A DNA stretch of 64,000 nt from contig JBAZKF010000001.1 of NCBI GenBank assembly GCA_041650895.1, positions 637,181-701,180 of the forward strand. Direction: 5' to 3'. Below are positions 1-64,000 of this stretch, one piece after another (within the stretch, counting starts at the first letter, position 1; each line of letters begins with the position of its first letter). This DNA is from Patescibacteria group bacterium (lineage in GTDB: Bacteria; Patescibacteriota; Patescibacteriia; 2-01-FULL-39-33). Both the position numbers and the translations under genes were made by a program. The notes below the pieces were generated by a model. That model saw nothing but the letters and a program-made list of their open reading frames with translations, had not been told where the DNA came from and searched no databases.

Positions 1-7
1 GAATAAG

Positions 8-496
8 TTATTCAGTTTTTGCTTCTTCGGCTGGGGTCGCGTTAATAGTTTCTACAACCTCTTCAGCCGGCTTTTCTTCAGTTACGGCCTCAGTTACAAC
101 TTCTTCAACTGGAGTCTCAATAGTTGCTTTAGCTGCTTCCTCAACGGCTTTAGCATCGGTCTCAGCCTTTGCCTTAGCTTCTTCGGCGGCCTTCTTATCG
201 GATTCTATCTGCGCCGTACGCTTTTTGCCTGGTTGAGTCTTACCAGCTCTAACTTTATCAGCTTTAATTAAACCCAAGTTAACTAATAAGTTATGGACAG
301 TCGGGGTTGGTTGAGCTCCCTTGCTAATCCAAAAAGTCACGCGATCAGCTTTGATTTCCGACGCTTTGGTATGGGGGTTATAAGTTCCCAATTTCTCCAC
401 ATTATCGCCCCATGGATCTTTAGACTTTTCCACGACGATTAGGGAGTATAAAGGATGTTTTTTCTTGCCTGTTCGAGATAATCTAATTGATAACAT
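8..496 (-). CDS. rpsP: 30S ribosomal protein S16 with long acidic (E/A/K/T-rich) C-terminal extension
   Basis: N-terminus MLSIRLSRTGKKKHPLYSLIVVEKSKDPWGDNVEKLGTYNP matches the bS16 fold. The start was chosen at the internal Met that aligns with S16 N-termini; the ORF-track start adds 16 non-conserved residues. Confidence 0.85.
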   Translation of the reverse strand: MLSIRLSRTGKKKHPLYSLIVVEKSKDPWGDNVEKLGTYNPHTKASEIKADRVTFWISKGAQPTPTVHNLLVNLGLIKADKVRAGKTQPGKKRTAQIESDKKAAEEAKAKAETDAKAVEEAAKATIETPVEEVVTEAVTEEKPAEEVVETINATPAEEAKTE

Positions 497-645
497 AAAT
501 AATATAATAATTAAAAATGGGCTTTGGGGCCCCTTTACGAGCACTCTGACTAATCAATAATTTAGCATATAGAACGATAAAAGTCAAGATGAGACAAAAA
601 AGAATAAAAATAAACCGGCCATAAAGACCGGTTAAAGTACAAGAC

Positions 646-1239
646 CTAAGCCTCTTTTATGAAATAACCAACATAATCCCAAAAGGAAATAATGGTTACT
701 ATCAGAGCTGATAGTGAGAAAAGTACGGACAAAGCCACTAAACCAGCGTCAACCGCCAGAGGTACGCCCCAAAAGTGAGCCCCTAAGGCAGTAATGACAG
801 TAATCAGCATGGCAGTCTGGGTATTGGCCTTGCGCTTGCCCCAAGGTCGAGCTGCCAAATCTGCACCGGAGGTGGCGCAATAGGCGCGCAAAAACCATAC
901 TGTCAATTCACGAAATAGAAACACAGCCATAATCCATAAAGGCAAAATGTTTAATGCTGTTAAACAAAGAAACATCATTAAATGAAAAGTCACGTCGCAA
1001 TAAGGATCATACAGTTTTCCAAAGTCAGACACCTTATCCCAACGCCGAGCCAAAAAGCCGTCTAAAAAATCTGTTGCTTCTATAACCACAACAACCAATA
1101 AGCACCAGGCCAAAGATACGGCCGAAAAATACATGAGCAACGTCATGGCCAATGGTGTTAAGAGTAAACGAATAGAGGTTAAAGCGTTGGGAATGTTATC
1201 CCTAGTCAGAATGTTAATTACCCTATGCTTTATCATCAT
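646..1239 (-). CDS. pgsA: CDP-alcohol phosphatidyltransferase (phosphatidylglycerophosphate synthase-like), multi-TM
   Basis: Family signature D-G-x2-A-R-x8-G-x3-D-x3-D is seen in DFLDGFLARRWDKVSDFGKLYDPYCD. Hydrophobic helices are present throughout. Confidence 0.7.
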   Translation of the reverse strand: MMIKHRVINILTRDNIPNALTSIRLLLTPLAMTLLMYFSAVSLAWCLLVVVVIEATDFLDGFLARRWDKVSDFGKLYDPYCDVTFHLMMFLCLTALNILPLWIMAVFLFRELTVWFLRAYCATSGADLAARPWGKRKANTQTAMLITVITALGAHFWGVPLAVDAGLVALSVLFSLSALIVTIISFWDYVGYFIKEA

Positions 1240-1915
1240 CTATCTTCTCCTTCCTGTTGACGCCACCTTCTTCCCTGACATCACCAGGATTCATTTGTCT
1301 TTCCAACCAACGACGCATCTCGTTTTGCTTTGCTGAAGCCGCGAGGTCAGTTACTGTTCTAAAATCATCCGCCTCAGCATCTGTCTCGGGACAAAAACCT
1401 ATTTGTTCTCCGATCTCCCCACCACCTCCCTCATCTTCATCTGTGTCTTGGTCGCAGTATTCCGTCAGGACAGCTCCCGCTAAGTCTGGCAAGAGAGAGG
1501 GGAGAGACTTGGTCAAATCAATGACATCAACCTCTACCGGTTCTAACTGGTCGTTAATTTTCATTAGTGATGGCAAGCCAAAATGTTGACTAAAAATATA
1601 TTCCATAATTGACATCGCATCGTCTTGCCAATCATATTCCAAATAAACGGCGTCGCACTGGGAAACGCAATGAGACAAAAGCGACAGCGTCTGTATAAAC
1701 CAGCGCCTGGACTCTTCGTCATATTTTTCAATTAACTTTTTGTCTATGGCGGTACTCTTTTCCGCCAACTGCAACTGTACTTCTTGGCTTTCCAAAAAAG
1801 TTATCGGATTAACAACACTTAATCCTAGTTGCTCAAGCCAGCTTTCAATTCGGTCAAACTTTTTGGCATCCTTTTCCAAATCACCGCTTTTAGCACTACA
1901 AATGTATATCACCAT
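1223..1915 (-). CDS. hypothetical protein, N-terminal nucleoside 2-deoxyribosyltransferase-like (DUF4406-like) domain plus very acidic C-terminus
   Basis: Strong SD (AAAGGAGG) 8 nt upstream of the ATG. The N-terminal pattern YICSAKSGD...VVNP...CDAVYLEYDWQD resembles the DUF4406 / deoxyribosyltransferase fold; this is a similarity judgement only. Confidence 0.45.
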   Translation of the reverse strand: MVIYICSAKSGDLEKDAKKFDRIESWLEQLGLSVVNPITFLESQEVQLQLAEKSTAIDKKLIEKYDEESRRWFIQTLSLLSHCVSQCDAVYLEYDWQDDAMSIMEYIFSQHFGLPSLMKINDQLEPVEVDVIDLTKSLPSLLPDLAGAVLTEYCDQDTDEDEGGGGEIGEQIGFCPETDAEADDFRTVTDLAASAKQNEMRRWLERQMNPGDVREEGGVNRKEKIDDDKA

Positions 1916-2046
1916 AGCTAATCCTCCTTTCCCTGGTAAAACTAAGTTAAATTGTCAAAGTCCGATTAGCCGTATCTTAACCAAAACAACGTTGAAAGTC
2001 AAAAAAACCGCCCTGACGAAAGTCGGGGCGGAACTGAAAGAACTGA

Positions 2047-3180
2047 TTATCGACCTCCGCGTTTACGCTGGACTCTTTCCAAAAATATCGGGCCATTAAT
2101 GGTTTTACCTCGATCCCGATCCATCAAAAAGAAAGCTTGTCTTGGCTTTTCAAAGTCTGCCTTAATAGACAAAGCATACGCATTATAACCAATCATTGAT
2201 CCGTTACAAACATAATTTCCGCCGTCGCGTAATTGGTGCCAATGGCCGATAACGTCTAAATTAGCATGTTTGGCTTTATTCCATTGAGCAATGGCTTTAT
2301 TGAGTGGGATAGTAATTCCGCCGACTCCACCGTGATATTTAATACCATCACCATGATGAAATCGCAACACTTGATCATAAACCTGGACATAAGCCAGATA
2401 ACTCTCGGGAATAATGAACTTCACGCGCTTCTCGTTTAGCGCTTGATAGTGAAGAGCCAACATATTATAAAGAAGGAACTCCAAAGAAGTACCTGTTTGA
2501 TTGGCATGACGTTTGAGTTTAGTGAATCGACCATGGTTGCCACAACAGCACGGAATGATTAAATTACAATTAGTCTGCTTAAGGAACATGTCTATACCGG
2601 ACACCAAAGCATTTCGTACTAACAGCAAAGCTTTAGTGGGAGGCAAAACATTAATTTCTTGTAATTCCTCATGCAGGTAATTAGAAATAAAATCTCCGAG
2701 TAGCGCAATAATGATTGTATCAATGCAGACTTCTTGCTGATTCATTTCTATTAGACGCAGAGAATTCTGAAAACAATACTTATAGCGCGCATCAAAGGTA
2801 GCCAGGTCATAAGAATTAAGTCCATTAACTGTTTCCGGATCAACCTTCTCTTCTGCATGCCAGTCACCGTAGACTACCACAGCGACAGCCTCAGAAGTGT
2901 TAGTGCCTTTCTTGGGTAAAATCTCCGTTACTTCTGGATCTTGCTCTAGCGACTTTACCGCTTCAACAACCTTTTCCAAATCACGGTAACGGTTAATCAA
3001 CTCACGATACTTTCTTTCTACGCCTTTTATCTCTTCTTTGTGCTGTCCTGCAATCAAATCTAAATCAACACTCCCTGAAATACTAGGGTTGGCTTCTTTA
3101 AAAATAGCTAAGCAATTTGGACAATCACTGCGCGGCACTCGCTTGCCTTGATAGGTTGGGTGTTGTTTGCATTTACTCAT
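2047..3180 (-). CDS. calcineurin-like metallophosphoesterase with N-terminal Cys4 zinc-ribbon
   Basis: Metallophosphatase motifs GDWH, GDFISNY and GNHG are present. N-terminus is CKQHP...CPNC. SD GGAGG lies upstream. Confidence 0.6.
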   Translation of the reverse strand: MSKCKQHPTYQGKRVPRSDCPNCLAIFKEANPSISGSVDLDLIAGQHKEEIKGVERKYRELINRYRDLEKVVEAVKSLEQDPEVTEILPKKGTNTSEAVAVVVYGDWHAEEKVDPETVNGLNSYDLATFDARYKYCFQNSLRLIEMNQQEVCIDTIIIALLGDFISNYLHEELQEINVLPPTKALLLVRNALVSGIDMFLKQTNCNLIIPCCCGNHGRFTKLKRHANQTGTSLEFLLYNMLALHYQALNEKRVKFIIPESYLAYVQVYDQVLRFHHGDGIKYHGGVGGITIPLNKAIAQWNKAKHANLDVIGHWHQLRDGGNYVCNGSMIGYNAYALSIKADFEKPRQAFFLMDRDRGKTINGPIFLERVQRKRGGR

Positions 3181-3343
3181 GGGACTTCCTCCTTCCCTTG
3201 TTGTTTACTTAATTGTTGCCTTGTTTAAGTTTTAATGTGCTTTAAATCACCCTCCAGAAATTATTTTATAACCTCATCTTATCCCCAGCAGAATAAGTTG
3301 TCAATAGTGGGAAAACTATGTAAGATATCTAAGGTTCAAATCT

Positions 3344-4759
3344 ATGCTTAACATCCCTTTAGCCCTGACTTATGACGACGTCTTACTTCTACCTAAGAAG
3401 TCGGAAATCGTTTCTCGCCGTGACGTGGATACTGCCACCCGGCTGACGCGGAACATCTCACTCAAGATTCCGTTGGTTTCGGCTAACATGGATACAGTCA
3501 CAGAAAGCCAGATGGCCATAGCTATGGCGCTTAAGGGCGGTATTGGCATTATTCATCGCTTTCTGGATTTAGAGACACAAGTAAAAGAAGTGACCAAAGT
3601 CAAACGCAAGCAACATATAGTAATTGACCACCCTTTCACTATTTCCCCTTGGGCGACTTTAGGCGAACTAAAAAATAAAATCTCCGAATTGGGTTGCAAT
3701 GGTTTCTTGGTAACGGATAAGGATAATAATCTGGTCGGCATTGTCAGCCGGCGCGATACTGACTTTATCACTGATGACGATGTGCTGATTGAATCAATTA
3801 TGACGCCAAAAACCAAGCTAATTGTCGCCAGTCCAGACATCACGCCGGAACAAGCGCGCCAAATATTCCGTTTGAATAAAGTAGAAAAATTACCATTGGT
3901 GGACGCGGATTTTAAGGTTAGGGGATTGATAACGCAAAAGGACATCTTAATCTACGGCAATAGTGAAACAGCCAAGGACTCTAAGGGACGTTTACTGGTA
4001 GGAGCGGCCATAGGAGCGGGAGACGACTTCTTGGAACGCGCCCAAGCGCTGATAGAAGCAGAAACAGATGTAATCGTGATTGATATCGCCCATGGACATT
4101 CACTTAATGAACTTCAGGCGATTTATAAGATAAAAGAAAAATTCCCGCAAGTGGAACTTGTTGGCGGCAATATTGCTACGGCGCAAGGCGCGCTGGATCT
4201 GATTAATGCCGGCATAGATGCGGTCAAAGTCGGTATCGGCCCCGGTTCTATCTGTACCACCCGCATCACCACTGGTTTCGGTGTGCCCCAATTATCGGCA
4301 ATCTTCAATATCGCCTCGGTCTGCCAACGTCATCAAGTGCCGTTAATCGCCGACGGCGGTATCAAACAGCCGGCTGACGTAGTAAAGGCTTTGGCCGCCG
4401 GCGCCGACACGGTGATGATCGGCGGACAATTCGCCGGCACTGCCGAGGCACCCGGTCCAGTTATCACCTACCAGGGCCGGCAATATAAAATTTCCCGCGG
4501 TATGGCATCACTGACTGCCGCCCTATCACGACCCAACGCCAAGGAATCAATCCAACAGATCACGCCAGAAGGCATTGAAGCGCGCGTCCCCTATCGCGGT
4601 TCAGTGACTAATATCATTGACCAATATGTCGGCGGTTTGCGTTCCGGCATGAGTTATGGCAACGCCAAAAAAATTGACGACCTACGCGATTGCCAATTCA
4701 TTCGCATTACCGAAGCCAGTCGCGTGGAATCAGGCAGTCATGATAACGAGATTTTATAA
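3344..4759 (+). CDS. guaB: inosine-5'-monophosphate dehydrogenase with CBS pair
   Basis: [11 protein letters not shown]-terminus; catalytic loop [11 protein letters not shown]; CBS-domain insert; C-terminal flap. Confidence 0.9.
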
Positions 4760-4851
4760 TCTTTATTGACTTTAGAATATTGAGCGGGTAATATCATAAT
4801 TAGAACTTTAAAACAATAAATGCCTCATGACAAAAGAAAGGGAGGGTAATC

Positions 4852-5550
4852 ATGAAAGACGCACAAAGGCGCAAAAGATTCGGTATCTCTACTGGTGACG
4901 CTTGTGCCATTGATGTCCTGCATAATTTCGGAATTGATTTGCAAAATAGGCAACTTTGGATTAGCGGAACCAACATTGACTTGTTAACGGCTGATGACGC
5001 AGGTCCGGAGCCAGGCGTTGAATACATGATGTCTAACAGAGTAATCAGAAACTTGCATCTTCTGAGATTGCGTTCTGAAACTGCTCCGGCTTTAGTCCAT
5101 TTGCACACCTGTGGCGGAGATTATCATGAAGGTATGGCTATTTACAACGCCTTACGTTCCATGCCCTTCCCCATAACCATTATTTCTTATACCCATGCCA
5201 GAAGCATGTCTTCAATCATTATACAGGCGGCCGAGAAGCGCGTTCTGATGCCTGACTCTTACTTTATGATCCATTATGGGCAATTGTATGCCGGTGGTGA
5301 AGCTAAAACAGTCAAGAGCAACGTTGAATTCGATAAAATCGGCACAGACAGAATGTTAGATATTTATGTTGAGAAGGCCAAAAAAGGAAAGAAATTCATA
5401 AAATGGAGTGAGACTCGCATTCGCAACTTTCTAAAAAGAAAAATGGATGAAAAAGGCGATTTCTTCTTGATGCCGGAAGAAGCTGTGGAATTCGGTTTTG
5501 CTGATGAGGTCTTTGACTTTGACTGGCAAAGACTGACTGAGTTTAGCTAA
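4852..5550 (+). CDS. ClpP-family serine peptidase-like protein (orphan, atypical termini)
   Basis: Strong SD AAAGGGAGGG. ClpP-like core LHTCGGDYHEGMAIYNAL...THARSMSSIIIQAAEKRVLMPDSYFMIHYG carries the Ser motif. No clpX is nearby. Confidence 0.6.
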   Translation: MKDAQRRKRFGISTGDACAIDVLHNFGIDLQNRQLWISGTNIDLLTADDAGPEPGVEYMMSNRVIRNLHLLRLRSETAPALVHLHTCGGDYHEGMAIYNALRSMPFPITIISYTHARSMSSIIIQAAEKRVLMPDSYFMIHYGQLYAGGEAKTVKSNVEFDKIGTDRMLDIYVEKAKKGKKFIKWSETRIRNFLKRKMDEKGDFFLMPEEAVEFGFADEVFDFDWQRLTEFS

Positions 5551-5752
5551 TTGACTTTCCAATTTAGCTATCTAGAACCTCGTTCTTTACTAACCCCGTA
5601 ATCTTCGGGGTTTTAAATTTGGCTAATTTTAGATAAAATTATCTTATATTTATTTAATTATTTGTGAACTACTTTCCCACTTGAAACTTTCCAGAAAATG
5701 CTTTATAATATATTACATCGTTTTGATCAATAAACTAGCGTTTAACAATTAA

Positions 5753-5823
5753 GGGCCTATAGTATAGCGGTAGAACGGTTCCATGGCATGGAACAGGTCA
5801 GGGTTCGACTCCCTGTAGGTCCA
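5753..5823 (+). tRNA. tRNA-Ala(GGC)
   Basis: Cloverleaf folded by hand. Acceptor GGGCCTA/TAGGTCC has a G3:U70 pair (Ala identity). Anticodon loop is ATGGCAT; T-arm is CAGGGTTCGACTCCCTG. Confidence 0.7.
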
Positions 5824-5824
5824 C

Positions 5825-5866
5825 AAATAAAATAAATTGGCTAAAATTAGCCAATTTATTTTATTT
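5825..5866. terminator. 42-nt perfect AT-rich palindrome immediately 3' of tRNA-Ala (hairpin / bidirectional terminator or binding site)
   Basis: AAATAAAATAAATTGGCTAAAATTAGCCAATTTATTTTATTT is its own reverse complement. It contains the recurrent TTAGCCAA motif. Confidence 0.4.
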
Positions 5867-5977
5867 TAAAAAATTATTCAGTTGACAAAAAATTATTACT
5901 GCGATATGATTATAAATCAAATTAATGCAGTTTAAAACCCACAAGTTAACCGCCCAAAACAGGCAAGGAGAATCACC

Positions 5978-6277
5978 GTGGGCCATAAGAGGAAAGAAAC
6001 TAAGACAAGTAAAGCCCCGCAACACCCGATGGTAGGTCAAATGATTTACGTTGGCCCCGGACCGGAATGCACGGGCGGACAAGCATTGATTACTGAAACA
6101 GAAATACGATTCAAAGGCAAAAAGAAATCACTCTTTGTCAAACTGAATGCCCATCCCAGAGGGTTCCTGAACTGGACCAACGGTCTAAGGCCAAAACAAA
6201 AGGCTCTTGAAAAAAAATACGGCGATACCAAGGCCAAGTACGATCCGGATGATCGTAGTTGGGGTATGCCAGAATAG
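5978..6277 (+). CDS. hypothetical basic protein (GTG start)
   Basis: SD AAGGAG lies 7 nt upstream of the GTG. A rho-independent terminator is at 6285-6314. Confidence 0.4.
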   Translation: MGHKRKETKTSKAPQHPMVGQMIYVGPGPECTGGQALITETEIRFKGKKKSLFVKLNAHPRGFLNWTNGLRPKQKALEKKYGDTKAKYDPDDRSWGMPE

Positions 6278-6284
6278 AACATAA

Positions 6285-6314
6285 ACCCCCGAATCATGTA
6301 TTCCGGGGGTTTTT
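6285..6314 (+). terminator. rho-independent terminator
   Basis: CCCCCGAATCATGTATTCCGGGGG stem followed by a T-run. Confidence 0.6.
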
Positions 6315-6385
6315 CGTTGCCTAATTATAATTCAATAATAATAAAAACCCGAATACAATCCGGGTTACGCAAAAGTGCAATATAA

Positions 6386-6913
6386 TTAATAAACAATCGT
6401 CCAGCGATAAAAGTTGTGCCTGCTTACCTTGACCATTCCACTATCATCTATAATCTCATCTTTAATGAAGTCACCTCTTAGTACCATACCGGGACAAAGA
6501 TCCAATGCTTCATTTAGTGACAAGAATAACACCTCTCTCGGCCCGTCAATAGAAAAAAATCTTTTGTAGAGTTTGGTCATTACCCTTTTTCTGTGGTTAA
6601 ATTCTTTTCTCCATTTTAGCAATTCGCTATAATTCCCTGAACTTATAGCGCTTCGCTTTTCAGACATCATTGAGAGATGATCCATTAGTTTTTCATGGAT
6701 CTCCGCTTTTTTTATGGCGTCAGACCTACTCAATCTACTAACGGAAACCTGCAAGCAACCTGACATTGACGGCCTCGGTTTAACAGATTCCACGTAAAAG
6801 TAAGCTTTGGCGTTCTTAATATCGGTTGCACTATCTCTTTTAGTCACGCAACCGACGAACAAAAAAGAAAATACAAAAACTGATAGCAAAAACAAAAAAC
6901 TGATACTTCTCAC
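6386..6913 (-). CDS. hypothetical lipoprotein (GTG start)
   Basis: SD GGAGG upstream. Signal peptide with a lipobox-like LFVGC. Terminator hairpin on the minus strand at 6336-6368. Confidence 0.5.
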   Translation of the reverse strand: MRSISFLFLLSVFVFSFLFVGCVTKRDSATDIKNAKAYFYVESVKPRPSMSGCLQVSVSRLSRSDAIKKAEIHEKLMDHLSMMSEKRSAISSGNYSELLKWRKEFNHRKRVMTKLYKRFFSIDGPREVLFLSLNEALDLCPGMVLRGDFIKDEIIDDSGMVKVSRHNFYRWTIVY

Positions 6914-7172
6914 TGTTTTCCTCCTTTTAGTTAGACACCTACGACCGTATTAACTATTACCAATTATCAATGTTCTAAACTTAACCAAAACAAAGATTCC
7001 TAGTGCTCCTGATAACCAATCATAGCACTTTCTAAACTATTTTTCAATACCAAGTTAATTAATATTATTTTCACGTTAAACCGCTAAATTTATTCTATTT
7101 TATATAACATAAATTAGCTAAATTTAGCCAATTTGTTTAAATTTAGCCAAATAATTATCAACCTTGGTCTCA

Positions 7173-7194
7173 ATGTCTAGACATGTCTAGACAT
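7173..7194. repeat. tandem palindromic operator-like repeat ATGTCTAGACATGTCTAGACAT (copy 1 of 3)
   Basis: Two overlapping copies of the 12-bp palindrome ATGTCTAGACAT. Confidence 0.8.
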
Positions 7195-7332
7195 TTATCC
7201 CACATAGCAACAGGTTATCCACAGATTTCCACAATGTCGTTAATTTCTTTTTTTACTAAATTTAGATAAAAATGGCTGTTTTAGCAAAATCTATAAACAT
7301 AACTAACTCAATAACAGTGGAATAAAAAAGTA

Positions 7333-7354
7333 ATGTCTAGACATGTCTGGACAT
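7333..7354. repeat. operator-like repeat ATGTCTAGACATGTCTGGACAT (copy 2 of 3)
   Basis: Near-identical to copy 1 with a single A>G change. Confidence 0.8.
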
Positions 7355-7410
7355 TACTTAAATTTGTTAAAAAACTTTATTATTTAAATTTAGCCAAAAT
7401 TATTTTTCAT

Positions 7411-7431
7411 TGTCTAGACATGTCTGGACAT
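7411..7431. repeat. operator-like repeat TGTCTAGACATGTCTGGACAT (copy 3 of 3)
   Basis: Near-identical to copy 2. Confidence 0.8.
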
Positions 7432-7583
7432 TACGCAAACAAAAAATTATAACAAAAAAGTTATAATCTTAAAGGCACCATTTTTCTACCCCTATGCGGA
7501 ATATTAAGATACCAAATGACATTACCGGTAAAATAACCACTTGTTATATTACCGCGCAAGACTTTACTAAAAAATACTTCTTT

Positions 7584-7655
7584 TGCTCTCATCAGGAATC
7601 GAACCTGAATCTAGGGCTTAGGAGTCCCTTGTTCTATCCGTTGAACTATGAGGGC
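7584..7655 (-). tRNA. tRNA-Arg(CCU) (one C3:A70 acceptor mismatch)
   Basis: Minus strand reads GCCCTCA TA GTTC AACGGATA GAAC A AGGGA CTCCTAA GCCCT AGAT TCAGG TTCGATT CCTGA TGAGAGC A. The anticodon is CCT. Confidence 0.55.
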
Positions 7656-7816
7656 GTAACTTGGCAAAACGAGACAGGAGTAGCCAATATTAACCACCTA
7701 TTGAATAATGAAGTTTAAACTGTCTAGTTACTTGATTGACGAAGTAAAATTCTGTATAATTAAGACAGATTTATTAATGAGATGACACATCTCAAATCAA
7801 TTTTACAGTAAAAATT

Positions 7817-8455
7817 ATGATAATTCAATGGTTAGGCTTATCGGCCGTAAAAGTCCAGACTAAGGGCCAAGGAGAAGAGTTAGTAATTGCTCTGGATCCG
7901 TTTGCCGATAATGGCTCCCTAAAAATGCCGCGTTTCCAAGCCGACATCGTAATGGCATCCAGTAATCATGAAGAACACGCCAATTTTGAGGCCATCCGCG
8001 GAGAGCCCTTTGCTATCGTCCATCCCGGCGAATACGAAACTAAAGGCATTTTTATTTACGGCATACCCGGTGTAAACTCTTCTGATAAAGAAAAGCTTCA
8101 AAACACGATTTATAAAATTATTGCTGAGGAAATCTCCATTGTTCATTTAGGCAGATTAAATAAGACTCTAACCGATGAACAAGTTGACCAACTGGGTAAT
8201 GTTGACATCCTATTCCTGCCAATCGGTGGCAAGGATGTTCTGGATGACAAGAAAGCGATTGAAGTCGCTTCACAATTGGAGCCAAGAATAATTATTCCGA
8301 TACACTACAAAATTAATGGACAAAAAACTGACTTGGCTGATGCTGGCGATTATCTCAAACATTGCGGTTTAAAGTCAGAGACTCAGGAGAAGTTACGGGC
8401 AAATAAAAAAGATCTGCTTGCTGAAGATACCAGAGTAATCATTCTAACGGTTTAA
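7817..8455 (+). CDS. metallo-beta-lactamase-fold metal-dependent hydrolase
   Basis: UPF0173 / MBL-fold-like. MIIQWLGLSAVKV at the N-terminus; the His/Asp metal ligands are spread along the sequence. Confidence 0.65.
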   Translation: MIIQWLGLSAVKVQTKGQGEELVIALDPFADNGSLKMPRFQADIVMASSNHEEHANFEAIRGEPFAIVHPGEYETKGIFIYGIPGVNSSDKEKLQNTIYKIIAEEISIVHLGRLNKTLTDEQVDQLGNVDILFLPIGGKDVLDDKKAIEVASQLEPRIIIPIHYKINGQKTDLADAGDYLKHCGLKSETQEKLRANKKDLLAEDTRVIILTV

Positions 8456-8480
8456 TTAAAAATCATTTGAACCTTTTCCC

Positions 8481-9293
8481 ATGCGTCAAAAAAAATCTTC
8501 CACCCCGCGGCGGAAACAATCAGGAGGCCCGAAAAAAAGCACCTCAAAATCAATAAATAAACCAGCAGAACCGCGCTATATCAACATCAACACTCCGCCC
8601 TTAGAAAAAAGGGCCGTATTGGTCTGGCTGATTATTACCGTCTTAATGGCGGTAGTTGTGATTTGTTGGTTCTTATCTTTATCCAGCAATATCGCCAGTG
8701 AAACTAAGAATCTTAATTTGGAACAAATAAAAAAAGAGATTGATTCAACTTTAGGCAAGTTTGATTTATCCGGTAATATCGCTTCTACTACTCCTTTGAT
8801 ATCACCGGAAGATTTAACGACAATAAAAGAGAATGTACTTAAGGAAATAAGACAGAACGAACCGGAATTATGGCCGGAAAAAACTTCTCTCGTTCTTGGT
8901 CTGACATTCCGTCTGCCACCGAACTGGCAAATGGATGAAAGCCAAAATACTCTGCGTTTAACCGATTATGCTTTAAACGGCGACATACCTGAGGCTTTTA
9001 CGTTAATAACCATCACAGCTCAAGCTGACAGCCGCAAACAATCGCTCTTTTCCTGGTTCTCTCGCAATAAGATCGATTTAAAAAGCTATTCTCTTGATGA
9101 AACCTCTCTCAACTCCACCAGCACCGATGTCTTATATTATACCCGCACTGTTCCGGTGGCAGGAGAAATTGATCGACGTGTTTATTTAAAAACAGTAGAC
9201 AAAGTTTACGAAATACAAATACTGGGACGAGGAGAAGACACCATTTCCAATCAAATAGTGAATTTAATCATAGGCAGTATTAGATTAATTTAA
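8481..9293 (+). CDS. hypothetical membrane-anchored protein (basic N-terminus, 1 TM, extracytoplasmic domain)
   Basis: K/R/P-rich N-terminus followed by one hydrophobic helix, VLVWLIITVLMAVVVICWFL. Confidence 0.5.
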   Translation: MRQKKSSTPRRKQSGGPKKSTSKSINKPAEPRYININTPPLEKRAVLVWLIITVLMAVVVICWFLSLSSNIASETKNLNLEQIKKEIDSTLGKFDLSGNIASTTPLISPEDLTTIKENVLKEIRQNEPELWPEKTSLVLGLTFRLPPNWQMDESQNTLRLTDYALNGDIPEAFTLITITAQADSRKQSLFSWFSRNKIDLKSYSLDETSLNSTSTDVLYYTRTVPVAGEIDRRVYLKTVDKVYEIQILGRGEDTISNQIVNLIIGSIRLI

Positions 9294-9312
9294 ATTTGCC
9301 AGTCATTAATTT

Positions 9313-11796
9313 TTGTTTATGCCCAAAAAAGAAGATCGCAGCCAGCAATATCTTGATTTTAACGCTAATCCTAATGCTATTACTGATCGCCTGATTAGTG
9401 AAGAAGTTCAACAAAGCTACTTGGACTATGCTATGTCGGTAATCGTCTCCCGTGCCTTGCCTGATGTTCGTGACGGCTTAAAACCGGTGCACCGCCGCGT
9501 CTTGTACGCCATGTGGGATATCGGACTACGCGCTAACGCCAAATTCCGCAAATCAGCTAATGTGGTAGGTGAAGTCATGGCCAAATACCACCCACATGGC
9601 GATTCGGCCATTTATGAAACCATGGTGCGTATGGCCCAAGACTTTTCTTTGCGCCATCCTTTGGTTAAAGGTCAAGGAAACTTCGGCTCTATGGACGGTG
9701 ATAGCGCCGCGGCCATGCGTTACACCGAAGCTAAACTCTCTCCCATTGCCGAAGAAATGCTGTTTGATATTGATAAGAATACGGTTAACTTCATACCTAA
9801 TTACGATGGCGCCCATAAAGAGCCTCGCGTTCTGCCGGCCAAGTTGCCTAACTTATTGATTAATGGCACCCAAGGCATTGCCGTTGGCATGGCAACCAAT
9901 ATTCCGCCGCACAACTTAGGAGAGATTGTTGACGGTGTAGTGCATTTGATTGATAACCCTGATTGCGAAGTTGAGGATTTGGTCAAATTCATTAAAGGCC
10001 CGGATTTTCCTACGGGTGGAATTATTTACAATCTTAACGATATCAAGCAAGCCTATTTGACCGGCAAAGGTGGCGTAGTCTGTCGCGCCAAAACTGATAT
10101 AGAAGAAACCAAAACCGGACTCTACCGCATTATTATTACCGAAGTCAACTACCAAACCAATAAAGCCACTTTACTGGAAAAAATTGCCGAATTAGTCAAA
10201 GACAAAAAAATCGAGGGAATTAAAGATTTACGCGATGAATCCAATAAAGACGGTGTACGCGTCGTGATTGAAATCAAAAAAGACGCCTACCCTCAAAAGA
10301 TCCTTAACCAATTATTCAAATTCACACAACTACAAGATACTTTTCATTTCAATGTCTTAGCTTTAGTGGATGGCATCCAACCCAAAGTACTGAATCTAAA
10401 AATGGTTTTAGAAGAATACCTCAAACATCGGCAGGAAGTAATTACCCGCCGTACCCAGTTTGAATTAGACAAAGCCAAAGATCGAGCTCATATTTTAGAA
10501 GGTTTGGTTATGGCTTTGGCTCATATTGATGAGATTATCGCCGCCATTAAAAAATCCAAAGACAAAGACGATGCCAAATCTAATTTAATCAAAAAATTCA
10601 AGCTAAGCGAACGGCAAGCCGTAGCCATTTTGGAGATGAAACTGCAACAGCTGGCTAACTTGGAGAAGATTAAGATTGAGACTGAGTTGAAAGAAAAAAT
10701 GAAACTGATCAAGGAGCTGGAATCATTACTAAAATCTCCAACTAGAATCTTAGCTTTAATCAAAACGGAAATTTTGGAATTGAAAGAGAAATTCGGCGAG
10801 CCCAGACGCACTCAAATAGTCGCTCATGGCGTGGACAGCTTCAAAGCCGAGGATTTGATTCCTGATGAAGAAATGATCGTTATGGTCACTAATGACGGCT
10901 ATATCAAACGCTTACCGCCCGACACCTTTAAAACTCAAGGACGAGGCGGCAAAGGAGTTATCGGATTAACCACGAAAGAAGAAGATTCAGTGGAACATTT
11001 CTTCCTGACTTCTACGCACGCCGACCTGATGTTTTTTACTAATCGCGGGCGTGTCTTCCAACTCAAAGGCTATGACGTGCCTCAGTCCTCACGTACGGCC
11101 AAGGGCCAGGCTTTGGTTAACTTCTTGCAACTAGCGCCCAATGAGAAAGTCTCAGCCATTTTACCTTCCACAGAGGTAGAAAATGATAAGTTTTTGGTTA
11201 TGGTAACAAATCGCGGAACAATCAAGAAGTCTAAAATTGAAGATTTCAAGAATGTCCGCCGATCAGGATTAATCGCCATTAAACTGAGAGATGACGATGA
11301 TTTGCAATGGGTTCAACCGTCCAAGGGCGCAGAAAATATTATTCTGGTTACTAAACTAGGCCAGGCCATCAGATTTAAAGAGTCAGATGTCCGCTCTATG
11401 GGACGCACCTCCTCAGGAGTCAGAGGCGTCCGCCTAAAGAGCAAAGATGCGGTTGTGGGTATGGCTGTTTTTGACCCTAAAGATGAGAAGGTGGCCAAAT
11501 TAATGATTATCATGGCCAATGGTTTCGGCAAACAAACAGAGCTTAAATATTATAAGGTCCAAGGAAGAGGCGGCTCGGGCATTAAAACAGCTAAAATTAC
11601 CTCTAAAACAGGGGAAATAATCACCGGCAAATTGATTTATGATGATTCCGCCGATATGATTATAATTTCCAATCATGGCCAGGTTATCCGCCTACCCATC
11701 AAAACAGTCAGTATTCTTGGTCGTGACACGCAAGGTGTCAGGGTAATGAGGTTTAAGGAAGAAAAAGACACTGTAGCCAATGTAACGCTGTTATAA
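9313..11796 (+). CDS. gyrA: DNA gyrase subunit A
   Basis: Active-site region [10 protein letters not shown] (catalytic Tyr). The QRDR-like segment and C-terminal beta-pinwheel repeats are present. Terminator at 11800-11838. Confidence 0.9.
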
Positions 11797-11799
11797 AAT

Positions 11800-11838
11800 A
11801 AAAAAAGCGTCCCTGCCAAGCGGGGACGCTTTTGTTTG
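11800..11838. terminator. bidirectional rho-independent terminator
   Basis: AGCGTCCCTGCCAAGCGGGGACGCT hairpin flanked by an A-run and a T-run. Confidence 0.7.
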
Positions 11839-11856
11839 TGCTTAAATAAAGAACCG

Positions 11857-13107
11857 TTATGGTAATTGGCCAAAAAGCTGCCGGTTAGCCAACTCTTCCA
11901 TTTTGTCTTTCAATAGCTTGCGCCAGATAACAATAACTTCCGGGCCCCAAACAATATTGTTTCCTTCTTCAAAATCTTGAGCCGCCGCTTCAACCATCCG
12001 AGAAATCAGTATAATATTACAACCCGCTTCAAGTAAGGAGGTTAAAATCTTTGATGTCTCCCAGCCCGCGCTGATTAAACTGGTAGCAATTATATGAAAA
12101 GTAAATTCATAATCCACTAAAAGCTGGACTATCTCTTGATCAGTTTTGCCTTGATCACTGACAACAGCCATAAATTCAGGGGATACCCTTTTAGCATCAA
12201 TCGAGACTTCCTGAGATTGTTTCCCCTTGTCTTCCATGCAACTCCTAGGCATAACCTTAGGCGCATAAATATCAGCAATCTTACCTAAAGATAAGCCAAA
12301 CATCTGCAAGTAGGTTATTATTTCTTTATCCTCCACAGACAGAGAGCGCAGGAAAGCGACGAGACCATCAGGACCCAAAGCCTGATAAAACAAAGAGGCT
12401 TTCTGTTCATCGGAAATCTTTAATTCATCCCAAAAATACCAAATCTTGCGCTTAGTCCACTGCATAACCATCTTTTTGGGATCATTTTTACTAGGGACAA
12501 GGATGGTTTGAATGACTCTAAAAGTATCTTTATTAAGCTTACCACCCTTACCTATTAATTCTATCACAACATCAATACTGCCGTAAAAATTGCTCAAAAA
12601 TCTAATAGTGCTGGAGGTAATGATATTGTTATTAACCATAGCTGCCATTTGCCGTGATTGATCCCAGCCACTGGCTAAAATATAATTAATAATATCCTCG
12701 TCGCTCAAGCCGTCAAAGTCAGTGCCGTTCCAAGACATGGACATAATAAGAGAATTGGCTATCTCATCATCTTTTGAACCGGCCTCTCCAAACCAACTGA
12801 ATATTTCTTGGCTGGGAAACTTGGCTGATAGATACCAAGAGAATATGACTTCCTGCTTATAAATAAATCTTTCCATACGGCTACCGTCTTCTTCGTTTTT
12901 CAAAGACAACAACTGACGGATTAATTCCACATGACTGCCACAAATAACGGCCAACCCGTTAAGCAAGGAACTATAAATTATATGCACTGGTAGCTTCCCT
13001 TCTTTGAGCGCCTCTTCCATCCTGATTATAGCGACCTTTATTTTATCCCACAGATCGCTTTCGTGATTGCCTTTAACTCCCGGGCTATTAGACTCATCTT
13101 GAGACAT
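11857..13107 (-). CDS. hypothetical protein with internal ~25-aa degenerate repeats
   Basis: Start placed at the Met preceded by a strong SD (AAAAGGAGG). The ORF-track start at 13158 lacks an RBS. Confidence 0.5.
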   Translation of the reverse strand: MSQDESNSPGVKGNHESDLWDKIKVAIIRMEEALKEGKLPVHIIYSSLLNGLAVICGSHVELIRQLLSLKNEEDGSRMERFIYKQEVIFSWYLSAKFPSQEIFSWFGEAGSKDDEIANSLIMSMSWNGTDFDGLSDEDIINYILASGWDQSRQMAAMVNNNIITSSTIRFLSNFYGSIDVVIELIGKGGKLNKDTFRVIQTILVPSKNDPKKMVMQWTKRKIWYFWDELKISDEQKASLFYQALGPDGLVAFLRSLSVEDKEIITYLQMFGLSLGKIADIYAPKVMPRSCMEDKGKQSQEVSIDAKRVSPEFMAVVSDQGKTDQEIVQLLVDYEFTFHIIATSLISAGWETSKILTSLLEAGCNIILISRMVEAAAQDFEEGNNIVWGPEVIVIWRKLLKDKMEELANRQLFGQLP

Positions 13108-13282
13108 GAACACCTCCTTTTGGTTTTTATTGTTTTGTTTTAAAGTACTCATTATCATAATATAATAGCACGAATTTTAAAATTGTCAACTAAAAGTTAA
13201 CTAAGCCTTAAGGCTTGATTTTTAACTGTTTTATTATTATAATATAAAAAGAAAATACTAAAGATTATTGTTTAAAAGACTT

Positions 13283-14011
13283 ATGTCAGGACATAGCAAA
13301 TGGGCGAAAACTCATCGCCAAAAATCAGTGACTGATGCCAAAAAAGGAGCTACCTTCACAAAGATAGCCAACCTAATAACCATCGCGGCGCGGGAAAGTG
13401 GCGGTGATCCGGAAACAAACTTCAAATTGCGATTAGCGATTGATAAGGCCAGGGAAGCTAATATGCCTAAAGATAATATTGAACGGGCGATTACTAAAGG
13501 AACTGGTGCAAATAAAGATGGCGTTAATTTTGAGGAAATCATTTACGAGGTGGTCGGTCCGGCAGGGGTGGGATTTATTATAGAAGCCATAACCGACAAC
13601 AAAAACCGCACAGTTGCCGATTTAAAATCAGTTTTGAATAAAAATGGCGGGCAACTGGGATCCTCCGGCAGTGTTTCATGGAACTTTAAAAGATTGGGTT
13701 CTTTACTTATAGCTTCCACTGATTTAAGCGAGGAACAGGAATTAGAATTGATCGAAGCCGGAGCGGAAGATATCAAAAGAATGCCGGCAACTGCCGAAGC
13801 AGAAATAACCACCTCAGTGGAATCACTGTCTCAAGTGACGAATAAAGCCAAAGGATTAGGATTAGCCATCAAAGAAACTTCTATTGTCTATCAACCAAAA
13901 GATGAAATAAACATTACTAATGAAACAGATCGCGAAAAAATAGAACGCCTCTACAATACCATTGATGACCTGGATGACATTACAAATGTTTATACCAATG
14001 CTTCATGGTAA
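13283..14011 (+). CDS. yebC: YebC/PmpR family DNA-binding transcriptional regulator
   Basis: MSGHSKWAKTHRQK...NMPKDNIERAI matches the YebC family. Start set at the ATG of the conserved MSGHSKW. Confidence 0.85.
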   Translation: MSGHSKWAKTHRQKSVTDAKKGATFTKIANLITIAARESGGDPETNFKLRLAIDKAREANMPKDNIERAITKGTGANKDGVNFEEIIYEVVGPAGVGFIIEAITDNKNRTVADLKSVLNKNGGQLGSSGSVSWNFKRLGSLLIASTDLSEEQELELIEAGAEDIKRMPATAEAEITTSVESLSQVTNKAKGLGLAIKETSIVYQPKDEINITNETDREKIERLYNTIDDLDDITNVYTNASW

Positions 14012-14514
14012 AAACAAAACCGCATATAATTTTGGGCATTGACCCGGGTATCGCTGATACCGGTTTCGGCGTAATTGAAGAAAATTGCGGCCGGTTTAAA
14101 TTGTTTGATTACGGCTCTATTAAAACCGACAAACGAGAGAGTTTATCTTCAAGATTGTTGGACTTACATGAACAATTAACAATAATAATCAAAAAATATC
14201 GGCCGGAAGTAGCGGCGGTAGAACAATTGTTTTTTTGCACTAATACTAAAACCGCTCTGACTGTCGGCCAAGCCCGAGGAGTTATTTTGTTAACCTTGGC
14301 ACAAAACCAAACTAAATTGATTGAATTGACGCCACTGCAAGTCAAGCAAGGATTAACCGGTTACGGCCAAGCTGATAAAAAACAAATTCAACAAATGGTA
14401 AAAATCATCCTTAATCTCAAAACCAATCCCAAGCCTGATGACGCCGCTGATGCTTTGGCTATGGCCATTTGCGGCGCTGGCATTAATAAACTTAATTCCC
14501 GGATTAATTCATAA
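14005..14514 (+). CDS. ruvC: crossover junction endodeoxyribonuclease RuvC
   Basis: ILGIDPGIADTGFGVIE N-terminal catalytic Asp. Overlaps the yebC stop by 7 nt. The yebC-ruvC arrangement is conserved in bacteria. Confidence 0.85.
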   Translation: MVKTKPHIILGIDPGIADTGFGVIEENCGRFKLFDYGSIKTDKRESLSSRLLDLHEQLTIIIKKYRPEVAAVEQLFFCTNTKTALTVGQARGVILLTLAQNQTKLIELTPLQVKQGLTGYGQADKKQIQQMVKIILNLKTNPKPDDAADALAMAICGAGINKLNSRINS

Positions 14515-14565
14515 GCTATCGGACTATTGAAAAGAATTAGAACAATAAATCAAAAAATATAATAT

Positions 14566-17436
14566 ATGTCTAATATAAACTGGCGCGATCCGCAAAAACT
14601 CGTACCCACTCACCAACATGAACCCAAAGGAGGAAAAATATCTTTTTCCTCCAATCAAGTTAAACCTCAACGGAAACATCGACGCCATATTTGGCGGAGA
14701 TTATTTAAAGTATTAGTGCCTATAATCATAATAGTAATTCTATTCTTGGCTTTAATGGCGGCGGCTGCTTTATTTTGGATTTCCAAAGATTTACCGTCAG
14801 CTGATGGTGTGCTCAAACGGAATATTACAGTTTCAACTAAAATTTATGATCGTACCGGCCAAACAGTACTTTATGATATCCATGGCGACATTAAACGTAC
14901 TGTCATCCCTTTATCTGAGGTCCCTGACTATATGAAACAGGCGGTGATTACTGCTGAAGATAGGGATTTCTACCAGCATCATGGTTTTTCTTTTACCGGT
15001 ATTATCCGCTCAATTTTAATTAATATCACAACTGGCAGTAAAGTTAGCGGTTCAACCTTAACCCAACAATTTGTCAAAAACGCCATCTTAACTAATGAAA
15101 AAACTTATACCAGAAAAATAAAGGAATTATTAATTTCTTATCAAATAGAAAGTAAATTCACTAAAGATCAAATCTTAGGCATGTATTTGAATGAAATACC
15201 TTATGGCTCAGTAATTTATGGCGTGGAAGCGGCGGCTCAATCTTATTTCGGCAAACCAACGAAAGATTTGACTTTAGCTGAGTCTGCTATTTTAGCAGCC
15301 ATACCCAACGCGCCGACCTATTATTCGCCTTACGGCAACCATAAAGACAAATTATTGCAACGCCAGAGATACATTCTTGACTCTATGGCGGAATTAGGTT
15401 ATGTCACCAAAGAACAAGCGGAGGAAGCTAAGAATGAAAAACTGACTTTTAAGCCTCTAAGAGAATCTATCATCGCGCCACATTTCGTTATGTATATCAA
15501 AGAAATACTATCGGAAAAATACGGCGAAAATTTCATTAATCAAGAGGGTTTGAAAGTTTATACTACGCTTGATTTGGAAAAACAAAAAATTGCTGAAGAG
15601 GCGGTTAAAAAAGGAGTTGAAACTAATGGTAAAAAATACGGTTTTACCAACGCCTCATTGGTTTCTTTGGATCCGAAAACCGGCCAGATATTAGCCATGG
15701 TCGGATCGGCCGACTATTTTGATGAAGCTATTGATGGACAAGTTAACGTCTCCTTGCGGTCACGCCAACCAGGTTCATCTTTCAAACCAATTGTTTATAC
15801 GACATCATTTATTAAAGGTTATACTCCCAATACGATTATTTACGACACAGTGACAAATTTTGATACTACCGGTGAAAAGGCTTATGAGCCTCATAATTAC
15901 CATAACGACGAAAGCGGACCAGTAACCCTGCGCAAGGCTTTAGCTGGATCATTAAACATTCCAGCGGTTAAGCTGACTTATTTAACAGGTATGGATAATA
16001 TCTTTAATCTAGCGGAAAAATTAGGTTACACAACTTTTAATGACCGTAGCCGTTTTGGGTTGTCGATTGTTTTAGGTGGAGCGGAAGTAAAATTATTGGA
16101 ACATACCGCGGCTTATGCCACTTTAGCCACTGATGGTATTAAACATGAAGTTAACCCTATTTTAAAAATTGAAGATAAAAATAATAAGATAATTGAGGAA
16201 TTCAAAGATAAAAATGAAGAGATTATAGATGCGGAAGTTGCCAGACAAACCAACGACATTTTATCCGATGACTCAGCTCGCGCTTATATCTTTGGTAGTG
16301 GCAGTCGTTTAGTTCTGCCTGGACGACCGGCGGCAGTCAAAACTGGTACAACTAATGACTTCCATGACGCTTGGACTTTAGGTTATACCCCGTCGTTGGC
16401 TTGCGGTGTTTGGGTAGGGAATAATGACAATGCGGCTATGAAGGCGGGCGCTGACGGTTCAGTGATTGCGGCTCCTATTTGGAATAATTACATGTCTGAA
16501 GCGCTCAAAGGACAAGCAGCGGAAGAATTTACTAAGCCTCAGCCGGTTACCACTGGTAAGGCAGTCTTAGATGGCATAGCCAATTCCGGCACAATGATAA
16601 AAATTGACACAATTTCTGGGAAATTAGCTACTCAATATACTCCTTTAAGCACAATTAAAGAAATAGCTACGGGCGAAGTTCATGATATTTTGTATTATGT
16701 GGATAAAGATGCCCCACGCGGCCCACTCCCCTCTCATCCGGAAAATGACCCGCAATATTACAATTGGGAAGCCGGAGTGAAATCTTGGGCAGAAAAAAAT
16801 AATATTATTACCAATGGCCAACCCATACCAACATCTTACGATGATATCCATTTGGCTTCTGATCAGCCACAACTCAATATTATCAGCCCTAACGACAAAC
16901 AAACTATAAAGGACAGTTATATTATTGTTAACTTGCAGGGTTCGGCAGCTCGCGGTATCCAAAAAACAGAATATCTAATTGATAACCAACTAATTGATAC
17001 TACTAGTGGATTAACTACTGACAAAACCTTGGATCTATCTGAATTAGCAAGCGGTTACCATACTTTGACTATTATAATTAAGGATGATCTACAAAACACC
17101 GCTTCAAAATCAATTGACTTTAATTTGATCGCTGTTAATCCTTTGCCCCGTCTTGATTGGACATCTCCGATTGATGGCGCTACTATTAATAATTTCCCTT
17201 TAGCTTTAAAGGCTGACTTAACTAATTTTGATCGGATAAAACAAATTGACCTTTATTATTTATCAGCTACCAGTACTAAAGAAAACTTCATTACTACGAT
17301 TAGGCCACAAAGTGATAATTTTAACTTTAGTTGGAAAAAGAGTCCCGATTCCGGCGATTACACTATTTATGCTAATATTTTTAACTTAAATAACAAAAAA
17401 TACGAATCGCCTAAATTAAAAATAAAAATACAATAA
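14566..17436 (+). CDS. mrcA: class A penicillin-binding protein (GT51 transglycosylase + transpeptidase) with long C-terminal extension
   Basis: N-terminal TM helix. GT51 motifs EDRDFYQHHG and TLTQQFVKN. Transpeptidase motifs STFKP, SLN and KTG(T). The C-terminal ~300-aa extra domain is unassigned. Confidence 0.85.
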   Translation: MSNINWRDPQKLVPTHQHEPKGGKISFSSNQVKPQRKHRRHIWRRLFKVLVPIIIIVILFLALMAAAALFWISKDLPSADGVLKRNITVSTKIYDRTGQTVLYDIHGDIKRTVIPLSEVPDYMKQAVITAEDRDFYQHHGFSFTGIIRSILINITTGSKVSGSTLTQQFVKNAILTNEKTYTRKIKELLISYQIESKFTKDQILGMYLNEIPYGSVIYGVEAAAQSYFGKPTKDLTLAESAILAAIPNAPTYYSPYGNHKDKLLQRQRYILDSMAELGYVTKEQAEEAKNEKLTFKPLRESIIAPHFVMYIKEILSEKYGENFINQEGLKVYTTLDLEKQKIAEEAVKKGVETNGKKYGFTNASLVSLDPKTGQILAMVGSADYFDEAIDGQVNVSLRSRQPGSSFKPIVYTTSFIKGYTPNTIIYDTVTNFDTTGEKAYEPHNYHNDESGPVTLRKALAGSLNIPAVKLTYLTGMDNIFNLAEKLGYTTFNDRSRFGLSIVLGGAEVKLLEHTAAYATLATDGIKHEVNPILKIEDKNNKIIEEFKDKNEEIIDAEVARQTNDILSDDSARAYIFGSGSRLVLPGRPAAVKTGTTNDFHDAWTLGYTPSLACGVWVGNNDNAAMKAGADGSVIAAPIWNNYMSEALKGQAAEEFTKPQPVTTGKAVLDGIANSGTMIKIDTISGKLATQYTPLSTIKEIATGEVHDILYYVDKDAPRGPLPSHPENDPQYYNWEAGVKSWAEKNNIITNGQPIPTSYDDIHLASDQPQLNIISPNDKQTIKDSYIIVNLQGSAARGIQKTEYLIDNQLIDTTSGLTTDKTLDLSELASGYHTLTIIIKDDLQNTASKSIDFNLIAVNPLPRLDWTSPIDGATINNFPLALKADLTNFDRIKQIDLYYLSATSTKENFITTIRPQSDNFNFSWKKSPDSGDYTIYANIFNLNNKKYESPKLKIKIQ

Positions 17437-17439
17437 TTA

Positions 17440-17467
17440 AAAAACCCGGAAACTTCCGGGTTTTTTA
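17440..17467. terminator. rho-independent terminator
   Basis: AAAAAACCCGGAAACTTCCGGGTTTTTT. Confidence 0.7.
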
Positions 17468-17473
17468 ATTATC

Positions 17474-18220
17474 TTAATTTATAACTTCTGCTTTAGCAGG
17501 AATCATTTTCTTTTTTGTGATTAATTGTTGCAAAGAAGTGAATACTGTCAATAATAACCAATAGAACACTAAACCACTGGGCAGGCTCCAACCAATTACT
17601 ATGGTCATTAGAGGCATCATAACTGTCATTTGACGACTCATAATAGCTGACATATCCTCATCCTTACTGTCTTTATTCTTAATTACCGGACGTTTAGCAA
17701 TCATCATGGACGCTTGCCAATACTGCGCGGCACCAGCCAAAACAGCTAAAATCCATTGGGGTTTAGCCATATCTAAAAATCCAAAAGCTAAAGAGTTAAT
17801 GTGCCCGGGATTAGTAATAAAAGGATAAAGTAAAGACAAACTACCATTTCTTAAGCCAGTATTGAACACTTGATAAATAGCAATTAAAAAAGGCAACTGA
17901 ATAAGTAATGGTAGACAAGAGGAAAGTGGATTAATTTTATGTTCTTTATATAAATTCATCATCTCTTTGGCTTGTCGTTCTTTATCGTCTTTATATTTTT
18001 CTTTCATTTCATCAATCTTCGGTTGCAGTTCCTGCAGTGATTGTTGCGCCTTAATCGTACTGCGTGACGGTAAATATAAAGCTAATTTTATTAATAAAGT
18101 TAAAATGATTATTACTAAGCCAATATCGTGTCCAGGGATAGTATTGTAAACAAAAACCAATAAATTAAGTAATGGCTGGTAACAAATTAAATTAAAAATA
18201 TTTACAATTGAACTAATCAT
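17474..18220 (-). CDS. yidC: membrane protein insertase YidC (short form)
   Basis: Multi-TM protein with the conserved YidC core. Sits in the yidD-rnpA-rpmH arrangement next to dnaA. Confidence 0.85.
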   Translation of the reverse strand: MISSIVNIFNLICYQPLLNLLVFVYNTIPGHDIGLVIIILTLLIKLALYLPSRSTIKAQQSLQELQPKIDEMKEKYKDDKERQAKEMMNLYKEHKINPLSSCLPLLIQLPFLIAIYQVFNTGLRNGSLSLLYPFITNPGHINSLAFGFLDMAKPQWILAVLAGAAQYWQASMMIAKRPVIKNKDSKDEDMSAIMSRQMTVMMPLMTIVIGWSLPSGLVFYWLLLTVFTSLQQLITKKKMIPAKAEVIN

Positions 18221-18228
18221 AATTTTAA

Positions 18229-18483
18229 TTATTTTATTGGATCAAAACCGCCTTTGGAAAAAGGATTACATCTGAGAATGCGAATAAACGCCATGAATCC
18301 GCCTTTTATTATCCCATATTTATCTATAGCTTGATAACCATATTCTGAACAGGTCGGATAAAAACGACAATAGCCGTGGGGAAAAAAGTATTTGGGCATA
18401 CCATGATCAAAAGATAGTGTCCTTTGATAAAATATAATCAACTTTAAGACTAAAATTTTAGTAAAATTAGACAAAAAATTCAT
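18229..18483 (-). CDS. yidD: membrane protein insertion efficiency factor YidD
   Basis: [18 protein letters not shown]...ILRCNPF matches the YidD family. Confidence 0.8.
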
Positions 18484-18818
18484 ATAATCTTATCTTTTGC
18501 TAATAACTTGACTAAATCATTATTAAAACTAGAAAAATCTAATTTTTTACTGGGAACTAATGCTATAATTAATAAATCAATATTTTTAGTAAAATTAGAC
18601 AAATTATTGCCTATAATAGCCTTAGCCCTACGTCTAATCTTATTTCTTTCTACAGCTTTTCCACTTATTTTATTACTGACAATAACAGAAAAACGGCAAT
18701 GTTCTAAGTCATTATTTATAAATCTAATAATAAAGTTCTGACTTGAATCTTTTTTGCCGTTTTTGAATATCCTTTCAAATTCTTGTTTTTTAGAAATACG
18801 GTATTTATTGGCCAACAT
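18480..18818 (-). CDS. rnpA: ribonuclease P protein component
   Basis: Small basic protein with the RnpA RNR-like motif [13 protein letters not shown]. Overlaps yidD by 4 nt. Confidence 0.8.
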
Positions 18819-18842
18819 AGTGTAAATTTAGCCAAATTATAA

Positions 18843-18998
18843 TTATTTAGATCTAGTAGAAATGACTAATTTCTTCCTTCCTTTAGCTCTTCTTCTCTTT
18901 AAAACCAATTTACCAGTATGAGTCCTACTTTTAGCCCTAAAACCATGTTTTTTGACTCTTTTAACTTTATGAGGTTGATAAGTTCTTTTAGTTGCCAT
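18843..18998 (-). CDS. rpmH: 50S ribosomal protein L34
   Basis: Hand translation of the minus strand gives [51 protein letters not shown]. Not in the ORF track because it is under 60 aa. Confidence 0.85.
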
Positions 18999-18999
18999 A

Positions 19000-19162
19000 A
19001 AATACTAAAGATAATTATTAATAACTAAAGTAAAAATAACACTTTTTTTATAATAAGTCAATAAAAATTGTTATCCACAAGTTATTAACAGTTTTGATTA
19101 TCTTTAGTTTTTTGATCAGTTTCCAATTGTGGATAATTATGATAAAATGTTATTAACTTAAA
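19000..19162. promoter_or_regulatory. candidate oriC / dnaA promoter region with two perfect inverted DnaA boxes
   Basis: TTATCCACA at 19071-19079 and its reverse complement TGTGGATAA at 19128-19136 flank an AT-rich stretch. Located between rpmH and dnaA. Confidence 0.6.
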
Positions 19163-20629
19163 TTGAAACACTCTTTAATAACAGCTGATTATCTAATTAA
19201 TACTTTCAGTATGACACCACAAGAACTCTGGCAGGCCACTTTAGGAGAGTTAGAAACTTTATTATCTAAAGCTAACTTTACTACTTGGTTTAGACATACT
19301 AATATAGTTAGTTATGATGATAATAAGGTGGTTATTAATGTGCCTAATATTTTTACTAAAGAATATTTAGCTAAAAAATATCATAGTGCCATATTAAAAG
19401 CGATTAGAAATATTACTAATAACCCTAATTTAAAAGAAATTGAATATAAAATAGAATCATCAATTCAAAATAAAAGCGCCTTTACCAGACCAACAGAAAC
19501 TATAATTAACAATGAAGAAATAATTCCCGCCAAAGAAGTATTTAAAACTTCTAACCAAATAACTAATGAAAAACCTCTTAATAATAATAAAAATAATTTA
19601 AATTATAAATACACCCTTAATACTTTTATTGTAGGAAAAAATAATGATTTAGCTCATGCCGCATCTTTAGCGGTAATAAAATCACCTGGTACGGCTTATA
19701 ACCCTTTGTTTATTTATGGTGGTGTTGGATTAGGTAAAACCCATTTAATGCATGCTATTGGTAATAAAATATTGGAAAATAGCCAAGAAATGAAGGTTTT
19801 TTATACAACTTGTGAAAATTTTACCAATGATTATCTAACAGCTGTACGTAATCTTTCTGGCAACGGCCAACGCTCAATGGAAGATTTTAATAATAAATAT
19901 AGGACTTTAGATGTACTTTTAGTTGATGATATCCAATTTTTATCTAATAAAGAAAGAACAGAAGAAGTTTTTTTTAATATTTTTAATGAATTACATCAAA
20001 GCAATAAACAAATTATTATTTCCTCTGACCGGCCACCTAAAGCCATACCAGATATTGAACAACGTTTAATTTCCCGTTTTGAATGGGGAATGATTGTTGA
20101 TATTTCTATTCCTGATTTAGAGACAAAAATCGCGATTATTCAAGAAAAATTAAAAGAAAAAAATACAATTTTAGAAAATGATATTATTGAATATTTAGCT
20201 GGATCAATTAGAAATAATATCCGTGAATTAGAAGGTGTTTTAAATCGAGTAATTGCTTTAACTCAGCTACAAAATCGCTCTATTTCCTTAGAGGAAGTCA
20301 AACAAATTACTGCAGCTACAATTAGTAATAATCAAAAAAATAATTTAACTCCTAAAAACATAATTAAATTGGTTTCTGAATATTATGATATAACTATTGA
20401 TAATATTATCAGTCCTTGCCGTAAAAAGAATTTAACTGAACCGCGCCAAATTACTATGTATTTAATGCGGGAAGAACTTAAATTATCTTATCCGGTAATC
20501 GGCCAAGAATTAGGTGGGCGCGATCATACTACTGTTATTCATGCTTGTGATAAAATCATTAATCTTATTAAGATTAATGAAAAAATCAGACAAGATATAA
20601 ATATAATTAAACAAAAGTTATTTGTTTAA
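19163..20629 (+). CDS. dnaA: chromosomal replication initiator protein DnaA
   Basis: AAA+ Walker A GGVGLGKTHLMHAIGN. C-terminal domain IV helix-turn-helix. The true start may be the second Met (MTPQELW). Confidence 0.9.
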   Translation: MKHSLITADYLINTFSMTPQELWQATLGELETLLSKANFTTWFRHTNIVSYDDNKVVINVPNIFTKEYLAKKYHSAILKAIRNITNNPNLKEIEYKIESSIQNKSAFTRPTETIINNEEIIPAKEVFKTSNQITNEKPLNNNKNNLNYKYTLNTFIVGKNNDLAHAASLAVIKSPGTAYNPLFIYGGVGLGKTHLMHAIGNKILENSQEMKVFYTTCENFTNDYLTAVRNLSGNGQRSMEDFNNKYRTLDVLLVDDIQFLSNKERTEEVFFNIFNELHQSNKQIIISSDRPPKAIPDIEQRLISRFEWGMIVDISIPDLETKIAIIQEKLKEKNTILENDIIEYLAGSIRNNIRELEGVLNRVIALTQLQNRSISLEEVKQITAATISNNQKNNLTPKNIIKLVSEYYDITIDNIISPCRKKNLTEPRQITMYLMREELKLSYPVIGQELGGRDHTTVIHACDKIINLIKINEKIRQDINIIKQKLFV

Positions 20630-20959
20630 TTATAAATTAGAGGATAAACTGGTGATAAGTAATTATAACAGTTGAAAAGTTTTATCCTCAATTTTTCCCC
20701 TATAGGATAACTTGGTGATATTATCAATAATATAGTGATTTAAAAGTGTTGAAAAAGTGGTTTAATTGATTTATTAAGTGGAAAAATAATTTAATTAAAA
20801 TTTTACCTGACTTATAAAAAATTAAAACTGATTTAGATACTTTTTATCAACAAGTAAAATTTTAATAAACATTAAGTAATTATAGGATATATAATAGTTT
20901 TACCCATTAAGCAGTCCATTATTACTATTATTAATATATATACTATTATAAATAATAAT
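20630..20959. promoter_or_regulatory. AT-rich dnaA-dnaN intergenic region with degenerate DnaA boxes (alternative/second oriC module)
   Basis: TTATCCTCA, GGATAAACT and AGGATAACT motifs are present; ~80% AT. Confidence 0.4.
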
Positions 20960-22099
20960 ATGAAATTATCTTGTACTCAGGAAAATCTTAATCAAGCAAT
21001 AAATGTTGTTTCCCATATAGCGGGTAAAAATTCTAATTTACCTATTTTAGCTAATATTTTAATTAAAGCAGAAAATAAGAATTTAACCCTATCAGCAACT
21101 AATTTAGAAGTTGGAGTAACAATTAATATTAGAAGTAAAGTGGAAAATGATGGAGAATTTTCAATTGATGCTAAATTACTTAATAATTATATTTCTTTAC
21201 TGCCAAAAGACAGAGTTGATTTGGAATTAATTAATGAAGAATTAAAAATTCAATGCCAAAAACAGAAAACTAAAATAAAAGGCCAAAATACCTCTGATTT
21301 TCCTTTAATACCTAAAATTGAAAAAGAAAATCCTTATATTATTTCAGCTAAAAAATTACGAGATGCTATTTATAGTGTATTTTTTTCAGCTGCTAATTCT
21401 GAATTAAGACCTGAATTATCAGGCGTTTTAATGGATTTTTCAGCTGATAAATTGATTTTAGCCGCTACTGATAGTTACCGTTTAGCTGAAATAAAAATTG
21501 ATTATATTGAGAATAATAAAAGTCCTAAACTTAATAATAATGAAAAAGTTATTATTCCCGCTAAATCATTACAGGAAATATCTCGTATTTTAAGTGTATT
21601 TAAAGATGATAATAATTTGGAAATAATTGAAAACATAGAAATTTATACTAATGAAAACCAAATTATGTTTGTTTATAATGGTGTAGAATTTATTTCTCGC
21701 CTAATTGATGGCCAATATCCTGATTATAATCAAATTATACCTGCAGAATGCCCAAATAAAATAAAAGTTAATATTAATGAATTAATTAAAGCAGTAAAAG
21801 CTGCTAGTTTATTTGTAAAAAATGGAGTATTTGATATTAAATTAGATTATAATAAATCTCCTAATGAATTAATAATTATATCTTCATCTTCCCAAACAGG
21901 AGAAAATGAATCAATAGTAGAAATGGAAAAAATCGGTCTAGGAAATGAAATAATTTTAAATTATAAGTACTTATTAGATGGATTACAGGTATTAAATTCA
22001 GAAAAAGTAGAATTTTCTATTAGTGATCCTAATAATCCTTGTATTATTAGGGGTAAAAATAATGATTATCTTTATTTAATTATGCCTATTAGGCAATAA
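20960..22099 (+). CDS. dnaN: DNA polymerase III beta sliding clamp
   Basis: Three-domain beta-clamp signature, MKLSCTQENLNQAINVVSHIAGKNSNLPIL. Confidence 0.85.
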   Translation: MKLSCTQENLNQAINVVSHIAGKNSNLPILANILIKAENKNLTLSATNLEVGVTINIRSKVENDGEFSIDAKLLNNYISLLPKDRVDLELINEELKIQCQKQKTKIKGQNTSDFPLIPKIEKENPYIISAKKLRDAIYSVFFSAANSELRPELSGVLMDFSADKLILAATDSYRLAEIKIDYIENNKSPKLNNNEKVIIPAKSLQEISRILSVFKDDNNLEIIENIEIYTNENQIMFVYNGVEFISRLIDGQYPDYNQIIPAECPNKIKVNINELIKAVKAASLFVKNGVFDIKLDYNKSPNELIIISSSSQTGENESIVEMEKIGLGNEIILNYKYLLDGLQVLNSEKVEFSISDPNNPCIIRGKNNDYLYLIMPIRQ

Positions 22100-22104
22100 T
22101 AATT

Positions 22105-22134
22105 AAAAAATCCTCCTAAAAGGAGGATTTTTTA
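22105..22134. terminator. bidirectional terminator
   Basis: AAAAAATCCTCCTAAAAGGAGGATTTTTT. Confidence 0.7.
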
Positions 22135-22887
22135 ATTATAGTTTCTATTCTTACCTACAATTAAATTTATTTTTTCTATTGCTAAATTTATTTTTATCGG
22201 ATTTTTAATAATTCTTTTTTCATCTATTAAAAGTATAGGAATTGATTTATCACTATCAATTTTTATTTTTTTTGCCTTAAAATAACTAAAAGATTCTTTT
22301 TGTTGAGAAAATATTTTTTTATTAACATTTTTTATTACTAAATTAAGCCAATTTTTATTATTAATTAAAGGTATTTTATTAATATAATCCCCATAGTAAA
22401 TATTACTAACTATTATAATACTATCTTTTTTATCAACACTAATATAATAATCATCATCACAATTAATATAAATATTATCACCAGACATCTCTAAATAAGA
22501 AATAAAATAATAATGATCATTTATTATTCCAAGATTTATTTTTTCTATAATTCTTTGTGATATAATATTACAAGCCTCCTCACCTTCTGGAATACCAAAA
22601 ATATTACATAAATTATTATTTGGTCCAATCGGTATAAAACCCAAGGTTAATGATAAATCAGGTAAAAGATTTATTATTTGATTTAGGGTTTTATCATTAC
22701 CTACTACCACTACTGTTTTTACACCTTGATTTAAATCTTCACGTAAAGTCAGTTTAAGATTTTTTAAAGGTGAAATCCTGGTTATTTTTCCATTAATACC
22801 AAAATCAGCCAGTCGTGACTCTATTTTAGAAAGAGTATTACTGTATTTAGCTTCATTTAGATAGTTATCGTAAATATAATAATACAT
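22132..22887 (-). CDS. diacylglycerol kinase catalytic-domain (DAGK_cat / YegS-like) lipid kinase
   Basis: VVVVGNDKT lines up with the family GGDGT motif; the LGFIPIGPNNNL loop is also present. Confidence 0.6.
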   Translation of the reverse strand: MYYYIYDNYLNEAKYSNTLSKIESRLADFGINGKITRISPLKNLKLTLREDLNQGVKTVVVVGNDKTLNQIINLLPDLSLTLGFIPIGPNNNLCNIFGIPEGEEACNIISQRIIEKINLGIINDHYYFISYLEMSGDNIYINCDDDYYISVDKKDSIIIVSNIYYGDYINKIPLINNKNWLNLVIKNVNKKIFSQQKESFSYFKAKKIKIDSDKSIPILLIDEKRIIKNPIKINLAIEKINLIVGKNRNYN

Positions 22888-22933
22888 AATTAATTAAAAT
22901 ATACCCGCGTTTTGACCGCGGGTATAGGATAAT

Positions 22934-23356
22934 TTATTGTTTATCAATTATTGGCGGCTTTAATTCCATTTTCTTTTGTTTCGTAGATTCCGGTTTAGGA
23001 CTGCGATCCTTATTATCATTCATAGTACATTTACCATTAATTAAAGCACCGCCGGCAATTGATAATATCCCTGTTTTTATATCACCGTAAATTCTGGCAG
23101 TTGATGTTAACTCTAATTTATTTTTTATACTAATATTTCCTTGTATTTCCCCGGCGATTAAAGCATTTTCTGCTCCAATATTAGCGAATATTTTTGAATC
23201 TGGGCCTACTTTAAGATTTTTACTTGTTTTAATGGTGCCGCAAATCATACCCTCAACAATAATATTGCCTTCAGTAATAAAATCACCTTCGACTTTTACT
23301 GATGGACCGATAATAGTATCTGTCTCATTTATTAATGGTTGGTTTTCTTTAAACAT
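22934..23356 (-). CDS. bactofilin (polymer-forming cytoskeletal protein)
   Basis: Repetitive beta-helical segments (IIGPSVKVEGDFITEGNIIVEG..) typical of the DUF583 / bactofilin family. Confidence 0.75.
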   Translation of the reverse strand: MFKENQPLINETDTIIGPSVKVEGDFITEGNIIVEGMICGTIKTSKNLKVGPDSKIFANIGAENALIAGEIQGNISIKNKLELTSTARIYGDIKTGILSIAGGALINGKCTMNDNKDRSPKPESTKQKKMELKPPIIDKQ

Positions 23357-23468
23357 AATAATTTATTAATATAGTTATATTATATAACAATTATCCCTGG
23401 ATTAAAATATGGAAAAGTCAAGTATTAATAATTCATTTATTTTTAATATTCTGTTATAATATAGTTAT

Positions 23469-23906
23469 ATGACTAATTCTTTCCTAAAAACAAAATTAAA
23501 CTCAGAAAACGAAAAAACCCAAGAAAATAATGATTTTATCGGGTATTTTGGTAATAATCCTCAATGGTTTGATGGGGAAGCACAATTATCTTGCGATGTT
23601 TATGAGACAAAAAATGATATTATTGTCAGGACTACGGTTGCCGGAGTCAAACCTGAAAATTTGGATATTTCCATTTCTAATGATTTATTAACTATCCGAG
23701 GATCGCGTCAACAAGAAGAAGAAGTTAATAAAGAAGATTATTATTCTCAAGAGTGTTATTGGGGAGCCTTTTCCCGCTCAATTGTTTTACCAAGAGAAGT
23801 TGATCAAAAGAAAATAGATGCTAATCTTAAAAATGGCGTATTAACAATAAAACTTCCTAAAAAATATAAGACGTCAGGGATAAAAATAAGGCAAATAAAT
23901 GAGTAG
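23469..23906 (+). CDS. Hsp20/alpha-crystallin family small heat-shock protein
   Basis: Alpha-crystallin domain LSCDVYETKNDIIVRTTVAGVKPENLDISI...GAFSRSIVLP...NGVLTIKLPK. Confidence 0.8.
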   Translation: MTNSFLKTKLNSENEKTQENNDFIGYFGNNPQWFDGEAQLSCDVYETKNDIIVRTTVAGVKPENLDISISNDLLTIRGSRQQEEEVNKEDYYSQECYWGAFSRSIVLPREVDQKKIDANLKNGVLTIKLPKKYKTSGIKIRQINE

Positions 23907-23909
23907 TTT

Positions 23910-24137
23910 ATGAATAATCAGGAAAAAGGAGTTATTATAAATCAAGAAGGTGATTCATTTATAATAAAATTTAATGATGGACGAGAATTGCCTTGGCCTA
24001 AGAAAAATATTAATTGGGTAATTAAAGAAGGTGAAATAGTAAAAGTTACTGTTTCCCCACAAGTACTGGAGAATGATTTTCAGGAAGATCAGGCTAAAAA
24101 TCTATTAAAAACAATTTTTCAAACAAATAATGCTTGA
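23910..24137 (+). CDS. hypothetical small protein
   Basis: Tight spacing between hsp20 and the vanW-like gene. No recognisable motifs. Confidence 0.35.
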   Translation: MNNQEKGVIINQEGDSFIIKFNDGRELPWPKKNINWVIKEGEIVKVTVSPQVLENDFQEDQAKNLLKTIFQTNNA

Positions 24138-26010
24138 AGATTTACTGAAGAAAATTCAGTTAAATAAGATTAATAATAAAATAAGCGGCCACTGGTTAAT
24201 AATATTTTCTCTAGCCGTTGTTTTTTTAATTTTATTTATTTTTATTATTTCTTTTGAATTGGTTTATGCCGCTAAATTTTTACCCCATAGCCGTATCGGC
24301 TCAATTGATTTATCAAATTTAAGTATTGGTCAGGCATTGGATAAAGTTGAAAATAAAGCCAATGAAATAAATCAAAATGGCTTTAGTTTCATTTATCAAA
24401 ATGATAATCAAGATAAGATTTCACCTTTGGAAATACCGGAAGATCCTGATGTTTCAGGGGTTGATTTATTATTTTATGATATTCATCAAACAGTTTATAG
24501 TAACTTTCAATTAGGGCATAATAATAATTTTATTTTAAGTGTAGCTCAGCAATTAGGTATTCTCTCTGGTCATAAAAAGCTATCCGCCTCTTACAAATTA
24601 AATGAAGAGCTTTTAATTAAACTGTTAAAACAGCAATTTAAATTATTAGAACAACCAGCAATGAATGCCCGACCAAATATTCAATGCGAAAGAGAAGATT
24701 GCCAAATAACTATTTTACCGGAAAAACAAGGATGGGTTATTGATTATAATAGTATTATTAAAGAAATAAAAAATAATCTTGATCAATTAGAAAATAGACC
24801 GATAAAAATCAACCCAATTATTTCTCAACCAGAAATAAAACAATCAGATATAGGCGATAAAAAAAATAAAATACAAACTATTTTAATTTCTTCCAGTACA
24901 GAATTTATTTATCAAGATAAAAAATGGGTTTTGAGTAAAAAAAGCCTAAGTCAGTTTTTAGATTTTCAAAAAGTGAATAATCAAATAGTTATCGGTATTA
25001 ATCAAGACAAATTTTTTGACTGGTTTAAATTGAATATTAGTTCAGAATTGGATAAGCCGGCTAAAAATGCTTCTTTAGAAATAAAGAATGGCAAAGTAAA
25101 TAAATTATCAACTCATCAGAACGGACTGGAAGCGGATAAAGAAAAAGCTTATAATGATTTTAATCAAAAAATGATTAATAGTGATTATTCAGTTAATCAA
25201 ATAATTATAACTACCAGAGAGATTTATCCTGAAGTGACGACCGACCAAGTTAATGATCTTGGTATTAAGGAAATTATCGGTACCGGACAATCATCATTTG
25301 CCGGCAGTCCGACTAACCGCCGGAAAAATATTAAAAATGGCGCCGCCAAACTTCATGGCTTATTAATCAAGCCGGAAGAAGAATTTTCTTTAATTAAAGC
25401 TTTACTGCCGATAGATGCGGCCAATGGTTATTTTCCTGAATTAGTGATTAAAGGCAATAAAACTACAGCTGAATACGGCGGAGGATTATGCCAAATCGGT
25501 ACTACTGTTTTTCGTTCCGCCTTAGCTTCCGGCCTACCTATCTTAGAACGGCAAAACCATTCTTATAATGTGACTTATTATTTAGAAAGTGGCTTACCAG
25601 GAGTTGATGCTACAATTTATGATCCGAAACCTGATTTAAGATTTAGAAATGATACTGGCAATTATATTTTAATTCAAGCCAGAATAGAAGGTGATAAGCT
25701 ATATTTTGATTTTTGGGGAATTAACGATGGGCGCACTACTACTAGGACAAAACCTAAAACATGGGGTGTTAAGGTTCCATTACCAACAAAAATTATTGAG
25801 ACTACTGATTTAGATCCTGGAGTGAAAAAATGTACTGAGAGTTCACATAATGGCATTAGCGCGTCTTTTGACTATATAGTGGTATATGGTGATGGAAAAA
25901 CAGTTACTAGCACTTTTACCTCAGTTTACAAACCTTGGCAAGCGGTATGCCTGGTTGGAGTGGCTACTGAACAAGCATCTAGTACAGAAGTAATAGAAAC
26001 TAGTAATTAA
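24130..26010 (+). CDS. VanW-family protein (N-terminal TM, peptidoglycan-associated)
   Basis: VanW-domain core GGGLCQIGTTVFRSALASGLPILERQNHSY. Confidence 0.7.
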   Translation: MLEDLLKKIQLNKINNKISGHWLIIFSLAVVFLILFIFIISFELVYAAKFLPHSRIGSIDLSNLSIGQALDKVENKANEINQNGFSFIYQNDNQDKISPLEIPEDPDVSGVDLLFYDIHQTVYSNFQLGHNNNFILSVAQQLGILSGHKKLSASYKLNEELLIKLLKQQFKLLEQPAMNARPNIQCEREDCQITILPEKQGWVIDYNSIIKEIKNNLDQLENRPIKINPIISQPEIKQSDIGDKKNKIQTILISSSTEFIYQDKKWVLSKKSLSQFLDFQKVNNQIVIGINQDKFFDWFKLNISSELDKPAKNASLEIKNGKVNKLSTHQNGLEADKEKAYNDFNQKMINSDYSVNQIIITTREIYPEVTTDQVNDLGIKEIIGTGQSSFAGSPTNRRKNIKNGAAKLHGLLIKPEEEFSLIKALLPIDAANGYFPELVIKGNKTTAEYGGGLCQIGTTVFRSALASGLPILERQNHSYNVTYYLESGLPGVDATIYDPKPDLRFRNDTGNYILIQARIEGDKLYFDFWGINDGRTTTRTKPKTWGVKVPLPTKIIETTDLDPGVKKCTESSHNGISASFDYIVVYGDGKTVTSTFTSVYKPWQAVCLVGVATEQASSTEVIETSN

Positions 26011-26152
26011 ATAAGTATTATAAATGATTAATAATAAAAATAATACCCAAGTTTTGGTGTTATTTTTATTGGATGTAGATTATTATATTGAGAATTTAAA
26101 CCCCTTATTTTAAGATATTAAGTGGTGGTATTGGGTTATTTGTGAACTGGGA

Positions 26153-26181
26153 TTGACAAAACAATGTTAATTTGCTATGAT
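26153..26181 (+). promoter_or_regulatory. sigma70-like promoter TTGACA-N17-TATGAT
   Basis: Consensus -35 and near-consensus -10 with 17-nt spacing, directly upstream of the duplicated-leader small ORFs. Confidence 0.5.
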
Positions 26182-26224
26182 TATAACTCAAGAAAGTTGA
26201 ACTTTAACAAAGAGGAGAAATAAA

Positions 26225-26323
26225 GTGAAATACTTAATAAGAATTAAATGGATACCATATCTTGTTATGGTTATATTTGTGGGCATTATTGCGATATTTT
26301 GTGTTTTAGTGGGTTGGATGTAG
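26225..26323 (+). CDS. putative 32-aa hydrophobic membrane peptide (GTG start)
   Basis: (M)KYLIRIKWIPYLVMVIFVGIIAIFCVLVGWM. Preceded by a 25-nt leader that is identical to the one before the next ORF. Confidence 0.3.
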   Translation: MKYLIRIKWIPYLVMVIFVGIIAIFCVLVGWM

Positions 26324-26429
26324 GAAGGAAGCTGATTATGCCGTTTTGTTCACATGGATATAATTAAGATAGAGGATGTTGGATATGTAATAAATAAGTT
26401 GAACTTTAACAAAGAGGAGAGACAAGTTT

Positions 26430-26804
26430 ATGCCTATGAAAATGATATGGCGATGTAATAGTTGTGGTGAACATGGTTATACTGGAGAAAAAATTCCTAA
26501 AAAATGTCCTGCCTGTAGGAGTATATTTATATGGAATTGTAATGATAAGGTTATGAGAGTAGTATATTTTAAAAATCTTAGGACTAGAAAATATTTTCTT
26601 GAGTTTGATGGAGGAACACGAGTAGAGATTTGCGAAAAAACATTACCATTTCGTCGTTATCGTGGTGGTTTCACTGGAAATTACCTTGCAAATAAAGAAG
26701 TAGTAGAACAGGTTTTTAGAAATATTGATTTTATGATAAAGAATCTTCTTAAAACACTTGGTTATGGTGATATAGAAATTGTCGAAGTGCCCAAGTTTAG
26801 GTAA
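26430..26804 (+). CDS. hypothetical zinc-ribbon protein
   Basis: CNSCGEHGY...CPACRS; same leader/SD as the preceding peptide. Terminator at 26818-26848. Confidence 0.45.
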   Translation: MPMKMIWRCNSCGEHGYTGEKIPKKCPACRSIFIWNCNDKVMRVVYFKNLRTRKYFLEFDGGTRVEICEKTLPFRRYRGGFTGNYLANKEVVEQVFRNIDFMIKNLLKTLGYGDIEIVEVPKFR

Positions 26805-26817
26805 ACCACTGTTTATT

Positions 26818-26848
26818 GAGACTCTGAAATGTGAGTCTCTTTTTTTTA
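26818..26848 (+). terminator. rho-independent terminator
   Basis: GAGACTCTGAAATGTGAGTCTC followed by T9. Confidence 0.7.
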
Positions 26849-26899
26849 TTCTCAAAAATAAGGTTTAATTTTATCCTTGGGTGTAATACAAAAAACACC

Positions 26900-27080
26900 C
26901 TTAATAAAATAAGGATGTTTTTGTTAGTATTATCACTGGGAATTCCGCACGCCGCTTTCGCGGCGCTTGTCTTGGGTTGGCGTCAAATACTCTTAATGGT
27001 CGTATTTGCCGATGCTCACTGCGCGGCTCTCGCCGCTAGTTTGTTTCCAACCTGTTCGGTTTACTTAATAATAATTATTA
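26900..27080. ncRNA. candidate structured small RNA (GC-rich island between two terminators; strand undetermined)
   Basis: ~60% GC in an AT-rich context. Contains GNRA-tetraloop hairpins GCCGC-GAAA-GCGGC and GCGGC-GAGA-GCCGC (minus-strand reading). Flanked by hairpin terminators at 26818 and 27084. The overlapping ORF 26831-27154 is implausible. Confidence 0.3.
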
Positions 27081-27083
27081 TGC

Positions 27084-27116
27084 TTAAAACAGCATCCATT
27101 TATGGATGCTGTTTTA
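27084..27116. terminator. bidirectional hairpin terminator
   Basis: AAAACAGCATCCATTTATGGATGCTGTTTT. Confidence 0.6.
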
Positions 27117-27124
27117 ATTATCTG

Positions 27125-27196
27125 TACCGCCACGGGGAGTCGAACCCCGCTTAACGGATTGAAAACCCGCTGTCCTAACCGATAGACGATGGCGGC
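27125..27196 (-). tRNA. tRNA-Glu(UUC)
   Basis: Minus strand reads GCCGCCA TC GTCT ATCGGTTA GGAC A GCGGG TTTTCAA TCCGT TAAG CGGGG TTCGACT CCCCG TGGCGGT A. The anticodon is TTC. Confidence 0.7.
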
Positions 27197-27263
27197 AAAT
27201 TTTTGCCTGAAAATTTAAGATACTTTTCCAGTATAATCTATTTTTCTTTTTTTGTCAAGAAGT

Positions 27264-28403
27264 TTATTCCTTTCCCAAGGCGCCGGAAGTGTATTTATTA
27301 CCAGCATTCCATAATAACCAACCGGAGGTGTTATTTTCGTCAGCTGCTTTGATTTGAGCTTTTATCATACTGGCTGTATAAACGGCTCCCATATTAAAAT
27401 CTTGTAACCAAGGCCGGCTTTGCGCCGTAGAGGAAGCGGCGGCAATCATAATATTGCCGTCTCGCATAGCTTTATTGACTATTTCATACGGGTGAGCCGC
27501 AGGATTATCAAACCCCATAATGCCGGAATAATAATGAGAAGGATAAACCATAGGCGAAATGTAATCGAAGTATTTAGCTGCATCAGTCAGTCTTTGCCCG
27601 ATACCTAAGTCATAGTTAGGATCGCTCCTTTGCCAATAAGTCAAGCCGAATAGATCAATAGACAAAGGAATATCTATATTGCGTAACTCAGTTTTTAAGT
27701 AAGAAAAAAAATCGTTTAATATTTCAAAACGTTTTTTTTCCGGCGGAAAATTACTGTAACTGATTGTTTTAATATTGCCGTCAGATGGAAAACGAATATA
27801 ATCAAATTGAATTTCATCAAAACCGATTTCTTTAGCCTCTTTGGCTTGTCTGACCACTAAATCCCAGGAAGTAGGATTAGTCATGTCCAACCAAGAAATT
27901 CCGCGATTATCCAGCCAAATGCCACCGCCAGCATTCCTTAAGGCTAAATTTTTAAATGTTGCTACAGCCGTTGGATCTTGAAAGGTAGTGATTCTGGCAA
28001 TAGTATAAATATTTTTATCCTGCAAGTCGGTAATGATTTTTTTATAATCCGTATAAGCTAATGATGCCTTGGAAATCGGCCAGTTCCTTAATACTTCATC
28101 CTGCGGCTCAAACATTAATTTGCCTGCAGGATCTTTGAAATCAATTACTAAAGTATTAAGTTCGGTATTTTCCACTAAATCAATCAATCGCTGGCGAAAA
28201 CTCAAGCTACTAAAGGCATAACCGGTCATATAAATTCCTTTGACTTTTTCCGGCGTAGGCAATGATTTAATTGTAATAATTTCATTCTCTTTTGTAATTT
28301 GTTGCGACTCAGCCGCGTGACGCGGTGAAAAATAAAAGATAGTTATCAATATAGCAACTATGATTATACTGACAGCTATGATTACTTTATGATTTTTAGT
28401 CAT
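27264..28403 (-). CDS. secreted/anchored TIM-barrel glycoside-hydrolase-like protein (GHL10/DUF4015-like)
   Basis: N-terminal signal anchor MTKNHKVIIAVSIIIVAILITIF. Family-like motifs IYMTGY..LVIDFKD...WLD. Start chosen at the first ATG; the ORF-track start is a TTG. Confidence 0.5.
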   Translation of the reverse strand: MTKNHKVIIAVSIIIVAILITIFYFSPRHAAESQQITKENEIITIKSLPTPEKVKGIYMTGYAFSSLSFRQRLIDLVENTELNTLVIDFKDPAGKLMFEPQDEVLRNWPISKASLAYTDYKKIITDLQDKNIYTIARITTFQDPTAVATFKNLALRNAGGGIWLDNRGISWLDMTNPTSWDLVVRQAKEAKEIGFDEIQFDYIRFPSDGNIKTISYSNFPPEKKRFEILNDFFSYLKTELRNIDIPLSIDLFGLTYWQRSDPNYDLGIGQRLTDAAKYFDYISPMVYPSHYYSGIMGFDNPAAHPYEIVNKAMRDGNIMIAAASSTAQSRPWLQDFNMGAVYTASMIKAQIKAADENNTSGWLLWNAGNKYTSGALGKE

Positions 28404-28511
28404 AGAATAGCAATTAGCATTATCAATCAAACCCAAAGTCTTTGTCTTTTCTTGAATTATACCTCAAATATTGCCAAAAGACTAATTTTCGGGTAAATTT
28501 AATGTAAGATT

Positions 28512-29543
28512 ATGAAAATTTTAGCCTTAGAAACATCTTGTGACGAAACTTCCGCCGCTATCATCAAAGCTGATCGCGGTCAGTTGGAAATAATGTCCAA
28601 TATTATTTCTTCACAAATAGACATCCATAAAAAATACGGTGGAGTAGTGCCGGAAATAGCCGCGCGTCATCATATTAAAAATGTTTTACCGGTAGTAATG
28701 GAAACTTTGACTAAAGCCAATATTAAACCCCAAAATATTGATTTATTAGCTGTGGTTTCCGGACCGGGATTAGTAACCTCACTGGTGGTGGGATTAGAAA
28801 CGGCTAAAGGTCTGTCTTTAGCCTGGCACAAACCCCTTTTGGCTGTTAATCATATGTACGCGCACATTGCCGCTAATTTTTTAGATGCTAATTTGTCCTT
28901 CCCCGCGGTCTGTTTAGTGGTATCCGGCGGTCATACGGAAATAGTGGTATTGGATAGTTATTATAAATATACAAAAATCGGCCAGACAGTCGATGACGCT
29001 GTGGGTGAAGCGTTTGATAAAGTAGCCAAGTTATTAGATCTGGGTTATCCAGGCGGTCCGGCGATTTCTCATTTAGCCGAGGAATATGCCAACAGTAATA
29101 AAATGTATAAGAAGATTAATTTGCCCCGACCCATGCTAAAATCAAATGATTTCAATTTTAGTTTTTCCGGACTTAAAACAGCAGTCTTATATACCGCTCA
29201 AAAAGTTCGTCATATTGATAATGGTTTTCGTTCGGCTATGGCTTATGAATTTCAAGAAGCAGTAGTGGAAGTCTTGGTAAGTAAGACAATTAAGGCCGCC
29301 AAAAAGTATCAAGTAAAAACAATTATTATGGCTGGAGGTGTTGCCGCCAATAAGCGCCTAAGGGCAGAATTAAAGTTACAAGCAGAGAAATTAGGATTAA
29401 AATTTACTGTACCGGAATTCAAGCTTTGTACTGATAATGCCGCCATGGCGGGTATAGCCGCTTATTATCTCTCAACCAAAAAAAAAGTTCCGATGGATAA
29501 TTACAAAAGAGCTACGGCCAATCCAAATTGGGAATTAATTTAG
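28512..29543 (+). CDS. tsaD: tRNA N6-adenosine threonylcarbamoyltransferase TsaD
   Basis: MKILALETSCDETSAAI N-terminus and the Kae1/TsaD metal-binding HH motif. Confidence 0.85.
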   Translation: MKILALETSCDETSAAIIKADRGQLEIMSNIISSQIDIHKKYGGVVPEIAARHHIKNVLPVVMETLTKANIKPQNIDLLAVVSGPGLVTSLVVGLETAKGLSLAWHKPLLAVNHMYAHIAANFLDANLSFPAVCLVVSGGHTEIVVLDSYYKYTKIGQTVDDAVGEAFDKVAKLLDLGYPGGPAISHLAEEYANSNKMYKKINLPRPMLKSNDFNFSFSGLKTAVLYTAQKVRHIDNGFRSAMAYEFQEAVVEVLVSKTIKAAKKYQVKTIIMAGGVAANKRLRAELKLQAEKLGLKFTVPEFKLCTDNAAMAGIAAYYLSTKKKVPMDNYKRATANPNWELI

Positions 29544-29581
29544 TTTGTAAGATTACAAACCAGTAGTAAAATCAGGATTTT

Positions 29582-30010
29582 ATGAAATTTGTCTCTTATT
29601 CTGAAAAAGAAACATTCAACTTTGCTAAAAAATTCGCCCGGCAATTATTAGGCGGAGAAGTTTTGTGTTTGATTGGTGATTTGGGCGCCGGCAAAACCGC
29701 TTTCACTAAGGGTTTGGCGGCAGGATTAGGAATTAAAAGCATTATTACCAGTCCAACTTTTGTATTAATGAAGAATTATCAGCTCAGTGGTGGACATAAA
29801 ACAATTAAGCACTTAGCACATATTGACGCCTATCGTTTGACTGACGGGGAACAGCTTGCGGCTATCGGCGCGCTTGATTATTTATCCGATTCAGATTGTA
29901 TAACAGTAATTGAGTGGGCTGATCGCGTTCGCAATGTTTGGCCGAAGAAGATGATTAAAATAGAGTTTAAAATATTGAAAGGCGATAAGAGAGAGATTAA
30001 AGTTAGCTAA
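29582..30010 (+). CDS. tsaE: tRNA threonylcarbamoyladenosine biosynthesis ATPase TsaE
   Basis: Walker A GDLGAGKTAFTKGLA; adjacent to tsaD. Confidence 0.8.
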   Translation: MKFVSYSEKETFNFAKKFARQLLGGEVLCLIGDLGAGKTAFTKGLAAGLGIKSIITSPTFVLMKNYQLSGGHKTIKHLAHIDAYRLTDGEQLAAIGALDYLSDSDCITVIEWADRVRNVWPKKMIKIEFKILKGDKREIKVS

Positions 30011-30019
30011 TTCAAAAAT

Positions 30020-30355
30020 ATGAAATGTTTTTTGCATGCTAAAATTCATAAAGCAACCGTTACAAAAGCGGATGTTTCTTATATAGGCAGTATTACTATT
30101 GATAAAAACTTGCTAAAGAAAGTCGGAATTATGCCGGGTGAAAAAGTATTAGTAACCAGCAATACTACCGGAGCCCGTTTAGAAACTTATGTGATTAAAG
30201 GTGGGGCGGGAGAAGTCTGTATGAATGGAGCGGCAGCTCATTTGATTAAGGCGGGAGAAGAAGTTATTATTATGGCTTTTGAGTGGTCGAAAAAAATAAT
30301 CAAATCAAAAATTATTTTAGTTGATAAAAATAATGAATTTGTTAAAAATCTTTAA
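30020..30355 (+). CDS. panD: aspartate 1-decarboxylase (pyruvoyl-dependent)
   Basis: MKCFLHAKIHKATVTKADVSYIGSITID contains the G-S self-processing site. Confidence 0.8.
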   Translation: MKCFLHAKIHKATVTKADVSYIGSITIDKNLLKKVGIMPGEKVLVTSNTTGARLETYVIKGGAGEVCMNGAAAHLIKAGEEVIIMAFEWSKKIIKSKIILVDKNNEFVKNL

Positions 30356-30363
30356 TTTTATTT

Positions 30364-30888
30364 ATGAAGCAATTAGATTTTCCAAAATTTATGCAAACTT
30401 ATGAATATGATTGTGGCACTAAAGCTTTGCAAGCCGTGTTGATTTATTATGGTATAGAGATACGTGAGGAACTACTAATTAAATATGCTAAAACTAATAA
30501 AAAAGAAGGAACATTAATAAAAGGAATTTTGCGTACTTTAAAAAAATATAAATTAAAATTTAATGACGGCCAACTGTCAATTAAGGACTTAAAAGATAAT
30601 ATTGATAAAAAGATTCCGACTATTTTGCTTTTGCAAGCCTGGAATCCGAAAAAGATTGATTATACTAATAGCTATCGCGATGGCCATTGGGTAGTTGCTG
30701 TCGGTTATACTAAAGATAAAATAATTTTTGAAGACCCTTATTTTTCTATTTGTACTTTTTTAACTAATAAGGAACTTGAAAAACGCTGGCATGGCCAAGA
30801 AAAAGTAAAACAAATAAAAAATTACGGTATAGTTGTTTATGGAAAAAATCCAACTTATGATTCTAAAAAAATAATCCATATGGATTAA
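30364..30888 (+). CDS. papain-like cysteine peptidase (C39-like domain)
   Basis: Catalytic Cys in YDCGTKALQAVLIYYG and His in DGHWVVAVGY. Confidence 0.6.
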   Translation: MKQLDFPKFMQTYEYDCGTKALQAVLIYYGIEIREELLIKYAKTNKKEGTLIKGILRTLKKYKLKFNDGQLSIKDLKDNIDKKIPTILLLQAWNPKKIDYTNSYRDGHWVVAVGYTKDKIIFEDPYFSICTFLTNKELEKRWHGQEKVKQIKNYGIVVYGKNPTYDSKKIIHMD

Positions 30889-30928
30889 AAAACCCCGAGA
30901 TAATTCGGAGTTTTTTAATGTTATAAGT

Positions 30929-33900
30929 CTATTTGGCGACACGGAAAACTTCTTCTACTGTTGTTTCTCCGGCCATGGCTTTTAAAATGCCATCCTGAAG
31001 CATTAAGACTGCGCCCTCCTTAACGGCCAGTTCTTCTATTTCTGAATTAGTAACCGCCGGTCCTTGCACCACTTTTTGCATTTCAGCGGTGTTTGGTATG
31101 ACCTCATAAATACCTAAGCGTCCTTTATAACCTAAACCGCCGCATTTTTCGCAACCAATCGCCTTAAAGTAAGTCGGGTTTTTTGGTATTTTGACTCCAG
31201 ATTTAGGATTAATACCCTTAATAATATTGGCCACTTCTTTGGCCGTCTCAGCATTAAGTTCATCCGGTTGCTTGCAATACTGACAAATCTTTCTGACTAG
31301 GCGCTGGCCGATAGTACATTCCAAGGAGTTAGCTAAAATATGCGGTTCAATGCCTAAACCCAAGAAACGGGGGAAAGCTCCGGCCGCGGAATTGGTATGG
31401 ATGGTGGATAAGACTAAATGACCCGTTAAGGCCGCTTCAATCGCTGTCTTGGCGGTTTCACTGTCACGGATTTCTCCGATCATCATGATATTAGGATTTT
31501 GACGTAATAAAGAGCGCATGGCTGCGGCGAAAGTGTAGCCTTGAGCTTCATCAATCTGTGTTTGCATTACGCCGGCCAAGTGGTATTCAATCGGGTCTTC
31601 TATGGTAATAATTTTAATATCCGGCTTATTGAGTTGGTTAAGTAAGGCGTATAAAGTAGTAGTCTTGCCTGAGCCGGTTGGTCCGGTAGTAACAATAATA
31701 CCCTTGGTCTTTTCCATTGATTCTTGTAAGGGCTTTAGAGCATACTCACGCATACCTAAATCTTCAATTTTTAGGCTGGCGGCTTGCGCCGATAAGATAC
31801 GGATGACAATTGTCTCACCGTAACCCCCGGAAATAATGGAAATGCGACAATCTTGTTTGACTTGTGGCGTGAAAATGCCGAAACGTCCATCCCAAGCCGC
31901 TTTTTTGATATTAGTCGGCATGCCGGCCAAAATTTTCATATTAGATAAGACCGGCAAATATTGGCCCTTATCCAAAGTAGCCATATCATACAGAATGCCA
32001 TCAATCCTGAAACGCACCTTAACGCCAGTATCAGTCGGCTCAATATGAATATCGCCGGCGTCCGCTTTAAGCGCCACCGCCATTAATAAAGCCGTCAGCT
32101 CTTTAGCTGGAAGATTTTCCAGTTCTCCTTGGATTTGTTTTAAATCTTTGGATAGTTCTTCGCCCTTAGTTAGCTCTTTGGCGGTCAGATTAATGCCACG
32201 GCCGATAGTTTGGGTAATGACTATGTCGTACAATTCTTCCACATAATCCAATTTACCAATAACGCGGAAAACCTCTTGTACGTCGGTAACGCCGTTCAGA
32301 GATTTAATAATGCCATCCTGCAACATTGTAATCATGCCGTTTTCAATCGCTTGTTTGAGAATTTCAAAGGCCGCTGCGCCATTCATAGTCAACTCTTTGA
32401 TGTTATCGGTCATGGTAAAAATTTCATAGATACCGATACGGCCCTTGTAGCCGATGCCGCCGCAAGCTTCGCAACCCGGTCCGGGTTCATACATCTGAGG
32501 TAAGTTTGCCGGTATGTCAATACCCGACTTAGGGGAAACGGTTGCTAATATTTTTTCTACCGTAATTTTTTCCTCTTCTGTAATTTGATGCGGTTGTTTG
32601 CATTTTTCGCATAATTTGCGTACCAAGCGTTGGCCGATAACCGCATTAATGGAGGGAACAATAAAGAAGGGTTTGATGCCCATATCCATTAAACGTGGGA
32701 TAACTCCAGCCGCGTCATTAGTATGGACGGTAGAAAGCACCAGGTGGCCTGTTAAGGCCGCTTGAGTAGCAATATCAGCTGTCTCATTATCGCGAATTTC
32801 ACCTACCATTACAATATCCGGATCTTGGCGTAAAATAGAGCGCAAGCCCTTGGCAAAGGTGTAGTCTTTTTTAGGATCAACTTGCGATTGATTAATGCCC
32901 TTGAGGCGGTATTCAATCGGGTCTTCCAGGGTGATGATTTTTACATCCGGATGATTAAGCTTATTAAGGACCGCGTATAAGGTCGTAGTCTTACCGGAAC
33001 CGGTCGGACCGGCAGTTAGAATTAAGCCGTTTGGTTTTTTTATTTCCGCTTCCAATGTTTTAAAGGCTGCCGGCAATAATCCTAATTGTTCAAAAGATAA
33101 GGCGATTGATTGGGAATGCAATAAACGCATGACTACGCTTTCGCCGAAATTAGTCGGCAGGAAAGACGTTCTGACATCTATTGCGTCATTTTCCAGGAAG
33201 ATGGTAAAACGGCCATCTTGAGGCTTGTCATCAATGTTGATTTTTGCTCGCGCTAAAATTTTAAGGCGGGCAATTATTTTTTTCCATTTATCTTTTTCAA
33301 TCATGGCCGAATCATGCAAGACACCGTCTACGCGCAAACGCACCACGATGCCTTTTTCTTCAGCTTCAATATGAACATCTGAAGCCTCAGCTTTGAGTCC
33401 AGTCGCCAGAATAATCGCCACTACATCAGTAATATTGACCTTATTGATCTTTTCATTTAAATCCTTAAAAGTCGTTATTTCTTTTTCAAAACGTTCAATA
33501 TCCTCTTTTTTTATTTCCACTCCACCCACTAAACGAGAGATTTTGGGTAAAGAATCATATAATTTGGCGGAACGTTCAAAACTATGCCGGGAGATAAGAT
33601 AAGGCAAAGCGTTGGCGTGAAACCTTTCCTGTAAAGCAGTTAATATTTTTTTGGCTTCATTATTATAATTTACACAGCCCACGCGCAGTTCCGAGCCGTT
33701 ATTGAAGAAACAGATTGTTTGAGTATCTTTGGCTGTTGACTCGTCAATAGAACTTAGGGCATCGGGAGAAATAGGGAAGCCAACCAGATTAATATAAGGC
33801 AAACCTAAAGCATCGGCGTTTTTGGCTACCTCGTCCTCTTTTTCTTTAATTTTTATTTGCGTTAATTTTTGTTGGAGCTGACCGCCTGTTGATTCTTTTT

Positions 33901-33958
33901 CGGCCGTCTCTCCTTCAGTTGTAAGATCCTCCAGTGATGGGCCTAAATTATCAGTCAT
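30929..33958 (-). CDS. pilB: tandem-duplicated (fused pseudo-dimer) type II/IV secretion ATPase PilB/GspE
   Basis: Two complete GspE/PilB units in one 1009-aa ORF. Each has an N2-like domain, Walker A (TAGPTGSGKTTTLYAVL and TTGPTGSGKTTTLYALL), Asp/His boxes and a tetracysteine zinc motif (CEKCKQ..CEACGG and CQYCKQ..CEKCGG). Confidence 0.85.
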   Translation of the reverse strand: MTDNLGPSLEDLTTEGETAEKESTGGQLQQKLTQIKIKEKEDEVAKNADALGLPYINLVGFPISPDALSSIDESTAKDTQTICFFNNGSELRVGCVNYNNEAKKILTALQERFHANALPYLISRHSFERSAKLYDSLPKISRLVGGVEIKKEDIERFEKEITTFKDLNEKINKVNITDVVAIILATGLKAEASDVHIEAEEKGIVVRLRVDGVLHDSAMIEKDKWKKIIARLKILARAKINIDDKPQDGRFTIFLENDAIDVRTSFLPTNFGESVVMRLLHSQSIALSFEQLGLLPAAFKTLEAEIKKPNGLILTAGPTGSGKTTTLYAVLNKLNHPDVKIITLEDPIEYRLKGINQSQVDPKKDYTFAKGLRSILRQDPDIVMVGEIRDNETADIATQAALTGHLVLSTVHTNDAAGVIPRLMDMGIKPFFIVPSINAVIGQRLVRKLCEKCKQPHQITEEEKITVEKILATVSPKSGIDIPANLPQMYEPGPGCEACGGIGYKGRIGIYEIFTMTDNIKELTMNGAAAFEILKQAIENGMITMLQDGIIKSLNGVTDVQEVFRVIGKLDYVEELYDIVITQTIGRGINLTAKELTKGEELSKDLKQIQGELENLPAKELTALLMAVALKADAGDIHIEPTDTGVKVRFRIDGILYDMATLDKGQYLPVLSNMKILAGMPTNIKKAAWDGRFGIFTPQVKQDCRISIISGGYGETIVIRILSAQAASLKIEDLGMREYALKPLQESMEKTKGIIVTTGPTGSGKTTTLYALLNQLNKPDIKIITIEDPIEYHLAGVMQTQIDEAQGYTFAAAMRSLLRQNPNIMMIGEIRDSETAKTAIEAALTGHLVLSTIHTNSAAGAFPRFLGLGIEPHILANSLECTIGQRLVRKICQYCKQPDELNAETAKEVANIIKGINPKSGVKIPKNPTYFKAIGCEKCGGLGYKGRLGIYEVIPNTAEMQKVVQGPAVTNSEIEELAVKEGAVLMLQDGILKAMAGETTVEEVFRVAK

Positions 33959-34186
33959 ATATATTTGCTTATAATGAAAGGAATGAGGTTTAAAACATGA
34001 TTTCTTTCTTTCTTATTGTTATTATACTTGATTTTTTATCCTCTTGACAAGTTTGTTTTGATTTGCTATAATTATACACAGGTGAAGGGTAGAAAAACCC
34101 CACGAACCTTGATAACTTATTTTCGCAGCTATTCCGCTTAATCGGGATATGTGGAAATGTTATCGGTTTATTATTAAGCAAAGAAT

Positions 34187-34528
34187 ATGGCTGAGAAAGA
34201 CCAAATGTTTGTAGAAACCATCGTCAAGGCGATTGTTGCCAACCCCGATGATGTCAGAGTCGACAGAACTGTCGACGAAAGAGGCGTCTTATTGACCCTC
34301 CACGTTGCCCCCACCGATATCGGTTACGTTATCGGCCGCCAGGGACAGACCGCCAAAGCGATTAGAACTTTGGCCAAAATCATCGGCGCTAAGAATAACG
34401 CCAGAGTTAACTTAAAGATCGACGAACCGGAAGGTTCCAGAGGTCCTCGCGCTTCTCGTCCTATGGACGCTGAAAGAACGGACACTGAGAGAGTTGATAC
34501 TGATATGGTTGATGACTTGAGCATCTAA
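34187..34528 (+). CDS. KH-domain RNA-binding protein (KhpA/YlqC-like) with acidic tail
   Basis: KH GXXG loop VIGRQGQTAKAIRTLAKI. In a trmD-type ribosomal operon context. Confidence 0.7.
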   Translation: MAEKDQMFVETIVKAIVANPDDVRVDRTVDERGVLLTLHVAPTDIGYVIGRQGQTAKAIRTLAKIIGAKNNARVNLKIDEPEGSRGPRASRPMDAERTDTERVDTDMVDDLSI

Positions 34529-34546
34529 TAAAGCCATCAGAAACAT

Positions 34547-34582
34547 AAAAACACCGCCTCACTCGGGGCGGTGTTTTGTTTG
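34547..34582 (+). terminator. rho-independent terminator
   Basis: AAAACACCGCCTCACTCGGGGCGGTGTTTTGTTT. Confidence 0.7.
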
Positions 34583-34729
34583 TCTAAGCCAGTCTTGACA
34601 ATACTTTGTTTTTACAGTATATTCTAGAAGGTAAAAAGCCCTTTAAATTTTAGGATCAAACAGTCCGGATTAATGTAAGACTTGCTGTGTTTGGATATTA
34701 ATAATCAACAACTAAAGGAGGAATCAGTT

Positions 34730-35275
34730 ATGAGCAATGAAGATGCGGCCCCAAAAGCGATTGAGATAGATAGGGCGGCAGAAAAGCTGGAAGATCTGGT
34801 ATTCTCTGCGGAAATAGAAGATACTAGAATGGTTCCAGTTACCAAAGCATTGGCTAAAGGAATGTTTTCTTTAGTTTTTAATTTTAAGGAAGGATTTGAT
34901 CTGATAAAAGAAGAAGATATTATCGGGTCGGTAAGTAAAAGCGGCGTGGCTATTAGCATTAGTTTTATAAACAGAACCGTTTTAGTCGTTATTCTATCGG
35001 ATATTGAGAGTACGGGACGGGTTGAAGTCGGCGTTTTTGATTCAGTTAGCAAACAATGGACTCCCAGTGATTATTCCCCTGGTCAGCCTTTACCGATCTA
35101 TGTTAATGCAACATTAACTGAAGCGATTTTTGTTGATGAATATTTTTTTGTTTTTACTAATGAGACAATAAGGCAAACGGCGTTGGAAATTTTGCAAACC
35201 ATGCAGGCCTTGCCGACGAAGGAAAAAATTCCCCAAGTCGAAATTCCGGCAAAAGCGGAGAATCCGGCAGAATAA
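34730..35275 (+). CDS. hypothetical protein (sits in the position usually held by rimM; no PRC-barrel motif recognised)
   Basis: Start chosen 9 nt after SD AAAGGAGG. Sits between the KH-protein gene and trmD. Confidence 0.45.
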   Translation: MSNEDAAPKAIEIDRAAEKLEDLVFSAEIEDTRMVPVTKALAKGMFSLVFNFKEGFDLIKEEDIIGSVSKSGVAISISFINRTVLVVILSDIESTGRVEVGVFDSVSKQWTPSDYSPGQPLPIYVNATLTEAIFVDEYFFVFTNETIRQTALEILQTMQALPTKEKIPQVEIPAKAENPAE

Positions 35276-35351
35276 TTGCCAAGCACACTTTACCGGTCAT
35301 TTTGGCCGGTTTTAAATTATCTGTTATAATTGAACTGTCTGAAGCAATTAT

Positions 35352-36026
35352 ATGAAACGATTTGATATTATCACAATTTTTCCCGAAATTTTGGAGTCAT
35401 ATTTTAATGAGTCTTTATTTAAGCGCGCGCAAAAAAATAAGTTACTTACTGTTAAGGCGCATAATTTGCGTCACTGGACGACTGATCGGCATCAAACGGT
35501 TGATGATAAGCCCTACGGCGGAGGAGTCGGATTGTTATTTAAGATTGAACCGATTTATAAGGCTCTTAAGGCAGTCAAAAGCCAAAAGTCAAAAATTCAT
35601 AAAGTCAAAACAAGAATAATTTTGACCGCGGCAAATGGCAAAAGATTTACCCAGAAAGACGCAGTGCGTTTGGCTAAATATGATCAGTTGATTTTTGTCT
35701 GCCCGCGTTATGAAGGCGTAGATGCGCGAGTGGGAAAGTTGGTGGATGAAAAGATTTCCATCGGCGATTATGTTTTGGCCGGAGGTGAATTGCCGGCAGC
35801 GGTAATTATTGAGGCTGTATCTCGCCACCTGCCCGGCTTTGTGGGCAAGCAAGAATCCGTAGAATATGAATCGCATGCAACCATTGGCTATCTGGAGCAT
35901 CCGCATTACACTCGGCCGGAAATTTTTGTGGCGAATGGCAAGAAACTAAGAGTGCCCAAAGTGCTATTGTCCGGCCATCATGGCGAGGTGGAAGAATGGC
36001 GTCGAAAAAAAAGCAAAAAACAATAA
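35352..36026 (+). CDS. trmD: tRNA (guanine37-N1)-methyltransferase
   Basis: MKRFDIITIFPE...YGGGVGLL SPOUT-knot motifs. Confidence 0.9.
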   Translation: MKRFDIITIFPEILESYFNESLFKRAQKNKLLTVKAHNLRHWTTDRHQTVDDKPYGGGVGLLFKIEPIYKALKAVKSQKSKIHKVKTRIILTAANGKRFTQKDAVRLAKYDQLIFVCPRYEGVDARVGKLVDEKISIGDYVLAGGELPAAVIIEAVSRHLPGFVGKQESVEYESHATIGYLEHPHYTRPEIFVANGKKLRVPKVLLSGHHGEVEEWRRKKSKKQ

Positions 36027-36101
36027 ATTATTTTTTTTGATTGACAGAATATTTTTTACAGCTTAAGATTATATTAGCAACTAATTAATAAAAATAAACA
36101 C

Positions 36102-36260
36102 ATGTCATTCCAATTTTTAGGAGACGACGATAACGCCGTTGTTGCCCCGACTGAAGAAGTCGCAGCTACTGAACCGGTTACTGAACCGGCTACTGAAGAA
36201 GCCACCGAAGAGGTCGCTCCGGAAGCCGTTGAGGCCCCGGCTGATGAAGTCGCTGAATAA
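36102..36260 (+). CDS. putative 52-aa highly acidic E/A/T/V/P-rich peptide
   Basis: MSFQFLGDDDNAVVAPTEEVAATEPVTEPATEEATEEVAPEAVEAPADEVAE. Followed by a terminator at 36305. An overlapping alternative-frame basic ORF (36139-36360) cannot be excluded. Confidence 0.3.
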   Translation: MSFQFLGDDDNAVVAPTEEVAATEPVTEPATEEATEEVAPEAVEAPADEVAE

Positions 36261-36304
36261 TGTAGATGAGTTTGTGCAAATGCTGTGTATAAATGAATTT
36301 ACTC

Positions 36305-36338
36305 AAAAATCGCCGGCTTCGGTCGGCGGTTTTTTGTT
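36305..36338 (+). terminator. rho-independent terminator
   Basis: AAAAATCGCCGGCTTCGGTCGGCGGTTTTTTG. Confidence 0.7.
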
Positions 36339-36411
36339 TGTACAATTTTGGCTAAATTAAGCTAATATGTAATGGTTTTTGGTCATCAGTATTATTACTT
36401 ATTAATTATTC

Positions 36412-36440
36412 TTGACATTCTCTCTAAAATAAGATAAAAT
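36412..36440 (+). promoter_or_regulatory. consensus sigma70 promoter upstream of the 16S rRNA gene (TTGACA-N17-TAAAAT)
   Basis: Perfect -35 with 17-nt spacing to a TAAAAT -10, ~470 nt upstream of 16S. A second conserved element, TTGACAACTGAATAGTG at 36642-36658, is shared with the 23S upstream region. Confidence 0.55.
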
Positions 36441-36910
36441 TAGAGGGTAAAAACTTAACACCAAACTCTTTCCCAAAAGATAATCAAAATTAAGTTGTTT
36501 TATCCGCCAATACTAATATTGTAGCGGTATAAAAAAGGGAAAACAGTGGTATCTGAAATGAATTTTGTCCAGGACAAAGTTCGCCAAATCGGATCCCTCT
36601 GTTTTTTCTTAACTTGAAAAATGACTGTTAGGAAAAGTATTTTGACAACTGAATAGTGGTAAAAAGCACCAAACCAAAGAATTTAAATTTGAGTTTTTAT
36701 GAATTCGTTTCCGCCCCCGCGGAGTAAATCGAATTCAATACAATACTTTCAATCCAACTTTATGACAGCCGGTTCTCCGGTGCGCCCTTAGCGCAAGTCA
36801 TAAAGCGAAAAAAACGGTTGGCAACTGATCGTAATCTAGTTGCAAAGCCAGTTGAATGAATTTTTTTTATCTCACTTCGGTGTTGATAAGGAACCCTTTC
36901 ATTCTTCTTT

Positions 36911-38384
<1,474 letters not shown>

Positions 38385-38542
38385 AAGGAGAAATTGAGAC
38401 AGCTCTCACGAGTTTGTCTCATGGTCGCTCTTATGCTGAATAAGCATAAGAATGGGTTTGGTTAAACTTTTTACCGCTATTTAGTTGTCAAATTTAATTT
38501 CGTTCATTGAAATATTGATTCAACAGACAGGAGGAATGACAA

Positions 38543-38821
38543 ATGCGAGTCAGGGAAGCTTTTTTAGTTGACACCCCAATGGGTGGATCAAATTTGGGTA
38601 TTCCCGCCGGAAGCTTTGGCATCAGAGTCAGAGTTAAGTGCGAAATGGAAGATAAAGATGGATGCACCGATGATGAAGGCAGGCAAATTTTGGATGCTAT
38701 GAGTGAGCAGTTAGAACATAGAGAAGTAAGCGTCGTCAGTATGCAGAATAATCTGATAGGGGAAGGAAGATTTTTTGATGTTGCATTAATCTTTAAGTTT
38801 CCCAAAGAGAATGAAAGCTAA
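38543..38821 (+). CDS. hypothetical 92-aa protein encoded in the 16S-tRNA spacer
   Basis: Strong SD ACAGGAGGAATGACAAATG. Long clean ORF followed by a hairpin terminator (38841-38877). Confidence 0.5.
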   Translation: MRVREAFLVDTPMGGSNLGIPAGSFGIRVRVKCEMEDKDGCTDDEGRQILDAMSEQLEHREVSVVSMQNNLIGEGRFFDVALIFKFPKENES

Positions 38822-38942
38822 AAAGATTAGTATTTTATATCCCGCACCGCGGAAGAGCGGGAGTCGGGATTTTTTAATGAAAGATTGCTAAGAAAATACA
38901 ATTTTGTTATAGTAATATTATTGAAAATTGTAAATTAATTAT

Positions 38943-39016
38943 GCGCATATAGCTCAGTTGGTTAGAGCGCGTCACTGATAATGACGAGGTCCCAAGTTCG
39001 AATCTTGGTATGCGCA
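38943..39016 (+). tRNA. tRNA-Ile(GAU)
   Basis: GCGCATA TA GCTC AGTTGGTTA GAGC G CGTCA CTGATAA TGACG AGGTC CCAAG TTCGAAT CTTGG TATGCGC A. Confidence 0.9.
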
Positions 39017-39058
39017 CAGGAAGTTGAAATATAAAACTTAAAACTTAAAATTCAGAAT

Positions 39059-39130
39059 GCCGAGGTAGCTCAGTGGTAGAGCAGAAGACTGAAAATCTTT
39101 GTGTCGCGAGTTCAATTCTCGCCCTCGGCA
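39059..39130 (+). tRNA. tRNA-Phe(GAA)
   Basis: GCCGAGG TA GCTC AGTGGTA GAGC A GAAGA CTGAAAA TCTTT GTGTC GCGAG TTCAATT CTCGC CCTCGGC A. Confidence 0.9.
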
Positions 39131-39134
39131 CAGA

Positions 39135-39167
39135 ATTAATTCAGCCCCGCCGATTGCGGGGCTGAAT
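39135..39167. repeat. perfect 13-bp-stem hairpin between tRNA-Phe and tRNA-Pro
   Basis: AATTCAGCCCCGC CGATT GCGGGGCTGAATT. Confidence 0.6.
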
Positions 39168-39174
39168 TCAAAAT

Positions 39175-39248
39175 CGGGGTGTAGCTCAGTTGGCTAGAGC
39201 GCTTGCTTTGGGAGCAAGAAGTCGCAGGTTCAAGTCCTGTCACCCCGA
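39175..39248 (+). tRNA. tRNA-Pro(UGG)
   Basis: C1:G72 acceptor CGGGGTG/CACCCCG; anticodon loop TTTGGGA; T-arm GCAGGTTCAAGTCCTGT. Confidence 0.85.
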
Positions 39249-39327
39249 CATGATAGAACTTTCTAAAAATTTCGTCTAAGAAAAAGGCCGGGCATTTCTG
39301 CTCGGCTTTTTTGTACGATTTTTTAAA

Positions 39328-40092
39328 CTAACGACAAACAAGTATTAATGTCTCCGGTTCCATATTTTTGAAACCTAAAATAAAGTATCCTCGTCTAGTC
39401 AATTCAATCATGCGTTTTGAATAATTGGCTTTTTTAGTATTTCCCAGACGGAGAAAAACCAGATAATCGAAAATAAATTTTTTTATCCAGTCTCCAATAC
39501 AATCGGTAACTAACCAATCGGAAGTTCCAAAACTTTTAGCAATACACCTTTCGTAGCCCGTGACTAAATCTTCAATAACGCTATCAATATAATCATAATT
39601 AAGGTAAGTATTATAAGATAGTTTAATAAAGCTTTGAGTAATACCCGGTCCGCATTTTTTCCTGAGCTCCTTCATTAAATCCTTATGGTTTTTTTCTTGG
39701 TTTTTGTAGTATTCAGAATAGTAATCAATACTTTCTAGTAATATTTTGGATATAAAATCCATGGAACGGGAGTCAACAGAATATTCATGGTCTTTAGTAA
39801 GTTTTCTTCTCATGTGTCCATAAATTCCATCAGACATCCACTCAGGTTGAGGAAGCAATCGTTCTAAGGATAGGAATGATACTTTATGAACCGGCCGATC
39901 AGTAGCCAGTGACATTGCTTTTTTTATAGTTGGTTGGCTGATTTCCTCCCGAGAAAGAGTAGGGAATGCGCGCATAGTCGATAATCTTTGTAGCGGAACC
40001 ATTATTCTGGGAGTATCTTTGTACTTCCAACCGTTTTCTCTGAGATATTTACTGAAGTCTTTCATGACCACTTTCCTTTGTTTTTTTACCAC
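39328..40092 (-). CDS. hypothetical protein (254 aa), AT-rich, no recognisable domain
   Basis: Long ORF immediately downstream of the tRNA cluster terminator. Overlaps the upstream gene by 7 nt, so the two are probably co-transcribed. Confidence 0.5.
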   Translation of the reverse strand: MVKKQRKVVMKDFSKYLRENGWKYKDTPRIMVPLQRLSTMRAFPTLSREEISQPTIKKAMSLATDRPVHKVSFLSLERLLPQPEWMSDGIYGHMRRKLTKDHEYSVDSRSMDFISKILLESIDYYSEYYKNQEKNHKDLMKELRKKCGPGITQSFIKLSYNTYLNYDYIDSVIEDLVTGYERCIAKSFGTSDWLVTDCIGDWIKKFIFDYLVFLRLGNTKKANYSKRMIELTRRGYFILGFKNMEPETLILVCR

Positions 40093-40514
40093 TCAACGAC
40101 TATTCTGATAAATATATCATGTTCATAACTACCGTAAAACTTGTATGCTTCAGTGTCAATCTCAAAACAACATTTGAATCCCTGCTCCCTAAAAAAGGAG
40201 AGAACCTTCTTTCCGACTGCGGAATTATTGATTATTTTTTCCCAATTGGCGCAAAAATATTTATTCATTCTCGGATTACCAAATTCAATAAGGGTTTTCT
40301 GAATTTTTCTTTTTTCGGGAAAGCGTTTGATTTCTTCTATCATGTCCGCAAGCATATCATCAAGGGGAGGAGTACCGCAGCCACGCTTTTTGATCTCGCC
40401 TCGTCTTTCCAGCGCAGAATATAACATAGAAGCGGTTATTTCCCTTTCTTTTTCTTCTTTCATTTGTTTCTCAATTATTCCGTCTCTTAGTGTTTCAGCC
40501 AAAGTCTTTTCCAT
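40086..40514 (-). CDS. hypothetical protein (142 aa), charged N-terminal half
   Basis: Forms a two-gene cassette with 39328-40092. Confidence 0.45.
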   Translation of the reverse strand: MEKTLAETLRDGIIEKQMKEEKEREITASMLYSALERRGEIKKRGCGTPPLDDMLADMIEEIKRFPEKRKIQKTLIEFGNPRMNKYFCANWEKIINNSAVGKKVLSFFREQGFKCCFEIDTEAYKFYGSYEHDIFIRIVVEW

Positions 40515-40677
40515 GTCTTGTCTCCTTGTTGTTTGGTTGTCAAAGTGCCGCTGTTAGTCCGTTGCTAACTACCCAGGATATCATATTGTATTAATGGTGG
40601 TCAATACCACCATATTTTTACTTTTTTAAAAAAATAGGTTATAATGCTGTCAGCCATCAAAAATCATTAAAAAACAT

Positions 40678-41439
40678 ATGTATATTGAAGTGCTAAATAA
40701 TATTGGCCTGTCAACCAACGAAGCCAGGATTTATAATGCGCTTTTGGAGATAAAAACCGGTACAGTCAGCGCCATTTCCAAGCACGCCGGCATTGACCGG
40801 CGCAATGTTTATGACACCATTCATCGTTTAATCAAACAAGGATTGGTTTATCAGATTATGCCCAGGAAAACCTTGACTTACGCCCCAGTCAGCCCGGAAA
40901 AATTGCGCGAGTTCGTTGAGGAGAAGGTAAAAGAATTAGAAACCGCGCTTCCGGGTATGCTTAAAAAGTTTGATTTGGTGAGCCCGACCCAGCAAATCTC
41001 TATTTTTAAAGGTGTCAGGGGATTAAAGAGTTATATTAATTTAATCCTAAAAACCGGCCGAAACGTTTACGGTTTAGGCAGTAAGGGATCGTGGTTTGAT
41101 CCGCGCGTCAAGAATTTCAGCATCCGGGCTTGCCAGGAATGGAAAAAGAAGAAAATCAAAGGAAAATATATTTATGACGCAGAAATAAGAAACCATCCGG
41201 AGGTGATTAAATGGATCGGTGGGGCGTATAAATTTTTACCCGCCAAATATTCCTCTAACTCATCATTGGAAATTTTTGGCGATTACGTGGTTATTTATTC
41301 CGGCATGAGCCCCAAGGAATTGGATGATGATATTAGTTTTTTTGTTTTGCGCGATAAGACACTGGCGCATGATTACAGAAAATGGTTTGATTTGATTTGG
41401 GATTTATTGCCGGCGGCAGGCAAAAGCGGTAAAAAATAA
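40678..41439 (+). CDS. TrmB-family (sugar-responsive) transcriptional regulator
   Basis: N-terminal wHTH LSTNEARIYNALLEIKTGTVSAISKHAGIDRRNVYDTIHRLIKQGLV is typical of TrmB. Confidence 0.65.
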   Translation: MYIEVLNNIGLSTNEARIYNALLEIKTGTVSAISKHAGIDRRNVYDTIHRLIKQGLVYQIMPRKTLTYAPVSPEKLREFVEEKVKELETALPGMLKKFDLVSPTQQISIFKGVRGLKSYINLILKTGRNVYGLGSKGSWFDPRVKNFSIRACQEWKKKKIKGKYIYDAEIRNHPEVIKWIGGAYKFLPAKYSSNSSLEIFGDYVVIYSGMSPKELDDDISFFVLRDKTLAHDYRKWFDLIWDLLPAAGKSGKK

Positions 41440-41584
41440 TTGGACTTTAATTTGAAGTTTTTATGAATAGAGCATGAGGGAGTATGACTAAGCCGAGGTA
41501 TTGAAAGGAAGCCGTCCAATATGTTAAAATAAATCAAGAGAATTACTCAATTCTTCTATAATTAAACCAAAGAATAAAGTAAAT

Positions 41585-44500
41585 ATGACTTTATTTTTAC
41601 AAAAAACAAAAAAAGCAGTCAGTCGAATCGGGACAGCTATCCTTAAAAACTTAGGATCAGCTGTTTTTTTATCAATTATTTTTATTTTGATTTTTCTTGG
41701 TTATAACTCAGTAAAAAAGATTAATGTAGCCCAAGCGCTGACAGGCGATAGTTTGGTCAGTTCACAATCCCAAAACTCAAACAGTATCGGTCAATATGAA
41801 AAATTTGAACTGACGTTCATTTTGGAAGGAAATTATTCTGATCCTTCGAACACCGCGACTTATAAAAATCCCTTTGATGCGGACCAAATAAAAGTTGATG
41901 TAATTTTTACACAGCCTGACGGTACACAAAAAATCATTCCTGCTTTCTACTATATGGAATATGATATTACTTCTACTAATCCCGAACGTTATGGCAACGG
42001 CCGAGACCCTTCTTGGAAAGCGCGTTTTACTCCTACGCAAATTGGTACGCATAATTACGTAATTAGAGTAATTGATAATAGTGGCACTCAGACTATTTCG
42101 GGGTCGAATACATTTCAATGTATTCCTTCATCTAAAAAAGGCTTTGTTCGCATTGATTCTCGCGATCCATATTTATTGCGTCGGACGACTGGCGAGCAGT
42201 TTGTTCCTATTGGTTATAATCAAAATTGCGCTGGAGCCGATACTGGAATAGCTTGGTGGACTACGCATTTTCAGAAGATGGTCGATAATGGCGTTACTTG
42301 GGAACGAGTTTGGATGACTAGTTATAATACTGGAGAGAACATAGAATGGACACCGAATAATATATATAATCCGCCACCTTATTATCATGGTGTGGGTCAA
42401 TATGGCATGGAAATTGCTTGGAGGTTGGATCATGTATTAGAGCTTGCTGAACAGAATAATATTGCCATCCAGCTTACTCTGCAGTATTTTCAGCAGTTTT
42501 TAAGTTATGATGAGTGGCGTAATAATCCTTATAACATCGCCAATGCGGCTTACGGCGGTTGGCTGACCGATCCGCAACAGTTTTTTACTAATACGGAAGC
42601 GCGACGTTTGACCAAAAATAAATATCGTTATATTGTGGCTCGTTGGGGTTATTCTACCGCTATTCATAGTTGGGAATTATTCAATGAAGTCGGATATTCA
42701 AGTGGAGCAAGCAGTAATGCCGCGGCGATTGTTGCGTGGCATACGGAAATGGCGCAATTCTTAAAAGATATCGATTCTTTTGATCATCTTATTACAACTA
42801 GTCTTGAAGCTGGTTATAATGAGTCCTTTGAGGATCCTTTTTGGCTACTCCCGAGCATAGACTTAGTGCAGGTCCACTCTTATTCAACGGATATTTTTTC
42901 TTATACGCAAACAGTAACGGAAAAGCTTCGTAAGTATGGGAAACCGATTTTTACGGCGGAGTTTGGCTTAAGTGCTGATAATAATTCTCCTGAACGCACT
43001 TATAATTCTTTTTCTGAACCGTACCGTTCGCAGCTTCTAGAAGGTTTGCATATGCATAACGCTATCTGGCAGGCGCTCCATCTAAAATCAGGCGCACATA
43101 TTTGGGAGGCTCCCTATGTTAATAATCTACAACTTTATAAACTTTATAAACCTTTATTTTTATATATTAACAGTGAGAGTTTAGGAGACAAGGCATTAGT
43201 AAGTACTGTGGCTAATTTAACTACGCAGAAGCAGTCTAATGAACCATTAGTTCAGGCAAATATTCCTGGGTTATCATTGTTTTACGATGTTCCACAACAA
43301 ACAACATTTACCGTAGATCAGTATGGGCAAATAGAGGGGCTTTCAAAGATGACCGGTCATTTGCACGGAAGTTGGCATGAAAATTTGCGTTCTGATCCGA
43401 TTTTACTGACAAATTTTGATGCGCCGGCGGTTTTGCAGGTTAATATTCCGCAAGTTGCGGCTAATGCTAATAATGGCATGAGTATTACTTTAGACGGAGT
43501 GATTGTGAAAACAGTGGCTCCACCGAGTGGCGCTACTAATTTGCAATATGAAGTGAATATTCCCGCCGGGTCGCATACTGTTCAGGTAAAAAACACTGGA
43601 TTTGATTGGATTCGTATAACCAACTATGCTTTTAGCAGTCCGACTTCAGCCGTTTTTAATTCGCATATATTGCGTAGTATCGGTTTGGTGGGAAACAATA
43701 CTGCTTATTTATGGGTTTACGATATCGGTAGCCAATATGGGTTGACAAATAATGGAGTGATTAATAGTGCGACATTTTCGCTACCCGGTTTCAGTAATGG
43801 CATTTATAATATTCAGTATTATAATACCTGGGGTACAGGAGGAATAATTAGTGAGACACAAGCTCAAGTAACGAACGGTATTTTGACGGGAACAATACCC
43901 AGCTTTTCAAAAGATATCGCTATCAAAGTAAAATTAGGATCAGTAGGGTCTTGTATTGAAAATTGGTCCTGCGGTGCTTGGTCATCCTGCTCTAATAGTA
44001 GTCAAACTAGAACTTGTGTTGATTCCAATATTTGCGGTACCACTAGGAATAAACCAATAGTTTATCAGTCCTGCTCTTTACCGTCTTCCGGTTGTACAGA
44101 AAATTGGTCTTGTGGCACTTGGTCGGCTTGCACCAGCTATAGTCAGAGTAGAGTCTGTACTGATACTAATAGCTGTGGCACTATTACCAGTAGGCCGGCG
44201 ATGTCTCAAACCTGCAGTATAACTTGCTCGCCAAAGTGGAATTGCACGGCCTGGTCGGGATGTTCTAATGGTAAACAAATTCGGACTTGTACTGATAGTC
44301 ACGGTTGTAAATTAGAAAGCACTAGACCGGCGGAAAGCCAGACTTGCGGCAGTTCTAATTCTTCTGGCCCAGCTGCCAACTCAACAATAATTAATTATGC
44401 GAATAAGGCCGGCTATTTCACTGGCCGAATGGTAAAGACAGCTGATAATCCAGCTATTTATCATGTAACTGAGAATGGTGATAGGCATCTATATGTTAAT

Positions 44501-44938
44501 GAAGCGACTTATTGGACTTGGCATACCGGTACCTGGAAAGAACAGCAGTTGGAAATAGTCACTCAGGCGTCTTTTGATGCTTTGCCGGAAGGCGAGCATG
44601 TCAATGTCAATCCTGGATCTAGGCTGATTAAATTTGATAACAGTCTCAGAACTTATATTATTTTTGGCGATAATAGTCTAAAGTATATAAACGAAGAGGC
44701 TGTAATAAAGTGGTTTGGATCAGGATGGGAAAGCAAGATAGTTATCATTCAGTCCGGTTTTGAAAATGATTATATTAAAAATGACACCGCCTTCATTGAC
44801 ACTGATGATGATGGCTTATCTGATAGTGATGAGACCGACATTTATAATACTCAGCCGACTAACGCTGATAGCGACGGCGATGGCTATAAAGACGGGCGAG
44901 AAGTTTTACTCGGTTATGATCCTAATTCAAAGGATTAA
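41585..44938 (+). CDS. large secreted multidomain glycoside hydrolase (GH5-like catalytic domain, 3x Cys-rich ~45-aa modules, C-terminal Ca-binding Asp-rich repeats)
   Basis: N-terminal TM/signal. Candidate catalytic acid/base WELFNEVG and nucleophile region FTAEFG (GH5-like). Three tandem modules C-x3-W-x-C-G-x-W-S-x-C-x5-Q-x-R-x-C-x-D-x3-C-G-T. C-terminus DTDDDGLSDSDETD...DSDGDGYKDG is thrombospondin-type-3 / dockerin-like. Confidence 0.65.
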   Translation: MTLFLQKTKKAVSRIGTAILKNLGSAVFLSIIFILIFLGYNSVKKINVAQALTGDSLVSSQSQNSNSIGQYEKFELTFILEGNYSDPSNTATYKNPFDADQIKVDVIFTQPDGTQKIIPAFYYMEYDITSTNPERYGNGRDPSWKARFTPTQIGTHNYVIRVIDNSGTQTISGSNTFQCIPSSKKGFVRIDSRDPYLLRRTTGEQFVPIGYNQNCAGADTGIAWWTTHFQKMVDNGVTWERVWMTSYNTGENIEWTPNNIYNPPPYYHGVGQYGMEIAWRLDHVLELAEQNNIAIQLTLQYFQQFLSYDEWRNNPYNIANAAYGGWLTDPQQFFTNTEARRLTKNKYRYIVARWGYSTAIHSWELFNEVGYSSGASSNAAAIVAWHTEMAQFLKDIDSFDHLITTSLEAGYNESFEDPFWLLPSIDLVQVHSYSTDIFSYTQTVTEKLRKYGKPIFTAEFGLSADNNSPERTYNSFSEPYRSQLLEGLHMHNAIWQALHLKSGAHIWEAPYVNNLQLYKLYKPLFLYINSESLGDKALVSTVANLTTQKQSNEPLVQANIPGLSLFYDVPQQTTFTVDQYGQIEGLSKMTGHLHGSWHENLRSDPILLTNFDAPAVLQVNIPQVAANANNGMSITLDGVIVKTVAPPSGATNLQYEVNIPAGSHTVQVKNTGFDWIRITNYAFSSPTSAVFNSHILRSIGLVGNNTAYLWVYDIGSQYGLTNNGVINSATFSLPGFSNGIYNIQYYNTWGTGGIISETQAQVTNGILTGTIPSFSKDIAIKVKLGSVGSCIENWSCGAWSSCSNSSQTRTCVDSNICGTTRNKPIVYQSCSLPSSGCTENWSCGTWSACTSYSQSRVCTDTNSCGTITSRPAMSQTCSITCSPKWNCTAWSGCSNGKQIRTCTDSHGCKLESTRPAESQTCGSSNSSGPAANSTIINYANKAGYFTGRMVKTADNPAIYHVTENGDRHLYVNEATYWTWHTGTWKEQQLEIVTQASFDALPEGEHVNVNPGSRLIKFDNSLRTYIIFGDNSLKYINEEAVIKWFGSGWESKIVIIQSGFENDYIKNDTAFIDTDDDGLSDSDETDIYNTQPTNADSDGDGYKDGREVLLGYDPNSKD

Positions 44939-45177
44939 GACGGTTGCATTGAAGCCGGCTAAAACTTCTTTCAAATGAAAATCCAAAGATTTCTTATTTG
45001 AAATAGTTGGCGGAGGATGAAAGTGGCAAAATATAATTTTTTGTTTTGTAAGCTGGATTACTTGCTTTATTTGGTTAGAATTGGTTAACAGTAAACAAAA
45101 ACCGGCTATATTAAATAGCTGGTTTTTGTTTGGGATAACTTAAGTTTGAATAAAGCCTTATGAACGTTCTCTCATGT

Positions 45178-45247
45178 CGGGGTGCGGGGAATTGAACCCC
45201 GTCTACACCCACCCCATGGGCGCGTACTACCGACATACTCCACCCCG
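45178..45247 (-). tRNA. tRNA-Pro(GGG)
   Basis: Minus strand reads CGGGGTG GA GTAT GTCGGTA GTAC G CGCCC ATGGGGT GGGTG TAGA CGGGG TTCAATT CCCCG CACCCCG A. Confidence 0.7.
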
Positions 45248-45636
45248 ATTTTATTTTTGGTATTTAGATAAATCTCGCTTCACTCTCGTTCAGCTCGTCC
45301 AGGGTTAGCGAAAATATGCCACTGGCATATTTTCGATCGTTCAATTTCGCGCTCTCGCGCTTATTTCACTTCTAACCTTTTAAAATCCTGGGCGGATTTT
45401 AAACCACCCCATGGGCGCGTACTACCGACATACTCCACCCCGATTTTATTTTTGGTATTTAGATAAATCTCGCTTCACTCTCGTTCAGCTCGTCCAGGGT
45501 TAGCGAAAATATGCCACTGGCATATTTTCGATCGTTCAATTTCGCGCTCTCGCGCTTATTTCACTTCTAACCTTTTAAAATCCTGGGCGGATTTTAAACC
45601 ACCCCATGGGCGCGTACTACCGACATACTCCACCCC
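45209..45636. repeat. 195-bp tandem direct repeat x2.2 containing copies of the tRNA-Pro(GGG) 5' half plus upstream sequence; each unit carries a perfect 27-bp palindrome
   Basis: Unit 45209-45403 is identical to 45404-45598; a partial third copy runs to 45636. Each unit begins with CCACCCCATGGGCGCGTACTACCGACATACTCCACCCCGA (the reverse complement of tRNA positions 1-40) and contains CGAAAATATGCCACTGGCATATTTTCG. Confidence 0.85.
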
Positions 45637-45711
45637 GTTGCCTATCAGGATCTTTATCTTTACTTAAAAGCTTGATTTACTATTGCAGTTTACTGAATTT
45701 TTAATAAAAAG

Positions 45712-46557
45712 TCAAGAATCCGAGCGTTTATTTTTAGCATAGTCAATCAGGGTTTGTCTCAAAGCTTCTTTAATTGGTCTCATGGTGATACCTAAATCAG
45801 CCAAGTTTTTTGACTGCAGAATATTACTAGAACGTTTCTTTACCGCAAGTCCCAGGTCGACCAGGTCAGCTTCATTAATCCAGCTATTTTCATGTTGTGG
45901 ATCAATCAACTCTCGATATAAATCAAGAATCTCCTTGTGCCTGATACTTCCGGGGTTAGTGACATGAAAAATTCCTCCAGCCCTTTTTGTTAATAACTGA
46001 TAAAAAACTTTTATCATGTCTCCAATTATCGTTACGCTATTTTCCACGTCAACGACTTGTTTATAAGCAGTTAACTTATCAATTAAGTTGCCACGATAAG
46101 GTAAATTATCGATGGGCATCCTGATTCTGGCAATGCCGACGTTAGGCAGATTCATTAAGGCCAGGTCGGCTGCATATTTTGATTTTGTATAAACTACTTC
46201 CGGATTAGCGAAATCAGTTTCTTTCCAACCCTTTGGTTCGGGAGATTGGCCATAAAAAATACAGCCGCTGCCAATGTGCAGTAAATAAACATCTTTTTTT
46301 GCGCAGGCCGATGCAATCATAAGAGGCAATAGGGTATTGCCTTTGATTGTTTCCAATTGATTAGTCTCGCACCAGTCAACATTCGGCTTACCGACAATTC
46401 CCGCCGCGTTTAAAACTACATCCGGGCAAAACTCTTCTAAAATATCAGTAACATCTTCAATTGAATTGATGATTTTATCTGATAGGATAGCCTCGTTTCT
46501 CCATTCTTGGGCACAACGGCTGCCAATATAGCCACTGCCGATAATCAGGATTTTAAT
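45712..46557 (-). CDS. NAD(P)-dependent sugar-nucleotide reductase/epimerase (RmlD-like) lacking a canonical ATG start
   Basis: The Rossmann N-terminus (I)KILIIGSGYIG is encoded in-frame upstream of the first ATG, which lies at residue ~68. The expected ATG position reads ATT. The RmlD-like C-terminal substrate-binding region is present. Confidence 0.5.
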   Translation of the reverse strand: MKILIIGSGYIGSRCAQEWRNEAILSDKIINSIEDVTDILEEFCPDVVLNAAGIVGKPNVDWCETNQLETIKGNTLLPLMIASACAKKDVYLLHIGSGCIFYGQSPEPKGWKETDFANPEVVYTKSKYAADLALMNLPNVGIARIRMPIDNLPYRGNLIDKLTAYKQVVDVENSVTIIGDMIKVFYQLLTKRAGGIFHVTNPGSIRHKEILDLYRELIDPQHENSWINEADLVDLGLAVKKRSSNILQSKNLADLGITMRPIKEALRQTLIDYAKNKRSDS

Positions 46558-46722
46558 ATTTATTTTTTTGATTTATTTAATAACTGCATTTTAGCAACTA
46601 AATTGCCGAATAGGAAATCGCTCCTATTATCTATAAACTAATTGTTGGCAATCACTATTGACAATTTTTTAGTGTTATGATACAATTTGGTATTAATTGA
46701 ACCTTAACAATGGAGATAAAAT

Positions 46723-46917
46723 ATGGGTAAATTGCCGTTTATTGAGCCGGAAAGATGCGGTCAGTGCGGCCGTTTAACCAGAATTTACGATTCTAAAAAT
46801 CAAGTCTGTTTTAATTGTTATCATAATTTAAGTCCTTTTGCGAAAAAGAAGCAGGGAAGTGACGGGCAACCCGTAGTTGTTCCGCCGACAAGCAATGTTC
46901 TTAATGTAAGGATTTAA
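46723..46917 (+). CDS. hypothetical small zinc-ribbon protein
   Basis: CGQCGR...CFNC; SD GGAGAT. Confidence 0.4.
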   Translation: MGKLPFIEPERCGQCGRLTRIYDSKNQVCFNCYHNLSPFAKKKQGSDGQPVVVPPTSNVLNVRI

Positions 46918-46933
46918 CCGGAAGGAGATACAG

Positions 46934-47914
46934 ATGAAAAGTTCAGCCGTGGTTTTATGTTTAATCCTGGCGTCCGCTTTGATTTTATCGTCGGGTTGCG
47001 CCACTAATCGAAGAGTTGAAACGGTCGTTACCACCACATCGGAAAACGGCATAACGACTGTTACTGAAGAAACGGTTATTACGGAAGAAGTTGTCTATCC
47101 CGATCCTGATCATTATTATTACGTTGTCGGCAGTGTTACGCATCGCGTCTACTTCGGCGTGGATACGGTTTGGGTCCGTCCGGTGCCGGTTGATTATGTG
47201 GTATTAAATTATTATTGGCGTCCGACGTCTTATTACCGCAGTCATTTTCATCGGTCGCCCGGTCATCATCACGGTTATGTTGACGTGAATGTGGGTATTT
47301 ATGGTGTTTCAATGACTCATCATCGGCCAAGATCTTATTCTTCGCCATCGCGGCATGAACCGCCGCGATTGCGACCTGAGTCCAGGCATGGGCAACCGCA
47401 ACACATGTCACCGCCACGACAGCAGACGCAACATGGCAGTCCCAGCATGAATCGCTCGGTAACGCCGTCGCGGCCGTCTTATGCGTCACCGTCTCGGCCA
47501 CAAACACCGCAGACGCCGGCGAGATCAGTAGCCCCAGCTCGACCGATGCGTAGTGCGCCCCAAACTGTCCGGCCGACTTCGCCCGGACAGCAACACAATT
47601 CCAATGTAAACCATTCGCCGGTACCTTCGCGTCAAGCACCGTCGCGGCCGTCTCATGCGTCACCGTCTCGGCCACAAACACCGCAGACGCCGGCGAGATC
47701 AGTAGCCCCAGCTCGACCGACAACGCGAAGTATGTCGCCGGTTCGTTTACCACAACGCAGTGCGCCGGCAAGATCGGTGGCACCCGCCCGGTCGTCTCGG
47801 CCAACTCATAGCGTGTCGCCCGCTCGTTCGCCACAACGCAGTGCGCCCGTCAATCGATCCCGGTCCGCTCGTCCTACAAATAGTGGCGGACGTGGTAATG
47901 GTCGTAACAAATAA
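46934..47914 (+). CDS. secreted lipoprotein with Pro/Ser/Arg-rich low-complexity C-terminal repeats
   Basis: SD AAGGAGA. Lipobox LSSGC. An internal ~67-nt segment is directly repeated (47479-47545 and 47653-47719), which encodes the repeated SPSRPQTPQTPARSVAPARP. Confidence 0.6.
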   Translation: MKSSAVVLCLILASALILSSGCATNRRVETVVTTTSENGITTVTEETVITEEVVYPDPDHYYYVVGSVTHRVYFGVDTVWVRPVPVDYVVLNYYWRPTSYYRSHFHRSPGHHHGYVDVNVGIYGVSMTHHRPRSYSSPSRHEPPRLRPESRHGQPQHMSPPRQQTQHGSPSMNRSVTPSRPSYASPSRPQTPQTPARSVAPARPMRSAPQTVRPTSPGQQHNSNVNHSPVPSRQAPSRPSHASPSRPQTPQTPARSVAPARPTTRSMSPVRLPQRSAPARSVAPARSSRPTHSVSPARSPQRSAPVNRSRSARPTNSGGRGNGRNK

Positions 47915-47925
47915 GGAGGAAAGCC

Positions 47926-48108
47926 ATGATTACATTTATCCTGACAATATTGCTTTATGGTTTAGGAATTATTCTTTTATTGGCTTCCCTGATGGTTTTT
48001 GACTCAACAAAGATGGAAGAAAAAGATTTTAGGCAACTTATCATTGCAATTGCTCTGGCCGCCGTCTGCTTTCTTGCTTCTCTAACCTGTCACGTGATTA
48101 TGACATAA
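47926..48108 (+). CDS. hypothetical 60-aa two-TM membrane protein
   Basis: SD AAGGAGGAAAGCC ATG; two hydrophobic helices. Confidence 0.4.
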   Translation: MITFILTILLYGLGIILLLASLMVFDSTKMEEKDFRQLIIAIALAAVCFLASLTCHVIMT

Positions 48109-48195
48109 AGATAAACGTACTTTTTTGGCCGGAGAGCTTGTCTCTCCGGTTTTAATATTGCCTAAAGAGTTCAATCTTGTTACCATACTATTAAT

Positions 48196-49440
48196 ATGAA
48201 AATTATCGCCGATCTCCATATCCATTCCAAATATTCCCGCAGTTGCAGTCAAGATCTGACTTTACCCAATATCGCCAAATGGTGTGAGCGTAAGGGTATA
48301 GGACTGGTTACTACCGGTGATTTCACTCATCCGGCCTGGTTTAAATCAATTAAAGAAGAATTAATTCAAGCGGAACAGGGATTTTTTCGGCTTAAAGACG
48401 ACCCCTCCACGGTTAGGTTTGTTTTAGGCGGAGAAATCAGTTGTATTTATACTCAAGGAGGGAAATGTCGTCGTGTACATATTTGTTTGCTTTTGCCGTC
48501 AATTGAAGCGGCGGAGGAATTAATTCAAGAGTTAATTAATCGCGGCTGCAATCTCAAATCCGACGGTCGTCCGATTATCGGCTTGTCGGCCAAGGAGCTG
48601 GCGCGTTTGGCTTTTGAGATTGATGAAAATATTATCGTCTTTCCCGCGCATGTGTGGACGCCATGGTTTGCCGTGTTCGGTTCCAAGTCGGGATTTGATT
48701 CGCTTCAGGAATGCTTTGAAGAATTGACACCGAAAATTTTTTCAGTGGAGACGGGGCTATCCTCCGATCCATTAATGAACTGGAGTTTGTCATGTTTGGA
48801 TGAAATAACTCTGCTCTCTAATTCTGACGCGCACTCGCCAGCCAATCTCGGACGCGAAGCTAATGTATTTGATTTTAAGGAAAACGAATTCACTTATCAA
48901 GAACTGAGAAGAATAATAAAAGAAAAAGATCGAAAAAAATTTCTGATGACCTTGGAGTTTTTTCCCGAAGAAGGCAAGTATCATATTGACGGCCATGCCG
49001 CTTGCGGTTTTTTTTGCGTGCCGGAAAAAAGCAAACAGTTGGATAACAAATGTCCTAAGTGCGGCAAGTCGCTTGTTCTAGGCGTACTCAATCGGGTTAG
49101 CTTATTAGCCGATCGGAGCGAGATCAAGGCGGATGAGTTCATTCCCTATAAGAATCTGATTCCTTTGCAGGAAATAATCGCCGACGTTTTGGAAGTCGGC
49201 AAAAGTTCCAAGAAAGTCCAGAGAGAGTACTTAAGTTTAGTCCGCCATGCCAATGAGTTTTCCGTGTTATTGGATTCATCCTTGGCGGAATTGAGGGAAA
49301 TCACTTTACCGGAAGTCGCCGAAGCCATAATCGCCATGCGTCAAGGCCAGGTGGAGATTTCCGCCGGTTATGACGGAGTTTTTGGAAAGATAAAAATAAA
49401 AAATGCCCGACTTAGGGTCGAACAGAAAAAAAAATTTTGA
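48196..49440 (+). CDS. PHP-domain nuclease, endonuclease Q-like
   Basis: N-terminal PHP motif IADLHIHSKYSRSCS. C-terminal zinc-finger CPKCGKSLVLG. ~414 aa matches the EndoQ architecture. Ends with a TGA stop. Confidence 0.55.
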   Translation: MKIIADLHIHSKYSRSCSQDLTLPNIAKWCERKGIGLVTTGDFTHPAWFKSIKEELIQAEQGFFRLKDDPSTVRFVLGGEISCIYTQGGKCRRVHICLLLPSIEAAEELIQELINRGCNLKSDGRPIIGLSAKELARLAFEIDENIIVFPAHVWTPWFAVFGSKSGFDSLQECFEELTPKIFSVETGLSSDPLMNWSLSCLDEITLLSNSDAHSPANLGREANVFDFKENEFTYQELRRIIKEKDRKKFLMTLEFFPEEGKYHIDGHAACGFFCVPEKSKQLDNKCPKCGKSLVLGVLNRVSLLADRSEIKADEFIPYKNLIPLQEIIADVLEVGKSSKKVQREYLSLVRHANEFSVLLDSSLAELREITLPEVAEAIIAMRQGQVEISAGYDGVFGKIKIKNARLRVEQKKKF

Positions 49441-49465
49441 AATTAAAACAAAATTTTTACCAAAG

Positions 49466-49497
49466 AAAAAATCCCCTTCTGCAGAGAGGGGATTTTT
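49466..49497. terminator. bidirectional terminator
   Basis: AAAAAATCCCCTTCTGCAGAGAGGGGATTTTT. Confidence 0.65.
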
Positions 49498-49512
49498 CCC
49501 TTGAGAAAATTC

Positions 49513-49608
49513 TTATTTCTTCTTTTTTTTAGCAGCTTTCTTTTTCTTTGCTGGTTTCTTTTTTGCAACTTTTTTCACAGCTTTCTTCGCTTTTTTCTTT
49601 TTTGCCAT
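49513..49608 (-). CDS. putative 31-aa poly-lysine/alanine peptide
   Basis: MAKKKKAKKAVKKVAKKKPAKKKKAAKKKKK. Strong SD AAGGGGGTGA 8 nt upstream. Missed by the ORF track because it is under 60 aa. Confidence 0.4.
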   Translation of the reverse strand: MAKKKKAKKAVKKVAKKKPAKKKKAAKKKKK

Positions 49609-49818
49609 AGATAGCTCACCCCCTTTCTTTTATAAGTGTAAGCTGAAACGATTTTCTCTGCAAAAACTATTTCAACTAAATATATTATAGCATACTTTTT
49701 TTTTGACAACAATAGTTATCCACAACTGTCAATAATATTTTTTAAAATTATTTTTCATTATTGTCGGAAAATTAATTAAGTTGAATTATTTTTTTTATTC
49801 CGTTAATATATTCATATT

Positions 49819-50391
49819 ATGACAAACAACATGACAGCGGAACAATTGAAAGAAAAATACCAGAGCTTCCTTAAGACGGAGTTTACGGTTTTTGATCTGG
49901 AAACATCCGGTTTGGATCCACTGCGGGATGAAATTCTGGAAATCGCCGGCATTCGGTTGCGCGGCGATGAAGAATTGGCTCGTTTTGAAGCTTTAATCCG
50001 CCCCACTCGTCCGATTCCGCCGGAGGTGGAGAAGATTAATGGTTTAAATGAGATATACTTATTGGTCAATGGCCGACCCAGCAGTCAGGTGTTGGTTGAG
50101 TTTTTGTCTTTTATTGACGGCTCTATCATTGTCGGCCACAATATTAAAGAGTTTGATTGGCTATTTGTTTTGTCGCATATTAAACGCCACGTTTTGAATG
50201 CACCGCAACATAAAATGATTGATACTCTGGAGTTATCCCGTAAGTTGTTGTCTTTACCGCAATATAATTTAACAGCGGTGGCTCGCCATTTTGGACACGA
50301 AAATCGTAATGCTCATCGCGCTATGCCTGATGTGGAAGTCAACGCTAAAGTATTTGTTAATCTTATGGAGCAAATGCTTAAAGTTCAATAA
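49819..50391 (+). CDS. dnaQ: DEDDh 3'-5' exonuclease (DNA polymerase III epsilon-like)
   Basis: Exo I FTVFDLETSGLDP, Exo II HNIKEFDW and Exo III HRAMPDV are present. A TTATCCACA DnaA box sits upstream (49717-49725). Confidence 0.75.
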   Translation: MTNNMTAEQLKEKYQSFLKTEFTVFDLETSGLDPLRDEILEIAGIRLRGDEELARFEALIRPTRPIPPEVEKINGLNEIYLLVNGRPSSQVLVEFLSFIDGSIIVGHNIKEFDWLFVLSHIKRHVLNAPQHKMIDTLELSRKLLSLPQYNLTAVARHFGHENRNAHRAMPDVEVNAKVFVNLMEQMLKVQ

Positions 50392-50416
50392 TTTGTAAAT
50401 AGCATGTAATAAAATT

Positions 50417-50446
50417 TTAATCCCGGCCGTAAGCCGGGATTTTTAA
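50417..50446 (+). terminator. rho-independent terminator
   Basis: AATCCCGGCCGTAAGCCGGGATTTTT. Confidence 0.7.
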
Positions 50447-50497
50447 GTAAAAATAAAACCGTTCCGACAGAAGCGTCGGAGCGGTATGGGAAAGTGC

Positions 50498-50695
50498 TTA
50501 TTGTTGCCGGGTTACAGGGATGTTGAAAAGTTTGGCCACTGCCGGCAGAATTTTCGTTGTGATAAACGGCTTGACCTTGCCCATAAGGAAGGGCTTTACT
50601 GTACTGCGCCAGAAGGGCACCAGGTATTTTTCCGCTACCTTAAACTTGTATTCAACGAAGAGGCCGATAACCAGAATTGTAATGGCGACGAACAT
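50498..50695 (-). CDS. hypothetical 65-aa membrane-anchored Lys-rich protein (last gene of the minus-strand operon)
   Basis: SD AAAGGAGAAC. N-terminal TM helix. Preferred over the antisense ORF 50486-50728, which has neither SD nor features. Confidence 0.45.
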   Translation of the reverse strand: MFVAITILVIGLFVEYKFKVAEKYLVPFWRSTVKPFLMGKVKPFITTKILPAVAKLFNIPVTRQQ

Positions 50696-50777
50696 GATAG
50701 TTCTCCTTTGGTGACGAGTCGCTCTTAGCGGCTTCGTCTGTTTTTCACTAAAATTGTTTAAATGAACGATTAACCAG

Positions 50778-52400
50778 CTATTCCGCAGAAGTCGACGGAG
50801 CGGTCGTCGGCTCTACTCTTTCCGCTTGAGGCAGGCCCCCCATAACCGGCTTAAAGCTGACATTAGCTTCCAATTGATTCTTCCAAGCGCCAGAGTCGGC
50901 TGATTCCATCCAATAAACGCATTGGTTGGCTGCATCAGTCAATATCACATCAGGACGGTTGCCGGCGATATAGTGTTTAGGGTCATTACTGTCCAAGGTA
51001 ACGACAGTGGTCAGCCAATAGAAGCGGATCTTATCGTTTACCCTGGTGATATAGGGCCGTTGCTCGACCGGTCGATTGATTGTCCAGTCAAAGAATTTAT
51101 GATCGCCGATAACTTTATTGGTTACGGCGGTTACTCCCAGCATTGGTTCTTTCTGATGATGAGAAAAAATGAATATTTTACTCAAGCCGTCAGCCGGCAC
51201 GAACAAAGAGACGGATAATCCTTGCGATTTTTCCGAGTAAGGCTGAAGCGAGAAGTAGTGATAAAGAGCGTCTTTGCCGCCGAGTTGCCCCAGACGGAAA
51301 AAGATAGTGAAGGGCTGATCGTTCATATCCTCGGGCATATTGGCGATTCTGACATCGCCGTTATGTATCCAAGGTAGAGGAGCGGATAGTCCTTTATGGA
51401 ACTTGAAGCTTTCAGCAATGTAACGGGATACTTTATAAGACAAGACATTCTGTCCATCCAGGAATGGGTGGTTTTTCATTTTGGCCGGCGGCACATAATA
51501 GCCGCAACCGAACATGACTCGCCTGATGCTTTGCCAGACGTTGTCTGGCGATTGTTCAATTATCTGTACTCCGCCAAAAATCGGCCGTGGAAACAGTAAT
51601 CCTTTCCAACGGATCAGTGGTACTACTTGCACCATCTTTCCAGAATCGTCTTTAAGGTAGATAACTCCGTCCGGTTCATAATTGAAGTAACGCCATAACC
51701 CGAAAGCGCGGCTGACGGCGGTGTAAGTATTTCTGCTCCATTTAAGGTTTTCTCCAGTTTCGAATTTGACGTTAATTAGGTTTTGCAACCCCCAATCCGG
51801 AGCCGGAGATGTGCCATCAACATTATAAACTTGGCGAATTCCAGAGAAGATACGGGGTAAAAGAGGAGTAGGCTCAATGCCCATAGTAAAACGGTATTGA
51901 CTGCCGATCCGCACAAAATGCGGTTCAGCCGGTTGGACGTTGTCTTGCACTAATTCCCGCGCTTGCGAGAAAACAGAGTTAAGCGGTAAGATCCGCTCGT
52001 AAGCCGTTTCCGGTAATTGCTCCAATTCTACGAAATCATTGACTTTGTAGCAGTAATACTGCGCCAGATAGTGATGAATCGGCTTGCCGACCTCATAAAT
52101 ACCGAAGCCAATAAGCAGATAGAGTACTACTAACAGTAGTTTACCGCGCCATCGATATTTGCGGTACAGCCAACGGAAAATGCCTATGGCCGCAATAATC
52201 GCCAAGAAAGAACCAAAGAACTTTCTGACAGTAATGACGGATCCGTATACATACCCGCGAGCTATAAATAGCTCTAAGCCGGTTGCTATCAGGAGAATAG
52301 TAAAAATCAACCAGTGACGTTTAGCGAAATTCATTGACCAGACGGCGCTGTGTTTGAAAAGCCAGAAAAGCCGACCGTGTTTATCTTGTTTTTCACTCAT
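50778..52400 (-). CDS. hypothetical polytopic membrane protein with large extracytoplasmic domain (540 aa)
   Basis: SD AGGAGATAG. Four N-terminal TM helices, then a ~400-aa Trp/Tyr-rich domain. Unassigned. Confidence 0.55.
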   Translation of the reverse strand: MSEKQDKHGRLFWLFKHSAVWSMNFAKRHWLIFTILLIATGLELFIARGYVYGSVITVRKFFGSFLAIIAAIGIFRWLYRKYRWRGKLLLVVLYLLIGFGIYEVGKPIHHYLAQYYCYKVNDFVELEQLPETAYERILPLNSVFSQARELVQDNVQPAEPHFVRIGSQYRFTMGIEPTPLLPRIFSGIRQVYNVDGTSPAPDWGLQNLINVKFETGENLKWSRNTYTAVSRAFGLWRYFNYEPDGVIYLKDDSGKMVQVVPLIRWKGLLFPRPIFGGVQIIEQSPDNVWQSIRRVMFGCGYYVPPAKMKNHPFLDGQNVLSYKVSRYIAESFKFHKGLSAPLPWIHNGDVRIANMPEDMNDQPFTIFFRLGQLGGKDALYHYFSLQPYSEKSQGLSVSLFVPADGLSKIFIFSHHQKEPMLGVTAVTNKVIGDHKFFDWTINRPVEQRPYITRVNDKIRFYWLTTVVTLDSNDPKHYIAGNRPDVILTDAANQCVYWMESADSGAWKNQLEANVSFKPVMGGLPQAERVEPTTAPSTSAE

Positions 52401-52411
52401 GGTGCTATCTC

Positions 52412-53185
52412 CTATTCCCTTTCTTGGTCGGAGTTATTCACTACTCCTTCAGGGCTGCCAGGACTGCTTTCACCTCGGGCAAAAGCTTTTAGATTAGCTC
52501 TCGCCGCCCTTAAGCGTTCATCATTCAACGGAGTGGCTTTGGCCTTGTCGCCTACAAGATTAATGCTGGTTTGCACAGTTGCAAGTTCTTGTTGCAGGGC
52601 GGATAGCTCGGAAGTCGCCGTTGTTGCCGGCAGTTCTTCTGTTTCTGCAGGAGTCGCGGTAATAACCACTGGTTGTTCCGGCTGATTAGCCGTTCTAACT
52701 GCGTCTTTAAGGGCGCTTCGCCAATTGGCTAAACCGCCGGTTAAGTTATTCCACCAGTTTCTGGCTTTCTTTTTGGCTTCATTGCCGACTTGGATTTCTC
52801 CGGTTTCAATCCTGTCGATTACGTCTAGATGCTTCAGTAATCTTTCACGCTTGCCCAAGAGTCGCATAACCATGGGACCGCAATAGAAGCCGACCATCGT
52901 AAAAACGACAGCCATTAACAACAAGAAGGAATTGACTGCGGGGCCATGCACCATCATATAGAGGCATAATCGCCAATTAATGAAACCCAGAAGCAAGGCC
53001 GAGTAAAAGCGTCCTCGCGCTTTACGACCTAAGATGAAACCGGAGACTTGATCGGCCGGTAGGCGCTTACTGTGGGTCAGATTGTAAACGAAAGAGAATA
53101 CAACTACCCCAAAGTATTTATCAAGACCGAACCAGACGATACCGAGAGCAGTGAACAACAGGGCATACGACAAAAAAATTAGCAT
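52412..53185 (-). CDS. hypothetical membrane protein (3-4 TM) with cytoplasmic Ala/Thr/Glu-rich coiled tail
   Basis: SD AAGGAGA. 11-nt gap to the downstream gene. Confidence 0.5.
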   Translation of the reverse strand: MLIFLSYALLFTALGIVWFGLDKYFGVVVFSFVYNLTHSKRLPADQVSGFILGRKARGRFYSALLLGFINWRLCLYMMVHGPAVNSFLLLMAVVFTMVGFYCGPMVMRLLGKRERLLKHLDVIDRIETGEIQVGNEAKKKARNWWNNLTGGLANWRSALKDAVRTANQPEQPVVITATPAETEELPATTATSELSALQQELATVQTSINLVGDKAKATPLNDERLRAARANLKAFARGESSPGSPEGVVNNSDQERE

Positions 53186-53243
53186 GGTGATTCTCCTTGG
53201 TTCGCGGTTGGCAACCGCATTAGTTGAAAGTTATTCCTTTACG

Positions 53244-54536
53244 TTAATCAGTTAGTTCTTCCTTAGACGCTCTTTCTCTTAAGATGTTCATTTTTGGTCG
53301 GTAATGTTTCTTGAGCGTGGCGATGGCCCAGAGCTGTTTTGCTTTAGGCCAACCGTCATAGCGCTTATAGAACAGATTCTTATCGCAGATAAAAGTGATA
53401 AGCAGCCGCCAGGGCTGTAGTCGCGCAATCAGCATGCCGACCAATTCCCATATTTCTTCTTCCAGGTCCGGACGGGGTTGCAAGAGCAAAAGTTTAAGTT
53501 CATCTGACAATTCATCAAAACTTTCAACTTCGTTTTGTTCTAAGCGTTTGATCAGCCGTTCCAGATCTTTGTAGATTTTGGGAATTTTGGTGCCAAGGCT
53601 TCTCAGACGCGCCTTTTTTTGCGGTTCCGTCAAATGAAGATAATCAATTTCGGGATCGGCGGCGGAAAGGATATCAATCAGCAGGCAATCGCGTTTTTCT
53701 TCTAGGATTTCGGGGTGCTCCCGATACCAGGAAAGATTAACAGTGATCAGTCCGGCTTCTTCCAATCGATCGATTAAATGCTTGTTGGTCAATGGGAAAA
53801 TGTCAATTTGTGTTGCTCGATTTTTTTTGGCCAGCTTGCCATCCTCAACAACCATGAAGTCTCCCCCCGGCAGATTACGGAAGACAAAAACGCCGTTAAG
53901 CGCCCGACTGTAAAAACAGCCTAATTTTTCGTAGCGCCAGTCCGGTATTTCTACCGTACGGTATCGCAAGTTGCCATACTTTTGAGCGCTAGCGATAAGC
54001 TGGCGGGTTAATTCCCTGTTAGCCCAGTTATTGCCGGGGGCAAGAAATTCTTCCGTCAGTTTTCTTTGATGTTGAGCCGCTTGAATCAAGTCATCGCAAT
54101 AACTTATAACCGTGATATCTTCTACTAAAAGCAGATCCAGGATTGTTTCATAAGATGTCAGTTCCTGATCAATATCCAGGGCTATGCCGGAAGTCGTAGT
54201 GATATCCGCAATAACCTGGCGGAACTTTTTGAAGAACTCCGCCATCAGCGAACGATCAAACGAACTGAAGGGAAAGTAAATCGGTTTATGCTCTTGATCG
54301 GGGGAAAGAATTATTGCTAGTTGATTAGCCACGCCATGTGACAGATACAGCGGATTGCCGGTTTCTTGGGCGATTTCCGGCGACCAACCGATGCCATCAA
54401 TGGAAAATGAGGTTAGTTGAGTCGGGGGAAGTCCCAATCGTTTAAGGCAATCGTTATATCTTTCAATAAGTTGCGGCGTGTCCACCAGAGTCAATCCTTG
54501 GCCGAATAATCCGGCATCAGCAAGTAATTTATCCAT
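53244..54536 (-). CDS. hypothetical soluble protein (430 aa) with N-terminal FGQGL motif
   Basis: SD AAAGGAATAAA. Its N-terminus MDKLLADAGLFGQGLTLVDTPQL shares a motif with the N-terminus of the 56557-57789 protein. Confidence 0.55.
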   Translation of the reverse strand: MDKLLADAGLFGQGLTLVDTPQLIERYNDCLKRLGLPPTQLTSFSIDGIGWSPEIAQETGNPLYLSHGVANQLAIILSPDQEHKPIYFPFSSFDRSLMAEFFKKFRQVIADITTTSGIALDIDQELTSYETILDLLLVEDITVISYCDDLIQAAQHQRKLTEEFLAPGNNWANRELTRQLIASAQKYGNLRYRTVEIPDWRYEKLGCFYSRALNGVFVFRNLPGGDFMVVEDGKLAKKNRATQIDIFPLTNKHLIDRLEEAGLITVNLSWYREHPEILEEKRDCLLIDILSAADPEIDYLHLTEPQKKARLRSLGTKIPKIYKDLERLIKRLEQNEVESFDELSDELKLLLLQPRPDLEEEIWELVGMLIARLQPWRLLITFICDKNLFYKRYDGWPKAKQLWAIATLKKHYRPKMNILRERASKEELTD

Positions 54537-54617
54537 TTTATTCCTTTCAGTTCAACCCCGCCAATATTTTGGAGGGGGTTAGGTTTTTTACCATAACCCC
54601 CTCCGTTAGGAGAGGTC

Positions 54618-56567
54618 TTACTTGTGCGATTCCAGCCAGTTTTGGACTGCCTGGTTGGCTTCCAGTTGAATCATCATTTGTTCGCTTGCCCGTTCCACTT
54701 CGCGACGATGACCCAAGTCAACAATTGCTACCATATTGTCCAGGTAGCGCATCGCCTCTTGGAACCTGATTTCTGCGAACGATTTGCCTCGCATATTCTG
54801 TTGCATTAATCCTAATACCATAATCTTTTGTTGGTCGTAGGGTTGACGGAAAAATATTTCCGGATCGGACATCCATTCTTCAGGTAAGTCAAAGTCTAAT
54901 AGCCGATCATCAACGGCCCGTTGAATATTGCGGGTGTCGCGCGAACTGAATTTGGGGAATTGTCTTTGGACTTCTTGATAGAGCTTAGCAAAAAACTTTT
55001 GTTCATTAATATCATGTTCTTTGTTCACTCGGTTGAAAATATCCAAAATAGTCCGTTCCCTGGGTTGCTGATAGCCGACGTAGGTCTCGGCCATACTGCC
55101 GATTAAACGTTGGGCAAATAAGTATTTGTAATCGTCAGGATCGGTCATGGCGATGAAAGCAGGATCGATTTCGGCGATGCGCTTCCACCATAGGTGGTCC
55201 TGATCCAGGAAATCTTGCCACGTTGTGGCTCCTTCAATTTTGAAGCGGGTCACGATACGCGACAGTAGAGCCGAATCCAGTTGGTCGGGAATATTAGTCA
55301 GAAAGAACACTACGGAGTTGCCTCGCCAAATAGCCGAAGCTCCTTCCAAATTGGTCAGAGCCGCACCGATAACCTCACGGACACCGGCAGATACGCCTTG
55401 GCGAGTCCTGTCTTCATAATTAACTTCAGCATCATCGGCCGGTCCGAAAGAAATCCTGTCAGGATTTAAGATACGTTGCCACCATTCCTCGGCCCGTTCT
55501 CTGGATCCGCCTTGGTAGGTAGAAACGATATTGGGGGGATGAGGATCAAATACATAAGGTAATTCCAACCACTGACAGAGATCATAAAGCATGGTGGAAA
55601 AGGCGCCAATCATCATGGTTTTACCCGTACCGGGAATGCCAAACCCTATGCTGGCGGTCGGCATACCTCCTAAATCAAACATGACGTTGCGTCTTTCCGC
55701 TACTTTATAACAAGCTGTGCGTACTGCCAATCGTTGAAAAAAGCGTTTGGCATCGCGATTGCCGACAATAGTGTTGATATCAACCCGCTTGAACTCCACG
55801 CTAATCGCGTTGTTTAGTCCGTTTTCAAAACCGGAAATGGTAAAATCTTCCCCTGCCAACTTGTAAGTTATATCGGTAAAGAATTGAGTGTATTCCAACG
55901 AGTCGCGACGCAGTTTGATTTCATCCAGTGCTCCTTTAGCCGCCACTTGGACGGCTTTGAGCAGATCCAAATCATTCCTGACTTTTCCTGATTCCTGGAC
56001 GAATTTTCCCATATAGACTAGCAGGCAGTTAAAACCGCGCAGATAGTCGGTCAGACAGATTTCCGGATAGCCCGGAAAGTCCATGGATAGGGAATCCAAC
56101 TTTTCACCCTTGTAACGCGACAATGACCAAAAGACGAAAGAGGCGAAGCTGAACTGGGCGACGGCCGCAGCCGTTGCCAGTTTTTTGGAAAACTCCGCTT
56201 TTTGCCCTTCATTCAGTCGTTGGCGCGAATTGTCATCAAGCAGTTTAGCCAATCCCGAACTTTTAGCATACATCTCCACCACGTAACAGCCAATGCCGAT
56301 TCCCGTGTATAAGGAGTTAAGCAGTTGGTTGACGTTGCCTGAATTAATTGTTCTGTTGGGATTGTATGGTTTAACGAGCTCCAGCCAATTGATTCTTTCC
56401 TCCATCGGCGCTGATTCGCTAAACTTTAATCCGCCAGCGGTCGAAGGAGGTGTTAGCGGCTTCTTTGGCAGCCAACCGGCGTTTTTTATTAATTTGTCGG
56501 CAAAAGCATCAAAAGATCTGAGTTGCTCTGCCGTAATCGGCACGCAGGATCCGTTTTTATCTCCCAT
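54618..56567 (-). CDS. classic-clade AAA+ ATPase with ~280-aa N-terminal domain and C-terminal extension
   Basis: SD GGAGGAC. Walker A GFGIPGTGKT. Sensor-1 FFLTN. Arg-finger region SALLSRI. A hydrophobic segment AAAVAQFSFASFVFWSL lies upstream of the ATPase core. Confidence 0.75.
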   Translation of the reverse strand: MGDKNGSCVPITAEQLRSFDAFADKLIKNAGWLPKKPLTPPSTAGGLKFSESAPMEERINWLELVKPYNPNRTINSGNVNQLLNSLYTGIGIGCYVVEMYAKSSGLAKLLDDNSRQRLNEGQKAEFSKKLATAAAVAQFSFASFVFWSLSRYKGEKLDSLSMDFPGYPEICLTDYLRGFNCLLVYMGKFVQESGKVRNDLDLLKAVQVAAKGALDEIKLRRDSLEYTQFFTDITYKLAGEDFTISGFENGLNNAISVEFKRVDINTIVGNRDAKRFFQRLAVRTACYKVAERRNVMFDLGGMPTASIGFGIPGTGKTMMIGAFSTMLYDLCQWLELPYVFDPHPPNIVSTYQGGSRERAEEWWQRILNPDRISFGPADDAEVNYEDRTRQGVSAGVREVIGAALTNLEGASAIWRGNSVVFFLTNIPDQLDSALLSRIVTRFKIEGATTWQDFLDQDHLWWKRIAEIDPAFIAMTDPDDYKYLFAQRLIGSMAETYVGYQQPRERTILDIFNRVNKEHDINEQKFFAKLYQEVQRQFPKFSSRDTRNIQRAVDDRLLDFDLPEEWMSDPEIFFRQPYDQQKIMVLGLMQQNMRGKSFAEIRFQEAMRYLDNMVAIVDLGHRREVERASEQMMIQLEANQAVQNWLESHK

Positions 56568-57789
56568 TAATCAAGTCCTCCCCGTTAAAGGTTATGTATT
56601 TGAAGCTGGCAAATCCCAACTCGGAGAGTTGGTGATCATTGACGGCTTGTTGCAATAAACAATGAGGCAGAATGCAATAATGTCTGACTGCGGAAACGTG
56701 CCGTTGCTGGCATTCCATGGAGAGTTCGTTGATCTTAAAAACTTCTCGGACTTTGCGCCGCAAGGGCCGGCCATAGACTTCTTGCCGTTCGGAAATAACT
56801 TCTTCTTCAGTCAGCAATAAGACAAAGTCGTCTTCTTTCCGGCTGAATTCCGTCATAATCCGACACCAAGCTTCTTGCCATTTGTCAGTGTTTGCTGACA
56901 GGTTATCGCAAAGGAACTTGGAATATAACGGCCCTAAACCGATACGCCTGATAATTTTAGGATGGATATTAACCAAACGATCATCAATATCCAAAGCCAG
57001 GATTCCGAGCTGGGGAGCCCGCGAGCCGACATTGGTAATGATGTGCAAGAATTCTTTCCAGGTTTGCCCGTACTCTTCCAATGGTTCGCAATCATTGTCA
57101 TGTTCAAAATTCATCAGATATAAGTAGGGGCGGTTAGTGGTAAAATCAAAACAAGCCCAAGCGAAACTGTAACATCGCGCCTTAGGATTGTCTGATTTTA
57201 ACGCTGTCAATTCTCCAGCCGTAAACGGCAGGAATAATTTGTCCTCCGCTAACATGGAAAAATAAGATCTTTCGCCTAAAATCGCCAGAATATCTTCTGC
57301 TTCAGTCAGTTGATTGAACATGTATTCCAGCGCTGTCCTTTTCAGACGGTCCGATCCGGGCAAACTAGCCAGTCGTTCATCGCGTTGCAGATAGTCAATC
57401 CTTAGATTATCAAGCTCAATAAAATTAGGAAAGCCGGACTCGGTCAAGTCCACTCGCAGGCGATGCTGGTTGTTGTGGATATATTTCATTCTTAGGCATT
57501 CCATGGTGTAAGAAAAACGTTTTAGAAAATCAATAATGATGCCGGTTTGATTATCGGCGTTGTTGCCGATTTTATGACACCAGGATAGCAGAATTTTTAT
57601 TACCCGGAGCTGCTGAGCGAAATACTTGACGTATTTGTCAGTATCTTCCAGTAAGGCAAAATCCATACTGCCTCCATCAGTAAAATCTCCGCCGACTAAG
57701 CTATTGAGCTCGTCAGCAGATCGTCTTAAATCAGCGGGGGTAATATTAACCGTACTTAATCCTTGGCCGAAAAATGATAGTCCTCCCAT
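56557..57789 (-). CDS. hypothetical protein (410 aa) with N-terminal FGQGL motif
   Basis: Start set at MGGLSFFGQGLSTVNITPADL, 7 nt after SD AAAGGAG. Overlaps the AAA+ gene by 11 nt. Confidence 0.5.
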   Translation of the reverse strand: MGGLSFFGQGLSTVNITPADLRRSADELNSLVGGDFTDGGSMDFALLEDTDKYVKYFAQQLRVIKILLSWCHKIGNNADNQTGIIIDFLKRFSYTMECLRMKYIHNNQHRLRVDLTESGFPNFIELDNLRIDYLQRDERLASLPGSDRLKRTALEYMFNQLTEAEDILAILGERSYFSMLAEDKLFLPFTAGELTALKSDNPKARCYSFAWACFDFTTNRPYLYLMNFEHDNDCEPLEEYGQTWKEFLHIITNVGSRAPQLGILALDIDDRLVNIHPKIIRRIGLGPLYSKFLCDNLSANTDKWQEAWCRIMTEFSRKEDDFVLLLTEEEVISERQEVYGRPLRRKVREVFKINELSMECQQRHVSAVRHYCILPHCLLQQAVNDHQLSELGFASFKYITFNGEDLINGR

Positions 57790-57880
57790 AACAACTCCTT
57801 TCATGGCCGTTAGCCATACTGAAAGAAAAAGGAGGAGATCCAAGATTAAGGATCTCCTCCGTTGCGTGTAGTTGTGTGTA

Positions 57881-59206
57881 TTATTTACCCTCATCTCCTC
57901 CGAAGAATGATTCTTTTCTCAGATCAAAACCGTAGTTTTTTTGAAACAGTTCAATTTGTTCCTCTACGTCATTTCTGAATTGTCGATCCTGTTGATTGGA
58001 AGCCGCCATAATTTCGTGGTAGAGTTTGAGCCACTCCGGTATTTCTTGAAGCGCTTTAACCAACGCTTTTTGGGCCGCGGCTCGGATTTCCGCCATACTG
58101 GCCATACTTCTGGCGTCAACTCCCCGGCCGGCTTTGTTCAATTCTTCGGCCGTCGCCAAATCTTGATGGGATTTAGTGGCTTCCAACCAGGAACGCACCG
58201 TTGTCTGGCGGTATTCCACCTGTTTGGTGATCATGGCTTGCCAGGTGAGATTGATGGTCAGAAGGTCATTAAGTGTTTGGACATGAAGGTCCAATTGATG
58301 CGCAAAGTTTTGCGCTTCCTGGGCGATTGCCATACAAATATTATATTTGCCTTGCAAGGCATTCAGTGATTGCTTCAAATCGGAAGTTTTCTGGTCTTGC
58401 TTGGCAAAGCCTTTGTCTGTCCTATCCATTGTTACCAATGTCTGTTCGGCCTCGGCCAACTCACCTTTGAGCGCGACAATCTGTTGGTCAAGTCTTTCGC
58501 AAGCTTCGTTTGCTTGCGTGTGGGTTTCAAACGCCGCCCGTTTCTGCGCCTTGTCTTGTTCCAGTTGCATTTTCTGTGACTGAGCGCGAGCTTGCATGGC
58601 TTTCAAAAGCCGACCGCAAGCCAATTTGTAAGCCGTCAGACTATCTTCAATGGTTGCGTTGCTGAGGCGATCGCGCATTGCCTTATTGATACGTTCTTTG
58701 GTCGCCGCTTCCAATTGTTGGGCCGACGCTAAGTCAGTCTGGGCGTTGCGGATGGCGCTTTGGCGGAACAAACGTTTGGCCTTGGCCTTGGCTAAGGCAA
58801 GTTCAGCCTCTTTAATTCTGTTTCCGGCTTGTACCAGGGACGCCTGTTCTTGTGGCGTCATTTCTTTGAGTTGGATTACCTCGGCTCCCAATCCTTCCAG
58901 TATGATATTGAGACTTGCCATCATGCCGGCCAAGTCCGTTTTTTCTTTGGCCAAACTGGCGCGAACTTGCTCCCAGTCGGCCTTCTTTAAGCGACTCTTG
59001 ATGTCTATACTAAGAGTCGGACCTTGGCTTTTGGTGGCTGTTTCCAGACCTTGTCGCATATCGCCAAGTATGGCGTTGATATCAAAGCCCAAATTTATTG
59101 ATGCCGGTTCTTGCTCCAACTTTTGGCTGGCGGTATCCAAATTTTGTAGCATACTATCCAAGAAATTAGATCCGTCAACTCCACCGCCCGTTTGTTCTGT
59201 CGTCAT
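57881..59206 (-). CDS. long coiled-coil protein (Gln/Ala/Lys/Glu-rich heptads), first gene of the operon
   Basis: SD AAGGAG. Predicted extended coiled coils across most of its 441 aa. No catalytic motif. Confidence 0.55.
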   Translation of the reverse strand: MTTEQTGGGVDGSNFLDSMLQNLDTASQKLEQEPASINLGFDINAILGDMRQGLETATKSQGPTLSIDIKSRLKKADWEQVRASLAKEKTDLAGMMASLNIILEGLGAEVIQLKEMTPQEQASLVQAGNRIKEAELALAKAKAKRLFRQSAIRNAQTDLASAQQLEAATKERINKAMRDRLSNATIEDSLTAYKLACGRLLKAMQARAQSQKMQLEQDKAQKRAAFETHTQANEACERLDQQIVALKGELAEAEQTLVTMDRTDKGFAKQDQKTSDLKQSLNALQGKYNICMAIAQEAQNFAHQLDLHVQTLNDLLTINLTWQAMITKQVEYRQTTVRSWLEATKSHQDLATAEELNKAGRGVDARSMASMAEIRAAAQKALVKALQEIPEWLKLYHEIMAASNQQDRQFRNDVEEQIELFQKNYGFDLRKESFFGGDEGK

Positions 59207-59544
59207 GATTACAGCTCCTTGTTGTCGCCGGCCCGCTAAGCGGCGCGACTTTTGGTTGTTTCTAACAGTTTAATCGCCAATAATACTTGAGTGTATCTTG
59301 GTGTTACCTAATTTACTTTTTCCTCCTTATTTTTAAAGCTATTAAGTTGTCAAAGTCCGCACCCTTACGCCAAATTCTTTGGCATAAAGCGATTGATTAC
59401 CTTAGCAAAAAAAATAATATTTGTCAACTAATTTGTCATAATAATAGAAACAGTCTCGGATTAAAGTAGTCATTTAGGCATTTTTTGTTTAAATTTAGAT
59501 AATTTTTGTGGTTATTCTCTAACTTTTTAGTAATTTTTTGGCAT

Positions 59545-59575
59545 AAAAAAGCCGACCAGGCAAGCTGGTCGGCGT
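59545..59575 (-). terminator. rho-independent terminator (minus strand) separating the membrane-protein triplet from the AAA+ operon
   Basis: Minus strand reads CCTTACGCCGACCAGCTTGCCTGGTCGGCTTTTTT. Confidence 0.7.
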
Positions 59576-59589
59576 AAGGTGCTGATTGT

Positions 59590-60462
59590 TTATGAGCCGA
59601 AGCCGTTGGCGTCGGGCCCTTTTGGTTTGCTCCGTCCCGCCTTCCGCGTCATCCTCGTTTTCTTCGGGCCGTCTTTCGATTCCCCTTCCGGCTTATCAAC
59701 GGGTTGCTCTGGGGGTTGCTCCGGGGCGGGATCGGCGGTAGCAGCAGCGCCGTTGGCGGTAGCAACAGCCTGGCCGGCCGGAATGTTTTTTACCGTATCA
59801 GTTCGCTCGTAAGCGGTTTGATCTTCCGGACAGCTTTGTAACTGATCCCTTATTTCGTCATAATCCCTCTGTAATTCGTTAATCATCGTTTGCAGCTTCT
59901 CATTGTCTTCCCGTTGCTTTTTTAGAGTCAACTGGTACTCGCGATACTTGCGATAGGAGAATAAGGAAACGAAGTAAGCAACGATGATCGGCAATATCAG
60001 CCACCACGAGAAAAGTAACAGAATAAGCAATAAGCTGGCCATCCCTAGGGCCAGACCGGCAACCATACCGTGGATTATTGCGCCCATTAAACAGACAAAA
60101 ATTGCGCCTAACAGACTACTGATAACACCGTAGCCAAGCTCCATTTCAATAGACTTAATAACGGCTTTAGCATTCTCTTCTCTGTACTCTTGGTATGTCG
60201 GGATAGGGAACCCCTTAATCTTTTTGGTGATGTTTTTTTCCCATAGGTAACTCCATAGATAATCATGCGCATGGAGACATTCCATCCACCACTGGGGCGG
60301 TAACCAGAGAACTTTGAAACTCCACCAGTGGTCGTGTCGTTGTTTGATGCTATTAACCAGGACTATGACCGGTATGGTCGACCAAGTAAAGAGCGTTAAT
60401 GAGCCTATCAATATTCCGATGTAGAGAGAGTGCCAAAGGCAAAGAGTGAGCAGAGTGTTCAT
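59590..60462 (-). CDS. membrane protein, paralog 3 of a tandem triplet (4 TM, WLPPxWW motif, basic Pro/Ala-rich tail)
   Basis: Shares VLVNSIKQRH...WLPPQWW and the helix layout with the two upstream genes. Confidence 0.6.
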   Translation of the reverse strand: MNTLLTLCLWHSLYIGILIGSLTLFTWSTIPVIVLVNSIKQRHDHWWSFKVLWLPPQWWMECLHAHDYLWSYLWEKNITKKIKGFPIPTYQEYREENAKAVIKSIEMELGYGVISSLLGAIFVCLMGAIIHGMVAGLALGMASLLLILLLFSWWLILPIIVAYFVSLFSYRKYREYQLTLKKQREDNEKLQTMINELQRDYDEIRDQLQSCPEDQTAYERTDTVKNIPAGQAVATANGAAATADPAPEQPPEQPVDKPEGESKDGPKKTRMTRKAGRSKPKGPDANGFGS

Positions 60463-61253
60463 TGTTCGTCCTTTCCTGTTGGGGGCGGTGTTTCTTTTTT
60501 CTTTTTCGTTGTTGGCTGTTTTCTGGTGTGCGTTGGTTTGTTCTTTGGCTTATTATCTAGCGTCTTTTTGGGGGTATCCGCTCGTTTCTGTCTCGGTGGT
60601 CCTATATTCTTCGCACAAACATTGGTAACAGCGGTAGTTTGATCAGTCGTATTAGCCTCTGTTTCTTCTAATCGTTTGCGCAAATCATTAACGCAGTCAC
60701 ACATTCTTTCGCTCATAGCTATCAGCTGGTTCATAGTTGTCAGATTCTCGTCATATCTTTTTTTCTTTTCTTGGATTGATTGACATTTGTGATGAAAAAA
60801 TCGGTAAATGAGATAGGTAATAATGATCGGAAAAGTCAGCCACCATAGATAGCCCAGTAACAGACTGGCCGTCACCAAAGCCAGACTGACGGCCGTGCCG
60901 CAGGTTACTGCTATTATCAGACAAGAGAGAAGTACGGCGAAAAATCCGTCAATGACCTCGTCTTTCGTTACCTCATTGATAGCTCTAATTATCTCCTTAG
61001 GTCTTGCGTTAGCGTACGTTTGGTAGGTTCTGATATCACCAATTATCCAAGGGAAACAGTCTATTATGTAGTCGATGGCATAAAAGCAGGCCATCCACCA
61101 CCATGGAGGTAACCAGTCAACCTCGAAAGGTCGTCGGCGGTTATGACGTTGTTTGATACCATTGACCAAGACTATGGTTGGGAGAACCGAATAAGCAAAA
61201 AACGTCAATGCGGCTACTAACGTGCCGATGTAAAAGATAGTTAACGCGTTCAT
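60459..61253 (-). CDS. membrane protein, paralog 2 of the tandem triplet
   Basis: VLVNGIKQRH...WLPPWWW. The C-terminus KKKKETPPPTGKDEQ is identical to paralog 1, and ~50 nt of the 3' DNA is identical. Confidence 0.6.
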   Translation of the reverse strand: MNALTIFYIGTLVAALTFFAYSVLPTIVLVNGIKQRHNRRRPFEVDWLPPWWWMACFYAIDYIIDCFPWIIGDIRTYQTYANARPKEIIRAINEVTKDEVIDGFFAVLLSCLIIAVTCGTAVSLALVTASLLLGYLWWLTFPIIITYLIYRFFHHKCQSIQEKKKRYDENLTTMNQLIAMSERMCDCVNDLRKRLEETEANTTDQTTAVTNVCAKNIGPPRQKRADTPKKTLDNKPKNKPTHTRKQPTTKKKKETPPPTGKDEQ

Positions 61254-61978
61254 TGTTCGTCCTTTCCTGTTGGGGGCGGTGTTTCTTTTTTCTTTTTCGT
61301 CTTCGCTCTCGGCCTTCCGGCGCGCGTCGGCTTTTTTGGGTTTGGGGAGGCGTTGGTTGTTGCAATTGACGTTGCTATAGCGAACAGCGCTGATTTCAAT
61401 TCTATAATCTCCTCGTCAATAACCTTTTGCCTAAGCTGATAGCTTTTGATAGCGCGCCAAATAATGTAAGCAACTCCGCCGATCAGCCATAACCACCAAG
61501 TGTATTTGAGTAGTAAGCCGATTATCGAAACAATCATAAGCAGTAATGTGCCGAATGAAAACAAGAGAAGCCAGGTGCCAGCCGCGACCATTGCCGGGAG
61601 TAATACTCCTAATACAAACGTAATAAAAATCATTGCACTAAGTGAGATATCCAGAGGGTGCTCATTAAGCAGTCTCTTTTTACCGCATTCTACCCAGCCG
61701 TCCAGCGTCTCATTGAAATTATCTTTGACTCCCGAGGTGAAAAGAATAATGTAGTAATAAATAAAAGCATGATAAGCGATTAGCCAATCGGGTGGTAGCC
61801 AAACAGCTTTATAATCTTTCCGACGGAATCGGCATTTGGCGCCGTTTACGATAATAACCAGTAAATGGATGAAAAAGGCTGAAAAAATGGCAAAAAATGC
61901 CAGTTCGGTGCCAAGCCGTACCAGATGATCAAAGTATAACGAAAAAGTCCAACTAATTGCTAAAAGTAACATTTCCAT
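61250..61978 (-). CDS. membrane protein, paralog 1 of the tandem triplet
   Basis: Start at MEMLLL after SD AAGGAGAAC. WLPPDW motif. Same C-terminal KKKKETPPPTGKDEQ. Confidence 0.55.
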   Translation of the reverse strand: MEMLLLAISWTFSLYFDHLVRLGTELAFFAIFSAFFIHLLVIIVNGAKCRFRRKDYKAVWLPPDWLIAYHAFIYYYIILFTSGVKDNFNETLDGWVECGKKRLLNEHPLDISLSAMIFITFVLGVLLPAMVAAGTWLLLFSFGTLLLMIVSIIGLLLKYTWWLWLIGGVAYIIWRAIKSYQLRQKVIDEEIIELKSALFAIATSIATTNASPNPKKPTRAGRPRAKTKKKKETPPPTGKDEQ

Positions 61979-62297
61979 GATGTTCTCCTTGCCTTTTATG
62001 GCTGTTTTGGTTTGCGCAGTAATGTTTTTAAGTTTTGAATGTGCCGATCTTCGTACCACAATATCATATAAGCGGTGAAAAGTCAATGGTTAGTGGAGAA
62101 GTTGGGGAAAAGTCAGCAGTTTCATTATATAAGTCAGAAAATAAAGGAATTGGGAGACAGAAGCTATTTTTTGATTGATCTGTTTGGTTTTTGTCGACAA
62201 AGTTATAAAACTTGTTTAAATTTAGGCAAATTATTCATTAATTTTGTCTTGCCGCGTGCTTATTTATCCGTATATTTTCTATTTTTTTATTTATCTC

Positions 62298-62326
62298 TTG
62301 ACATTGTATAAAAAATAACATATAAT
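62298..62326 (+). promoter_or_regulatory. perfect consensus sigma70 promoter TTGACA-N17-TATAAT upstream of the 23S rRNA gene
   Basis: Exact -35 and -10 hexamers with 17-nt spacing. Followed by a 15-codon mini-ORF (62447-62494) with an SD, then a hairpin/T-run at 62513-62541. The element TTGACAACTGAATAGTG (62623-62639) is shared with the 16S upstream region. Confidence 0.55.
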
Positions 62327-62789
62327 TGTAGACATCTGACTGACACCGTTGAATAACTGAAGATTCGGCTTTGCAGAGCCAAAATTCAGCTTAGTTTGTC
62401 TCTTTAATCCATAAATGCCGGAGGGCATATTGGAAAGGAACAATAATATGAGATTAAACATCACCAATAATTCTTCTCCAAGTCAAACGGACTAACCTTT
62501 TTAGTGTCCGCCAGAACCGCTTGGAGAAAGCGGTTTTTTTGTTAGCTTCCGAATCCGATCGATAATGGAATTTATCGCTCAAATTGCGGAAGTTAATGTC
62601 AAATATCCTGAACCTGGGAACATTGACAACTGAATAGTGTATAGTAAAGAAATGGGTAATTTAATGTCGCGCCAAAATTTATGGGCGTGGCAGCGAATTG
62701 CAATTATTAATGAGTACATACTTTTAGTATTTTAGTAATAAAATACAAAATAAGGAAAAACTCTTTTTAAGAGTTATCCAGATTCTTGC

Positions 62790-64000
62790 GATTAAACATT
62801 AAGGGCGAATGGTGGATGCCTAGACATCAAAAGGCGATGAAGGACGTAGCAGCCTGCGAAAAGCTTCGGGGAGGTGGCAAGCAACCTTTGATCCGGAGAT
62901 ATCCGAATGGGGAAACCCGGCGCGGCAAACCCGCGTCATTTGTGACTGAATTCATAGGTTACAAACGCAAACCCAGCGAAGTGAAACATCTCAGTAGCTG
63001 GAGGAAAAGAAAAAATTGAATCCTTAGTTCCGTTTTCTGCGTAAGCAGAACACGGATCTATGGATTGCATTCCGCGAGTAGTGGCGAGCGAAAGCGGAGC
63101 AGCCTAAACCTTAGCAGTGTTGACGGTGTGAAACTTTTCCCGCAAGGGGAAGGCGTAGCGCCGGCATAAAGGAGTGCCCGTTGCTGCTTTGGGGTGATGA
63201 TTATAACTTTCGGATTGCACTTATATCCGAGCGGAATAAAATTTTTAGCGGAACGGTTTTGGAACAGCCGGCCAAAGCGGGTGAAAGCCCCGTACGCGAA
63301 AAGAATCGTACTTCCGTCGTTATAATCTAGAGTACTACAGGACTCGTGAAATCTTGTAGGAATCCGCCATGACTATATGGCAAGGCTAAATACTTTTGAT
63401 GATCGATAGCGAACAAGTACCGTGAGGGAAAGGTGAAAAGCAGCCCGGTTAGGGCGATGAAATAGTATCTGAAACCATTTGCTTACAAACGAGTCGGAGT
63501 CCAAGGTCGTAGCAATACGAATTCTGGATGACGGCGTTCCTATTGAAGAATGAGCCAACGAGTTTATTCTGCGTTGCTTGCTTAATCCCTTCGGGGAGAA
63601 GGCATAGTGAAAGCGAGGATTAATAGTCCGAACAATTGTAGCGCGGATAAGACCCGAAACGAAGTGATCTATCCATGGCCAGGGTGAACCAGATGTAACA
63701 GTCTGGGAAGGCCCGAACCCACAAGCTGTGCAACACTTGGGGATGAGCTGTGGATAGCGGAGAAATTCCAATCGAACTTCGTGATAGCTGGTTCTCCTCG
63801 AAATAGCTTCAGGGCTAGCTTCGAAAATAGACCCGGGGGTAGAGCACTGAATGAGGACAGGTCCGCAAGGTTACTGTCTTCAATCAAACTCCGAATACCG
63901 GTAATCTTTATTTCGGAAGTCAGACTATGGGCGCTAAGGTCCATCAGTCAAAAGGGAAACAGCCCAGATCGCCAATTAAGGTCCCTAAATCTATGTTAAG
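62790..64000 (+). rRNA. rrl: 23S ribosomal RNA, 5' portion (runs off the window end)
   Basis: GGTGGATGCCTAGAC...GCGATGAAGGACGT...CCGAATGGGGAAACCC...GAAACATCTCAGTA are conserved 23S domain I motifs. ORF-track hits inside this span are spurious. Confidence 0.95.

Follow-up and report, generated by a model that had tools for sequence, protein, structure and literature searches.

Motor ATPases of the PilB/GspE type work as rings whose six sites have to be coordinated, and the coordination schemes proposed for them, a C2 'closed-closed-open' rotary cycle or a C3 alternating one, have been inferred mainly from static structures (PMC5424180, PMC6858323). In the PilB of Geobacter metallireducens (GmPilB), roles have been described for R257, R271, R286, E357, E395, T411, H413, H420, R455 and E400; among these, R271 and R286 are arginine fingers by which the N2 domain senses nucleotide in the adjacent packing unit, and a tetracysteine motif marks the PilB/GspE clade and is missing in PilT/PilU (PMC5424180). 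Internal duplication is known from the PilC/GspF platform protein of type IV filament machines, as is its fission in Tad/Epd systems, and an equivalent duplication of the motor ATPase is not mentioned in the surveys that describe them (PMC6668835, PMC10191384). The locus presented here encodes such a duplicated motor ATPase, with two PilB-type units in one chain, and no published account of a tandem PilB/GspE was found in the literature, main reviews included, a silence that is not proof of absence.

Domain layout and distribution of the fused ATPase

The window (the whole stretch of DNA that was analysed, 64 kb in length) contains at 30929..33958, on the minus strand, the ORF of a tandem PilB-type ATPase with the order N1 - linker - N2_A - CTD_A - linker - N2_B - CTD_B. 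It runs from an ATG at 33958 to a stop at 30931-30929 and translates into 1009 residues plus the stop, with 0 internal stops. A sequence-only reading had proposed a fused tandem PilB/GspE ATPase in this interval, and the fusion is confirmed by the unbroken 1009 codons, by two separate stretches matching Pfam T2SSE (E 3.8e-227), by two stretches each for the NCBIfam GspE and PilB models, and by the presence of the same fusion in relatives. The coordinates given at the time were right; the gene lies on the minus strand, translation of the plus strand of the interval being full of stops. The two halves, hereafter unit A and unit B, share 45% identity across 437 residues (BLAST, E 3e-141).

Unit A has the layout of a canonical PilB, with a probable N1 domain ahead of N2 and the C-terminal ATPase domain. 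N1, of the T2SSE_N/GSPII docking type (33569..33826, minus strand, residues about 45-130), is preceded by residues 1-44, which the AF2 model renders with low confidence or as a long helix. In this region the alignment to the NCBIfam PilB model begins at residue 19, AF2 gives a beta/alpha fold at residues 81-136, and PF05157 is recorded for many homologues and absent among the 25 listed of the 38 Pfam families for the tandem protein itself. There follow, all on the minus strand, the N1-N2 linker (33434..33568, residues 131-175), the N2 domain with R250, R263 and R278 (33080..33433, residues 176-293) and the C-terminal ATPase domain (32258..33079, residues 294-567). The inter-unit linker (32114..32257, minus strand, residues 568-615) comprises 48 residues, with a flexible hinge at 581-586 (pLDDT <50 in AF2), and shares homology with the N1-N2 linker of unit A: BLAST aligns the halves from A132 and from within the B linker, and both linkers show the same helix-strand-helix-helix pattern in AF2. 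Unit B continues with an N2 domain in which R692, R705 and R720 are kept (31754..32113, minus strand, residues 616-735) and ends with its own C-terminal ATPase domain (30932..31753, minus strand, residues 736-1009).

N1 appears to occur once per chain, ahead of unit A, the N-terminal region of unit B being the linker alone. The earlier description of two complete units is therefore too generous, as unit B has only the linker, N2 and C-terminal domain and, having no N1 (T2SSE_N), is not a complete PilB. Each core has a PilB/PilF-like fold (Foldseek TM 0.91-0.93, rmsd 2.2-2.9 A to 5TSH, 5TSG, 5OIU and 5IT5), with the bilobed N2 plus C-terminal domain architecture of the T2SSE superfamily. The AF2 monomer (pLDDT 82.8) does not define how the halves are placed relative to each other (pTM 0.48), and is for this reason silent on their packing.

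The N2 domain, Walker A, Walker B/Asp box, His box and tetracysteine reported earlier for both halves are indeed found in each, at mapped positions. The motif GPTGSGKTTTLY (Walker A) lies at 317-328 and 759-770, with the Walker A span at 317-325 (A) and 759-767 (B). EDPIE, the Asp box, is found at 345-349 and 787-791, and GEIRD at 386-390 and 828-832, within Walker B/catalytic Glu stretches at 379-390 (E387) in A and 821-832 (NPN...GEIRD, E829) in B. The His boxes occupy 405-414 and 847-856, overlapping a stretch that reads HTNDAAGVIPRLMDMGI at 412-428 in A and HTNSAAGAFPRFLGLGI at 854-870 in B. The zinc tetracysteine motif typical of the PilB/GspE clade is carried by both units (C450/453/496/499 in A, C892/895/936/939 in B) and is 99-100% conserved.

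Among 132 fused proteins, GPTGSGKT, EDPIE, GEIRD and H..H, the hallmarks of the T2SSE (PF00437) superfamily, are conserved at 97-100% in both units. By residue, conservation is about 97-100% for K323/K765, E345-D346-E349/E787-D788-E791, G386-E387/G828-E829, H405-H412/H847-H854, R250-R263-R278/R692-R705-R720, R447/R889 and the pore-loop E392/E834. These residues map onto the ten functional GmPilB positions listed above: R250, R263 and R278 correspond to R257, R271 and R286; the invariant R263/R278 (A) and R705/R720 (B) are the counterparts of the arginine fingers, another superfamily trait; and R447 and R889 (99-100% conserved) match the inter-chain R455, as in the PilB/GspE clade. Judged from these alignments, both units keep every residue known for ATP binding and hydrolysis, inter-subunit sensing of the gamma-phosphate, contact with the neighbouring chain and lining of the pore.

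The sequence-only reading had missed that such fusions make up a conserved family, spread over many Patescibacteria. The fusion is found at full length in 120/120 of the best protein clusters, whose members measure 992-1029 aa at 59-93% identity, and in the best 80 of 233 tblastn matches in GTDB species-representative genomes, each of these 80 being one tblastn segment spanning residues about 1-1009. Hosts include Buchananbacteria, Falkowbacteria and other Patescibacteria; two full cores are present in about 14 clusters at 50% identity, with identity to the query down to 39%, and the length of the inter-unit linker is constant (gap fraction 0.001 in 121 sequences). Existing annotation says only 'GspE/PulE family protein'. 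The tandem PilB layout is real and conserved, yet apparently undescribed.

Genomic neighbourhood

Pfam scans covering every ORF of 100 aa or longer detected none of pilC, pilM/N/O, pilin, prepilin peptidase and pilT in the 64-kb window, as already remarked from the sequence for pilC, pilM and pilin, and a scan of the six frames gave no prepilin motif. The same genes were not found within 8-10 kb of the ATPase gene in 94 related loci, and no flank was found to carry a second T2SSE ATPase, a prepilin motif or any type IV pilus gene. The fused ATPase gene is an orphan with respect to pilus genes, and since no genomic association with pilus or T2S genes appears in the window or in the related flanks, its assignment to a pilus machine is carried entirely by homology.

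The C39-like peptidase gene (30364-30888, plus strand), taken earlier for the upstream neighbour, is convergent and lies on the downstream side, as the 3' neighbour; it is kept only in the closest relatives, and thus offers no functional clue. Upstream, a KH-domain gene (34187-34528, plus strand) is divergent from the ATPase gene and has a perfect consensus promoter on the plus strand, back-to-back with a promoter-like site of the ATPase gene (TTGTCA-18-TATAAT, 34021..34050, minus strand, about 60 nt before the ATG), which matches the consensus at 11/12 positions and is identified by that match only. Such back-to-back sites suggest that the ATPase gene is a monocistronic unit. Elsewhere in the window, PADLOC returned 0 matches on the gene block at 50.8-62.1 kb.

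In related loci the surroundings are different. A 326-aa polytopic membrane protein is encoded directly upstream on the same strand in 79/89 loci (median gap 16 nt), and downstream a Translin-family gene stands at +1 in 69 loci (at +2 in a further 4), with Metallophos_2 occupying +2 in 58 of the 89; the gaps are 12 and 3 nt, respectively. In P0135, the nearest relative with a single unit, this membrane protein is likewise encoded upstream (HMM E 5e-55), and in another single-unit relative (P0149) and two fused loci (L008, L009) a homologous DHH protein takes its place. Other flanking genes include tsaE, polA, ruvB and tRNA synthetases. The membrane protein has only weak DUF7847/DUF7544 matches in Pfam and no significant fold match in the PDB by Foldseek, the best being choline-transporter-like (E 0.085). 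It is not PilC, having no T2SSF match and no significant structural match.

Could the same architecture serve something other than a pilus motor? Outside pilus clusters and beside an unknown membrane protein, the gene may mark an unrecognised machine. An orphan PilB-like paralogue, single or tandem, would then drive an uncharacterised Parcubacterial membrane system, built round the 326-aa polytopic protein and possibly tied to nucleic-acid handling through its Translin-like, metallophosphoesterase and DHH phosphoesterase neighbours. The recurrence of these partners, shared with the single-unit relatives, the flanks devoid of pilus genes and a membrane protein that is not PilC all speak for it. 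However, in the streamlined genomes of CPR bacteria tight operons bring together housekeeping genes that are unrelated, and type IVa pilus (T4aP) genes are often scattered across several loci (PMC6668835). In addition, HMMs detect neither the membrane protein nor the Translin-like, phosphoesterase and DHH partners in the 64-kb window, so the window's own lineage does without them there while its ATPase is still intact, and the features of a bona fide PilB/GspE (N1, pore loop, zinc motif) are all kept in the protein. We regard a non-pilus role as unlikely, albeit the strongest competitor, and judge it equally unlikely that the tandem ATPase belongs, together with its single-unit sister, to a separate orphan Parcubacterial PilB-like branch that does not assemble pili and powers a new membrane system. 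If true, it would reveal a system centred on a polytopic protein with no homology to PilC and no known fold, coupled to Translin-like, YfcE-like metallophosphoesterase and DHH phosphoesterase partners, for example for uptake or salvage of DNA/RNA by organisms unable to make nucleotides, and the A3B3 pseudo-hexamer considered below would be an adaptation to this non-pilus task.

Ring assembly, the second unit and its origin

The reading that we favour, with moderate confidence, is a PilB-type motor for type IV filament extension or secretion that arose by internal tandem duplication, three chains forming an A3B3 ring. With two units joined per chain, it is probably three chains and not six that make the motor ring, and A3B3 would be the likeliest and most economical assembly. 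In such a ring of six units, A and B would alternate, and the usual rotary cycle would run through all six sites. Neighbouring units would be tethered by the 48-residue linker, a legacy of the N1-N2 linker; this covalent connection would help the ring to assemble, and the ring would bear three N1 docking domains instead of six. Within the C2 (closed-closed-open x2) PilB cycle, co-firing sites would become non-identical, because one would always be A and the other always B. Less certain is the machine served, which may be type IV filament-like, with its remaining genes elsewhere in the genome.

Another geometry has six chains in two stacked hexameric rings (A6 + B6, 12 sites), like p97, NSF, ClpB and KaiC. 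Tandem ATPase domains of p97-type ring ATPases do form stacked rings, either geometry is within reach of the 48-residue linker, and AF2 leaves the arrangement unfixed. Nevertheless, the PilB-class ring is formed by N2 packing on the C-terminal domain of the next unit (PMC5424180), no stacked form is known in the PilT/VirB11-like superfamily, the N1 docking domain is present in unit A only, and the pore-loop Glu and inter-chain Arg occur in both units, as expected if both line one pore. Stacked rings appear improbable.

The halves were noted from the start to have diverged, and the divergence is asymmetric, every departure from the single-unit PilB consensus being in B and none in A: S193->G635, loss of R231, K239->P681, Q247->W689, P268->S710, D379->N821 and D381->N823. 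Derived residues of N2_B are G635, N673, P681, W689 and S710. No roles for the GmPilB residues at B-specific positions (R238, D387, Q254, P276) were found in PMC5424180. Mean pairwise identity is 64% (B) vs 69% (A) for N2 and 68% (B) vs 73% (A) for the C-terminal domain, with Kimura distances of 1.08 for B-B vs 0.92 for A-A, indicating that unit B evolves somewhat faster; it alone has drifted at otherwise near-invariant positions. Is unit B then a degenerate, non-catalytic pseudo-ATPase, retained as a regulator or scaffold? The two Asp-to-Asn changes beside Walker B, the loss of R231 in N2, the confinement of all departures to B and its faster evolution would fit. This is nonetheless very improbable, as the Walker A Lys, the Asp-box Glu/Asp, the catalytic Glu, both His, the three N2 arginines and the four Cys of unit B are kept at 97-100% in 132 sequences, which is not the pattern of a dead site. 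With all mechanistic residues kept in both units and consensus departures solely in B, both ATPase sites are probably active, and B is probably the derived partner.

As regards subfamily, half A scores 474.5 bits with the PilB model (TIGR02538) and 492.9 with GspE (TIGR02533), and half B 387.2 and 410.6, GspE being the best NCBIfam model for each. Neither half alone reaches the equivalog cut-offs (PilB 675.65, GspE 630.25); the full chain exceeds them, with 850 (PilB) and 893 (GspE) bits, only because two units add up. Scores with ComGA (NF041000) are 245.1 (A) and 236.0 (B) bits against a cut-off of 300, and with PilT/PilU (TIGR01420) 180.8 (A) and 160.0 (B) bits against 319.1, both halves carrying the zinc motif. 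An extension-retraction chimera, joining PilB (unit A) to a PilT-like unit B, might be imagined, since CPR pilus clusters encode both PilB and PilT (PMC6744442) and a fusion could couple them. It is scarcely credible: unit B scores 411/387 bits with GspE/PilB vs 160 with pilT_fam (cut-off 319), keeps the tetracysteine motif absent from PilT/PilU and nests among PilB-like sequences in the tree, which refutes a PilT-like identity at the sequence level.

That tree (neighbour joining, NJ, on Kimura distances; 161 cores, 100 bootstraps) groups together the B halves of 12 main-family representatives, which have in common the loss of R231 and G371A. The grouping of the halves was judged by inspection of the tree and shared signature residues rather than by bootstrap support, as strict monophyly of A, B or A+B was recovered in 0/100 bootstraps, owing to truncated fused proteins counted as 'single' and to A being sister to B in P0126, P0128 and P0136. 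The A halves do not form one clade, and in distant members A-to-A identity (45-54%) is barely above A-to-B identity (40-49%), so that a single origin is backed mainly by the shared B signatures. The closest single-unit relatives (P0135 and P0149, Parcubacteria) share the tsaE-linked locus with the fusion, upstream partners included; the fusion descends from an orphan single-unit PilB-like paralogue already outside pilus gene clusters. Its likely route is a tandem duplication, within this Parcubacterial paralogue, of the linker-N2-CTD module. As for an assembly or frameshift artefact joining two adjacent pilB genes, the case that the sequence-only reading had named as fatal to its claim, it has the unusual length in its favour and nothing else, and is refuted, short of the reads of this sample, by the same unbroken fusion in the clusters and genomes counted above, from independent NCBI, JGI, ENA and Logan assemblies and at least 80 species-level genomes, including the closed chromosome CP066698.1, with a linker of fixed length.

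Comparison with known systems

A chain with two non-identical yet fully equipped units is a natural 'linked dimer', tested by evolution, in which mutations can be placed in one position class only. Its ring would have three-fold sequence symmetry, to be set against the two-fold PilB cycle, and three docking domains left; these properties make subunit coordination and docking stoichiometry directly testable. It is also conserved and widespread across a large section of the bacterial tree that is poorly understood.

PilB (Geobacter metallireducens 5TSG/5TSH/6OLJ; Myxococcus xanthus 3JC8) is the best match of each unit in sequence and fold (E about 1e-101, TM 0.91-0.93). Its N1-N2-CTD order probably recurs in unit A, and the catalytic, arginine-finger, His-box, pore-loop and zinc residues are all present. 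In contrast, known PilBs have one unit per chain and are homohexamers, whereas here there are two units, the second without N1, the gene stands away from pilus genes, and each half falls under the NCBIfam PilB equivalog cut-off. GspE/EpsE (1P9R, 4PHT) belongs to the same clade, with the zinc motif and an N1 domain that docks on GspL, but CPR bacteria have no secretin or outer-membrane system (PMC6744442). In the engineered GspE-Hcp1 fusion hexamer (4KSR/4KSS), the ring needed covalent aid from the experimenters; here nature supplies it, in the form of a second ATPase unit. The PilF of Thermus thermophilus (6F8L, 5IT5, 5OIU), at 913 aa, is likewise unusually long for the PilB class and owes this to internal duplication, but it multiplies the N-terminal GSPII/MshEN domains on a single ATPase core, while here it is the ATPase core that is duplicated.

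Two P-loop ATPase modules that have diverged from each other within one chain are also found in p97/Cdc48, NSF, ClpB and KaiC. These proteins resemble the tandem ATPase in this respect, but belong to other superfamilies (AAA+/RecA-like), and in them six chains make a double ring of stacked tiers; alternation of A and B within one ring is more natural here, since PilT/VirB11-like rings assemble from N2-on-CTD packing units. Within type IV filament machines themselves, the PilC/GspF platform offers the precedent of an internal pseudo-dimer (PMC6668835, PMC10191384), in a membrane platform and not in the motor.

Architecture and conservation of the fused gene

The fused gene occupies window 30929-33958 on the minus strand, where an ATG at 33958 opens 1009 codons without internal stop; a plus-strand reading of the same interval was rejected because of its many stops. 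Two matches to Pfam T2SSE (E 3.8e-227), and two stretches for each of the NCBIfam GspE and PilB models, are found in the protein, whose halves (residues 132-566 versus 575-1009) align over 437 positions with 45% identity (E 3e-141). As this alignment starts in the segment joining the docking domain N1 to N2, the duplicated module corresponds to linker, N2 and C-terminal ATPase domain (CTD). The sequence-only reading had proposed two complete units in one chain: two T2SSE units are indeed present, and unit A (residues 1-567) is a full PilB, with N1 at ~45-130 followed by N2 and CTD, but unit B (residues 568-1009) lacks N1. All the motifs quoted in that reading were recovered in the fused protein: Walker A at 317-325 (A) and 759-767 (B), the Asp box at 345-349 and 787-791, Walker B with the catalytic glutamate at 379-390 and 821-832, the His box at 405-414 and 847-856, and the zinc tetracysteine at 450-499 and 892-939.

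The best 120 clusters retrieved from a 5.8-billion-protein collection, at the 90% identity level, are all 992-1029 aa long, with 59-93% identity over 95-100% of the query; they originate from NCBI, JGI, ENA and Logan assemblies, are assigned to Buchananbacteria, Falkowbacteria, 'Parcubacteria group' or 'Patescibacteria group', and bear no other database names than 'GspE/PulE family protein' or 'PilB'. Scanning one genome per GTDB species gave 233 relatives, the best 80 of which each align as one tblastn segment over ~1-1009 (58-93% identity) and include the closed 977-kb Falkowbacteria chromosome CP066698.1. In a 50%-identity library, two full cores are carried by 14 representatives (978-1047 aa, down to 39% identity), followed by single-unit PilBs of 550-590 aa aligning to residues ~24-567; the distant clusters, too, have Parcubacteria/Paceibacterota as their named members. 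The inter-unit linker shows a gap fraction of 0.001 (121 aligned sequences), its length thus being fixed, and measures 39-52 residues, mostly 47-48, in distant representatives. Since the same architecture and linker recur across independent assemblies, an erroneous merge of two genes, named in the sequence-only reading as the refuting case, is excluded short of this sample's reads.

Catalytic residues and divergence of the two units

For 132 fused proteins, the N2+CTD cores of A and B were entered separately into an alignment with those of 120 single-unit representatives, and positions were mapped to Geobacter metallireducens PilB (GmPilB) via a HMMER alignment to 5TSG, with residue roles as described for GmPilB (PMC5424180). 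Both units carry the Walker A lysine (K323 in A, K765 in B), the Mg-binding glutamate of the Asp box (E349, E791; GmPilB E357), the catalytic glutamate (E387, E829; GmPilB E395), the threonine equivalent to GmPilB T411 (T403, T845), the His box (H405 and H412, H847 and H854; GmPilB H413 and H420), the N2 arginines (R250, R263 and R278, R692, R705 and R720; GmPilB R257, R271 and R286), the inter-chain arginine (R447, R889; GmPilB R455), the pore-loop glutamate (E392, E834; GmPilB E400) and the zinc cysteines (C450, C453, C496 and C499 in A; C892, C895, C936 and C939 in B). Apart from the pore-loop glutamate, kept in at least 85-90% of sequences, the mechanistic residues are 97-100% conserved in both halves of the 132 fused proteins. 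Judged from these residues, the pattern is that of two active motor units, and it disfavours the pairing of one live with one dead unit. In an AlphaFold2 model (59-sequence alignment, mean pLDDT 82.8), the cores reach TM 0.91-0.93 when superposed on PilB and PilF chains, at an rmsd of 2.2-2.9 Å.

The halves had also been described as diverged, which holds, with all departures from the single-unit consensus located in unit B and none in unit A, a departure being a difference at a position where at least 80% of single-unit PilBs share the residue. From A to B, these are S193 to G635, the loss of R231 (E, N or Q at 673), K239 to P681, Q247 to W689, P268 to S710, P309 to T751, G371 to A813, D379 to N821 (N in 97% of B halves, D in 100% of A halves and of single-unit proteins), D381 to N823, and L423 to F865. 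In the main family, all 12 representatives have both the R231 loss and the G371A change in their B half. Unit B evolves faster than A, as indicated by lower mean pairwise identities (64% versus 69% in N2, 68% versus 73% in CTD) and larger Kimura distances (B-B 1.08, A-A 0.92). Scanned alone, half B reaches 410.6 and 387.2 bits with GspE/PilB, far above ComGA (236 bits) and PilT (160 bits); a PilT identity was therefore rejected, and on these scores unit B is a derived PilB unit.

Genomic neighbourhoods and origin of the fusion

Clustering of the flanking ORFs of 89 loci resulted in three groups of surroundings. Members of the window lineage, at 73% identity or more, share KH/trmD and tsaE/tsaD surroundings. 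In 79 of the 89 loci, the gene directly upstream on the same strand encodes a polytopic membrane protein of 326 aa (median gap 16 nt). The +1 position is taken by a Translin-family gene in 69 loci, four more having it at +2 (median gap 12 nt), and 58 loci have a Metallophos_2 gene at +2 (median gap 3 nt). This four-gene order of membrane protein, tandem ATPase, Translin-family protein and Metallophos_2 phosphoesterase (58-79 of 89 relatives) is seen in L003-L007 and 74 more loci among L015-L089, for example in L003 at 9020-9997, 10001-13012, 13022-13597 and 13601-14098. The third group consists of two distant fused loci (L008:8823-9974, L009:8710-9879); in these, and in one single-unit locus (L094:6605-7942), DHH-family proteins of 383-445 aa, with a mutual identity of 31-35%, are encoded immediately 5' of the ATPase, beside a divergent tsaE. 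The 428 homologues of the membrane protein are all 'hypothetical' and all from Patescibacteria; Pfam yields only weak DUF7847/DUF7544 hits, the predicted model is confident and all-helical (pTM 0.73), with zero significant matches among PDB structures, and PilC was rejected as its identity. No second T2SSE protein or pilin-like gene occurs in the flanks of any locus examined.

The membrane protein, Translin-family, phosphoesterase and DHH partners are all missing from the window, as are T2SSF/PilC, PilM/N/O, pilin, prepilin peptidase and PilT according to Pfam, and a prepilin motif in any frame; these scans bear out the earlier observation that pilC, pilM and pilin genes are lacking there. On one side, the fused gene is flanked by a divergent KH-domain gene, and promoter-like sites stand back to back at 34021-34072. 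The C39-like peptidase gene, previously placed upstream, is convergent and thus lies on the other strand, downstream of the fused gene, beside which it is kept only in the closest relatives. A PanD (aspartate decarboxylase) gene (30020-30355) separates it from tsaE; the called-gene tables show no gene in this interval in the 93%-identical relatives L001 and L002, and ORF clustering places a same-cluster 111-aa ORF at this position in the 92%-identical L010.

Overall, the window is typical of CPR DNA: rnpA, yidC, dnaA and dnaN surround a GC trough, the 16S gene (36908-38382) is unlinked from the 23S gene, which starts ~24 kb further, at 62789, and tsaD, tsaE and trmD are among the other genes.

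Several other features of the window can be mentioned. The replication-origin neighbourhood (17474-22099) has minus-strand yidC and rnpA and plus-strand dnaA and dnaN, within a sharp drop in GC to 25-27%, versus ~40% elsewhere. tRNA-Ile, tRNA-Phe and tRNA-Pro follow the 16S gene (36908-39249), and the 23S part spans 62789-64000. After the 16S-tRNA block, two overlapping minus-strand ORFs (39328-40514; 142 and 254 aa), without Pfam match, adjoin a TrmB-family regulator gene (40678-41439). At 41585-44938, a surface protein of 1117 aa is predicted, with an N-terminal DUF5060, a C-terminal TSP3 repeat and repeated Cys-rich 'W(S/N)C..WS.C' modules; it has a counterpart near the fused gene's neighbourhood in a 93%-identical relative (L001:1374-4730). 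A run of nine minus-strand genes at 50778-62086 is largely unannotated, encoding a DUF6638 protein, an AAA-domain protein of 649 aa, one protein with a weak DUF4241 match and six without any Pfam match; GC is higher there (44-48%), AT skew dips strongly at 58-60 kb, and PADLOC gave zero hits on this block.

Regarding the origin of the fusion, a neighbour-joining tree of cores places the 12 B halves from the main-family representatives in one group, along with truncated fused-protein fragments, and the A halves are mixed among the closest single-unit PilBs, strict monophyly having zero bootstrap support in this tree. Three representatives deviate from the main family. P0128 (L092:3226-6213) and P0126 (L091:8001-10985) show A-versus-B identities of 74% and 57% (40-51% elsewhere), and the B-signature residues are missing from their B halves. 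Because both share the tsaE/polA/ruvB neighbourhood of the main family, re-duplication or gene conversion between halves is likelier than an unrelated event. P0136 (L090:8001-11144, GCA_964384625.1; 1047 aa) carries an N-terminal PilC-type T2SSF region (78.5 bits) before its two T2SSE units, in a non-CPR-looking genome with ECF sigma/anti-sigma, sulfatase and MoxR/BatA neighbours, and looks like an independent platform-plus-double-motor fusion. Among the closest single-unit relatives, both from Parcubacteria, P0135 is preceded by a membrane-protein homologue (L093:6673-7986, HMM E 5e-55) and P0149 by a DHH-protein homologue, with tsaE, polA and tsaD around. Since these occupy the same kind of locus, the fusion arose within an already orphan PilB-like paralogue.

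Proposed assembly and comparison with known motors

A type IV filament motor is favoured by homology, by the N1 domain and by the pore loop and zinc motif; pilus genes are consistently absent near the fused gene, which, together with the conserved membrane partner, leaves room for a non-pilus function of the machine it drives. Rings of this ATPase family are built from 'packing units', with N2 of one unit on the next unit's CTD (PMC5424180), and PilB cycles through a C2 closed-closed-open pattern rotating around the ring (PMC5424180, PMC6858323). With two full units per chain, the economical assembly would be a single ring of six units from three chains, A alternating with B, in line with the trimer of dimers proposed earlier. 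The AlphaFold2 monomer (pTM 0.48) holds no information on the packing of the halves, and a stacked double ring instead of this single one seems rather improbable. In the alternating ring, N2-on-CTD contacts would be of two kinds, one of them intramolecular, every one of the six sites would be catalytic, and the N1 docking domains would number only three; two-fold-related positions (i, i+3) would always be one A and one B, the built-in sequence symmetry being three-fold.

A chain with two such ATPase units is absent from the PDB sequence set, and a tandem motor ATPase is found neither in the surveys and reviews PMC6668835, PMC10191384, PMC11656802, PMC6744442 and PMC5013675 nor by full-text literature search; fused sequences have been public since 2015-era Parcubacteria genomes (e.g., KKU82539.1). 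Taken together, the fused gene is a conserved architecture of a well-known motor, undescribed within the literature searched. In PilF, the longest PDB relative (913 aa), the N-terminal domains are multiplied, whereas here it is the ATPase core that has been duplicated.

Follow-up and report, generated by a model that had tools for sequence, protein, structure and literature searches.

Large mobile elements that bring their own integrase classically insert at tRNA genes. Here, we describe an array at the tRNA-Pro(GGG) gene of a Patescibacteria genome that points to a tiny, gene-less passenger at such sites, one that leaves the tRNA intact. The array lies in a 64-kb stretch of DNA that was analyzed as a whole (hereafter, the window). 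According to PMC6563490, some tyrosine-integrase elements form a rare class in which the 5′ part of the tRNA is replaced (Zhao & Williams 2002, as cited there); the same text reports the use of the 5′-distal part of the tRNA by integrative elements, which it calls rare, and arrays at one att site.

The element in our array belongs to a family with two arrangements. In the 3′ type, the complete tRNA gene lies upstream and a partial 3′ copy lies downstream; in the 5′ type, represented by the window and by a second locus (L126), partial 5′ copies lie upstream and the complete tRNA gene downstream. The family shares several features with the tyrosine-integrase elements (prophages, genomic islands and ICEs): the insert is flanked on both sides by direct repeats of a tRNA segment, and the tRNA is restored intact; the point in the tRNA where the repeat begins is fixed (the T-loop in the 3′ type), whereas its outer end varies; re-use of the same site yields tandem arrays; and the 5′-replacing orientation depends on a promoter supplied by the element. 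It differs from them in that the insert measures only 130–200 nt and holds neither an integrase nor any other gene, in that its hairpin is near-invariant across phyla, and in that the insert contains an antisense copy of the T-arm. Moreover, there is no inverted core site next to the repeat, as there is in lambda-type att.

Other small systems share part of these features. Like MITEs, REP/BIME sequences and IS200/IS605-derived elements, the element is a short non-coding sequence that forms a hairpin and is present in many copies (dozens per genome in some Oscillospiraceae). As with MITEs and REPs, no protein gene is linked to it and any mobility would need an enzyme in trans, and its hairpin is strand-specific, as are the substrates of HUH-type enzymes. 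However, the two hallmarks of MITEs, terminal inverted repeats and a target duplication of fixed length, are both absent, the target repeats being long, variable and tRNA-derived; and unlike REPs, which are species-specific, the element has a core that is conserved across phyla. In attC sites and in the attP of phage CTX (a dif mimic), the structure of the lower stem is likewise conserved more than its sequence and one strand is preferred; as in CTX attP1/attP2, the antisense and sense tRNA segments of the 3′ type can pair into a double-stranded copy of the target. In contrast to these sites, the element is tiny, its apical 23 nt are conserved in sequence, and it has no link to IntI or Xer and no paired R-box (GTTRRRY/RYYYAAC): the GTTAAG of the form found in Clostridia is unpaired, and the window has neither this motif nor IntI.

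The hairpin also looks like an intrinsic terminator, a role that is possible: a GC-containing stem with a small loop stands between an A-tract and a T-tract, and in many members the hairpin lies just after a tRNA gene. Unlike the hairpin, though, intrinsic terminators are not sequence-conserved between phyla, and in many members a distinct terminator already stands between tRNA and hairpin. In the window, the stem is followed by TTTTCG, with only four T's, and a terminator scan gave no call at the palindrome. Finally, a tRNA-derived head joined to an unrelated, non-autonomous body recalls the tRNA-derived SINEs, from which the element differs in the lack of a non-encoded CCA in the repeat (locus L085), of any link to a reverse transcriptase, and in having its copies at the parent tRNA gene. 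The array itself is a new member or variant of the insertions at tRNA sites, and the family that it reveals appears undescribed.

Partial tRNA copies lie upstream of tRNA-Pro(GGG)

The complete tRNA-Pro(GGG) gene, 72 nt long and with no encoded CCA, was located by ARAGORN on the minus strand at 45176-45247, and its cloverleaf was checked by eye. TRF found a 195-bp period over 45209-45637, with 2.2 copies, 100% matches and no indels, and a repeat search returned the same unit as an exact 195-nt pair, 45209-45403 and 45404-45598 (0 expected in shuffles), in full agreement with the original prediction. Each unit joins tRNA positions 1-39 (repeat A) to a 156-nt spacer (B). Repeat A, which runs from the tRNA 5′ end to two bases past the anticodon loop, is 39 nt long and not 40 nt, as first thought. 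The repeat search found three exact copies on the minus strand (0 expected in shuffles): the first forms the beginning of the complete tRNA (45209-45247), the second has positions 1-39 without the 3′ half (45404-45442), and in the third (45599-45637) identity ends exactly at tRNA position 1, at 45637. Spacer B, the element itself, is present as two exact copies on the same strand, 45248-45403 and 45443-45598, as defined by TRF and the repeat search and, for the first, by comparison with a relative.

Because the tRNA gene is on the minus strand, the partial copies are upstream (5′) of it, and reading along the tRNA-sense strand gives A, B′, A, B′ and then the complete tRNA-Pro(GGG), where B′ denotes the element in this direction. 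The original prediction had identified the tRNA and the 2.2 copies but had the repeats follow the gene, an order that is reversed here. The units are arranged head to tail, as are the 215-bp units (2.1 copies by TRF) of a related lineage (L127, see below), and the direct repeats of part of the tRNA bracket the insert, with one copy inside the intact gene. What is duplicated is the 5′ part of the tRNA (positions 1-39), not the usual 3′ part, and the same is true of L126. A CRISPR array was rejected, as it had been from the start, since the "spacers" are identical 156-nt units and not unique sequences.

Among the proteins encoded in the window are DnaA, DnaN, GyrA, YidC, a class A PBP, TsaD, TrmD and RuvC, and homologues of its RmlD-like protein come from Patescibacteria; together, these place it in the origin region of a small-genome CPR bacterium. 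The RmlD-like (sugar nucleotide-binding) gene lies upstream of the array on the minus strand (45712-46557). It had been noted that this gene has lost its ATG, in keeping with local decay. The start codon is indeed ATT, where the relatives have an ATG and begin MKIL, but the ORF is intact over 281 codons and its product is 90% identical to the protein of the relative, so we read the ATT as a start-codon change and not as decay. On the other side, a bidirectional terminator-like hairpin (45093-45131; 17-nt arms, 94% complementary) separates the DUF5060 gene from the tRNA 3′ end and is not part of the element. No recombinase, transposase or reverse-transcriptase domain was found among the 40 proteins scanned, consistent with the earlier remark that no integrase is visible, and no HUH (TnpA/RAYT) gene lies within the 64 kb.

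Each unit carries one conserved hairpin domain

On the tRNA-sense strand, the 156-nt element consists of hairpin 1, a central hairpin domain of 75 nt, the conserved sequence CTGGACGAGCTGA, and an AT-rich tail that abuts tRNA position 1. Hairpin 1 (TTTAAAATCC-5 nt-GGATTTTAAA) directly follows the half-tRNA at 45379-45403, with its equivalent in copy 2 at 45574-45598 (both on the minus strand). Its loop is not conserved in the relative, for which reason an antisense match of this hairpin (TCCGCCC) to the tRNA 5′ end was rejected. Each unit has one conserved hairpin, not two.

Folding and comparison define the central domain at 45303-45377 (45498-45572 in copy 2, minus strand in both), with a closing stem GGTTAG/CTAACC, a side branch on its 5′ side, and a CG-palindrome-CG tip; these 75 nt fold with -28 kcal/mol (z -5.6). 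The tip is the palindrome CGAAAATATGCCACTGGCATATTTTCG, whose perfect 13-bp arms surround one central base and which the repeat search found in both units, as predicted, on the minus strand at 45309-45335 and 45504-45530 (0 expected). Its family core reads AAAATATGCCA-G-TGGCATATTTT, with the central G on the tRNA-sense strand. The side branch has a GCGC-GAGA-GCGC hairpin at 45349-45360 and an antisense match to the tRNA T-loop (AATTGAAC) that is marginal in the window (8 nt, p about 0.03-0.05). The AT-rich tail (45248-45289, and 45443-45484 in copy 2, minus strand) reads as a candidate promoter, with CTAAAT at -20 to -15, and is possibly the promoter module of the tRNA; a promoter scan gave no call there.

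The units hold no ORF longer than themselves in an ORF search. A covariance scan of the array against Rfam 15 gave no match even at E<=1, and the same scan of 16 family loci returned only tRNAs and unrelated leaders. Terminal inverted repeats are absent: the unit ends (TTTAAAATCC... and ...AAAATAAAAT) are not inverted repeats of each other, and the only hairpins are internal. Inspection by eye found no hammerhead-type core motifs.

The palindrome belongs to a family found in several phyla

The original prediction had proposed a search for the palindrome in the genome and its relatives. An exact scan for its 23-mer core AAAATATGCCANTGGCATATTTT (22 fixed bases) in one genome per species, 596 Gb in all, found it in at least 120 genome stretches, against about 0.1 expected, and in 2 viral contigs. 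Among the matches listed, most are multi-copy intergenic repeats of Oscillospiraceae and other Clostridia with no tRNA nearby, in the form X-GTTAAG-core-TAG-X′. Dozens of copies are present in genomes such as CAKTMW01 and JAFTPN01, and two in a cultivable carrier, Clostridiales bacterium NK3B98. The other carriers are Actinomycetota, Patescibacteria (including Saccharibacteria), Bdellovibrionota, and a chromosome of the Hyphomicrobiales. Clostridia, Actinomycetota, Patescibacteria, Bdellovibrionota and an alphaproteobacterium all share the same 23-nt core, whereas the remainder of the element is not identical among them; members beside tRNA genes come from at least five phyla. When all matches were oriented with G as the central base, a co-oriented tRNA gene was present 12-110 nt upstream of the hairpin at 25 of the 122 loci among the matches listed, and the hairpin of the window is oriented likewise.

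About 20 of these loci are of the 3′ type. They have, in order, the complete tRNA, often a terminator, a segment antisense to the T-arm or to the 3′ strand of the acceptor, the hairpin, a GA-rich and stem-rich stretch of 60-80 nt, and the direct repeat. The repeat comprises the last ~20 nt of the tRNA, begins in the T-loop and sometimes extends through the downstream terminator; its length is 15-97 nt, and that of the insert 130-200 nt. An exact antisense match of 8-17 nt to the last 30 nt of the locus's own tRNA is present in 19 of 21 inserts (shuffle mean, 5.7), and this segment tracks the local T-arm: ACTTGAA occurs with the T-loop TTCAAGT, and ACTCGAA with TTCGAGT. On one Actinomycetota contig, a constant domain of 62 nt follows both tRNA-Arg(TCG) and tRNA-Leu(TAG), each time with its own repeat and antisense match. 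In some members (L121, L080 and L040), the hairpin follows a tRNA without any repeat, and tandem units recur (L054 and L117).

A longer query, the CG-extended palindrome, gave a single metagenome match, L126. Here, the element is upstream of tRNA-Gln(UUG), and the order is two partial tRNA 5′ copies, a short hairpin, the central module, an AT-rich tail and the complete tRNA; one of the partial copies is interrupted by an 18-nt GC hairpin. The module of L126 reads GGGTTAG, side branch, GAT-CG-palindrome-CG, CTAAGCC-AGGAC, and that of the window GGTTAG, branch, GAT-CG-palindrome-CG, CTAACC-CTGGAC. The repeat is not of fixed length, measuring 39 nt in the window and about 11-19 nt in L126. In L085, a Patescibacteria MAG, the module GGGTGC, branch, CG-palindrome-CG, GCACCC-AGGAC lies downstream of tRNA-Ser and is enclosed by a 13-bp helix of antisense and sense tRNA segments. 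The element type of the window, which the original prediction had proposed to seek at other tRNAs, is thus found at tRNA-Gln and at tRNA-Ser. Since L126 and L085 share the module on opposite sides of their tRNA, we regard the 3′ type and the mirror-image 5′ type as two arrangements of one element type, judged on module sequence. The L085 repeat has no CCA, nor is a CCA encoded in the gene, which argues that it was copied from DNA and not from mature tRNA; together with the failure to find any reverse transcriptase, this led us to reject a retro-copy of mature tRNA.

Clustering of 829 neighbour ORFs revealed no linked or conserved gene, and the window shares no neighbouring protein with L126, L085 or L075. 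An integrase gene, the mark of an integrative element, is missing from the 156-nt units, and a profile search found an integrase-like ORF near only 3 of the 122 loci among the matches listed, and none at the other 119. The ORFs that adjoin the repeats are housekeeping genes, a tyrosine integrase (L017), a broken one (L103) and a serine recombinase (L020). BLAST of the 156-nt unit and of an Oscillospiraceae-type element against phage and plasmid collections gave chance matches or none. As no neighbour protein is shared, the palindrome is not the operator of a linked regulator; a TrmB operator in particular was rejected, because the palindrome occurs in phyla and loci without a shared regulator. 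A role as co-directional terminator for upstream protein genes was also rejected, given that the palindrome shows no orientation bias to protein genes (34 + vs 45 -). Neither the palindrome, searched as DNA or as RNA, nor a keyword search for bacterial tRNA-linked hairpin elements had a match in the searchable literature. The hairpin family appears undescribed on this basis, and it may have been described under another name.

Compensatory changes point to selection on a folded strand

A related lineage was located through its RmlD-like protein (90% identity, annotated as Patescibacteria). It is syntenic with the window, with the RmlD-like gene, the array, tRNA-Pro(GGG) and the DUF5060 gene, and the tRNA is identical to ours in both of its assemblies (L127 and L128). 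Comparison of the window with L127 revealed an uneven pattern of conservation. The central hairpin and the 13 nt after it are identical at 85 of 88 positions (97%), and two of the three changes form a compensatory pair, whereas third codon positions of the RmlD-like gene are 85.5% identical, the DUF5060 gene is 70% identical, and the spacer between the tRNA and DUF5060 cannot be aligned. The loop of hairpin 1 and the AT-rich tail are less conserved than the central domain (83-86%). In the L127 lineage, the outer G-C pair of the palindrome has become A-T, and a change of GTGG to GTGA leaves C opposite A on the tRNA-sense strand, so that the assignment of the strand is less certain for that lineage.

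The family as a whole shows the same constraint. Variants alter both arms of the palindrome together (AAAACAGTCCAGTGGACTGTTTT, AAAACATGCC.GTGGCATGTTTT and GAAATATGCCAGTGGCATATTTC). In 113 distinct contexts, the pair just outside the 23-mer is Watson-Crick in 38, G.T in 74, A.C in none and something else in 1; the excess of G.T without A.C points to constraint on one strand, the tRNA-sense strand. A fifth T is present in 74 of the 113, and this T after the stem may lengthen the U-run on the tRNA-sense strand. The architecture of the central domain is conserved with compensatory changes in L126, L085 and L127. When the four Patescibacteria-type domains were aligned, 94% of cells paired and 4 pairs changed on both sides, with a covariation score that was reached by 2 of 500 shuffles; the score is an undercount, as the closing stem of L085 is one column out of register. 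The compensatory changes, the preference for G.T over A.C and the 97% conservation of the central 88 nt indicate a hairpin selected as a single strand. The palindrome had originally been said to look like the binding site of a dimeric protein. It behaves instead as a hairpin that is specific to one strand and varies by compensatory changes, not as the operator of a locally encoded dimeric protein, and no neighbour gene is conserved. Motifs in ssDNA and in RNA are not separable by sequence alone (PMC5737381), so the folded strand may be either RNA or DNA.

A possible non-autonomous insertion element or a resident RNA

Our preferred interpretation, which we put forward tentatively, is that the array consists of two tandem copies of a 156-nt non-coding, non-autonomous insertion element that targets tRNA genes. 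In its favour are the tRNA repeats on both sides of the insert, the intact tRNA, the presence of one element at different tRNAs with repeats that match each of them, the repeated occurrence of tandem units, and the selection on the hairpin. The main rival, which we consider unlikely, is that the unit is a structured non-coding RNA gene resident at the site, producing for instance a chimeric RNA from the tRNA 5′ half to the palindrome hairpin that would act, through its tRNA-derived and antisense segments, on the cognate tRNA or on the enzymes that process it. In that case, the partial tRNA copies would be functional parts of the RNA and not insertion scars, and the locus would belong to an unclassified structured RNA family tied to tRNA genes. 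Much of the evidence for a selected fold suits this alternative: selection acts on the tRNA-sense strand, with G.T but never A.C flanking the core; the stems covary, including changes from G-C to G.U; the central domain is under purifying selection; and the antisense segment matches the T-arm of the local tRNA. The AT-rich tail precedes a tRNA 5′ end in each unit, and if it holds a tRNA promoter, the half-tRNA units upstream would be driven from it too. The only close relative found has also kept the array, as would suit a functional RNA resident at the site. However, the unit belongs to no Rfam family, and neither a promoter nor a terminator is called. The repeat varies from about 10 to 97 nt and takes in downstream terminators, which resembles duplication, and the partial copies in the relatives tolerate insertions of 18-20 nt. 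Furthermore, the same domain at different tRNAs, each with a matching repeat, needs a copying process in any case, and the signature of an RNA fold is, by its sequence, that of a ssDNA fold too (PMC5737381).

If the array is an insertion element, we propose that the element recombined into the tRNA-Pro gene at or near the anticodon arm. It would have brought its own tRNA positions 1-39 together with the promoter-like tail, rebuilding an intact gene and displacing the original tRNA 5′ half upstream, in the rare "5′-replacing" orientation. Either unequal recombination between the 39-nt repeats or another integration would have given rise to the second unit, and concerted evolution would keep the units alike. 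The hairpin domain, folded from the tRNA-sense single strand, would serve as the cis site for a putative enzyme encoded elsewhere and acting in trans; once in place, the hairpin would probably also stop read-through from upstream before the promoter of the tRNA. As no empty site was found for tRNA-Pro(GGG), we infer mobility from the distribution of the element: distant RmlD homologues (P0004, P0008, P0018 and P0019) are not syntenic, and none of them offers an empty tRNA-Pro(GGG) site. Bearing against a mobile element is that no recombinase, transposase or reverse transcriptase is encoded in the window or consistently near the family members. The lack of an inverted core site beside the repeat, the members whose hairpin follows a tRNA with no repeat, the many core copies of Clostridia that have no tRNA nearby and the marginal T-loop match of the window count against it as well, and we know of no enzymology for the direct-inverted-direct tRNA arrangement of the 3′ type.

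That the antisense segment matches the local tRNA is a hint that, if the element is mobile, its targets may be recognized by base-pairing, a prospect of interest for programmable DNA insertion. A bolder form of the insertion model, in our view quite doubtful, is that the family is a protein-less, cross-phylum class that homes to tRNA genes in this way, the antisense "guide" pairing with the T-arm and the displaced part of the tRNA being rebuilt. Such an element might move as a small folded single-stranded or circular intermediate of about 150-200 nt; a host or helper enzyme would recognize the invariant hairpin, and the 195-bp units would be head-to-tail integrated monomers.

Remnants of larger elements and local duplication

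The original prediction had listed nested att remnants among its possible readings, which we took to mean the scars of large integrase-borne islands or prophages that entered tRNA-Pro and were later deleted, leaving nested repeats and junk. Part of this stands, for direct repeats of part of the tRNA do bracket the inserts as att sites would, an older degraded fragment is present in the relative, and in two family members a tyrosine integrase gene directly follows the repeat (L017, and L103 with its broken gene). Arrays at one att site are, moreover, described in PMC6563490. The decaying remnant itself does not stand: the 156-nt spacer is a compact fold whose conservation exceeds that of synonymous sites, the element recurs with its hairpin beside many tRNAs of many phyla, an integrase is missing at nearly all the loci listed, and deletions at random would hardly end every time in a similar remainder of 130-200 nt. 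A compact conserved structure that recurs is not the random scar of a deleted island, and we regard this explanation as very unlikely.

Equally weighed was a minisatellite, in which slippage duplicated the leader/promoter and 5′ half of the tRNA locally and the palindrome is an ordinary terminator or operator. The exact period, the 2.2 copies at 100% identity, the likeness of the hairpin to an A-tract/stem/T-tract terminator, and the lone hairpins that follow a tRNA without a repeat in L121 and L040 would all agree with it. Yet a simple duplication of A+B gives A-B-A-B and not the terminal third A, a homologous element is present at tRNA-Gln (L126) and tRNA-Ser (L085), the core is identical across phyla, and neither an orientation bias to upstream protein genes nor a terminator call at the palindrome supports an ordinary terminator. 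We consider such an origin very unlikely.

The tandem array in related assemblies

Other assemblies of the same strain were located through identical flanking proteins. In a MEGAHIT assembly, one contig (455 kb) ends inside the array at window position 45321 and another (242 kb, L003) starts at 45316 and holds 1.65 units; a Logan contig of the strain ends at 45228. In the related lineage, L127 has two 215-bp units that differ by one SNP (99% by TRF), and L128 has one unit. All partial copies of repeat A in this lineage share a 20-nt GC-hairpin insertion that the functional tRNA does not have, and beyond the third A there is an older, truncated and degraded A fragment. That the second copy in the window is an artefact, a loop in a de Bruijn graph traversed twice, is extremely unlikely: the 100% identity of the units, the contigs of the same strain that end inside the array, the single unit of L128 where L127 has two, and the position of the L054 array at a contig end would all suit it, but the 242-kb contig independently carries its 1.65 units, the SNP makes the L127 units distinct copies, and every assembly requires at least half-tRNA, element and tRNA.

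The non-identity of the L127 units argues that the array is biological and not an assembler loop. From this comparison, we take the array to predate the split of the two lineages, and its units to evolve in concert, because the units of each lineage share that lineage's own substitutions. In bacteria with small genomes, arrays of this kind interrupt assemblies made from short reads, and they are open to confusion with att scars or CRISPR-like repeats.

The tRNA-Pro(GGG) gene, its upstream neighbor and the replication origin

ARAGORN called a tRNA gene with a regular cloverleaf, the tRNA-Pro(GGG) of the array. Over window positions 45174-45247 the only Rfam cmscan match was to tmRNA (15.7 bits), and no tRNA family was reported there. 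The RmlD-like gene upstream of the array starts with ATT (46555-46557) in the window and with ATG (MKIL...) in five relatives. Four extra bases lie upstream of this start in the window, and the frame of 281 codons is intact apart from the start itself.

A low-GC stretch at 18000-27000 (23-31% vs about 40%) contains dnaA (19163-20629) and dnaN (20960-22099), and the cumulative GC skew reaches its minimum near 22-23 kb. We consider this region, around dnaA/dnaN, likely to be the replication origin; with the origin placed here, the tRNA-Pro(GGG) gene would therefore be oriented head-on to replication.

A GC-rich hairpin within partial tRNA copies

In related Patescibacteria carrying the array at tRNA-Pro(GGG) (L127:6900-7390, L128:2790-3070), and in a metagenome contig with the element upstream of tRNA-Gln (L126:2331-2365), partial, non-functional tRNA copies are interrupted by a GC-rich hairpin insertion of 18-20 nt. 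The inserted sequence is GCCTGCCTGCCGGTAGGCAG at the tRNA-Pro loci and CCTGCCTGCGCAGGCAGG at the tRNA-Gln locus, and the functional tRNAs of all three lack it. The insertion is possibly a second mobile hairpin of very small size in Patescibacteria; alternatively, it may reflect selection disabling the half-tRNAs.

Contig ends at repeats

Two MEGAHIT k141 contigs from the same strain as the window stop within 45316-45322 (L001 at its end, L003 at its start), 1-6 nt from the first palindrome centre, and these breaks are not located at repeat boundaries. They could result from a C/G mix at the palindrome centre, produced by inversion between the two palindromes, or from poor sequencing through the hairpin. 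Another family member holds an exact tandem array of 155 bp x 2.4 (L054:2499-2863), which may be an assembly loop because it is located at a contig end.

Clostridia members of the family

Eight different tRNAs precede members of one Clostridia subfamily (L103:3890-4040, L099, L048, L025, L109, L098, L106, L119). These members share a multi-stem fold of roughly 190 nt, with clear covariation in the stems and with GGTGCG, GGTAC and AAGCAG conserved and single-stranded; the fold matched no Rfam family.

At Oscillospiraceae loci (L062, L063, L089, L091, L047, L115, L111), some 50 nt ahead of the palindrome, the multi-copy Clostridia repeats contain GGAGAGGTGGCCGAGCG, which corresponds to nt 1-17 of a tRNA-Ser. 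The complement of this sequence, CCTCTCCC, comes before it, and the repeats are succeeded by at least one sub-repeat of roughly 62 nt (TAGTGTCGATCTC-GGCGGCTATGCCGCC-GTAGCATCC...); no tRNA gene lies near these loci.

Other genes of the window

Nine co-directional minus-strand genes, mostly without Pfam matches, run from 50778 to 62086 and include those for a DUF6638 protein (53244-54536) and an AAA ATPase (54618-56567). The run is a possible island of the defence or mobile kind. Elsewhere, a single ORF (30929-33958) encodes a 1009-aa protein in which two T2SSE (type II/IV secretion ATPase) regions are fused.

Follow-up and report, generated by a model that had tools for sequence, protein, structure and literature searches.

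Locus Organization and Boundaries

The window analyzed here is a 64,000-nt stretch of the genome of a Patescibacteria group bacterium (GCA_041650895.1, contig JBAZKF010000001.1, positions 637,181 to 701,180 of the forward strand), and all coordinates below refer to it. Between the 16S rRNA gene (36908-38382) and the 23S rRNA gene (from 62789) lie seven minus-strand open reading frames, all found with the location, positions, and sizes given in an earlier sequence-only reading. G1 (57881-59206, 441 aa) is the first cistron and is followed by G2 (56557-57789, 410 aa), G3 (54618-56567, 649 aa), G4 (53244-54536, 430 aa), G5 (52412-53185, 257 aa), G6 (50778-52400, 540 aa), and the last cistron, G7 (50498-50695, 65 aa). 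The longest G2 frame runs from 57894 and the JGI call begins at 57804; of these starts, the one at 57789, chosen in the sequence-only reading, has AAAGGAG 5 nt before it. Each of the seven genes has its own GGAG-type Shine-Dalgarno sequence, as had been proposed.

The spacings between consecutive genes from G1 to G7 are +91, -11 (an overlap), +81, +58, +11, and +82 nt. The description of the operon as tightly packed holds, except that three gaps slightly exceed the 80 nt given as their upper limit and that G5 and G6 are separated by an 11-nt gap rather than overlapping. The claim of a seven-gene unit stands for the reading frames themselves; what is conserved across lineages is six genes (G1-G6), and G7 is shared with the two closest relatives only. 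The conserved unit is composed of a four-gene soluble core (G1-G4) and a two-gene membrane module (G5-G6). It is kept in a Patescibacteria genome contig of about 0.96 Mb, and it takes up about 0.9% of a genome of about 1 Mb.

The operon had been described as bracketed by terminators, and terminator-like hairpins were located on both sides. The upstream hairpin (59551-59573, minus strand) has a 9-bp stem with 7 GC pairs followed by TTTTTT; it closes the U1-U3 unit that precedes the operon, whose upstream limit it marks. U1-U3 encode three paralogous membrane proteins, which were rejected as part of the system because they are found only in the two closest relatives and a terminator stands before G1. 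Downstream of the G7 stop codon, two terminator-like hairpins on the minus strand (50480-50463 and 50441-50419) form the other boundary. The leader (59207-59550, minus strand) is AT-rich and ends in the AAGGAG Shine-Dalgarno sequence of G1. It contains promoter-like hexamers at 59439-59411 and 59307-59280, which are consensus matches only and no proof of a promoter.

Another terminator-like hairpin lies within the operon, between the G1 stop and the G2 start (57831-57860, minus strand), and consists of an 11-bp stem with 7 GC pairs followed by TTTTTCTTTC. One of the two closest relatives (L005) carries the same hairpin with identical sequence, and the other (L006) carries a hairpin of different sequence at the same position. 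Across loci, a hairpin follows G1 in 17 of 77, compared with 2/79, 2/82, and 4/78 at other junctions; most flavobacterial loci have only a weak hairpin behind G1, or none. The terminator-like hairpin suggests that G1 is probably produced in excess, a surplus that the hairpin may set either as a partial terminator or as an mRNA-stabilizing element.

G3, a Classic-Clade AAA+ ATPase

G3 was identified in the sequence-only reading as a classic-clade AAA+ ATPase, an assignment borne out by Pfam, a PDB profile search, and its motifs. The protein comprises an N-terminal domain of about 255 aa, a single AAA module at approximately residues 260-450, and a further 200 or so C-terminal residues containing the lid. 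It matches Pfam AAA (PF00004) with an E-value of 2.4e-5 (25.2 bits, cut-off 21.2). PDB profile matches are confined to the ATPase core and are led by Cdc48 (E 3e-12), followed by Rpt4, PEX6, Vps4, and TRIP13; PEX6 is the top match in a single-sequence PDB search. Both rings of Cdc48 align to the same G3 segment (314-442), which indicates a single AAA module, and the NCBIfam CDC48 model gives G3 only 15 bits against a cut-off of 803.

The nucleotide-binding and pore motifs are strongly conserved. The Walker A motif is GIPGTGKT in the window, and G-x-P-G-T-G-K-[ST] is invariant across 26 sequences. Pore loop 1, S-T-[YF]-Q-G-G-S, aligns with SmwyGeS of Cdc48 D2, and its residues Ser-349, Gln-352, Gly-353, and Ser-355 are invariant. 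The sensor-1 residue Asn-425 is invariant within TN[IL]P, and the arginine fingers lie within LSR(x)3RF, where Arg-437 is invariant and Arg-441 nearly so. In the Walker B motif, Asp-378 and Asp-379 stand opposite the Asp-Glu of Cdc48 D1 and D2, and Asp-Asp is present in 26/26 sequences. Since this invariant pair aligns with Asp-Glu, the catalytic glutamate of G3 is replaced by aspartate. Judged from the alignment, this substitution could mean slow hydrolysis or switch-like behavior rather than processive unfolding.

The regions flanking the AAA module are without detectable relatives. Neither the N-terminal (256 aa) nor the C-terminal region of G3 has PDB or Pfam relatives, and at the sequence level, neither an MIT domain nor any other family was found in 16 G3 N-terminal domains or in the PDB profile search. 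G3 also lacks FtsH-type features, having no transmembrane segment and no peptidase domain.

G2 and G4, Two Unrelated Soluble Proteins

G2 is a soluble protein in which a disordered N-terminal extension bearing FFGQGL is followed by a helical domain and then by an α+β domain with long strands. It belongs to no known family or fold. Its invariant polar residues include Asp, Ser, His, Lys, Arg, and Cys, which lend some support to the idea that G2 or G4 is a novel peptidase supplied by the AAA+ unfoldase, the cluster then being a system for ATP-dependent proteolysis or quality control. Classic AAA+ unfoldases often partner compartmentalized peptidases, a precedent that counts in the same direction. 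This reading is given very little credence.

G4 is also soluble and combines an α/β half at the N-terminus with a C-terminal half that is entirely helical. It is a full-length DUF6638 protein (PF20343; 131.2 bits, cut-off 27, E 6.3e-38), and the match spans residues 15-413 of G4 and positions 5-398 of the 439-position model. PF20343 is present in 120/120 G4 homologs among the matches listed, and G4 is the signature (marker) gene of the system. In Pfam, DUF6638 is a family without an assigned function, and no paper in the searched literature names DUF6638 or PF20343; the present analysis shows it to be a constant genomic partner of G1, G2, and G3. Both G2 and G4 were modeled with confidence, and neither model has a counterpart in the solved structures.

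G2 and G4 had been paired as FGQGL-motif proteins, and the motif does occur near the N-terminus of both. Their supposed relatedness fails: the two are unrelated by profile comparison (hhalign probability 1%) and differ in predicted architecture, so paralogy was rejected. In G2, FGQGL is a lineage-specific, disordered N-terminal add-on; in the AF2 model of G4, the motif is packed into the fold. The pattern [FWY]GxG[LIVM] is found in 31 of 62 G4 proteins, and the flavobacterial G4 has YRSEL at this position. With half of the G4 family lacking it, FGQGL does not define the family. It was also considered as a p97-type SHP box, with the consensus h(x)1-2F/W(x)0-1GxGx2L (PMC7403338), and this was rejected because an SHP-like pattern appears in only 4/62 G4 proteins.

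G1, a Predicted Coiled-Coil Protein

G1 is a soluble protein without transmembrane segments and is predicted to form a long coiled coil with a flexible N-terminus. This prediction rests on sequence composition and on non-significant PDB matches to unrelated coiled-coil proteins, among them syntaxin and t-SNARE entries (E 0.05-1); no Pfam or PDB relatives were found. G1 homologs occupy the same position in 77 loci and also occur in Vibrio and S. meliloti (E 3e-28). Their C-terminal region is conserved (...YG[IF]D...SFF), and their termini are variable or disordered; in Flavobacteriaceae, the N-terminus carries DDFDLL and the C-terminus DDLL[SG].

A relationship between G1 and ESCRT-III/PspA was considered and rejected. 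None of 17 homologs matches Snf7 or PspA_IM30 at E<=0.1, and a G1 profile compared with E. coli PspA gives an hhalign probability of 1%, a result that applies at the sequence level only. There is likewise no detectable relation between G1 and any other polymer-forming family. The proposed role of G1 is that of a scaffold or substrate.

The Membrane Module and Its Variants

G5 is a polytopic membrane protein in which a hydropathy scan gives two strong transmembrane peaks and four hydrophobic stretches are discernible by eye. The sequence-only reading assigned it a coiled tail; the alignment instead reveals a disordered cytoplasmic linker with a short conserved motif at its end, which in relatives reads DPxxxLxxF[TN]K. 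The 176-aa protein at this position in flavobacteria is homologous to G5 (hhalign 96%, E 2.8e-9). G6 was thought to have four transmembrane segments, and the hydropathy scan gives three, all N-terminal. The remainder of G6 is a conserved domain of about 430 aa that is predicted to lie outside the cytoplasm from the transmembrane scan and charge distribution. Its alignment has approximately 38 invariant positions, it has no PDB or Pfam relatives, and only 161 representatives occur among 1.84 billion proteins. G7 is a lineage-specific, single-transmembrane peptide with homologs only in L005 and L006 (E ~1e-30), and unrelated small transmembrane proteins occupy its position in other lineages.

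The large external domain also allows a regulatory reading, in which G6 would sense an envelope cue and the AAA+ protein with G2 and G4 would switch G1 or another target; G4 might then be a nucleotide-binding, GHKL-like partner-switch protein. Such envelope-sensing regulation is considered unlikely.

The membrane module varies between lineages. G5 and G6 are fused in three proteins (P0328, P0374, and P0385), and in Rhizobiaceae, an unrelated two-transmembrane DUF2333 protein is found at the membrane position, translationally coupled to G4. G6 was tested as a relative of this rhizobial protein and rejected (hmmsearch E 0.19, hhalign 2.8%), and the searched literature holds a single, uninformative mention of DUF2333. 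In some genomes, among Vibrio, Desulfonema, and Trueperaceae, the four-gene core has no adjacent membrane gene.

These observations bear on the possibility that the system translocates or extracts proteins, with a G3 hexamer pushing a substrate through, or pulling it from, a G5/G6 (or DUF2333) membrane complex. G1, G2, and G4 would then be chaperones, adaptors, or cargo, and the analogs would be Bcs1, anchored PEX1/PEX6, and Cdc48 in ERAD. A classic AAA+ protein with an intact pore loop suits this role, as does a G5 tail that looks like a recruitment tether. In most lineages, the membrane module with its large external domain is obligate; G5 and G6 are sometimes fused, and the membrane partners of the core are replaceable. 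However, neither G5 (~4 transmembrane segments) nor G6 (3 segments) is similar to any known channel or translocon, several genomes keep the four-gene core without adjacent membrane genes, and no conserved neighbor qualifies as cargo with a signal sequence. Translocation or extraction is regarded as doubtful.

Distribution and Gene Neighborhood

Conservation of gene order was one proposed check on the operon, and about 80 loci spread over at least five phyla keep the order G1-G2-G3-G4-G5-G6; the arrangement is far beyond chance. The approximately 80 fetched loci come from Patescibacteria, Flavobacteriaceae, Desulfobacterota, a gammaproteobacterial MAG, and Trueperaceae, and the G4 marker gene is carried by 447 species genomes. 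HMM searches place the four-gene core G1-G4 in Vibrio, S. meliloti, and Shinella. No further partner genes near the cluster are conserved across phyla. A NUDIX gene and others between G3 and G4 in Flavobacteriaceae were rejected as partners, since their presence there is only local.

Neighbor-joining trees of G3 and G4 have a star-like shape at odds with taxonomy (two Buchananbacteria, for example, do not group), and they leave the direction of transfer unresolved. Together with a patchy presence across phyla and a type I restriction-modification gene a few kilobases away in a Trueperaceae contig, these trees count in favor of an anti-phage or other conflict system spread between lineages by horizontal transfer. 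Other evidence stands against it. None of the 5027 PADLOC models (PADLOC-DB v2) is matched, the best E-values being 0.01-0.4 and involving coiled-coil or transmembrane segments only. There are no PHROG matches of note, and no GenBank phage, IMG/VR contig, or mobilizable plasmid carries the cluster. Its neighbors are housekeeping genes rather than defense islands, inheritance looks vertical across many Flavobacteriaceae genera, tiny Patescibacteria genomes retain it, and no nuclease, protease, or other effector domain was detected. A defense role is unlikely, and a horizontally spread conflict system in particular is held to be very improbable.

Proposed Function

The sequence-only reading of a membrane-associated, ATP-driven machine built of unrecognizable proteins is supported. 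It would have been refuted had each protein matched a well-characterized family of unrelated function and had the gene order been conserved in no other genome, and neither is the case. In profile searches, none of the non-ATPase proteins matches a characterized family; among the six conserved proteins, five lack a characterized relative, as do the two accessory domains of G3. Membrane association is reinforced by the G5-G6 fusions and by the coupling of the rhizobial DUF2333 protein to G4. The preferred interpretation, inferred from sequence and given a probability of roughly 0.4, is that the locus encodes a conserved, uncharacterized AAA+ protein-remodeling machine that is docked to the membrane and acts on a G1 coiled-coil scaffold.

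In the proposed mechanism, G3 would assemble into a hexamer on the cytoplasmic side of the membrane and thread polypeptide through its pore; both the hexamer and threading are inferred. G1 would form a coiled-coil scaffold or assembly that G3 would take apart or recycle, entering at the flexible termini of G1. G2 and G4 are inferred to serve the motor as adaptors or regulatory subunits. The disordered G5 tail, through its conserved C-terminal motif, may tether the soluble complex to G5/G6, and the large external domain of G6 may link the membrane module to the cell envelope. Interaction, oligomeric state, and substrate are inferred only, without physical data, and the cellular job could be any of envelope or membrane remodeling, division, or vesicle or surface biogenesis.

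A more specific proposal can be offered tentatively: the locus may represent a new bacterial membrane- or envelope-remodeling apparatus, independent of ESCRT/PspA, in which G3 and two cofactors of novel fold (G2 and G4) would repeatedly build and take apart a G1 coiled-coil scaffold on G5/G6 or, in Rhizobiaceae, on DUF2333. If true, it would be kept in ultra-small Patescibacteria and marine Flavobacteriaceae for a basic function such as division, vesiculation, or surface maintenance, and DUF6638 and perhaps DUF2333 would gain a function. The question is directly testable because variants exist in the genetically tractable Sinorhizobium and Vibrio.

Comparison with Known AAA+ Systems

In eukaryotes and archaea, classic-clade AAA+ ATPases power several remodeling processes of the first importance, among them ESCRT, ERAD, the peroxisome, the proteasome, and SNARE recycling. 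A new bacterial system of this type, if true, would extend bacterial cell biology and contribute a number of new protein folds. FtsH-type AAA proteases differ, as their transmembrane anchor and M41 peptidase are both missing from G3. PEX1/PEX6 and the PEX15/PEX26 anchor share a classic-clade motor that extracts or recycles a protein at a membrane, and the motor-docking cytosolic tail of the anchor parallels the G5 tail. However, PEX1/PEX6 is a hetero-hexamer of double-ring ATPases with homology to G3 only in the ATPase core, and the G cluster has no peroxisome-like cargo receptor.

Cdc48/p97/VAT provides the best PDB match to the G3 core and, with its cofactors (Ufd1-Npl4, p47) in ERAD, likewise combines an unfoldase with dedicated cofactors and recruitment to a membrane complex. 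In contrast, G3 has one AAA module rather than a D1-D2 tandem, its N-terminal domain has no sequence similarity to the double-psi-barrel Cdc48 N domain, and the cluster has no ubiquitin-like components. The resemblance of the window's FGQGL to the SHP-box consensus (PMC7403338) is superficial.

NSF/SNAP/SNARE offers a parallel in its classic AAA+ motor, its adaptors, and a coiled-coil substrate that the motor takes apart so that it can be used again. NSF, however, carries a pair of AAA rings along with a defined N domain, and the G cluster contains neither SNARE motifs nor membrane-anchored coiled coils.

Vps4 (CdvC)/ESCRT-III differs in that the N-terminal ~255 aa of G3 contain no detectable MIT domain, the G3 Walker B motif is Asp-Asp rather than Asp-Glu, G1 has no Snf7/PspA match, and G2, G4, G5, and G6 have no ESCRT counterparts. 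It is alike in its single-ring, classic-clade AAA+ protein with an aromatic pore loop, Vps4 itself being among the PDB matches of the G3 core, and in its helical, possibly polymeric partner with flexible termini, probably present in excess. Both would act at the cytoplasmic membrane face, with disordered linkers that end in short motifs. By analogy, the proposed machine would resemble Vps4/ESCRT-III or NSF/SNARE in logic, not in ancestry.

Operon organization and genomic setting

The cluster is a minus-strand operon at 50498-59206, and its seven co-directional ORFs (441, 410, 649, 430, 257, 540, and 65 aa) lie at the coordinates that a sequence-only reading had assigned to them. In transcription order, they encode a coiled-coil protein (G1), G2, an AAA+ ATPase (G3), a DUF6638 protein (G4), two membrane proteins (G5 and G6), and a small transmembrane (TM) peptide (G7). 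GGAG-type ribosome-binding sites precede all seven ORFs, as expected from the claim of one site per gene, and the spacings from G1 to G7 are +91, -11, +81, +58, +11, and +82 nt. The longest possible G2 ORF is 445 aa, versus 410 aa from the start at 57789 chosen in that reading; of the candidate starts, this is the one that AAAGGAG precedes by 5 nt. The bracketing terminators it described are also found: a terminator-like hairpin (59573-59551) closes the preceding gene set, and two (50480-50463 and 50441-50419) follow G7. Rfam places 16S at 36908-38382 and the start of 23S at 62789, so the cluster does sit between unlinked rRNA genes. These genes (36908-38382 and 62789-64000) are separated by 24.4 kb; tRNA-Ile, tRNA-Phe, and tRNA-Pro come after the 16S gene, with another tRNA-Pro on the minus strand at 45176-45247.

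Upstream of G1 and set apart from it by a terminator, three tandem paralogous membrane proteins (U1-U3; 290, 264, and 278 aa) are encoded at 59590-62086 on the minus strand. They contain a WLPPxWW motif as well as a coiled-coil segment, and their Lys/Pro-rich tails end in KKKKETPPPTGKDEQ; the gene junctions carry a 53-nt perfect repeat (60457-60509 and 61248-61300). The window G3 is 100% identical to a protein encoded on a JGI contig of 957,791 nt and 90% identical to a protein of a "Patescibacteria group bacterium" MAG, which places the host in the CPR/Patescibacteria. In the 90% relative, about 5.9 kb without called genes (content not checked) lies upstream of the U homolog, on the side corresponding to the window's 23S gene.

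The region downstream of the cluster (48196-50391) holds, on the other strand, a DnaQ/RNase T-type exonuclease gene, likewise present downstream of the cluster in a distant Falkowbacteria locus (L003, 17870-18445), which may reflect residual synteny or a functional link. In the window, it adjoins a gene encoding a 414-aa protein; the equivalent protein of the 90% relative contains Pfam MJ0043_C. On the plus strand, 46934-47914 encodes a 326-aa protein whose N-terminus resembles that of a signal-bearing protein or lipoprotein and whose highly repetitive tail is rich in Pro, Ser, and Arg (SPSRPQTPQTPARSVAPARP repeats); a long antisense ORF overlaps this gene. An 1117-aa protein (41585-44938, plus strand) with an N-terminal TM segment and C-terminal Cys-rich repeats (CxxWSxCS...QxRxC) is probably a surface glycoside-hydrolase-like protein; Pfam DUF5060 is present in its counterpart from the 90% relative. 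The segment at 18000-26000 has a GC content of 25-31%, versus approximately 40-46% elsewhere in the window, and may be foreign or otherwise unusual.

Distribution and the conserved unit

A G4 relative is encoded in 447 genomes, as found by a scan with the G4 alignment of one genome per species across 185,579 species. Eighty loci were fetched from these genomes and their ORFs searched with the window proteins. The gene order holds across genomes: almost every fetched locus (n = 80) carries G1-G2-G3-G4-(G5)-G6 in the same order and orientation, and independent look-ups of three distant G3 homologs return the same arrangement. Patescibacteria loci occur in the Buchananbacteria, Falkowbacteria, Sungiibacteriota, Taylorbacteria, and Saccharibacteria, while others belong to many Flavobacteriaceae genera, Desulfobacterota, one gammaproteobacterial MAG, and one unclassified bacterium.

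The membrane portion varies in composition. Loci with G6 always have a protein of 170-300 aa and two or three TM segments before it, whose flavobacterial version is a G5 homolog (hhalign 96%, E 2.8e-9). Desulfonema magnum and a Trueperaceae MAG contain G1-G4 only, and a more distant four-gene version is found on Vibrio vulnificus and V. parahaemolyticus replicons. The Rhizobiaceae Sinorhizobium and Shinella also contain a distant four-gene version, followed by a gene for a 2-TM DUF2333 protein (L086 9001-11517 and L088 8001-10446), which in Shinella overlaps the DUF6638 stop. This arrangement ties DUF2333, a Pfam family of unknown function, to the G1-G4 system. In the S. meliloti strain, the AAA+ and DUF6638 genes are separated by an inserted IS4 element and a gene with an endonuclease domain.

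The ORF search of fetched loci detects G7 and U1-U3 only in the two closest relatives. Together with the G1-G4-only loci, the DUF2333 variant, and the absence of any further gene family common to the neighborhoods across phyla, this restriction defines the conserved unit as four soluble core genes plus a replaceable membrane module of two genes.

Proteins without relatives

G1, G2, G5, G6, and G7, none of which the sequence-only reading recognized, indeed have no significant match in Pfam, NCBIfam, PADLOC, or PHROGs when searched singly or as sets of 16-18 homologs, and profile search gives no PDB sequence match. G6 belongs to a very small family: a set of 1.84 billion proteins yields just 161 representatives. 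Of the six conserved proteins, five are orphans, two of which (G2 and G4) give confident models without a counterpart among solved folds. That the cluster is a defense system is very improbable: the PADLOC, PHROG, phage, and plasmid searches are negative, and its neighborhoods are of housekeeping type.

The G3 motor

G3 scores above the Pfam AAA threshold, which bears out its identification as an AAA+ ATPase. Its profile (26 homologs) aligns with classic-clade proteins in the ATPase core alone, with Cdc48 first (3e-12), followed by VAT, AFG2, Rpt4, NVL, PEX6, Vps4, and TRIP13. The N-terminal 256 aa and C-terminal 203 aa have no match in PDB or Pfam, and G3 has no TM segment. The alignments contain an invariant Walker A, the pore loop S-T-[YF]-Q-G-G-S, sensor-1 N425, and arginines R437/R441; Walker B is "DD", with an invariant Asp where Cdc48 has the catalytic Glu. 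Established AAA+ biochemistry allows the inference, from the invariant aromatic pore loop and the arginine fingers, that G3 works as a ring translocase on polypeptide. The cluster could alternatively be a protein translocation or extraction system, which is possible but doubtful, or a novel AAA+-peptidase pair, which is very unlikely and disfavored by the lack of a detected protease domain.

G2, G4, and the FGQGL motif

G4 belongs, over its full length, to Pfam DUF6638 (E 6e-38), a family not mentioned in any paper found in the literature searched. The listed homologs are all single-domain proteins of 411-460 aa. Near their N-termini, the window's G2 and G4 share an FGQGL motif; hhalign (1%) rules out that they are paralogs. 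The G4-family N-terminus is conserved as L-x2-A-x-L-[FY]-[GR]-x-[GE]-L-[IV]-x-[VI], with the two glycines of the motif in only half of its members, and the G4 model packs the motif segment against the body. The p97 SHP box is a motif with some resemblance to FGQGL (PMC7403338), but this likeness fails across the G4 family.

In G2, only the window organism and its 88% relative have the motif, which sits on a disordered extension absent from other G2 proteins. Because this extension (57700-57789) and the G4 N-terminus (54450-54536) are alike over approximately 25 aa and identical over 14 nt (TTCGGCCAAGGATT), comparison of the two suggests that the former is a recent local copy of the latter.

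G1 and its hairpin

A strong terminator-like hairpin lies directly 3' of G1, between G1 and G2, in the window (57860-57831, minus strand) and in one of the two closest relatives (L005, 6671-6700). Hairpins of different sequence occur at this junction in the other (L006, 4810-4836), L007, L009, L014, L015, Falkowbacteria, and Desulfonema; among Patescibacteria, position is conserved and sequence varies. Such hairpins are present at 17/77 G1-G2 junctions versus 2/79, 2/82, and 4/78 at the others. This enrichment after G1 suggests that G1 is expressed more strongly than the genes that follow it.

The termini of G1 are variable. In flavobacterial G1 proteins (L001, L019, L025, and others), both ends bear acidic di-leucine peptides that are almost identical: DDFDLL (residues 3-8) and, beyond a Pro/Glu/Gly-rich linker, DDLL[SG] at the very C-terminal end. 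Both have the look of docking or engagement peptides. An acidic-LL peptide ends approximately 60 of 75 G1 proteins.

The G5/G6 membrane module

The charge distribution of G6 predicts that its N-terminus and its TM2-TM3 loop, which has six Arg/Lys, face the cytoplasm and that a 430-aa domain lies outside the cell; a homolog with two extra TM helices preserves topology parity. The C-terminal end of G5 contains a predicted cytoplasmic disordered linker and a conserved motif, DPxxxLxxF[TN]K, which together have the form of a tether. G5-G6 fusion proteins (P0328, P0374, and P0385) are consistent with the predicted topology and show, on sequence grounds, that G5 and G6 act together. Another, improbable alternative is that the cluster is a switch that senses the envelope, in which G4 might bind nucleotide.

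Proposed function and comparison with known systems

The cluster genes very probably encode one functional, membrane-associated AAA+ system. Conservation, composition, motifs, fusions, and the hairpin are observed directly. The preferred reading of G1-G6, held at a probability of roughly 40%, is a membrane-docked AAA+ remodeling machine, in which the hexamer, substrate identity, G2 and G4 roles, and cellular purpose are inferred. In such a machine, G3 would be assisted by the cofactors G2 and G4 and would work on abundant coiled-coil G1 at the G5/G6 membrane platform, whose external domain would contact the envelope. There is no functional evidence yet; tractable hosts exist, and both conservation and strangeness are high.

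Firm assignment is possible only to the classic clade of AAA+ ATPases, within which the Walker B is atypical, and to DUF6638. Unlike Cdc48, G3 has one AAA module, a DD Walker B, and no Cdc48-type N domain at the sequence level; unlike Vps4, it similarly lacks an MIT domain, and G1 shows no sequence-level relation to ESCRT-III/PspA. The motor comes from a known superfamily, yet the whole fits no described system and is rated here as categorically new as a system. By analogy, its working logic may resemble that of Vps4/ESCRT-III, NSF/SNARE, Cdc48 with cofactors, or PEX1/6 with an anchor, while the cluster itself is a member of none of these.

Follow-up and report, generated by a model that had tools for sequence, protein, structure and literature searches.

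Two proteins encoded on either side of a Cdc48-like AAA+ ATPase in a Patescibacteria lineage, here termed A and B, carry the same short motif near their N-termini, and this motif is an ancient, built-in part of A and a recent, lineage-specific addition to B. We propose that B in this lineage acquired a copy or mimic of the N-terminal element of A and probably uses the same binding site, a reading in which we place about even confidence. Both ORFs, which a sequence-only reading had placed on the minus strand flanking the ATPase gene, are confirmed at their positions in the window, i.e., the whole 64,000-nucleotide stretch of DNA that was analyzed. They belong to a six-gene cassette with the following features:

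57881–59206, minus strand: coiled-coil protein (CC), 441 aa; first gene of the cassette.
57831–57860, minus strand: terminator-like hairpin between CC and B, an 11 bp stem followed by TTTTTCTTTC; z = -7.2; kept in the sister genome L005.
56557–57789, minus strand: protein B, 410 aa; family without a Pfam model or structural relative.
54618–56567, minus strand: 649-aa AAA+ ATPase, classical clade; between A and B, with an 11-nt overlap with the end of B.
54571–54604, minus strand: stable hairpin lacking a T tail, in the gap from the AAA gene to A (GGAGGGGGTTA…TAACCCCCTCC); z = -4.2; kept in L005.
53244–54536, minus strand: protein A, 430 aa; DUF6638 (PF20343).
52412–53185, minus strand: membrane protein downstream of A, 257 aa; at least two hydrophobic segments.
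50778–52400, minus strand: 540-aa membrane protein closing the cassette; a large soluble domain besides three transmembrane segments at the N-terminus.

A DUF6638 relative was found in 457 species-level genomes, and for the best 80 of these the gene order was examined. The order coiled-coil protein, B, Cdc48-like AAA, DUF6638 (A) and two membrane proteins is kept in 70 of the 80, across several phyla, the carriers belonging to Patescibacteria, Bacteroidota, Bdellovibrionota, Desulfobacterota, Deinococcota and Gammaproteobacteria. CC lies upstream of B in 70 of the 80 loci and has a conserved extreme C-terminus (YG[IF]D…SFF); searches of PDB and Pfam with it return coiled-coil noise only. The 540-aa membrane protein likewise has a homolog in 70 of the 80 loci, with E-values down to 0, and matches no Pfam family, and homologs of the 257-aa membrane protein are found at the corresponding place in loci of Patescibacteria, Bdellovibrionota and others. 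At most 20 nt separate B from the AAA gene in 33 of 70 loci, and the AAA gene from A in 26 of them; such overlapping or abutting genes suggest that the products are co-translated as a complex. No pairwise homology is found between AAA and A, AAA and B, or CC and A. An anti-phage defence role or phage origin was considered and rejected, since the best PADLOC matches (E = 0.0098 and 0.018) are not significant and there is no meaningful PHROG match. The cassette is widespread and uncharacterised: apart from the generic AAA domain, we found no function, solved structure or paper for any of its components.

The N-terminal regions of A and B that bear the motif are:

54432–54536, minus strand: family-conserved N-terminal element of A, residues 1–35.
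54468–54512, minus strand: the motif of the sequence-only reading in A, residues 9–23.
57658–57789, minus strand: lineage-specific N-terminal extension of B, residues 1–44.
57727–57783, minus strand: the motif in B, residues 3–21.

Protein A, which begins MDKLLADAGLFGQGLTLVDTPQL, is by sequence a clear member of DUF6638: it matches Pfam PF20343 with E = 6.3e-38 and 131.2 bits (cutoff 27), residues 15–413 aligning to profile positions 5–398 of 439. A search found 141 homologs. The family itself has no solved structure and no mention that we could find in the searchable literature, and A, whose AF2 model has pLDDT 92.7, has no PDB relative by fold or sequence profile search. The motif takes the form L-[FY]-G-x-G-L-x-x-[VI]-x-TP-x-[LM]-[VI]-x-RYN in DUF6638 and is conserved among the 120 listed A homologs, which span several phyla. 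A carries the full family signature, M-x-K-L-x-x-A-G-L-F-G-x-G-L-x-x-V-x-TP-x-L-V-x-RYN-x-CL. Column counts over 48 homologs are 44/48 for L10, 40/48 for F/Y11, 35/48 for G12, 34/48 for G14 and 47/48 for L15, with R26 and Y27 invariant, and column entropy in the family is lowest over the first 100 residues (1.1–1.7 bits vs 2.3–2.8 in the C-terminal half).

In the AF2 model of A, the N-terminal element consists of a helix (residues 2–7), the GLFGQGL loop (8–15), a strand (16–18) and a second helix (21–33) that starts at TP, and the first three 10-residue blocks have pLDDT values of 83, 93 and 97. We take the motif to be the conserved N-terminal structural element of DUF6638, in which a short helix leads through a Gly-x-Gly loop and a beta strand to a TP-capped helix. 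As modelled, it is a structured part of the fold and not a free tail; the element appears packed into A's own fold and need not be an intermolecular docking site.

The situation in B is different. Its reading frame, which begins MGGLSFFGQGLSTVNITPADL, is opened by an ATG at 57789 with an AAAGGAG Shine-Dalgarno sequence 5 nt upstream. The JGI annotation starts the gene 5 codons further upstream, and the reading frame could extend as far as 57894. A search found 24 homologs of B, and about 70 more occur in genome loci. B has no match in Pfam, NCBIfam, PADLOC or PHROG, and its AF2 model (pLDDT 84.3) has none in fold searches of PDB and BFVD. Among about 68 distinct B N-termini, taken as stop-to-stop segments, only those of the window and of L005/L009 bear the motif; it is absent from the about 65 other B homologs, which sit in the same conserved cassette with the same ATPase. 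The motif could in principle be hidden upstream of mis-called B starts. This was rejected, since the stop-to-stop segments of the about 68 loci do not contain it and, in the two loci whose upstream DNA was translated (L001 and L003), stop codons precede B. The sequence-only reading had offered as a refutation that the motif might fall in the noise across homologs, which is the case for B and not for A.

Two observations bear on whether the extension of B is made. First, codons 1–44 compared with L005 give dS 0.64, dN 0.051 and dN/dS 0.08, a ratio equal to that of the rest of B, which indicates that the extension is translated and under purifying selection in the window's lineage. Second, an internal start at Met45, with GGAGG ahead of it in the window, would exclude the motif from the protein; it was rejected because its Shine-Dalgarno sequence is not conserved in L005 and because of the dN/dS of codons 1–44. 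In the AF2 model of B, residues 1–16 have pLDDT below 50, with only two sequences covering them in the alignment, and a predicted helix at residues 18–31 starts at TP, like helix 21–33 of A. The 44-residue N-terminus returned no candidate from an index of 5.8 billion proteins, and a metagenome scan for B gave nothing beyond the known 88% relative.

The motif itself, FGQGL…V…TP…L…R, lies near residue 10 in both proteins, and the best alignment, FGQGLTLVD-TPQLIERYNDCLKRL against FGQGLSTVNITPADLRRSADELNSL, has 12 of 25 identities and one gap. The sharing noticed in the sequence-only reading is real; the regular expression given for it is approximate only, because in A the TP follows the [DN] position directly, with no 'x', and the leading GL stands two residues out of register. 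The remark that the rest of the two proteins cannot be aligned holds, with BLASTP finding nothing else and hhalign only the motif. No further FG.GL carrier, for which a motif search had been suggested, occurs among the other long ORFs of the window in any frame.

Could the resemblance be coincidental, the extension of B being functional for an unrelated reason and FGQGL and the TP-capped helix having arisen independently of A? The match covers few residues and, in a general search, is of modest statistical significance. Full-length A against B gives a BLASTP E-value of 0.054, 8 of 3,655 pairings between real N-termini score at least as high as the window pair, and the DUF6638 N-terminal HMM scores B at the level of noise (0.8 bits, E = 25 among 1,242 ORF segments). 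B also lacks the invariant Y27 and N28, and with them the RYN of A, as well as the near-invariant C30. On the other hand, B agrees with the DUF6638-conserved positions F11, G12, G14, L15, V18, T20, P21, R26 and L31, so that the matches fall on family-conserved positions of A at an equal distance from the N-terminus, and both genes lie in one conserved operon. Smith-Waterman alignment of the N-terminal 40 residues with shuffling gives a score of 40 for the window A–B pair (p = 7.7e-4) and of 50 for its counterpart in the sister genome L005, which is 88% identical (p = 1.5e-5). The window-lineage scores of 40 and 50–51 compare with a cross-locus null of mean 14.8 (sd 3.5, maximum 36) and with same-locus A–B N-termini in 65 other genomes of mean 14.6 (maximum 25); both pairs lie above all of the ~4,400 cross-lineage A–B N-terminus comparisons. 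With the scan of a whole window and the comparison of about 70 lineages taken into account, the significance becomes roughly 1e-3 to 5e-2. Taken together, these values make a chance resemblance unlikely.

At the DNA level, A and B in the window share 17 of 18 nt (ATT[A/T]TTCGGCCAAGGATT), above all 2,000 shuffles. In the sister genome, three to four synonymous differences in these codons bring the agreement down to 14 of 18, as expected by chance at dS 0.64. Because the synonymous codons differ there, the stretch shared in the window does not speak for copying, a point in favour of coincidence. Recent gene conversion between A and B was rejected on the same figures (14/18 in the sister genome, dS 0.64 between the genomes), and the DNA bears no trace of a copying event beyond this stretch.

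Based on these observations, our preferred reading is that B gained an extension of about 44 residues in the window's lineage only, the first ~30 of which would copy or mimic the element of A, a protein that presumably acts within the six-gene cassette. The direction of copying was probably from A to B, because the element is ancient in A and new in B, and purifying selection would then have kept the extension. A lineage-specific binding function common to A and B is plausible from the sequences, since the resemblance is unlikely to be due to chance and the extension is under purifying selection. We infer that the extension most likely occupies the binding site of the A element, either on the body of A or on a partner common to both, for example the ATPase; the complex would thereby gain a contact specific to this lineage.

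A broader role had been suggested in the sequence-only reading, that of a recognition tag for the ATPase. In its general form, both neighbours would display, family-wide, an N-terminal peptide that is bound by the N domain or pore of the AAA+ protein as an adaptor or substrate tag. The ATPase has features that would suit such a role. It matches PF00004 with 25.2 bits (cutoff 21.2), has an intact Walker A (GIPGTGKT, residues 310–317), and its aromatic-x-Gly pore loop, YQG, lines up with YIG of PEX6. The Q and G are invariant in 17 homologs; the middle residue is polar, where pore loop 1 has a hydrophobic one for substrate threading. Within the ~130-residue core alone, its family profile matches Cdc48 D2, NVL, PEX6 and Rpt4 (E = 6e-5 to 6e-4). 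The hydrophobic-x-G-x-G pattern is reminiscent of the SHP box that binds the p97 N domain, and residues 1–16 of B are modelled as disordered. Against a general tag, the motif is absent from B in the about 65 cassettes that keep the same ATPase, and flavobacterial DUF6638 proteins have L-Y-R-S-E-L at the motif site, with R/Q and E in place of the two glycines. In A, moreover, the motif is predicted to be structured (pLDDT 83–97). A terminal degron or pore-engagement tag would call for a flexible, exposed end, and the low-pLDDT residues 1–16 of B fall in a region that only two aligned sequences cover. No p97-type N domain is detected in the ATPase by profile, a sequence-level test in which the Cdc48 match covers only query residues 315–443, and the ~300-residue N-terminal and ~200-residue C-terminal regions have no known match. 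We consider a family-wide tag improbable.

Deep paralogy, i.e., a single ancestral gene of which only the N-terminus is still recognisable, is close to refuted. A and B are adjacent to the same gene, are similar in length (430 and 410 aa) and share the N-terminal stretch, but comparison of their family profiles with hhalign gives a probability of 0.27%, with the motif, in 18 columns, as the sole aligned stretch, and B has no DUF6638 match. The predicted orders of secondary structure differ as well, the A model being alpha/beta with a helical C-terminal half, whereas the B model opens with a helical hairpin and continues as a large beta sheet. An ancestral remnant also predicts the opposite of what is seen, as the shared stretch is missing from all other B lineages. 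We conclude that A and B are not paralogs. Equally far-fetched is a shared export or membrane-targeting signal on two secreted or membrane-bound proteins: the extreme N-terminal position and the downstream membrane proteins would fit, but neither A nor B has a hydrophobic signal-like segment (no 19-residue stretch reaches a mean Kyte-Doolittle hydropathy of 1.6), a twin-arginine pattern or a lipobox, the N-terminus of A is modelled within a globular fold, and no other ORF of the window bears the motif.

The shared peptide alone is a small, lineage-specific feature, and its value is as a handle on a larger system in which a divergent Cdc48-like ATPase is encoded in one strictly ordered operon with DUF6638, the B family, CC and two membrane proteins. 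Patescibacteria are known for small genomes, and a lineage of theirs has retained the cassette. If the extension of B truly mimics the element of A, the element is marked as an interaction surface, which would give a concrete, testable entry point to the assembly of the complex. A bolder and rather doubtful extrapolation is that the cassette encodes an undescribed membrane-associated remodelling machine, present in several phyla and built on a Cdc48-like single-ring AAA, whose partners dock through an N-terminal hydrophobic-x-G-x-G-hydrophobic strand in a bacterial analogue of the SHP-box/p97 pairing, the window's lineage recruiting B by copying the peptide of A.

Finally, we compared the cassette with known systems. 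A spans nearly the whole DUF6638 model and its N-terminal motif is the family's own signature, whereas B is not a member, with no Pfam match and no profile similarity beyond the motif. The N-termini of ESCRT-III proteins resemble M-x-L-F-G…TP-x-E, and the MIMs of ESCRT-III, which bind the MIT domain of Vps4/CdvC, are likewise terminal peptides common to several partners of a classical AAA ATPase; the ATPase of the window has a faint CdvC/CDC48 match in NCBIfam (E = 0.005). MIMs, however, are C-terminal helices, and the models of A and B are not helical hairpins of the ESCRT-III type, the PDB fold search giving no such match. An ESCRT-III-like reading was rejected on this ground and because no cassette protein matches Snf7 or PspA.

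With the classical AAA proteins (Cdc48/p97, NVL, PEX6 and Rpt) the ATPase shares the Walker A GxPGTGKT, the aromatic-x-Gly pore loop and a TN…LD.ALLSR segment. It differs in being a single AAA module, of which about 130 residues align with E around 1e-4, and in being encoded with five partner genes that match no characterised family.

The SHP box is a cofactor peptide of 11 residues, F-x-x-F-x-G-x-G-x-x-L, that binds the p97 N domain as a kinked strand and occurs on different, non-homologous partners of one classical AAA ATPase; in Ufd1 it reads FRAFSGSGNRL, and its two glycines are strictly conserved (PMC5042407). SHP boxes are internal or C-terminal, whereas the motif described here is N-terminal, and their conserved glycines contrast with the loss of both in flavobacterial DUF6638. 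The peptide of A furthermore lies within a predicted folded domain, and the window's ATPase has no detectable p97-type N domain. Position 1 is aromatic in neither protein; at positions 4 and 11, A has L (instead of F) and L, and B has F and T. The G-x-G is present in both, and L-F-G-Q-G-L-T-L of A and F-F-G-Q-G-L-S-T of B share with the SHP box a short linear hydrophobic-x-G-x-G-…-hydrophobic pattern, a likeness that we read as resemblance only.

The N-termini of A (the 430-residue DUF6638 protein, PF20343) and B (410 residues), which flank the AAA ATPase, had been read from the sequence alone as sharing a motif at the extreme N-terminus (GL-F-GQGL-[ST]-x-V-[DN]-x-TP-x-x-L). In the cassette region of the window the genes lie on the minus strand throughout, here in transcription order:

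62086-59590, minus strand: three paralogous membrane proteins, first in transcription order
59206-57881, minus strand: coiled-coil protein CC, second, before B
57831-57860, minus strand: hairpin between CC and B, terminator-like with a T tail, z = -7.2
57789-56557, minus strand: B, third, between CC and the AAA ATPase
56567-54618, minus strand: AAA ATPase, with an 11-nt overlap with the end of B
54571-54604, minus strand: hairpin between the AAA gene and A, stable, no T tail, z = -4.2
54536-53244, minus strand: A, after the AAA ATPase
53185-52412, minus strand: 257-residue membrane protein, after A
52400-50778, minus strand: 540-residue membrane protein, last in transcription order

Both N-termini read as reported, and the observation is confirmed. 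The best alignment pairs residues 11–34 of A with residues 7–31 of B (12/25 identities, one gap). The remainder could not be aligned, BLASTP beyond the motif returning noise only; when the A-family (48 sequences) and B-family (24 sequences) profiles were compared using hhalign, the motif was the sole aligned stretch and the probability was 0.27%, on which grounds deep paralogy, one of the two explanations first offered, is rejected.

The verdict on the short resemblance itself varies with the test. When the DUF6638 N-terminus was modelled as a 35-position HMM, with window A left out, every DUF6638 protein in the loci examined scored 55–75 bits but B 0.8 bits (noise), and the BLASTP E-value for the whole A/B pair is 0.054. 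In Smith-Waterman alignments of the N-terminal 40 residues, the window pair scored 40 (shuffle p = 7.7e-4) and the sister-genome pair 50 (shuffle p = 1.5e-5); these two window-lineage pairs are the sole outliers from a matched null of A versus B N-termini from 65 other genomes (mean 14.6–14.8, sd 3.5, maximum 36). Among the long ORFs in all frames of the window, FG.GL is confined to A and B. Once the reader's scan of the entire window and the comparison of ~70 lineages are allowed for, the probability of a chance origin is roughly 1e-3 to 5e-2, and the resemblance is probably real, though not beyond doubt.

A is a clear DUF6638 member (131 bits versus a cutoff of 27). Nearly all DUF6638 proteins among the matches listed (Patescibacteria, Flavobacteriaceae, Desulfobacterales and others) start with a form of M-x-K-L-x-x-A-G-L-F-G-x-G-L-x-x-V-x-TP-x-L-V-x-RYN-x-CL. 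Across 48 diverse members, Arg26 and Tyr27 are invariant, and the preceding columns are kept to differing degrees (L10, 44/48; F/Y11, 40/48; G12, 35/48; G14, 34/48; L15, 47/48), with G-x-G replaced by R/Q-S-E in flavobacterial proteins; conservation in the family is highest over residues 1–100. The AlphaFold2 model of A, computed with the family alignment as input (pLDDT 92.7), has a helix at residues 2–7, the GLFGQGL loop at 8–15, a strand at 16–18 and a helix at 21–33, with pLDDT values of 83, 93 and 97 for the first three 10-residue blocks. Since this region is modelled confidently as ordered, the motif in A is, as judged by the model, a built-in and integral structural element rather than a free tag.

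No Pfam, NCBIfam, PADLOC or PHROG model covers the B family. The B start at 57789 is an ATG preceded, at 5 nt, by an AAAGGAG Shine-Dalgarno sequence; the JGI start, five codons earlier, is without one, and the motif falls inside the first 16 residues whichever start is used. Of the 24 B homologues from a protein search, those at 100% and 88% identity alone carry the motif, the next relatives (≤44% identity) having a different or later start, and a metagenome scan yielded no additional close relatives. A gene-calling artefact is ruled out by stop codons just upstream of B in two homologous loci (L001 and L003) and by stop-to-stop translations of ~68 distinct B loci, in which an FGxGL-type sequence occurs only in L005 (the sister genome) and L009. 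Across orthologous clusters the motif holds in nearly all listed DUF6638 proteins but not in B outside this lineage. The suggestion of a general recognition or export tag is not supported, the motif being structured in A and missing from most B homologues.

Between the window and L005, codons 1–44 of B have a dS of 0.64, a dN of 0.051 and a dN/dS of 0.08, in line with the remainder of the gene (0.09); by this codon comparison, the B extension is translated and under constraint. An in-frame ATG at codon 45 has GGAGG ahead of it (57655-57672, minus strand), and a start there would match most B homologues; Met45 is not supported as the B start because this Shine-Dalgarno sequence is absent in L005. 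A shorter, motif-less isoform may exist in the window organism. Both intergenic hairpins (upstream of B and of A) are very stable, begin with GGAGG, end with CCTCC and are conserved in L005 too. Upstream of B a further stem is predicted, in which CUUUC pairs with GAAAG of the B Shine-Dalgarno region, a hint that relative expression is controlled inside the operon.

In the AlphaFold2 model of B (overall pLDDT 84.3), residues 1–16, informed by two sequences only, fall below 50, and a helix at 18–31 begins at TP, as in A. The nearest further relatives (L001, L011 and P0003) have an N-terminal helix at the same place and no FGQGL, and the L011 helix (SPVLVERMARSEMSRL) faintly resembles L011's own A (TPALVDRYNECLKFL; score 23); from these sequences, the helical portion of the extension may predate the FGQGL portion. 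If there was a transfer, it ran from A to B, since the A element is ancient and the B element lineage-specific. At the DNA level, A and B share 17/18 nt in the window, above all shuffles, and 14/18 nt over the same stretch in the sister genome; with a dS of 0.64, an old copying event would have left no surviving trace in the DNA. Partial duplication of the A element and convergence are alike compatible with the data.

A DUF6638 scan with one genome per species gave hits in 457 genomes. CC, B, AAA and A occur in the same order and strand in 70 of the best 80 loci, and the 540-residue membrane protein is likewise present in 70 of these 80; the ten loci without the four-gene core are mostly contigs ending upstream of A. 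Carriers include Patescibacteria (Buchananbacteria, Sungiibacteriota, Pacebacteria, Taylorbacteria, Saccharibacteria), Bacteroidota (Chitinophagales, Saprospiraceae, many Flavobacteriaceae), Bdellovibrionota, a gammaproteobacterium, Desulfobacterota (e.g. Desulfonema magnum) and Trueperaceae. In the window the six-gene cassette (CC, B, the divergent Cdc48-like AAA ATPase, A, and the 257- and 540-residue membrane proteins) occupies 50778-59206 (minus strand); its gene order is retained in 70 of the 80 genomes, which belong to Patescibacteria, Bacteroidota, Bdellovibrionota, Desulfobacterota, Deinococcota and Gammaproteobacteria. The B/AAA and AAA/A gene pairs frequently overlap or abut, which suggests a co-translated complex. 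We found no literature on DUF6638, and no function, solved structure or paper for any cassette component except the AAA core; the uncharacterised multi-phylum cassette is the more valuable lead, the motif by itself being modest.

Within the classical AAA clade the ATPase is a divergent member; its Walker A motif reads GIPGTGKT, and YQG of its pore loop aligns with YIG of PEX6. Its family profile matches Cdc48 D2, NVL, PEX6 and Rpt4 over ~130 residues only (E = 6e-5 to 6e-4), with no match for the N-terminal 300 and C-terminal 200 residues. Membrane segments are predicted in both proteins downstream of A and in none of A, B, CC and the ATPase. Foldseek searches of the PDB with the A and B models gave no structural relative, their family profiles no convincing match to PDB sequences, and B no relative in BFVD; CC matched generic coiled coils only, and no homology was detected between any two cassette proteins. 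The extreme C-terminus of CC (57881-57943, minus strand; ...YGFDLRKESFFGG...) has been kept across phyla: in 17 homologues G426, I427 and D428 vary little or not at all, and from its sequence this terminus could be a docking motif of an AAA ATPase partner. A pairing of this terminus with A residues 32–60 (hhalign E = 0.044, probability 1.2%) was taken as noise.

The nearest public genome is a Patescibacteria MAG near Candidatus Buchananbacteria (A identity 89%); the genes beside the cassette, for an exonuclease of RNase_T type (49819-50391) and an MJ0043_C-type protein of 414 residues (48196-49440), show synteny with contigs of Candidatus Buchananbacteria (L001, L005), which supports this placement. 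The cassette lies between, and on the strand opposite to, unlinked 16S (36908-38382) and 23S (start, 62789-64000) genes, 24 kb apart on the same strand, with tRNA-Ile, tRNA-Phe and tRNA-Pro after the 16S gene. The tandem membrane paralogues upstream of the cassette (59590-62086, minus strand; 278, 264 and 290 aa) share 30–37% pairwise identity; the first two have the same terminal tail (KKKKETPPPTGKDEQ) and an identical 23-nt stretch (60466-60488 and 61257-61279), a match that points to their 3′ ends having been duplicated or converted recently. Elsewhere, 46934-47914 (plus strand) encodes a 326-residue protein with a signal-/lipoprotein-like N-terminus (...LILSSGCATN...) and a Pro/Ser/Arg-rich C-terminal half with repeated PSRPQTPQTPARSVAPARP units, and 18001-24000 (GC 0.25–0.27 versus ~0.42 in the rest of the window) may be an island that was acquired horizontally or is atypical in some other way.

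The best reading, to which we give about an even chance, is that the B extension mimics, in this lineage only, a conserved element of DUF6638. The conserved N-terminal region of DUF6638, including the motif, would form a structural and probably interactive core of A, which would work as part of an AAA complex that is cytoplasmic and membrane-associated; B would have gained, in a single lineage of Patescibacteria, an N-terminal extension copying or mimicking A residues ~10–34, and selection maintains this extension. As a selection-maintained mimic, the extension would probably engage whichever surface the A element engages, for which the candidates are: (i) the body of A, with strand and helix swapped in trans, and (ii) a shared partner, e.g. 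the ATPase. What the data show is the distribution of the motif, the constraint on it, that A and B are not paralogues, and its ordered state in the model of A; the binding role is an inference, which we hold somewhat doubtful.

Among known systems, the ESCRT-III MIM/Vps4 MIT pairing offers a looser analogy, which likewise lacks support. In the SHP box of p97/Cdc48 cofactors, a peptide of 11 residues (Ufd1 FRAFSGSGNRL) whose two glycines are strictly conserved forms an extra, kinked strand on the p97 N domain; cofactors that are not homologous share it (PMC5042407). Membership of this class fails: the glycines are variable across DUF6638, the element is folded in the model of A, and a p97-type N domain is not detectable in the ATPase. 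The SHP box is nevertheless the nearest functional analogy, as window A (L-F-G-Q-G-L-T-L) and B (F-F-G-Q-G-L-S-T) both fit its hydrophobic-x-G-x-G core.
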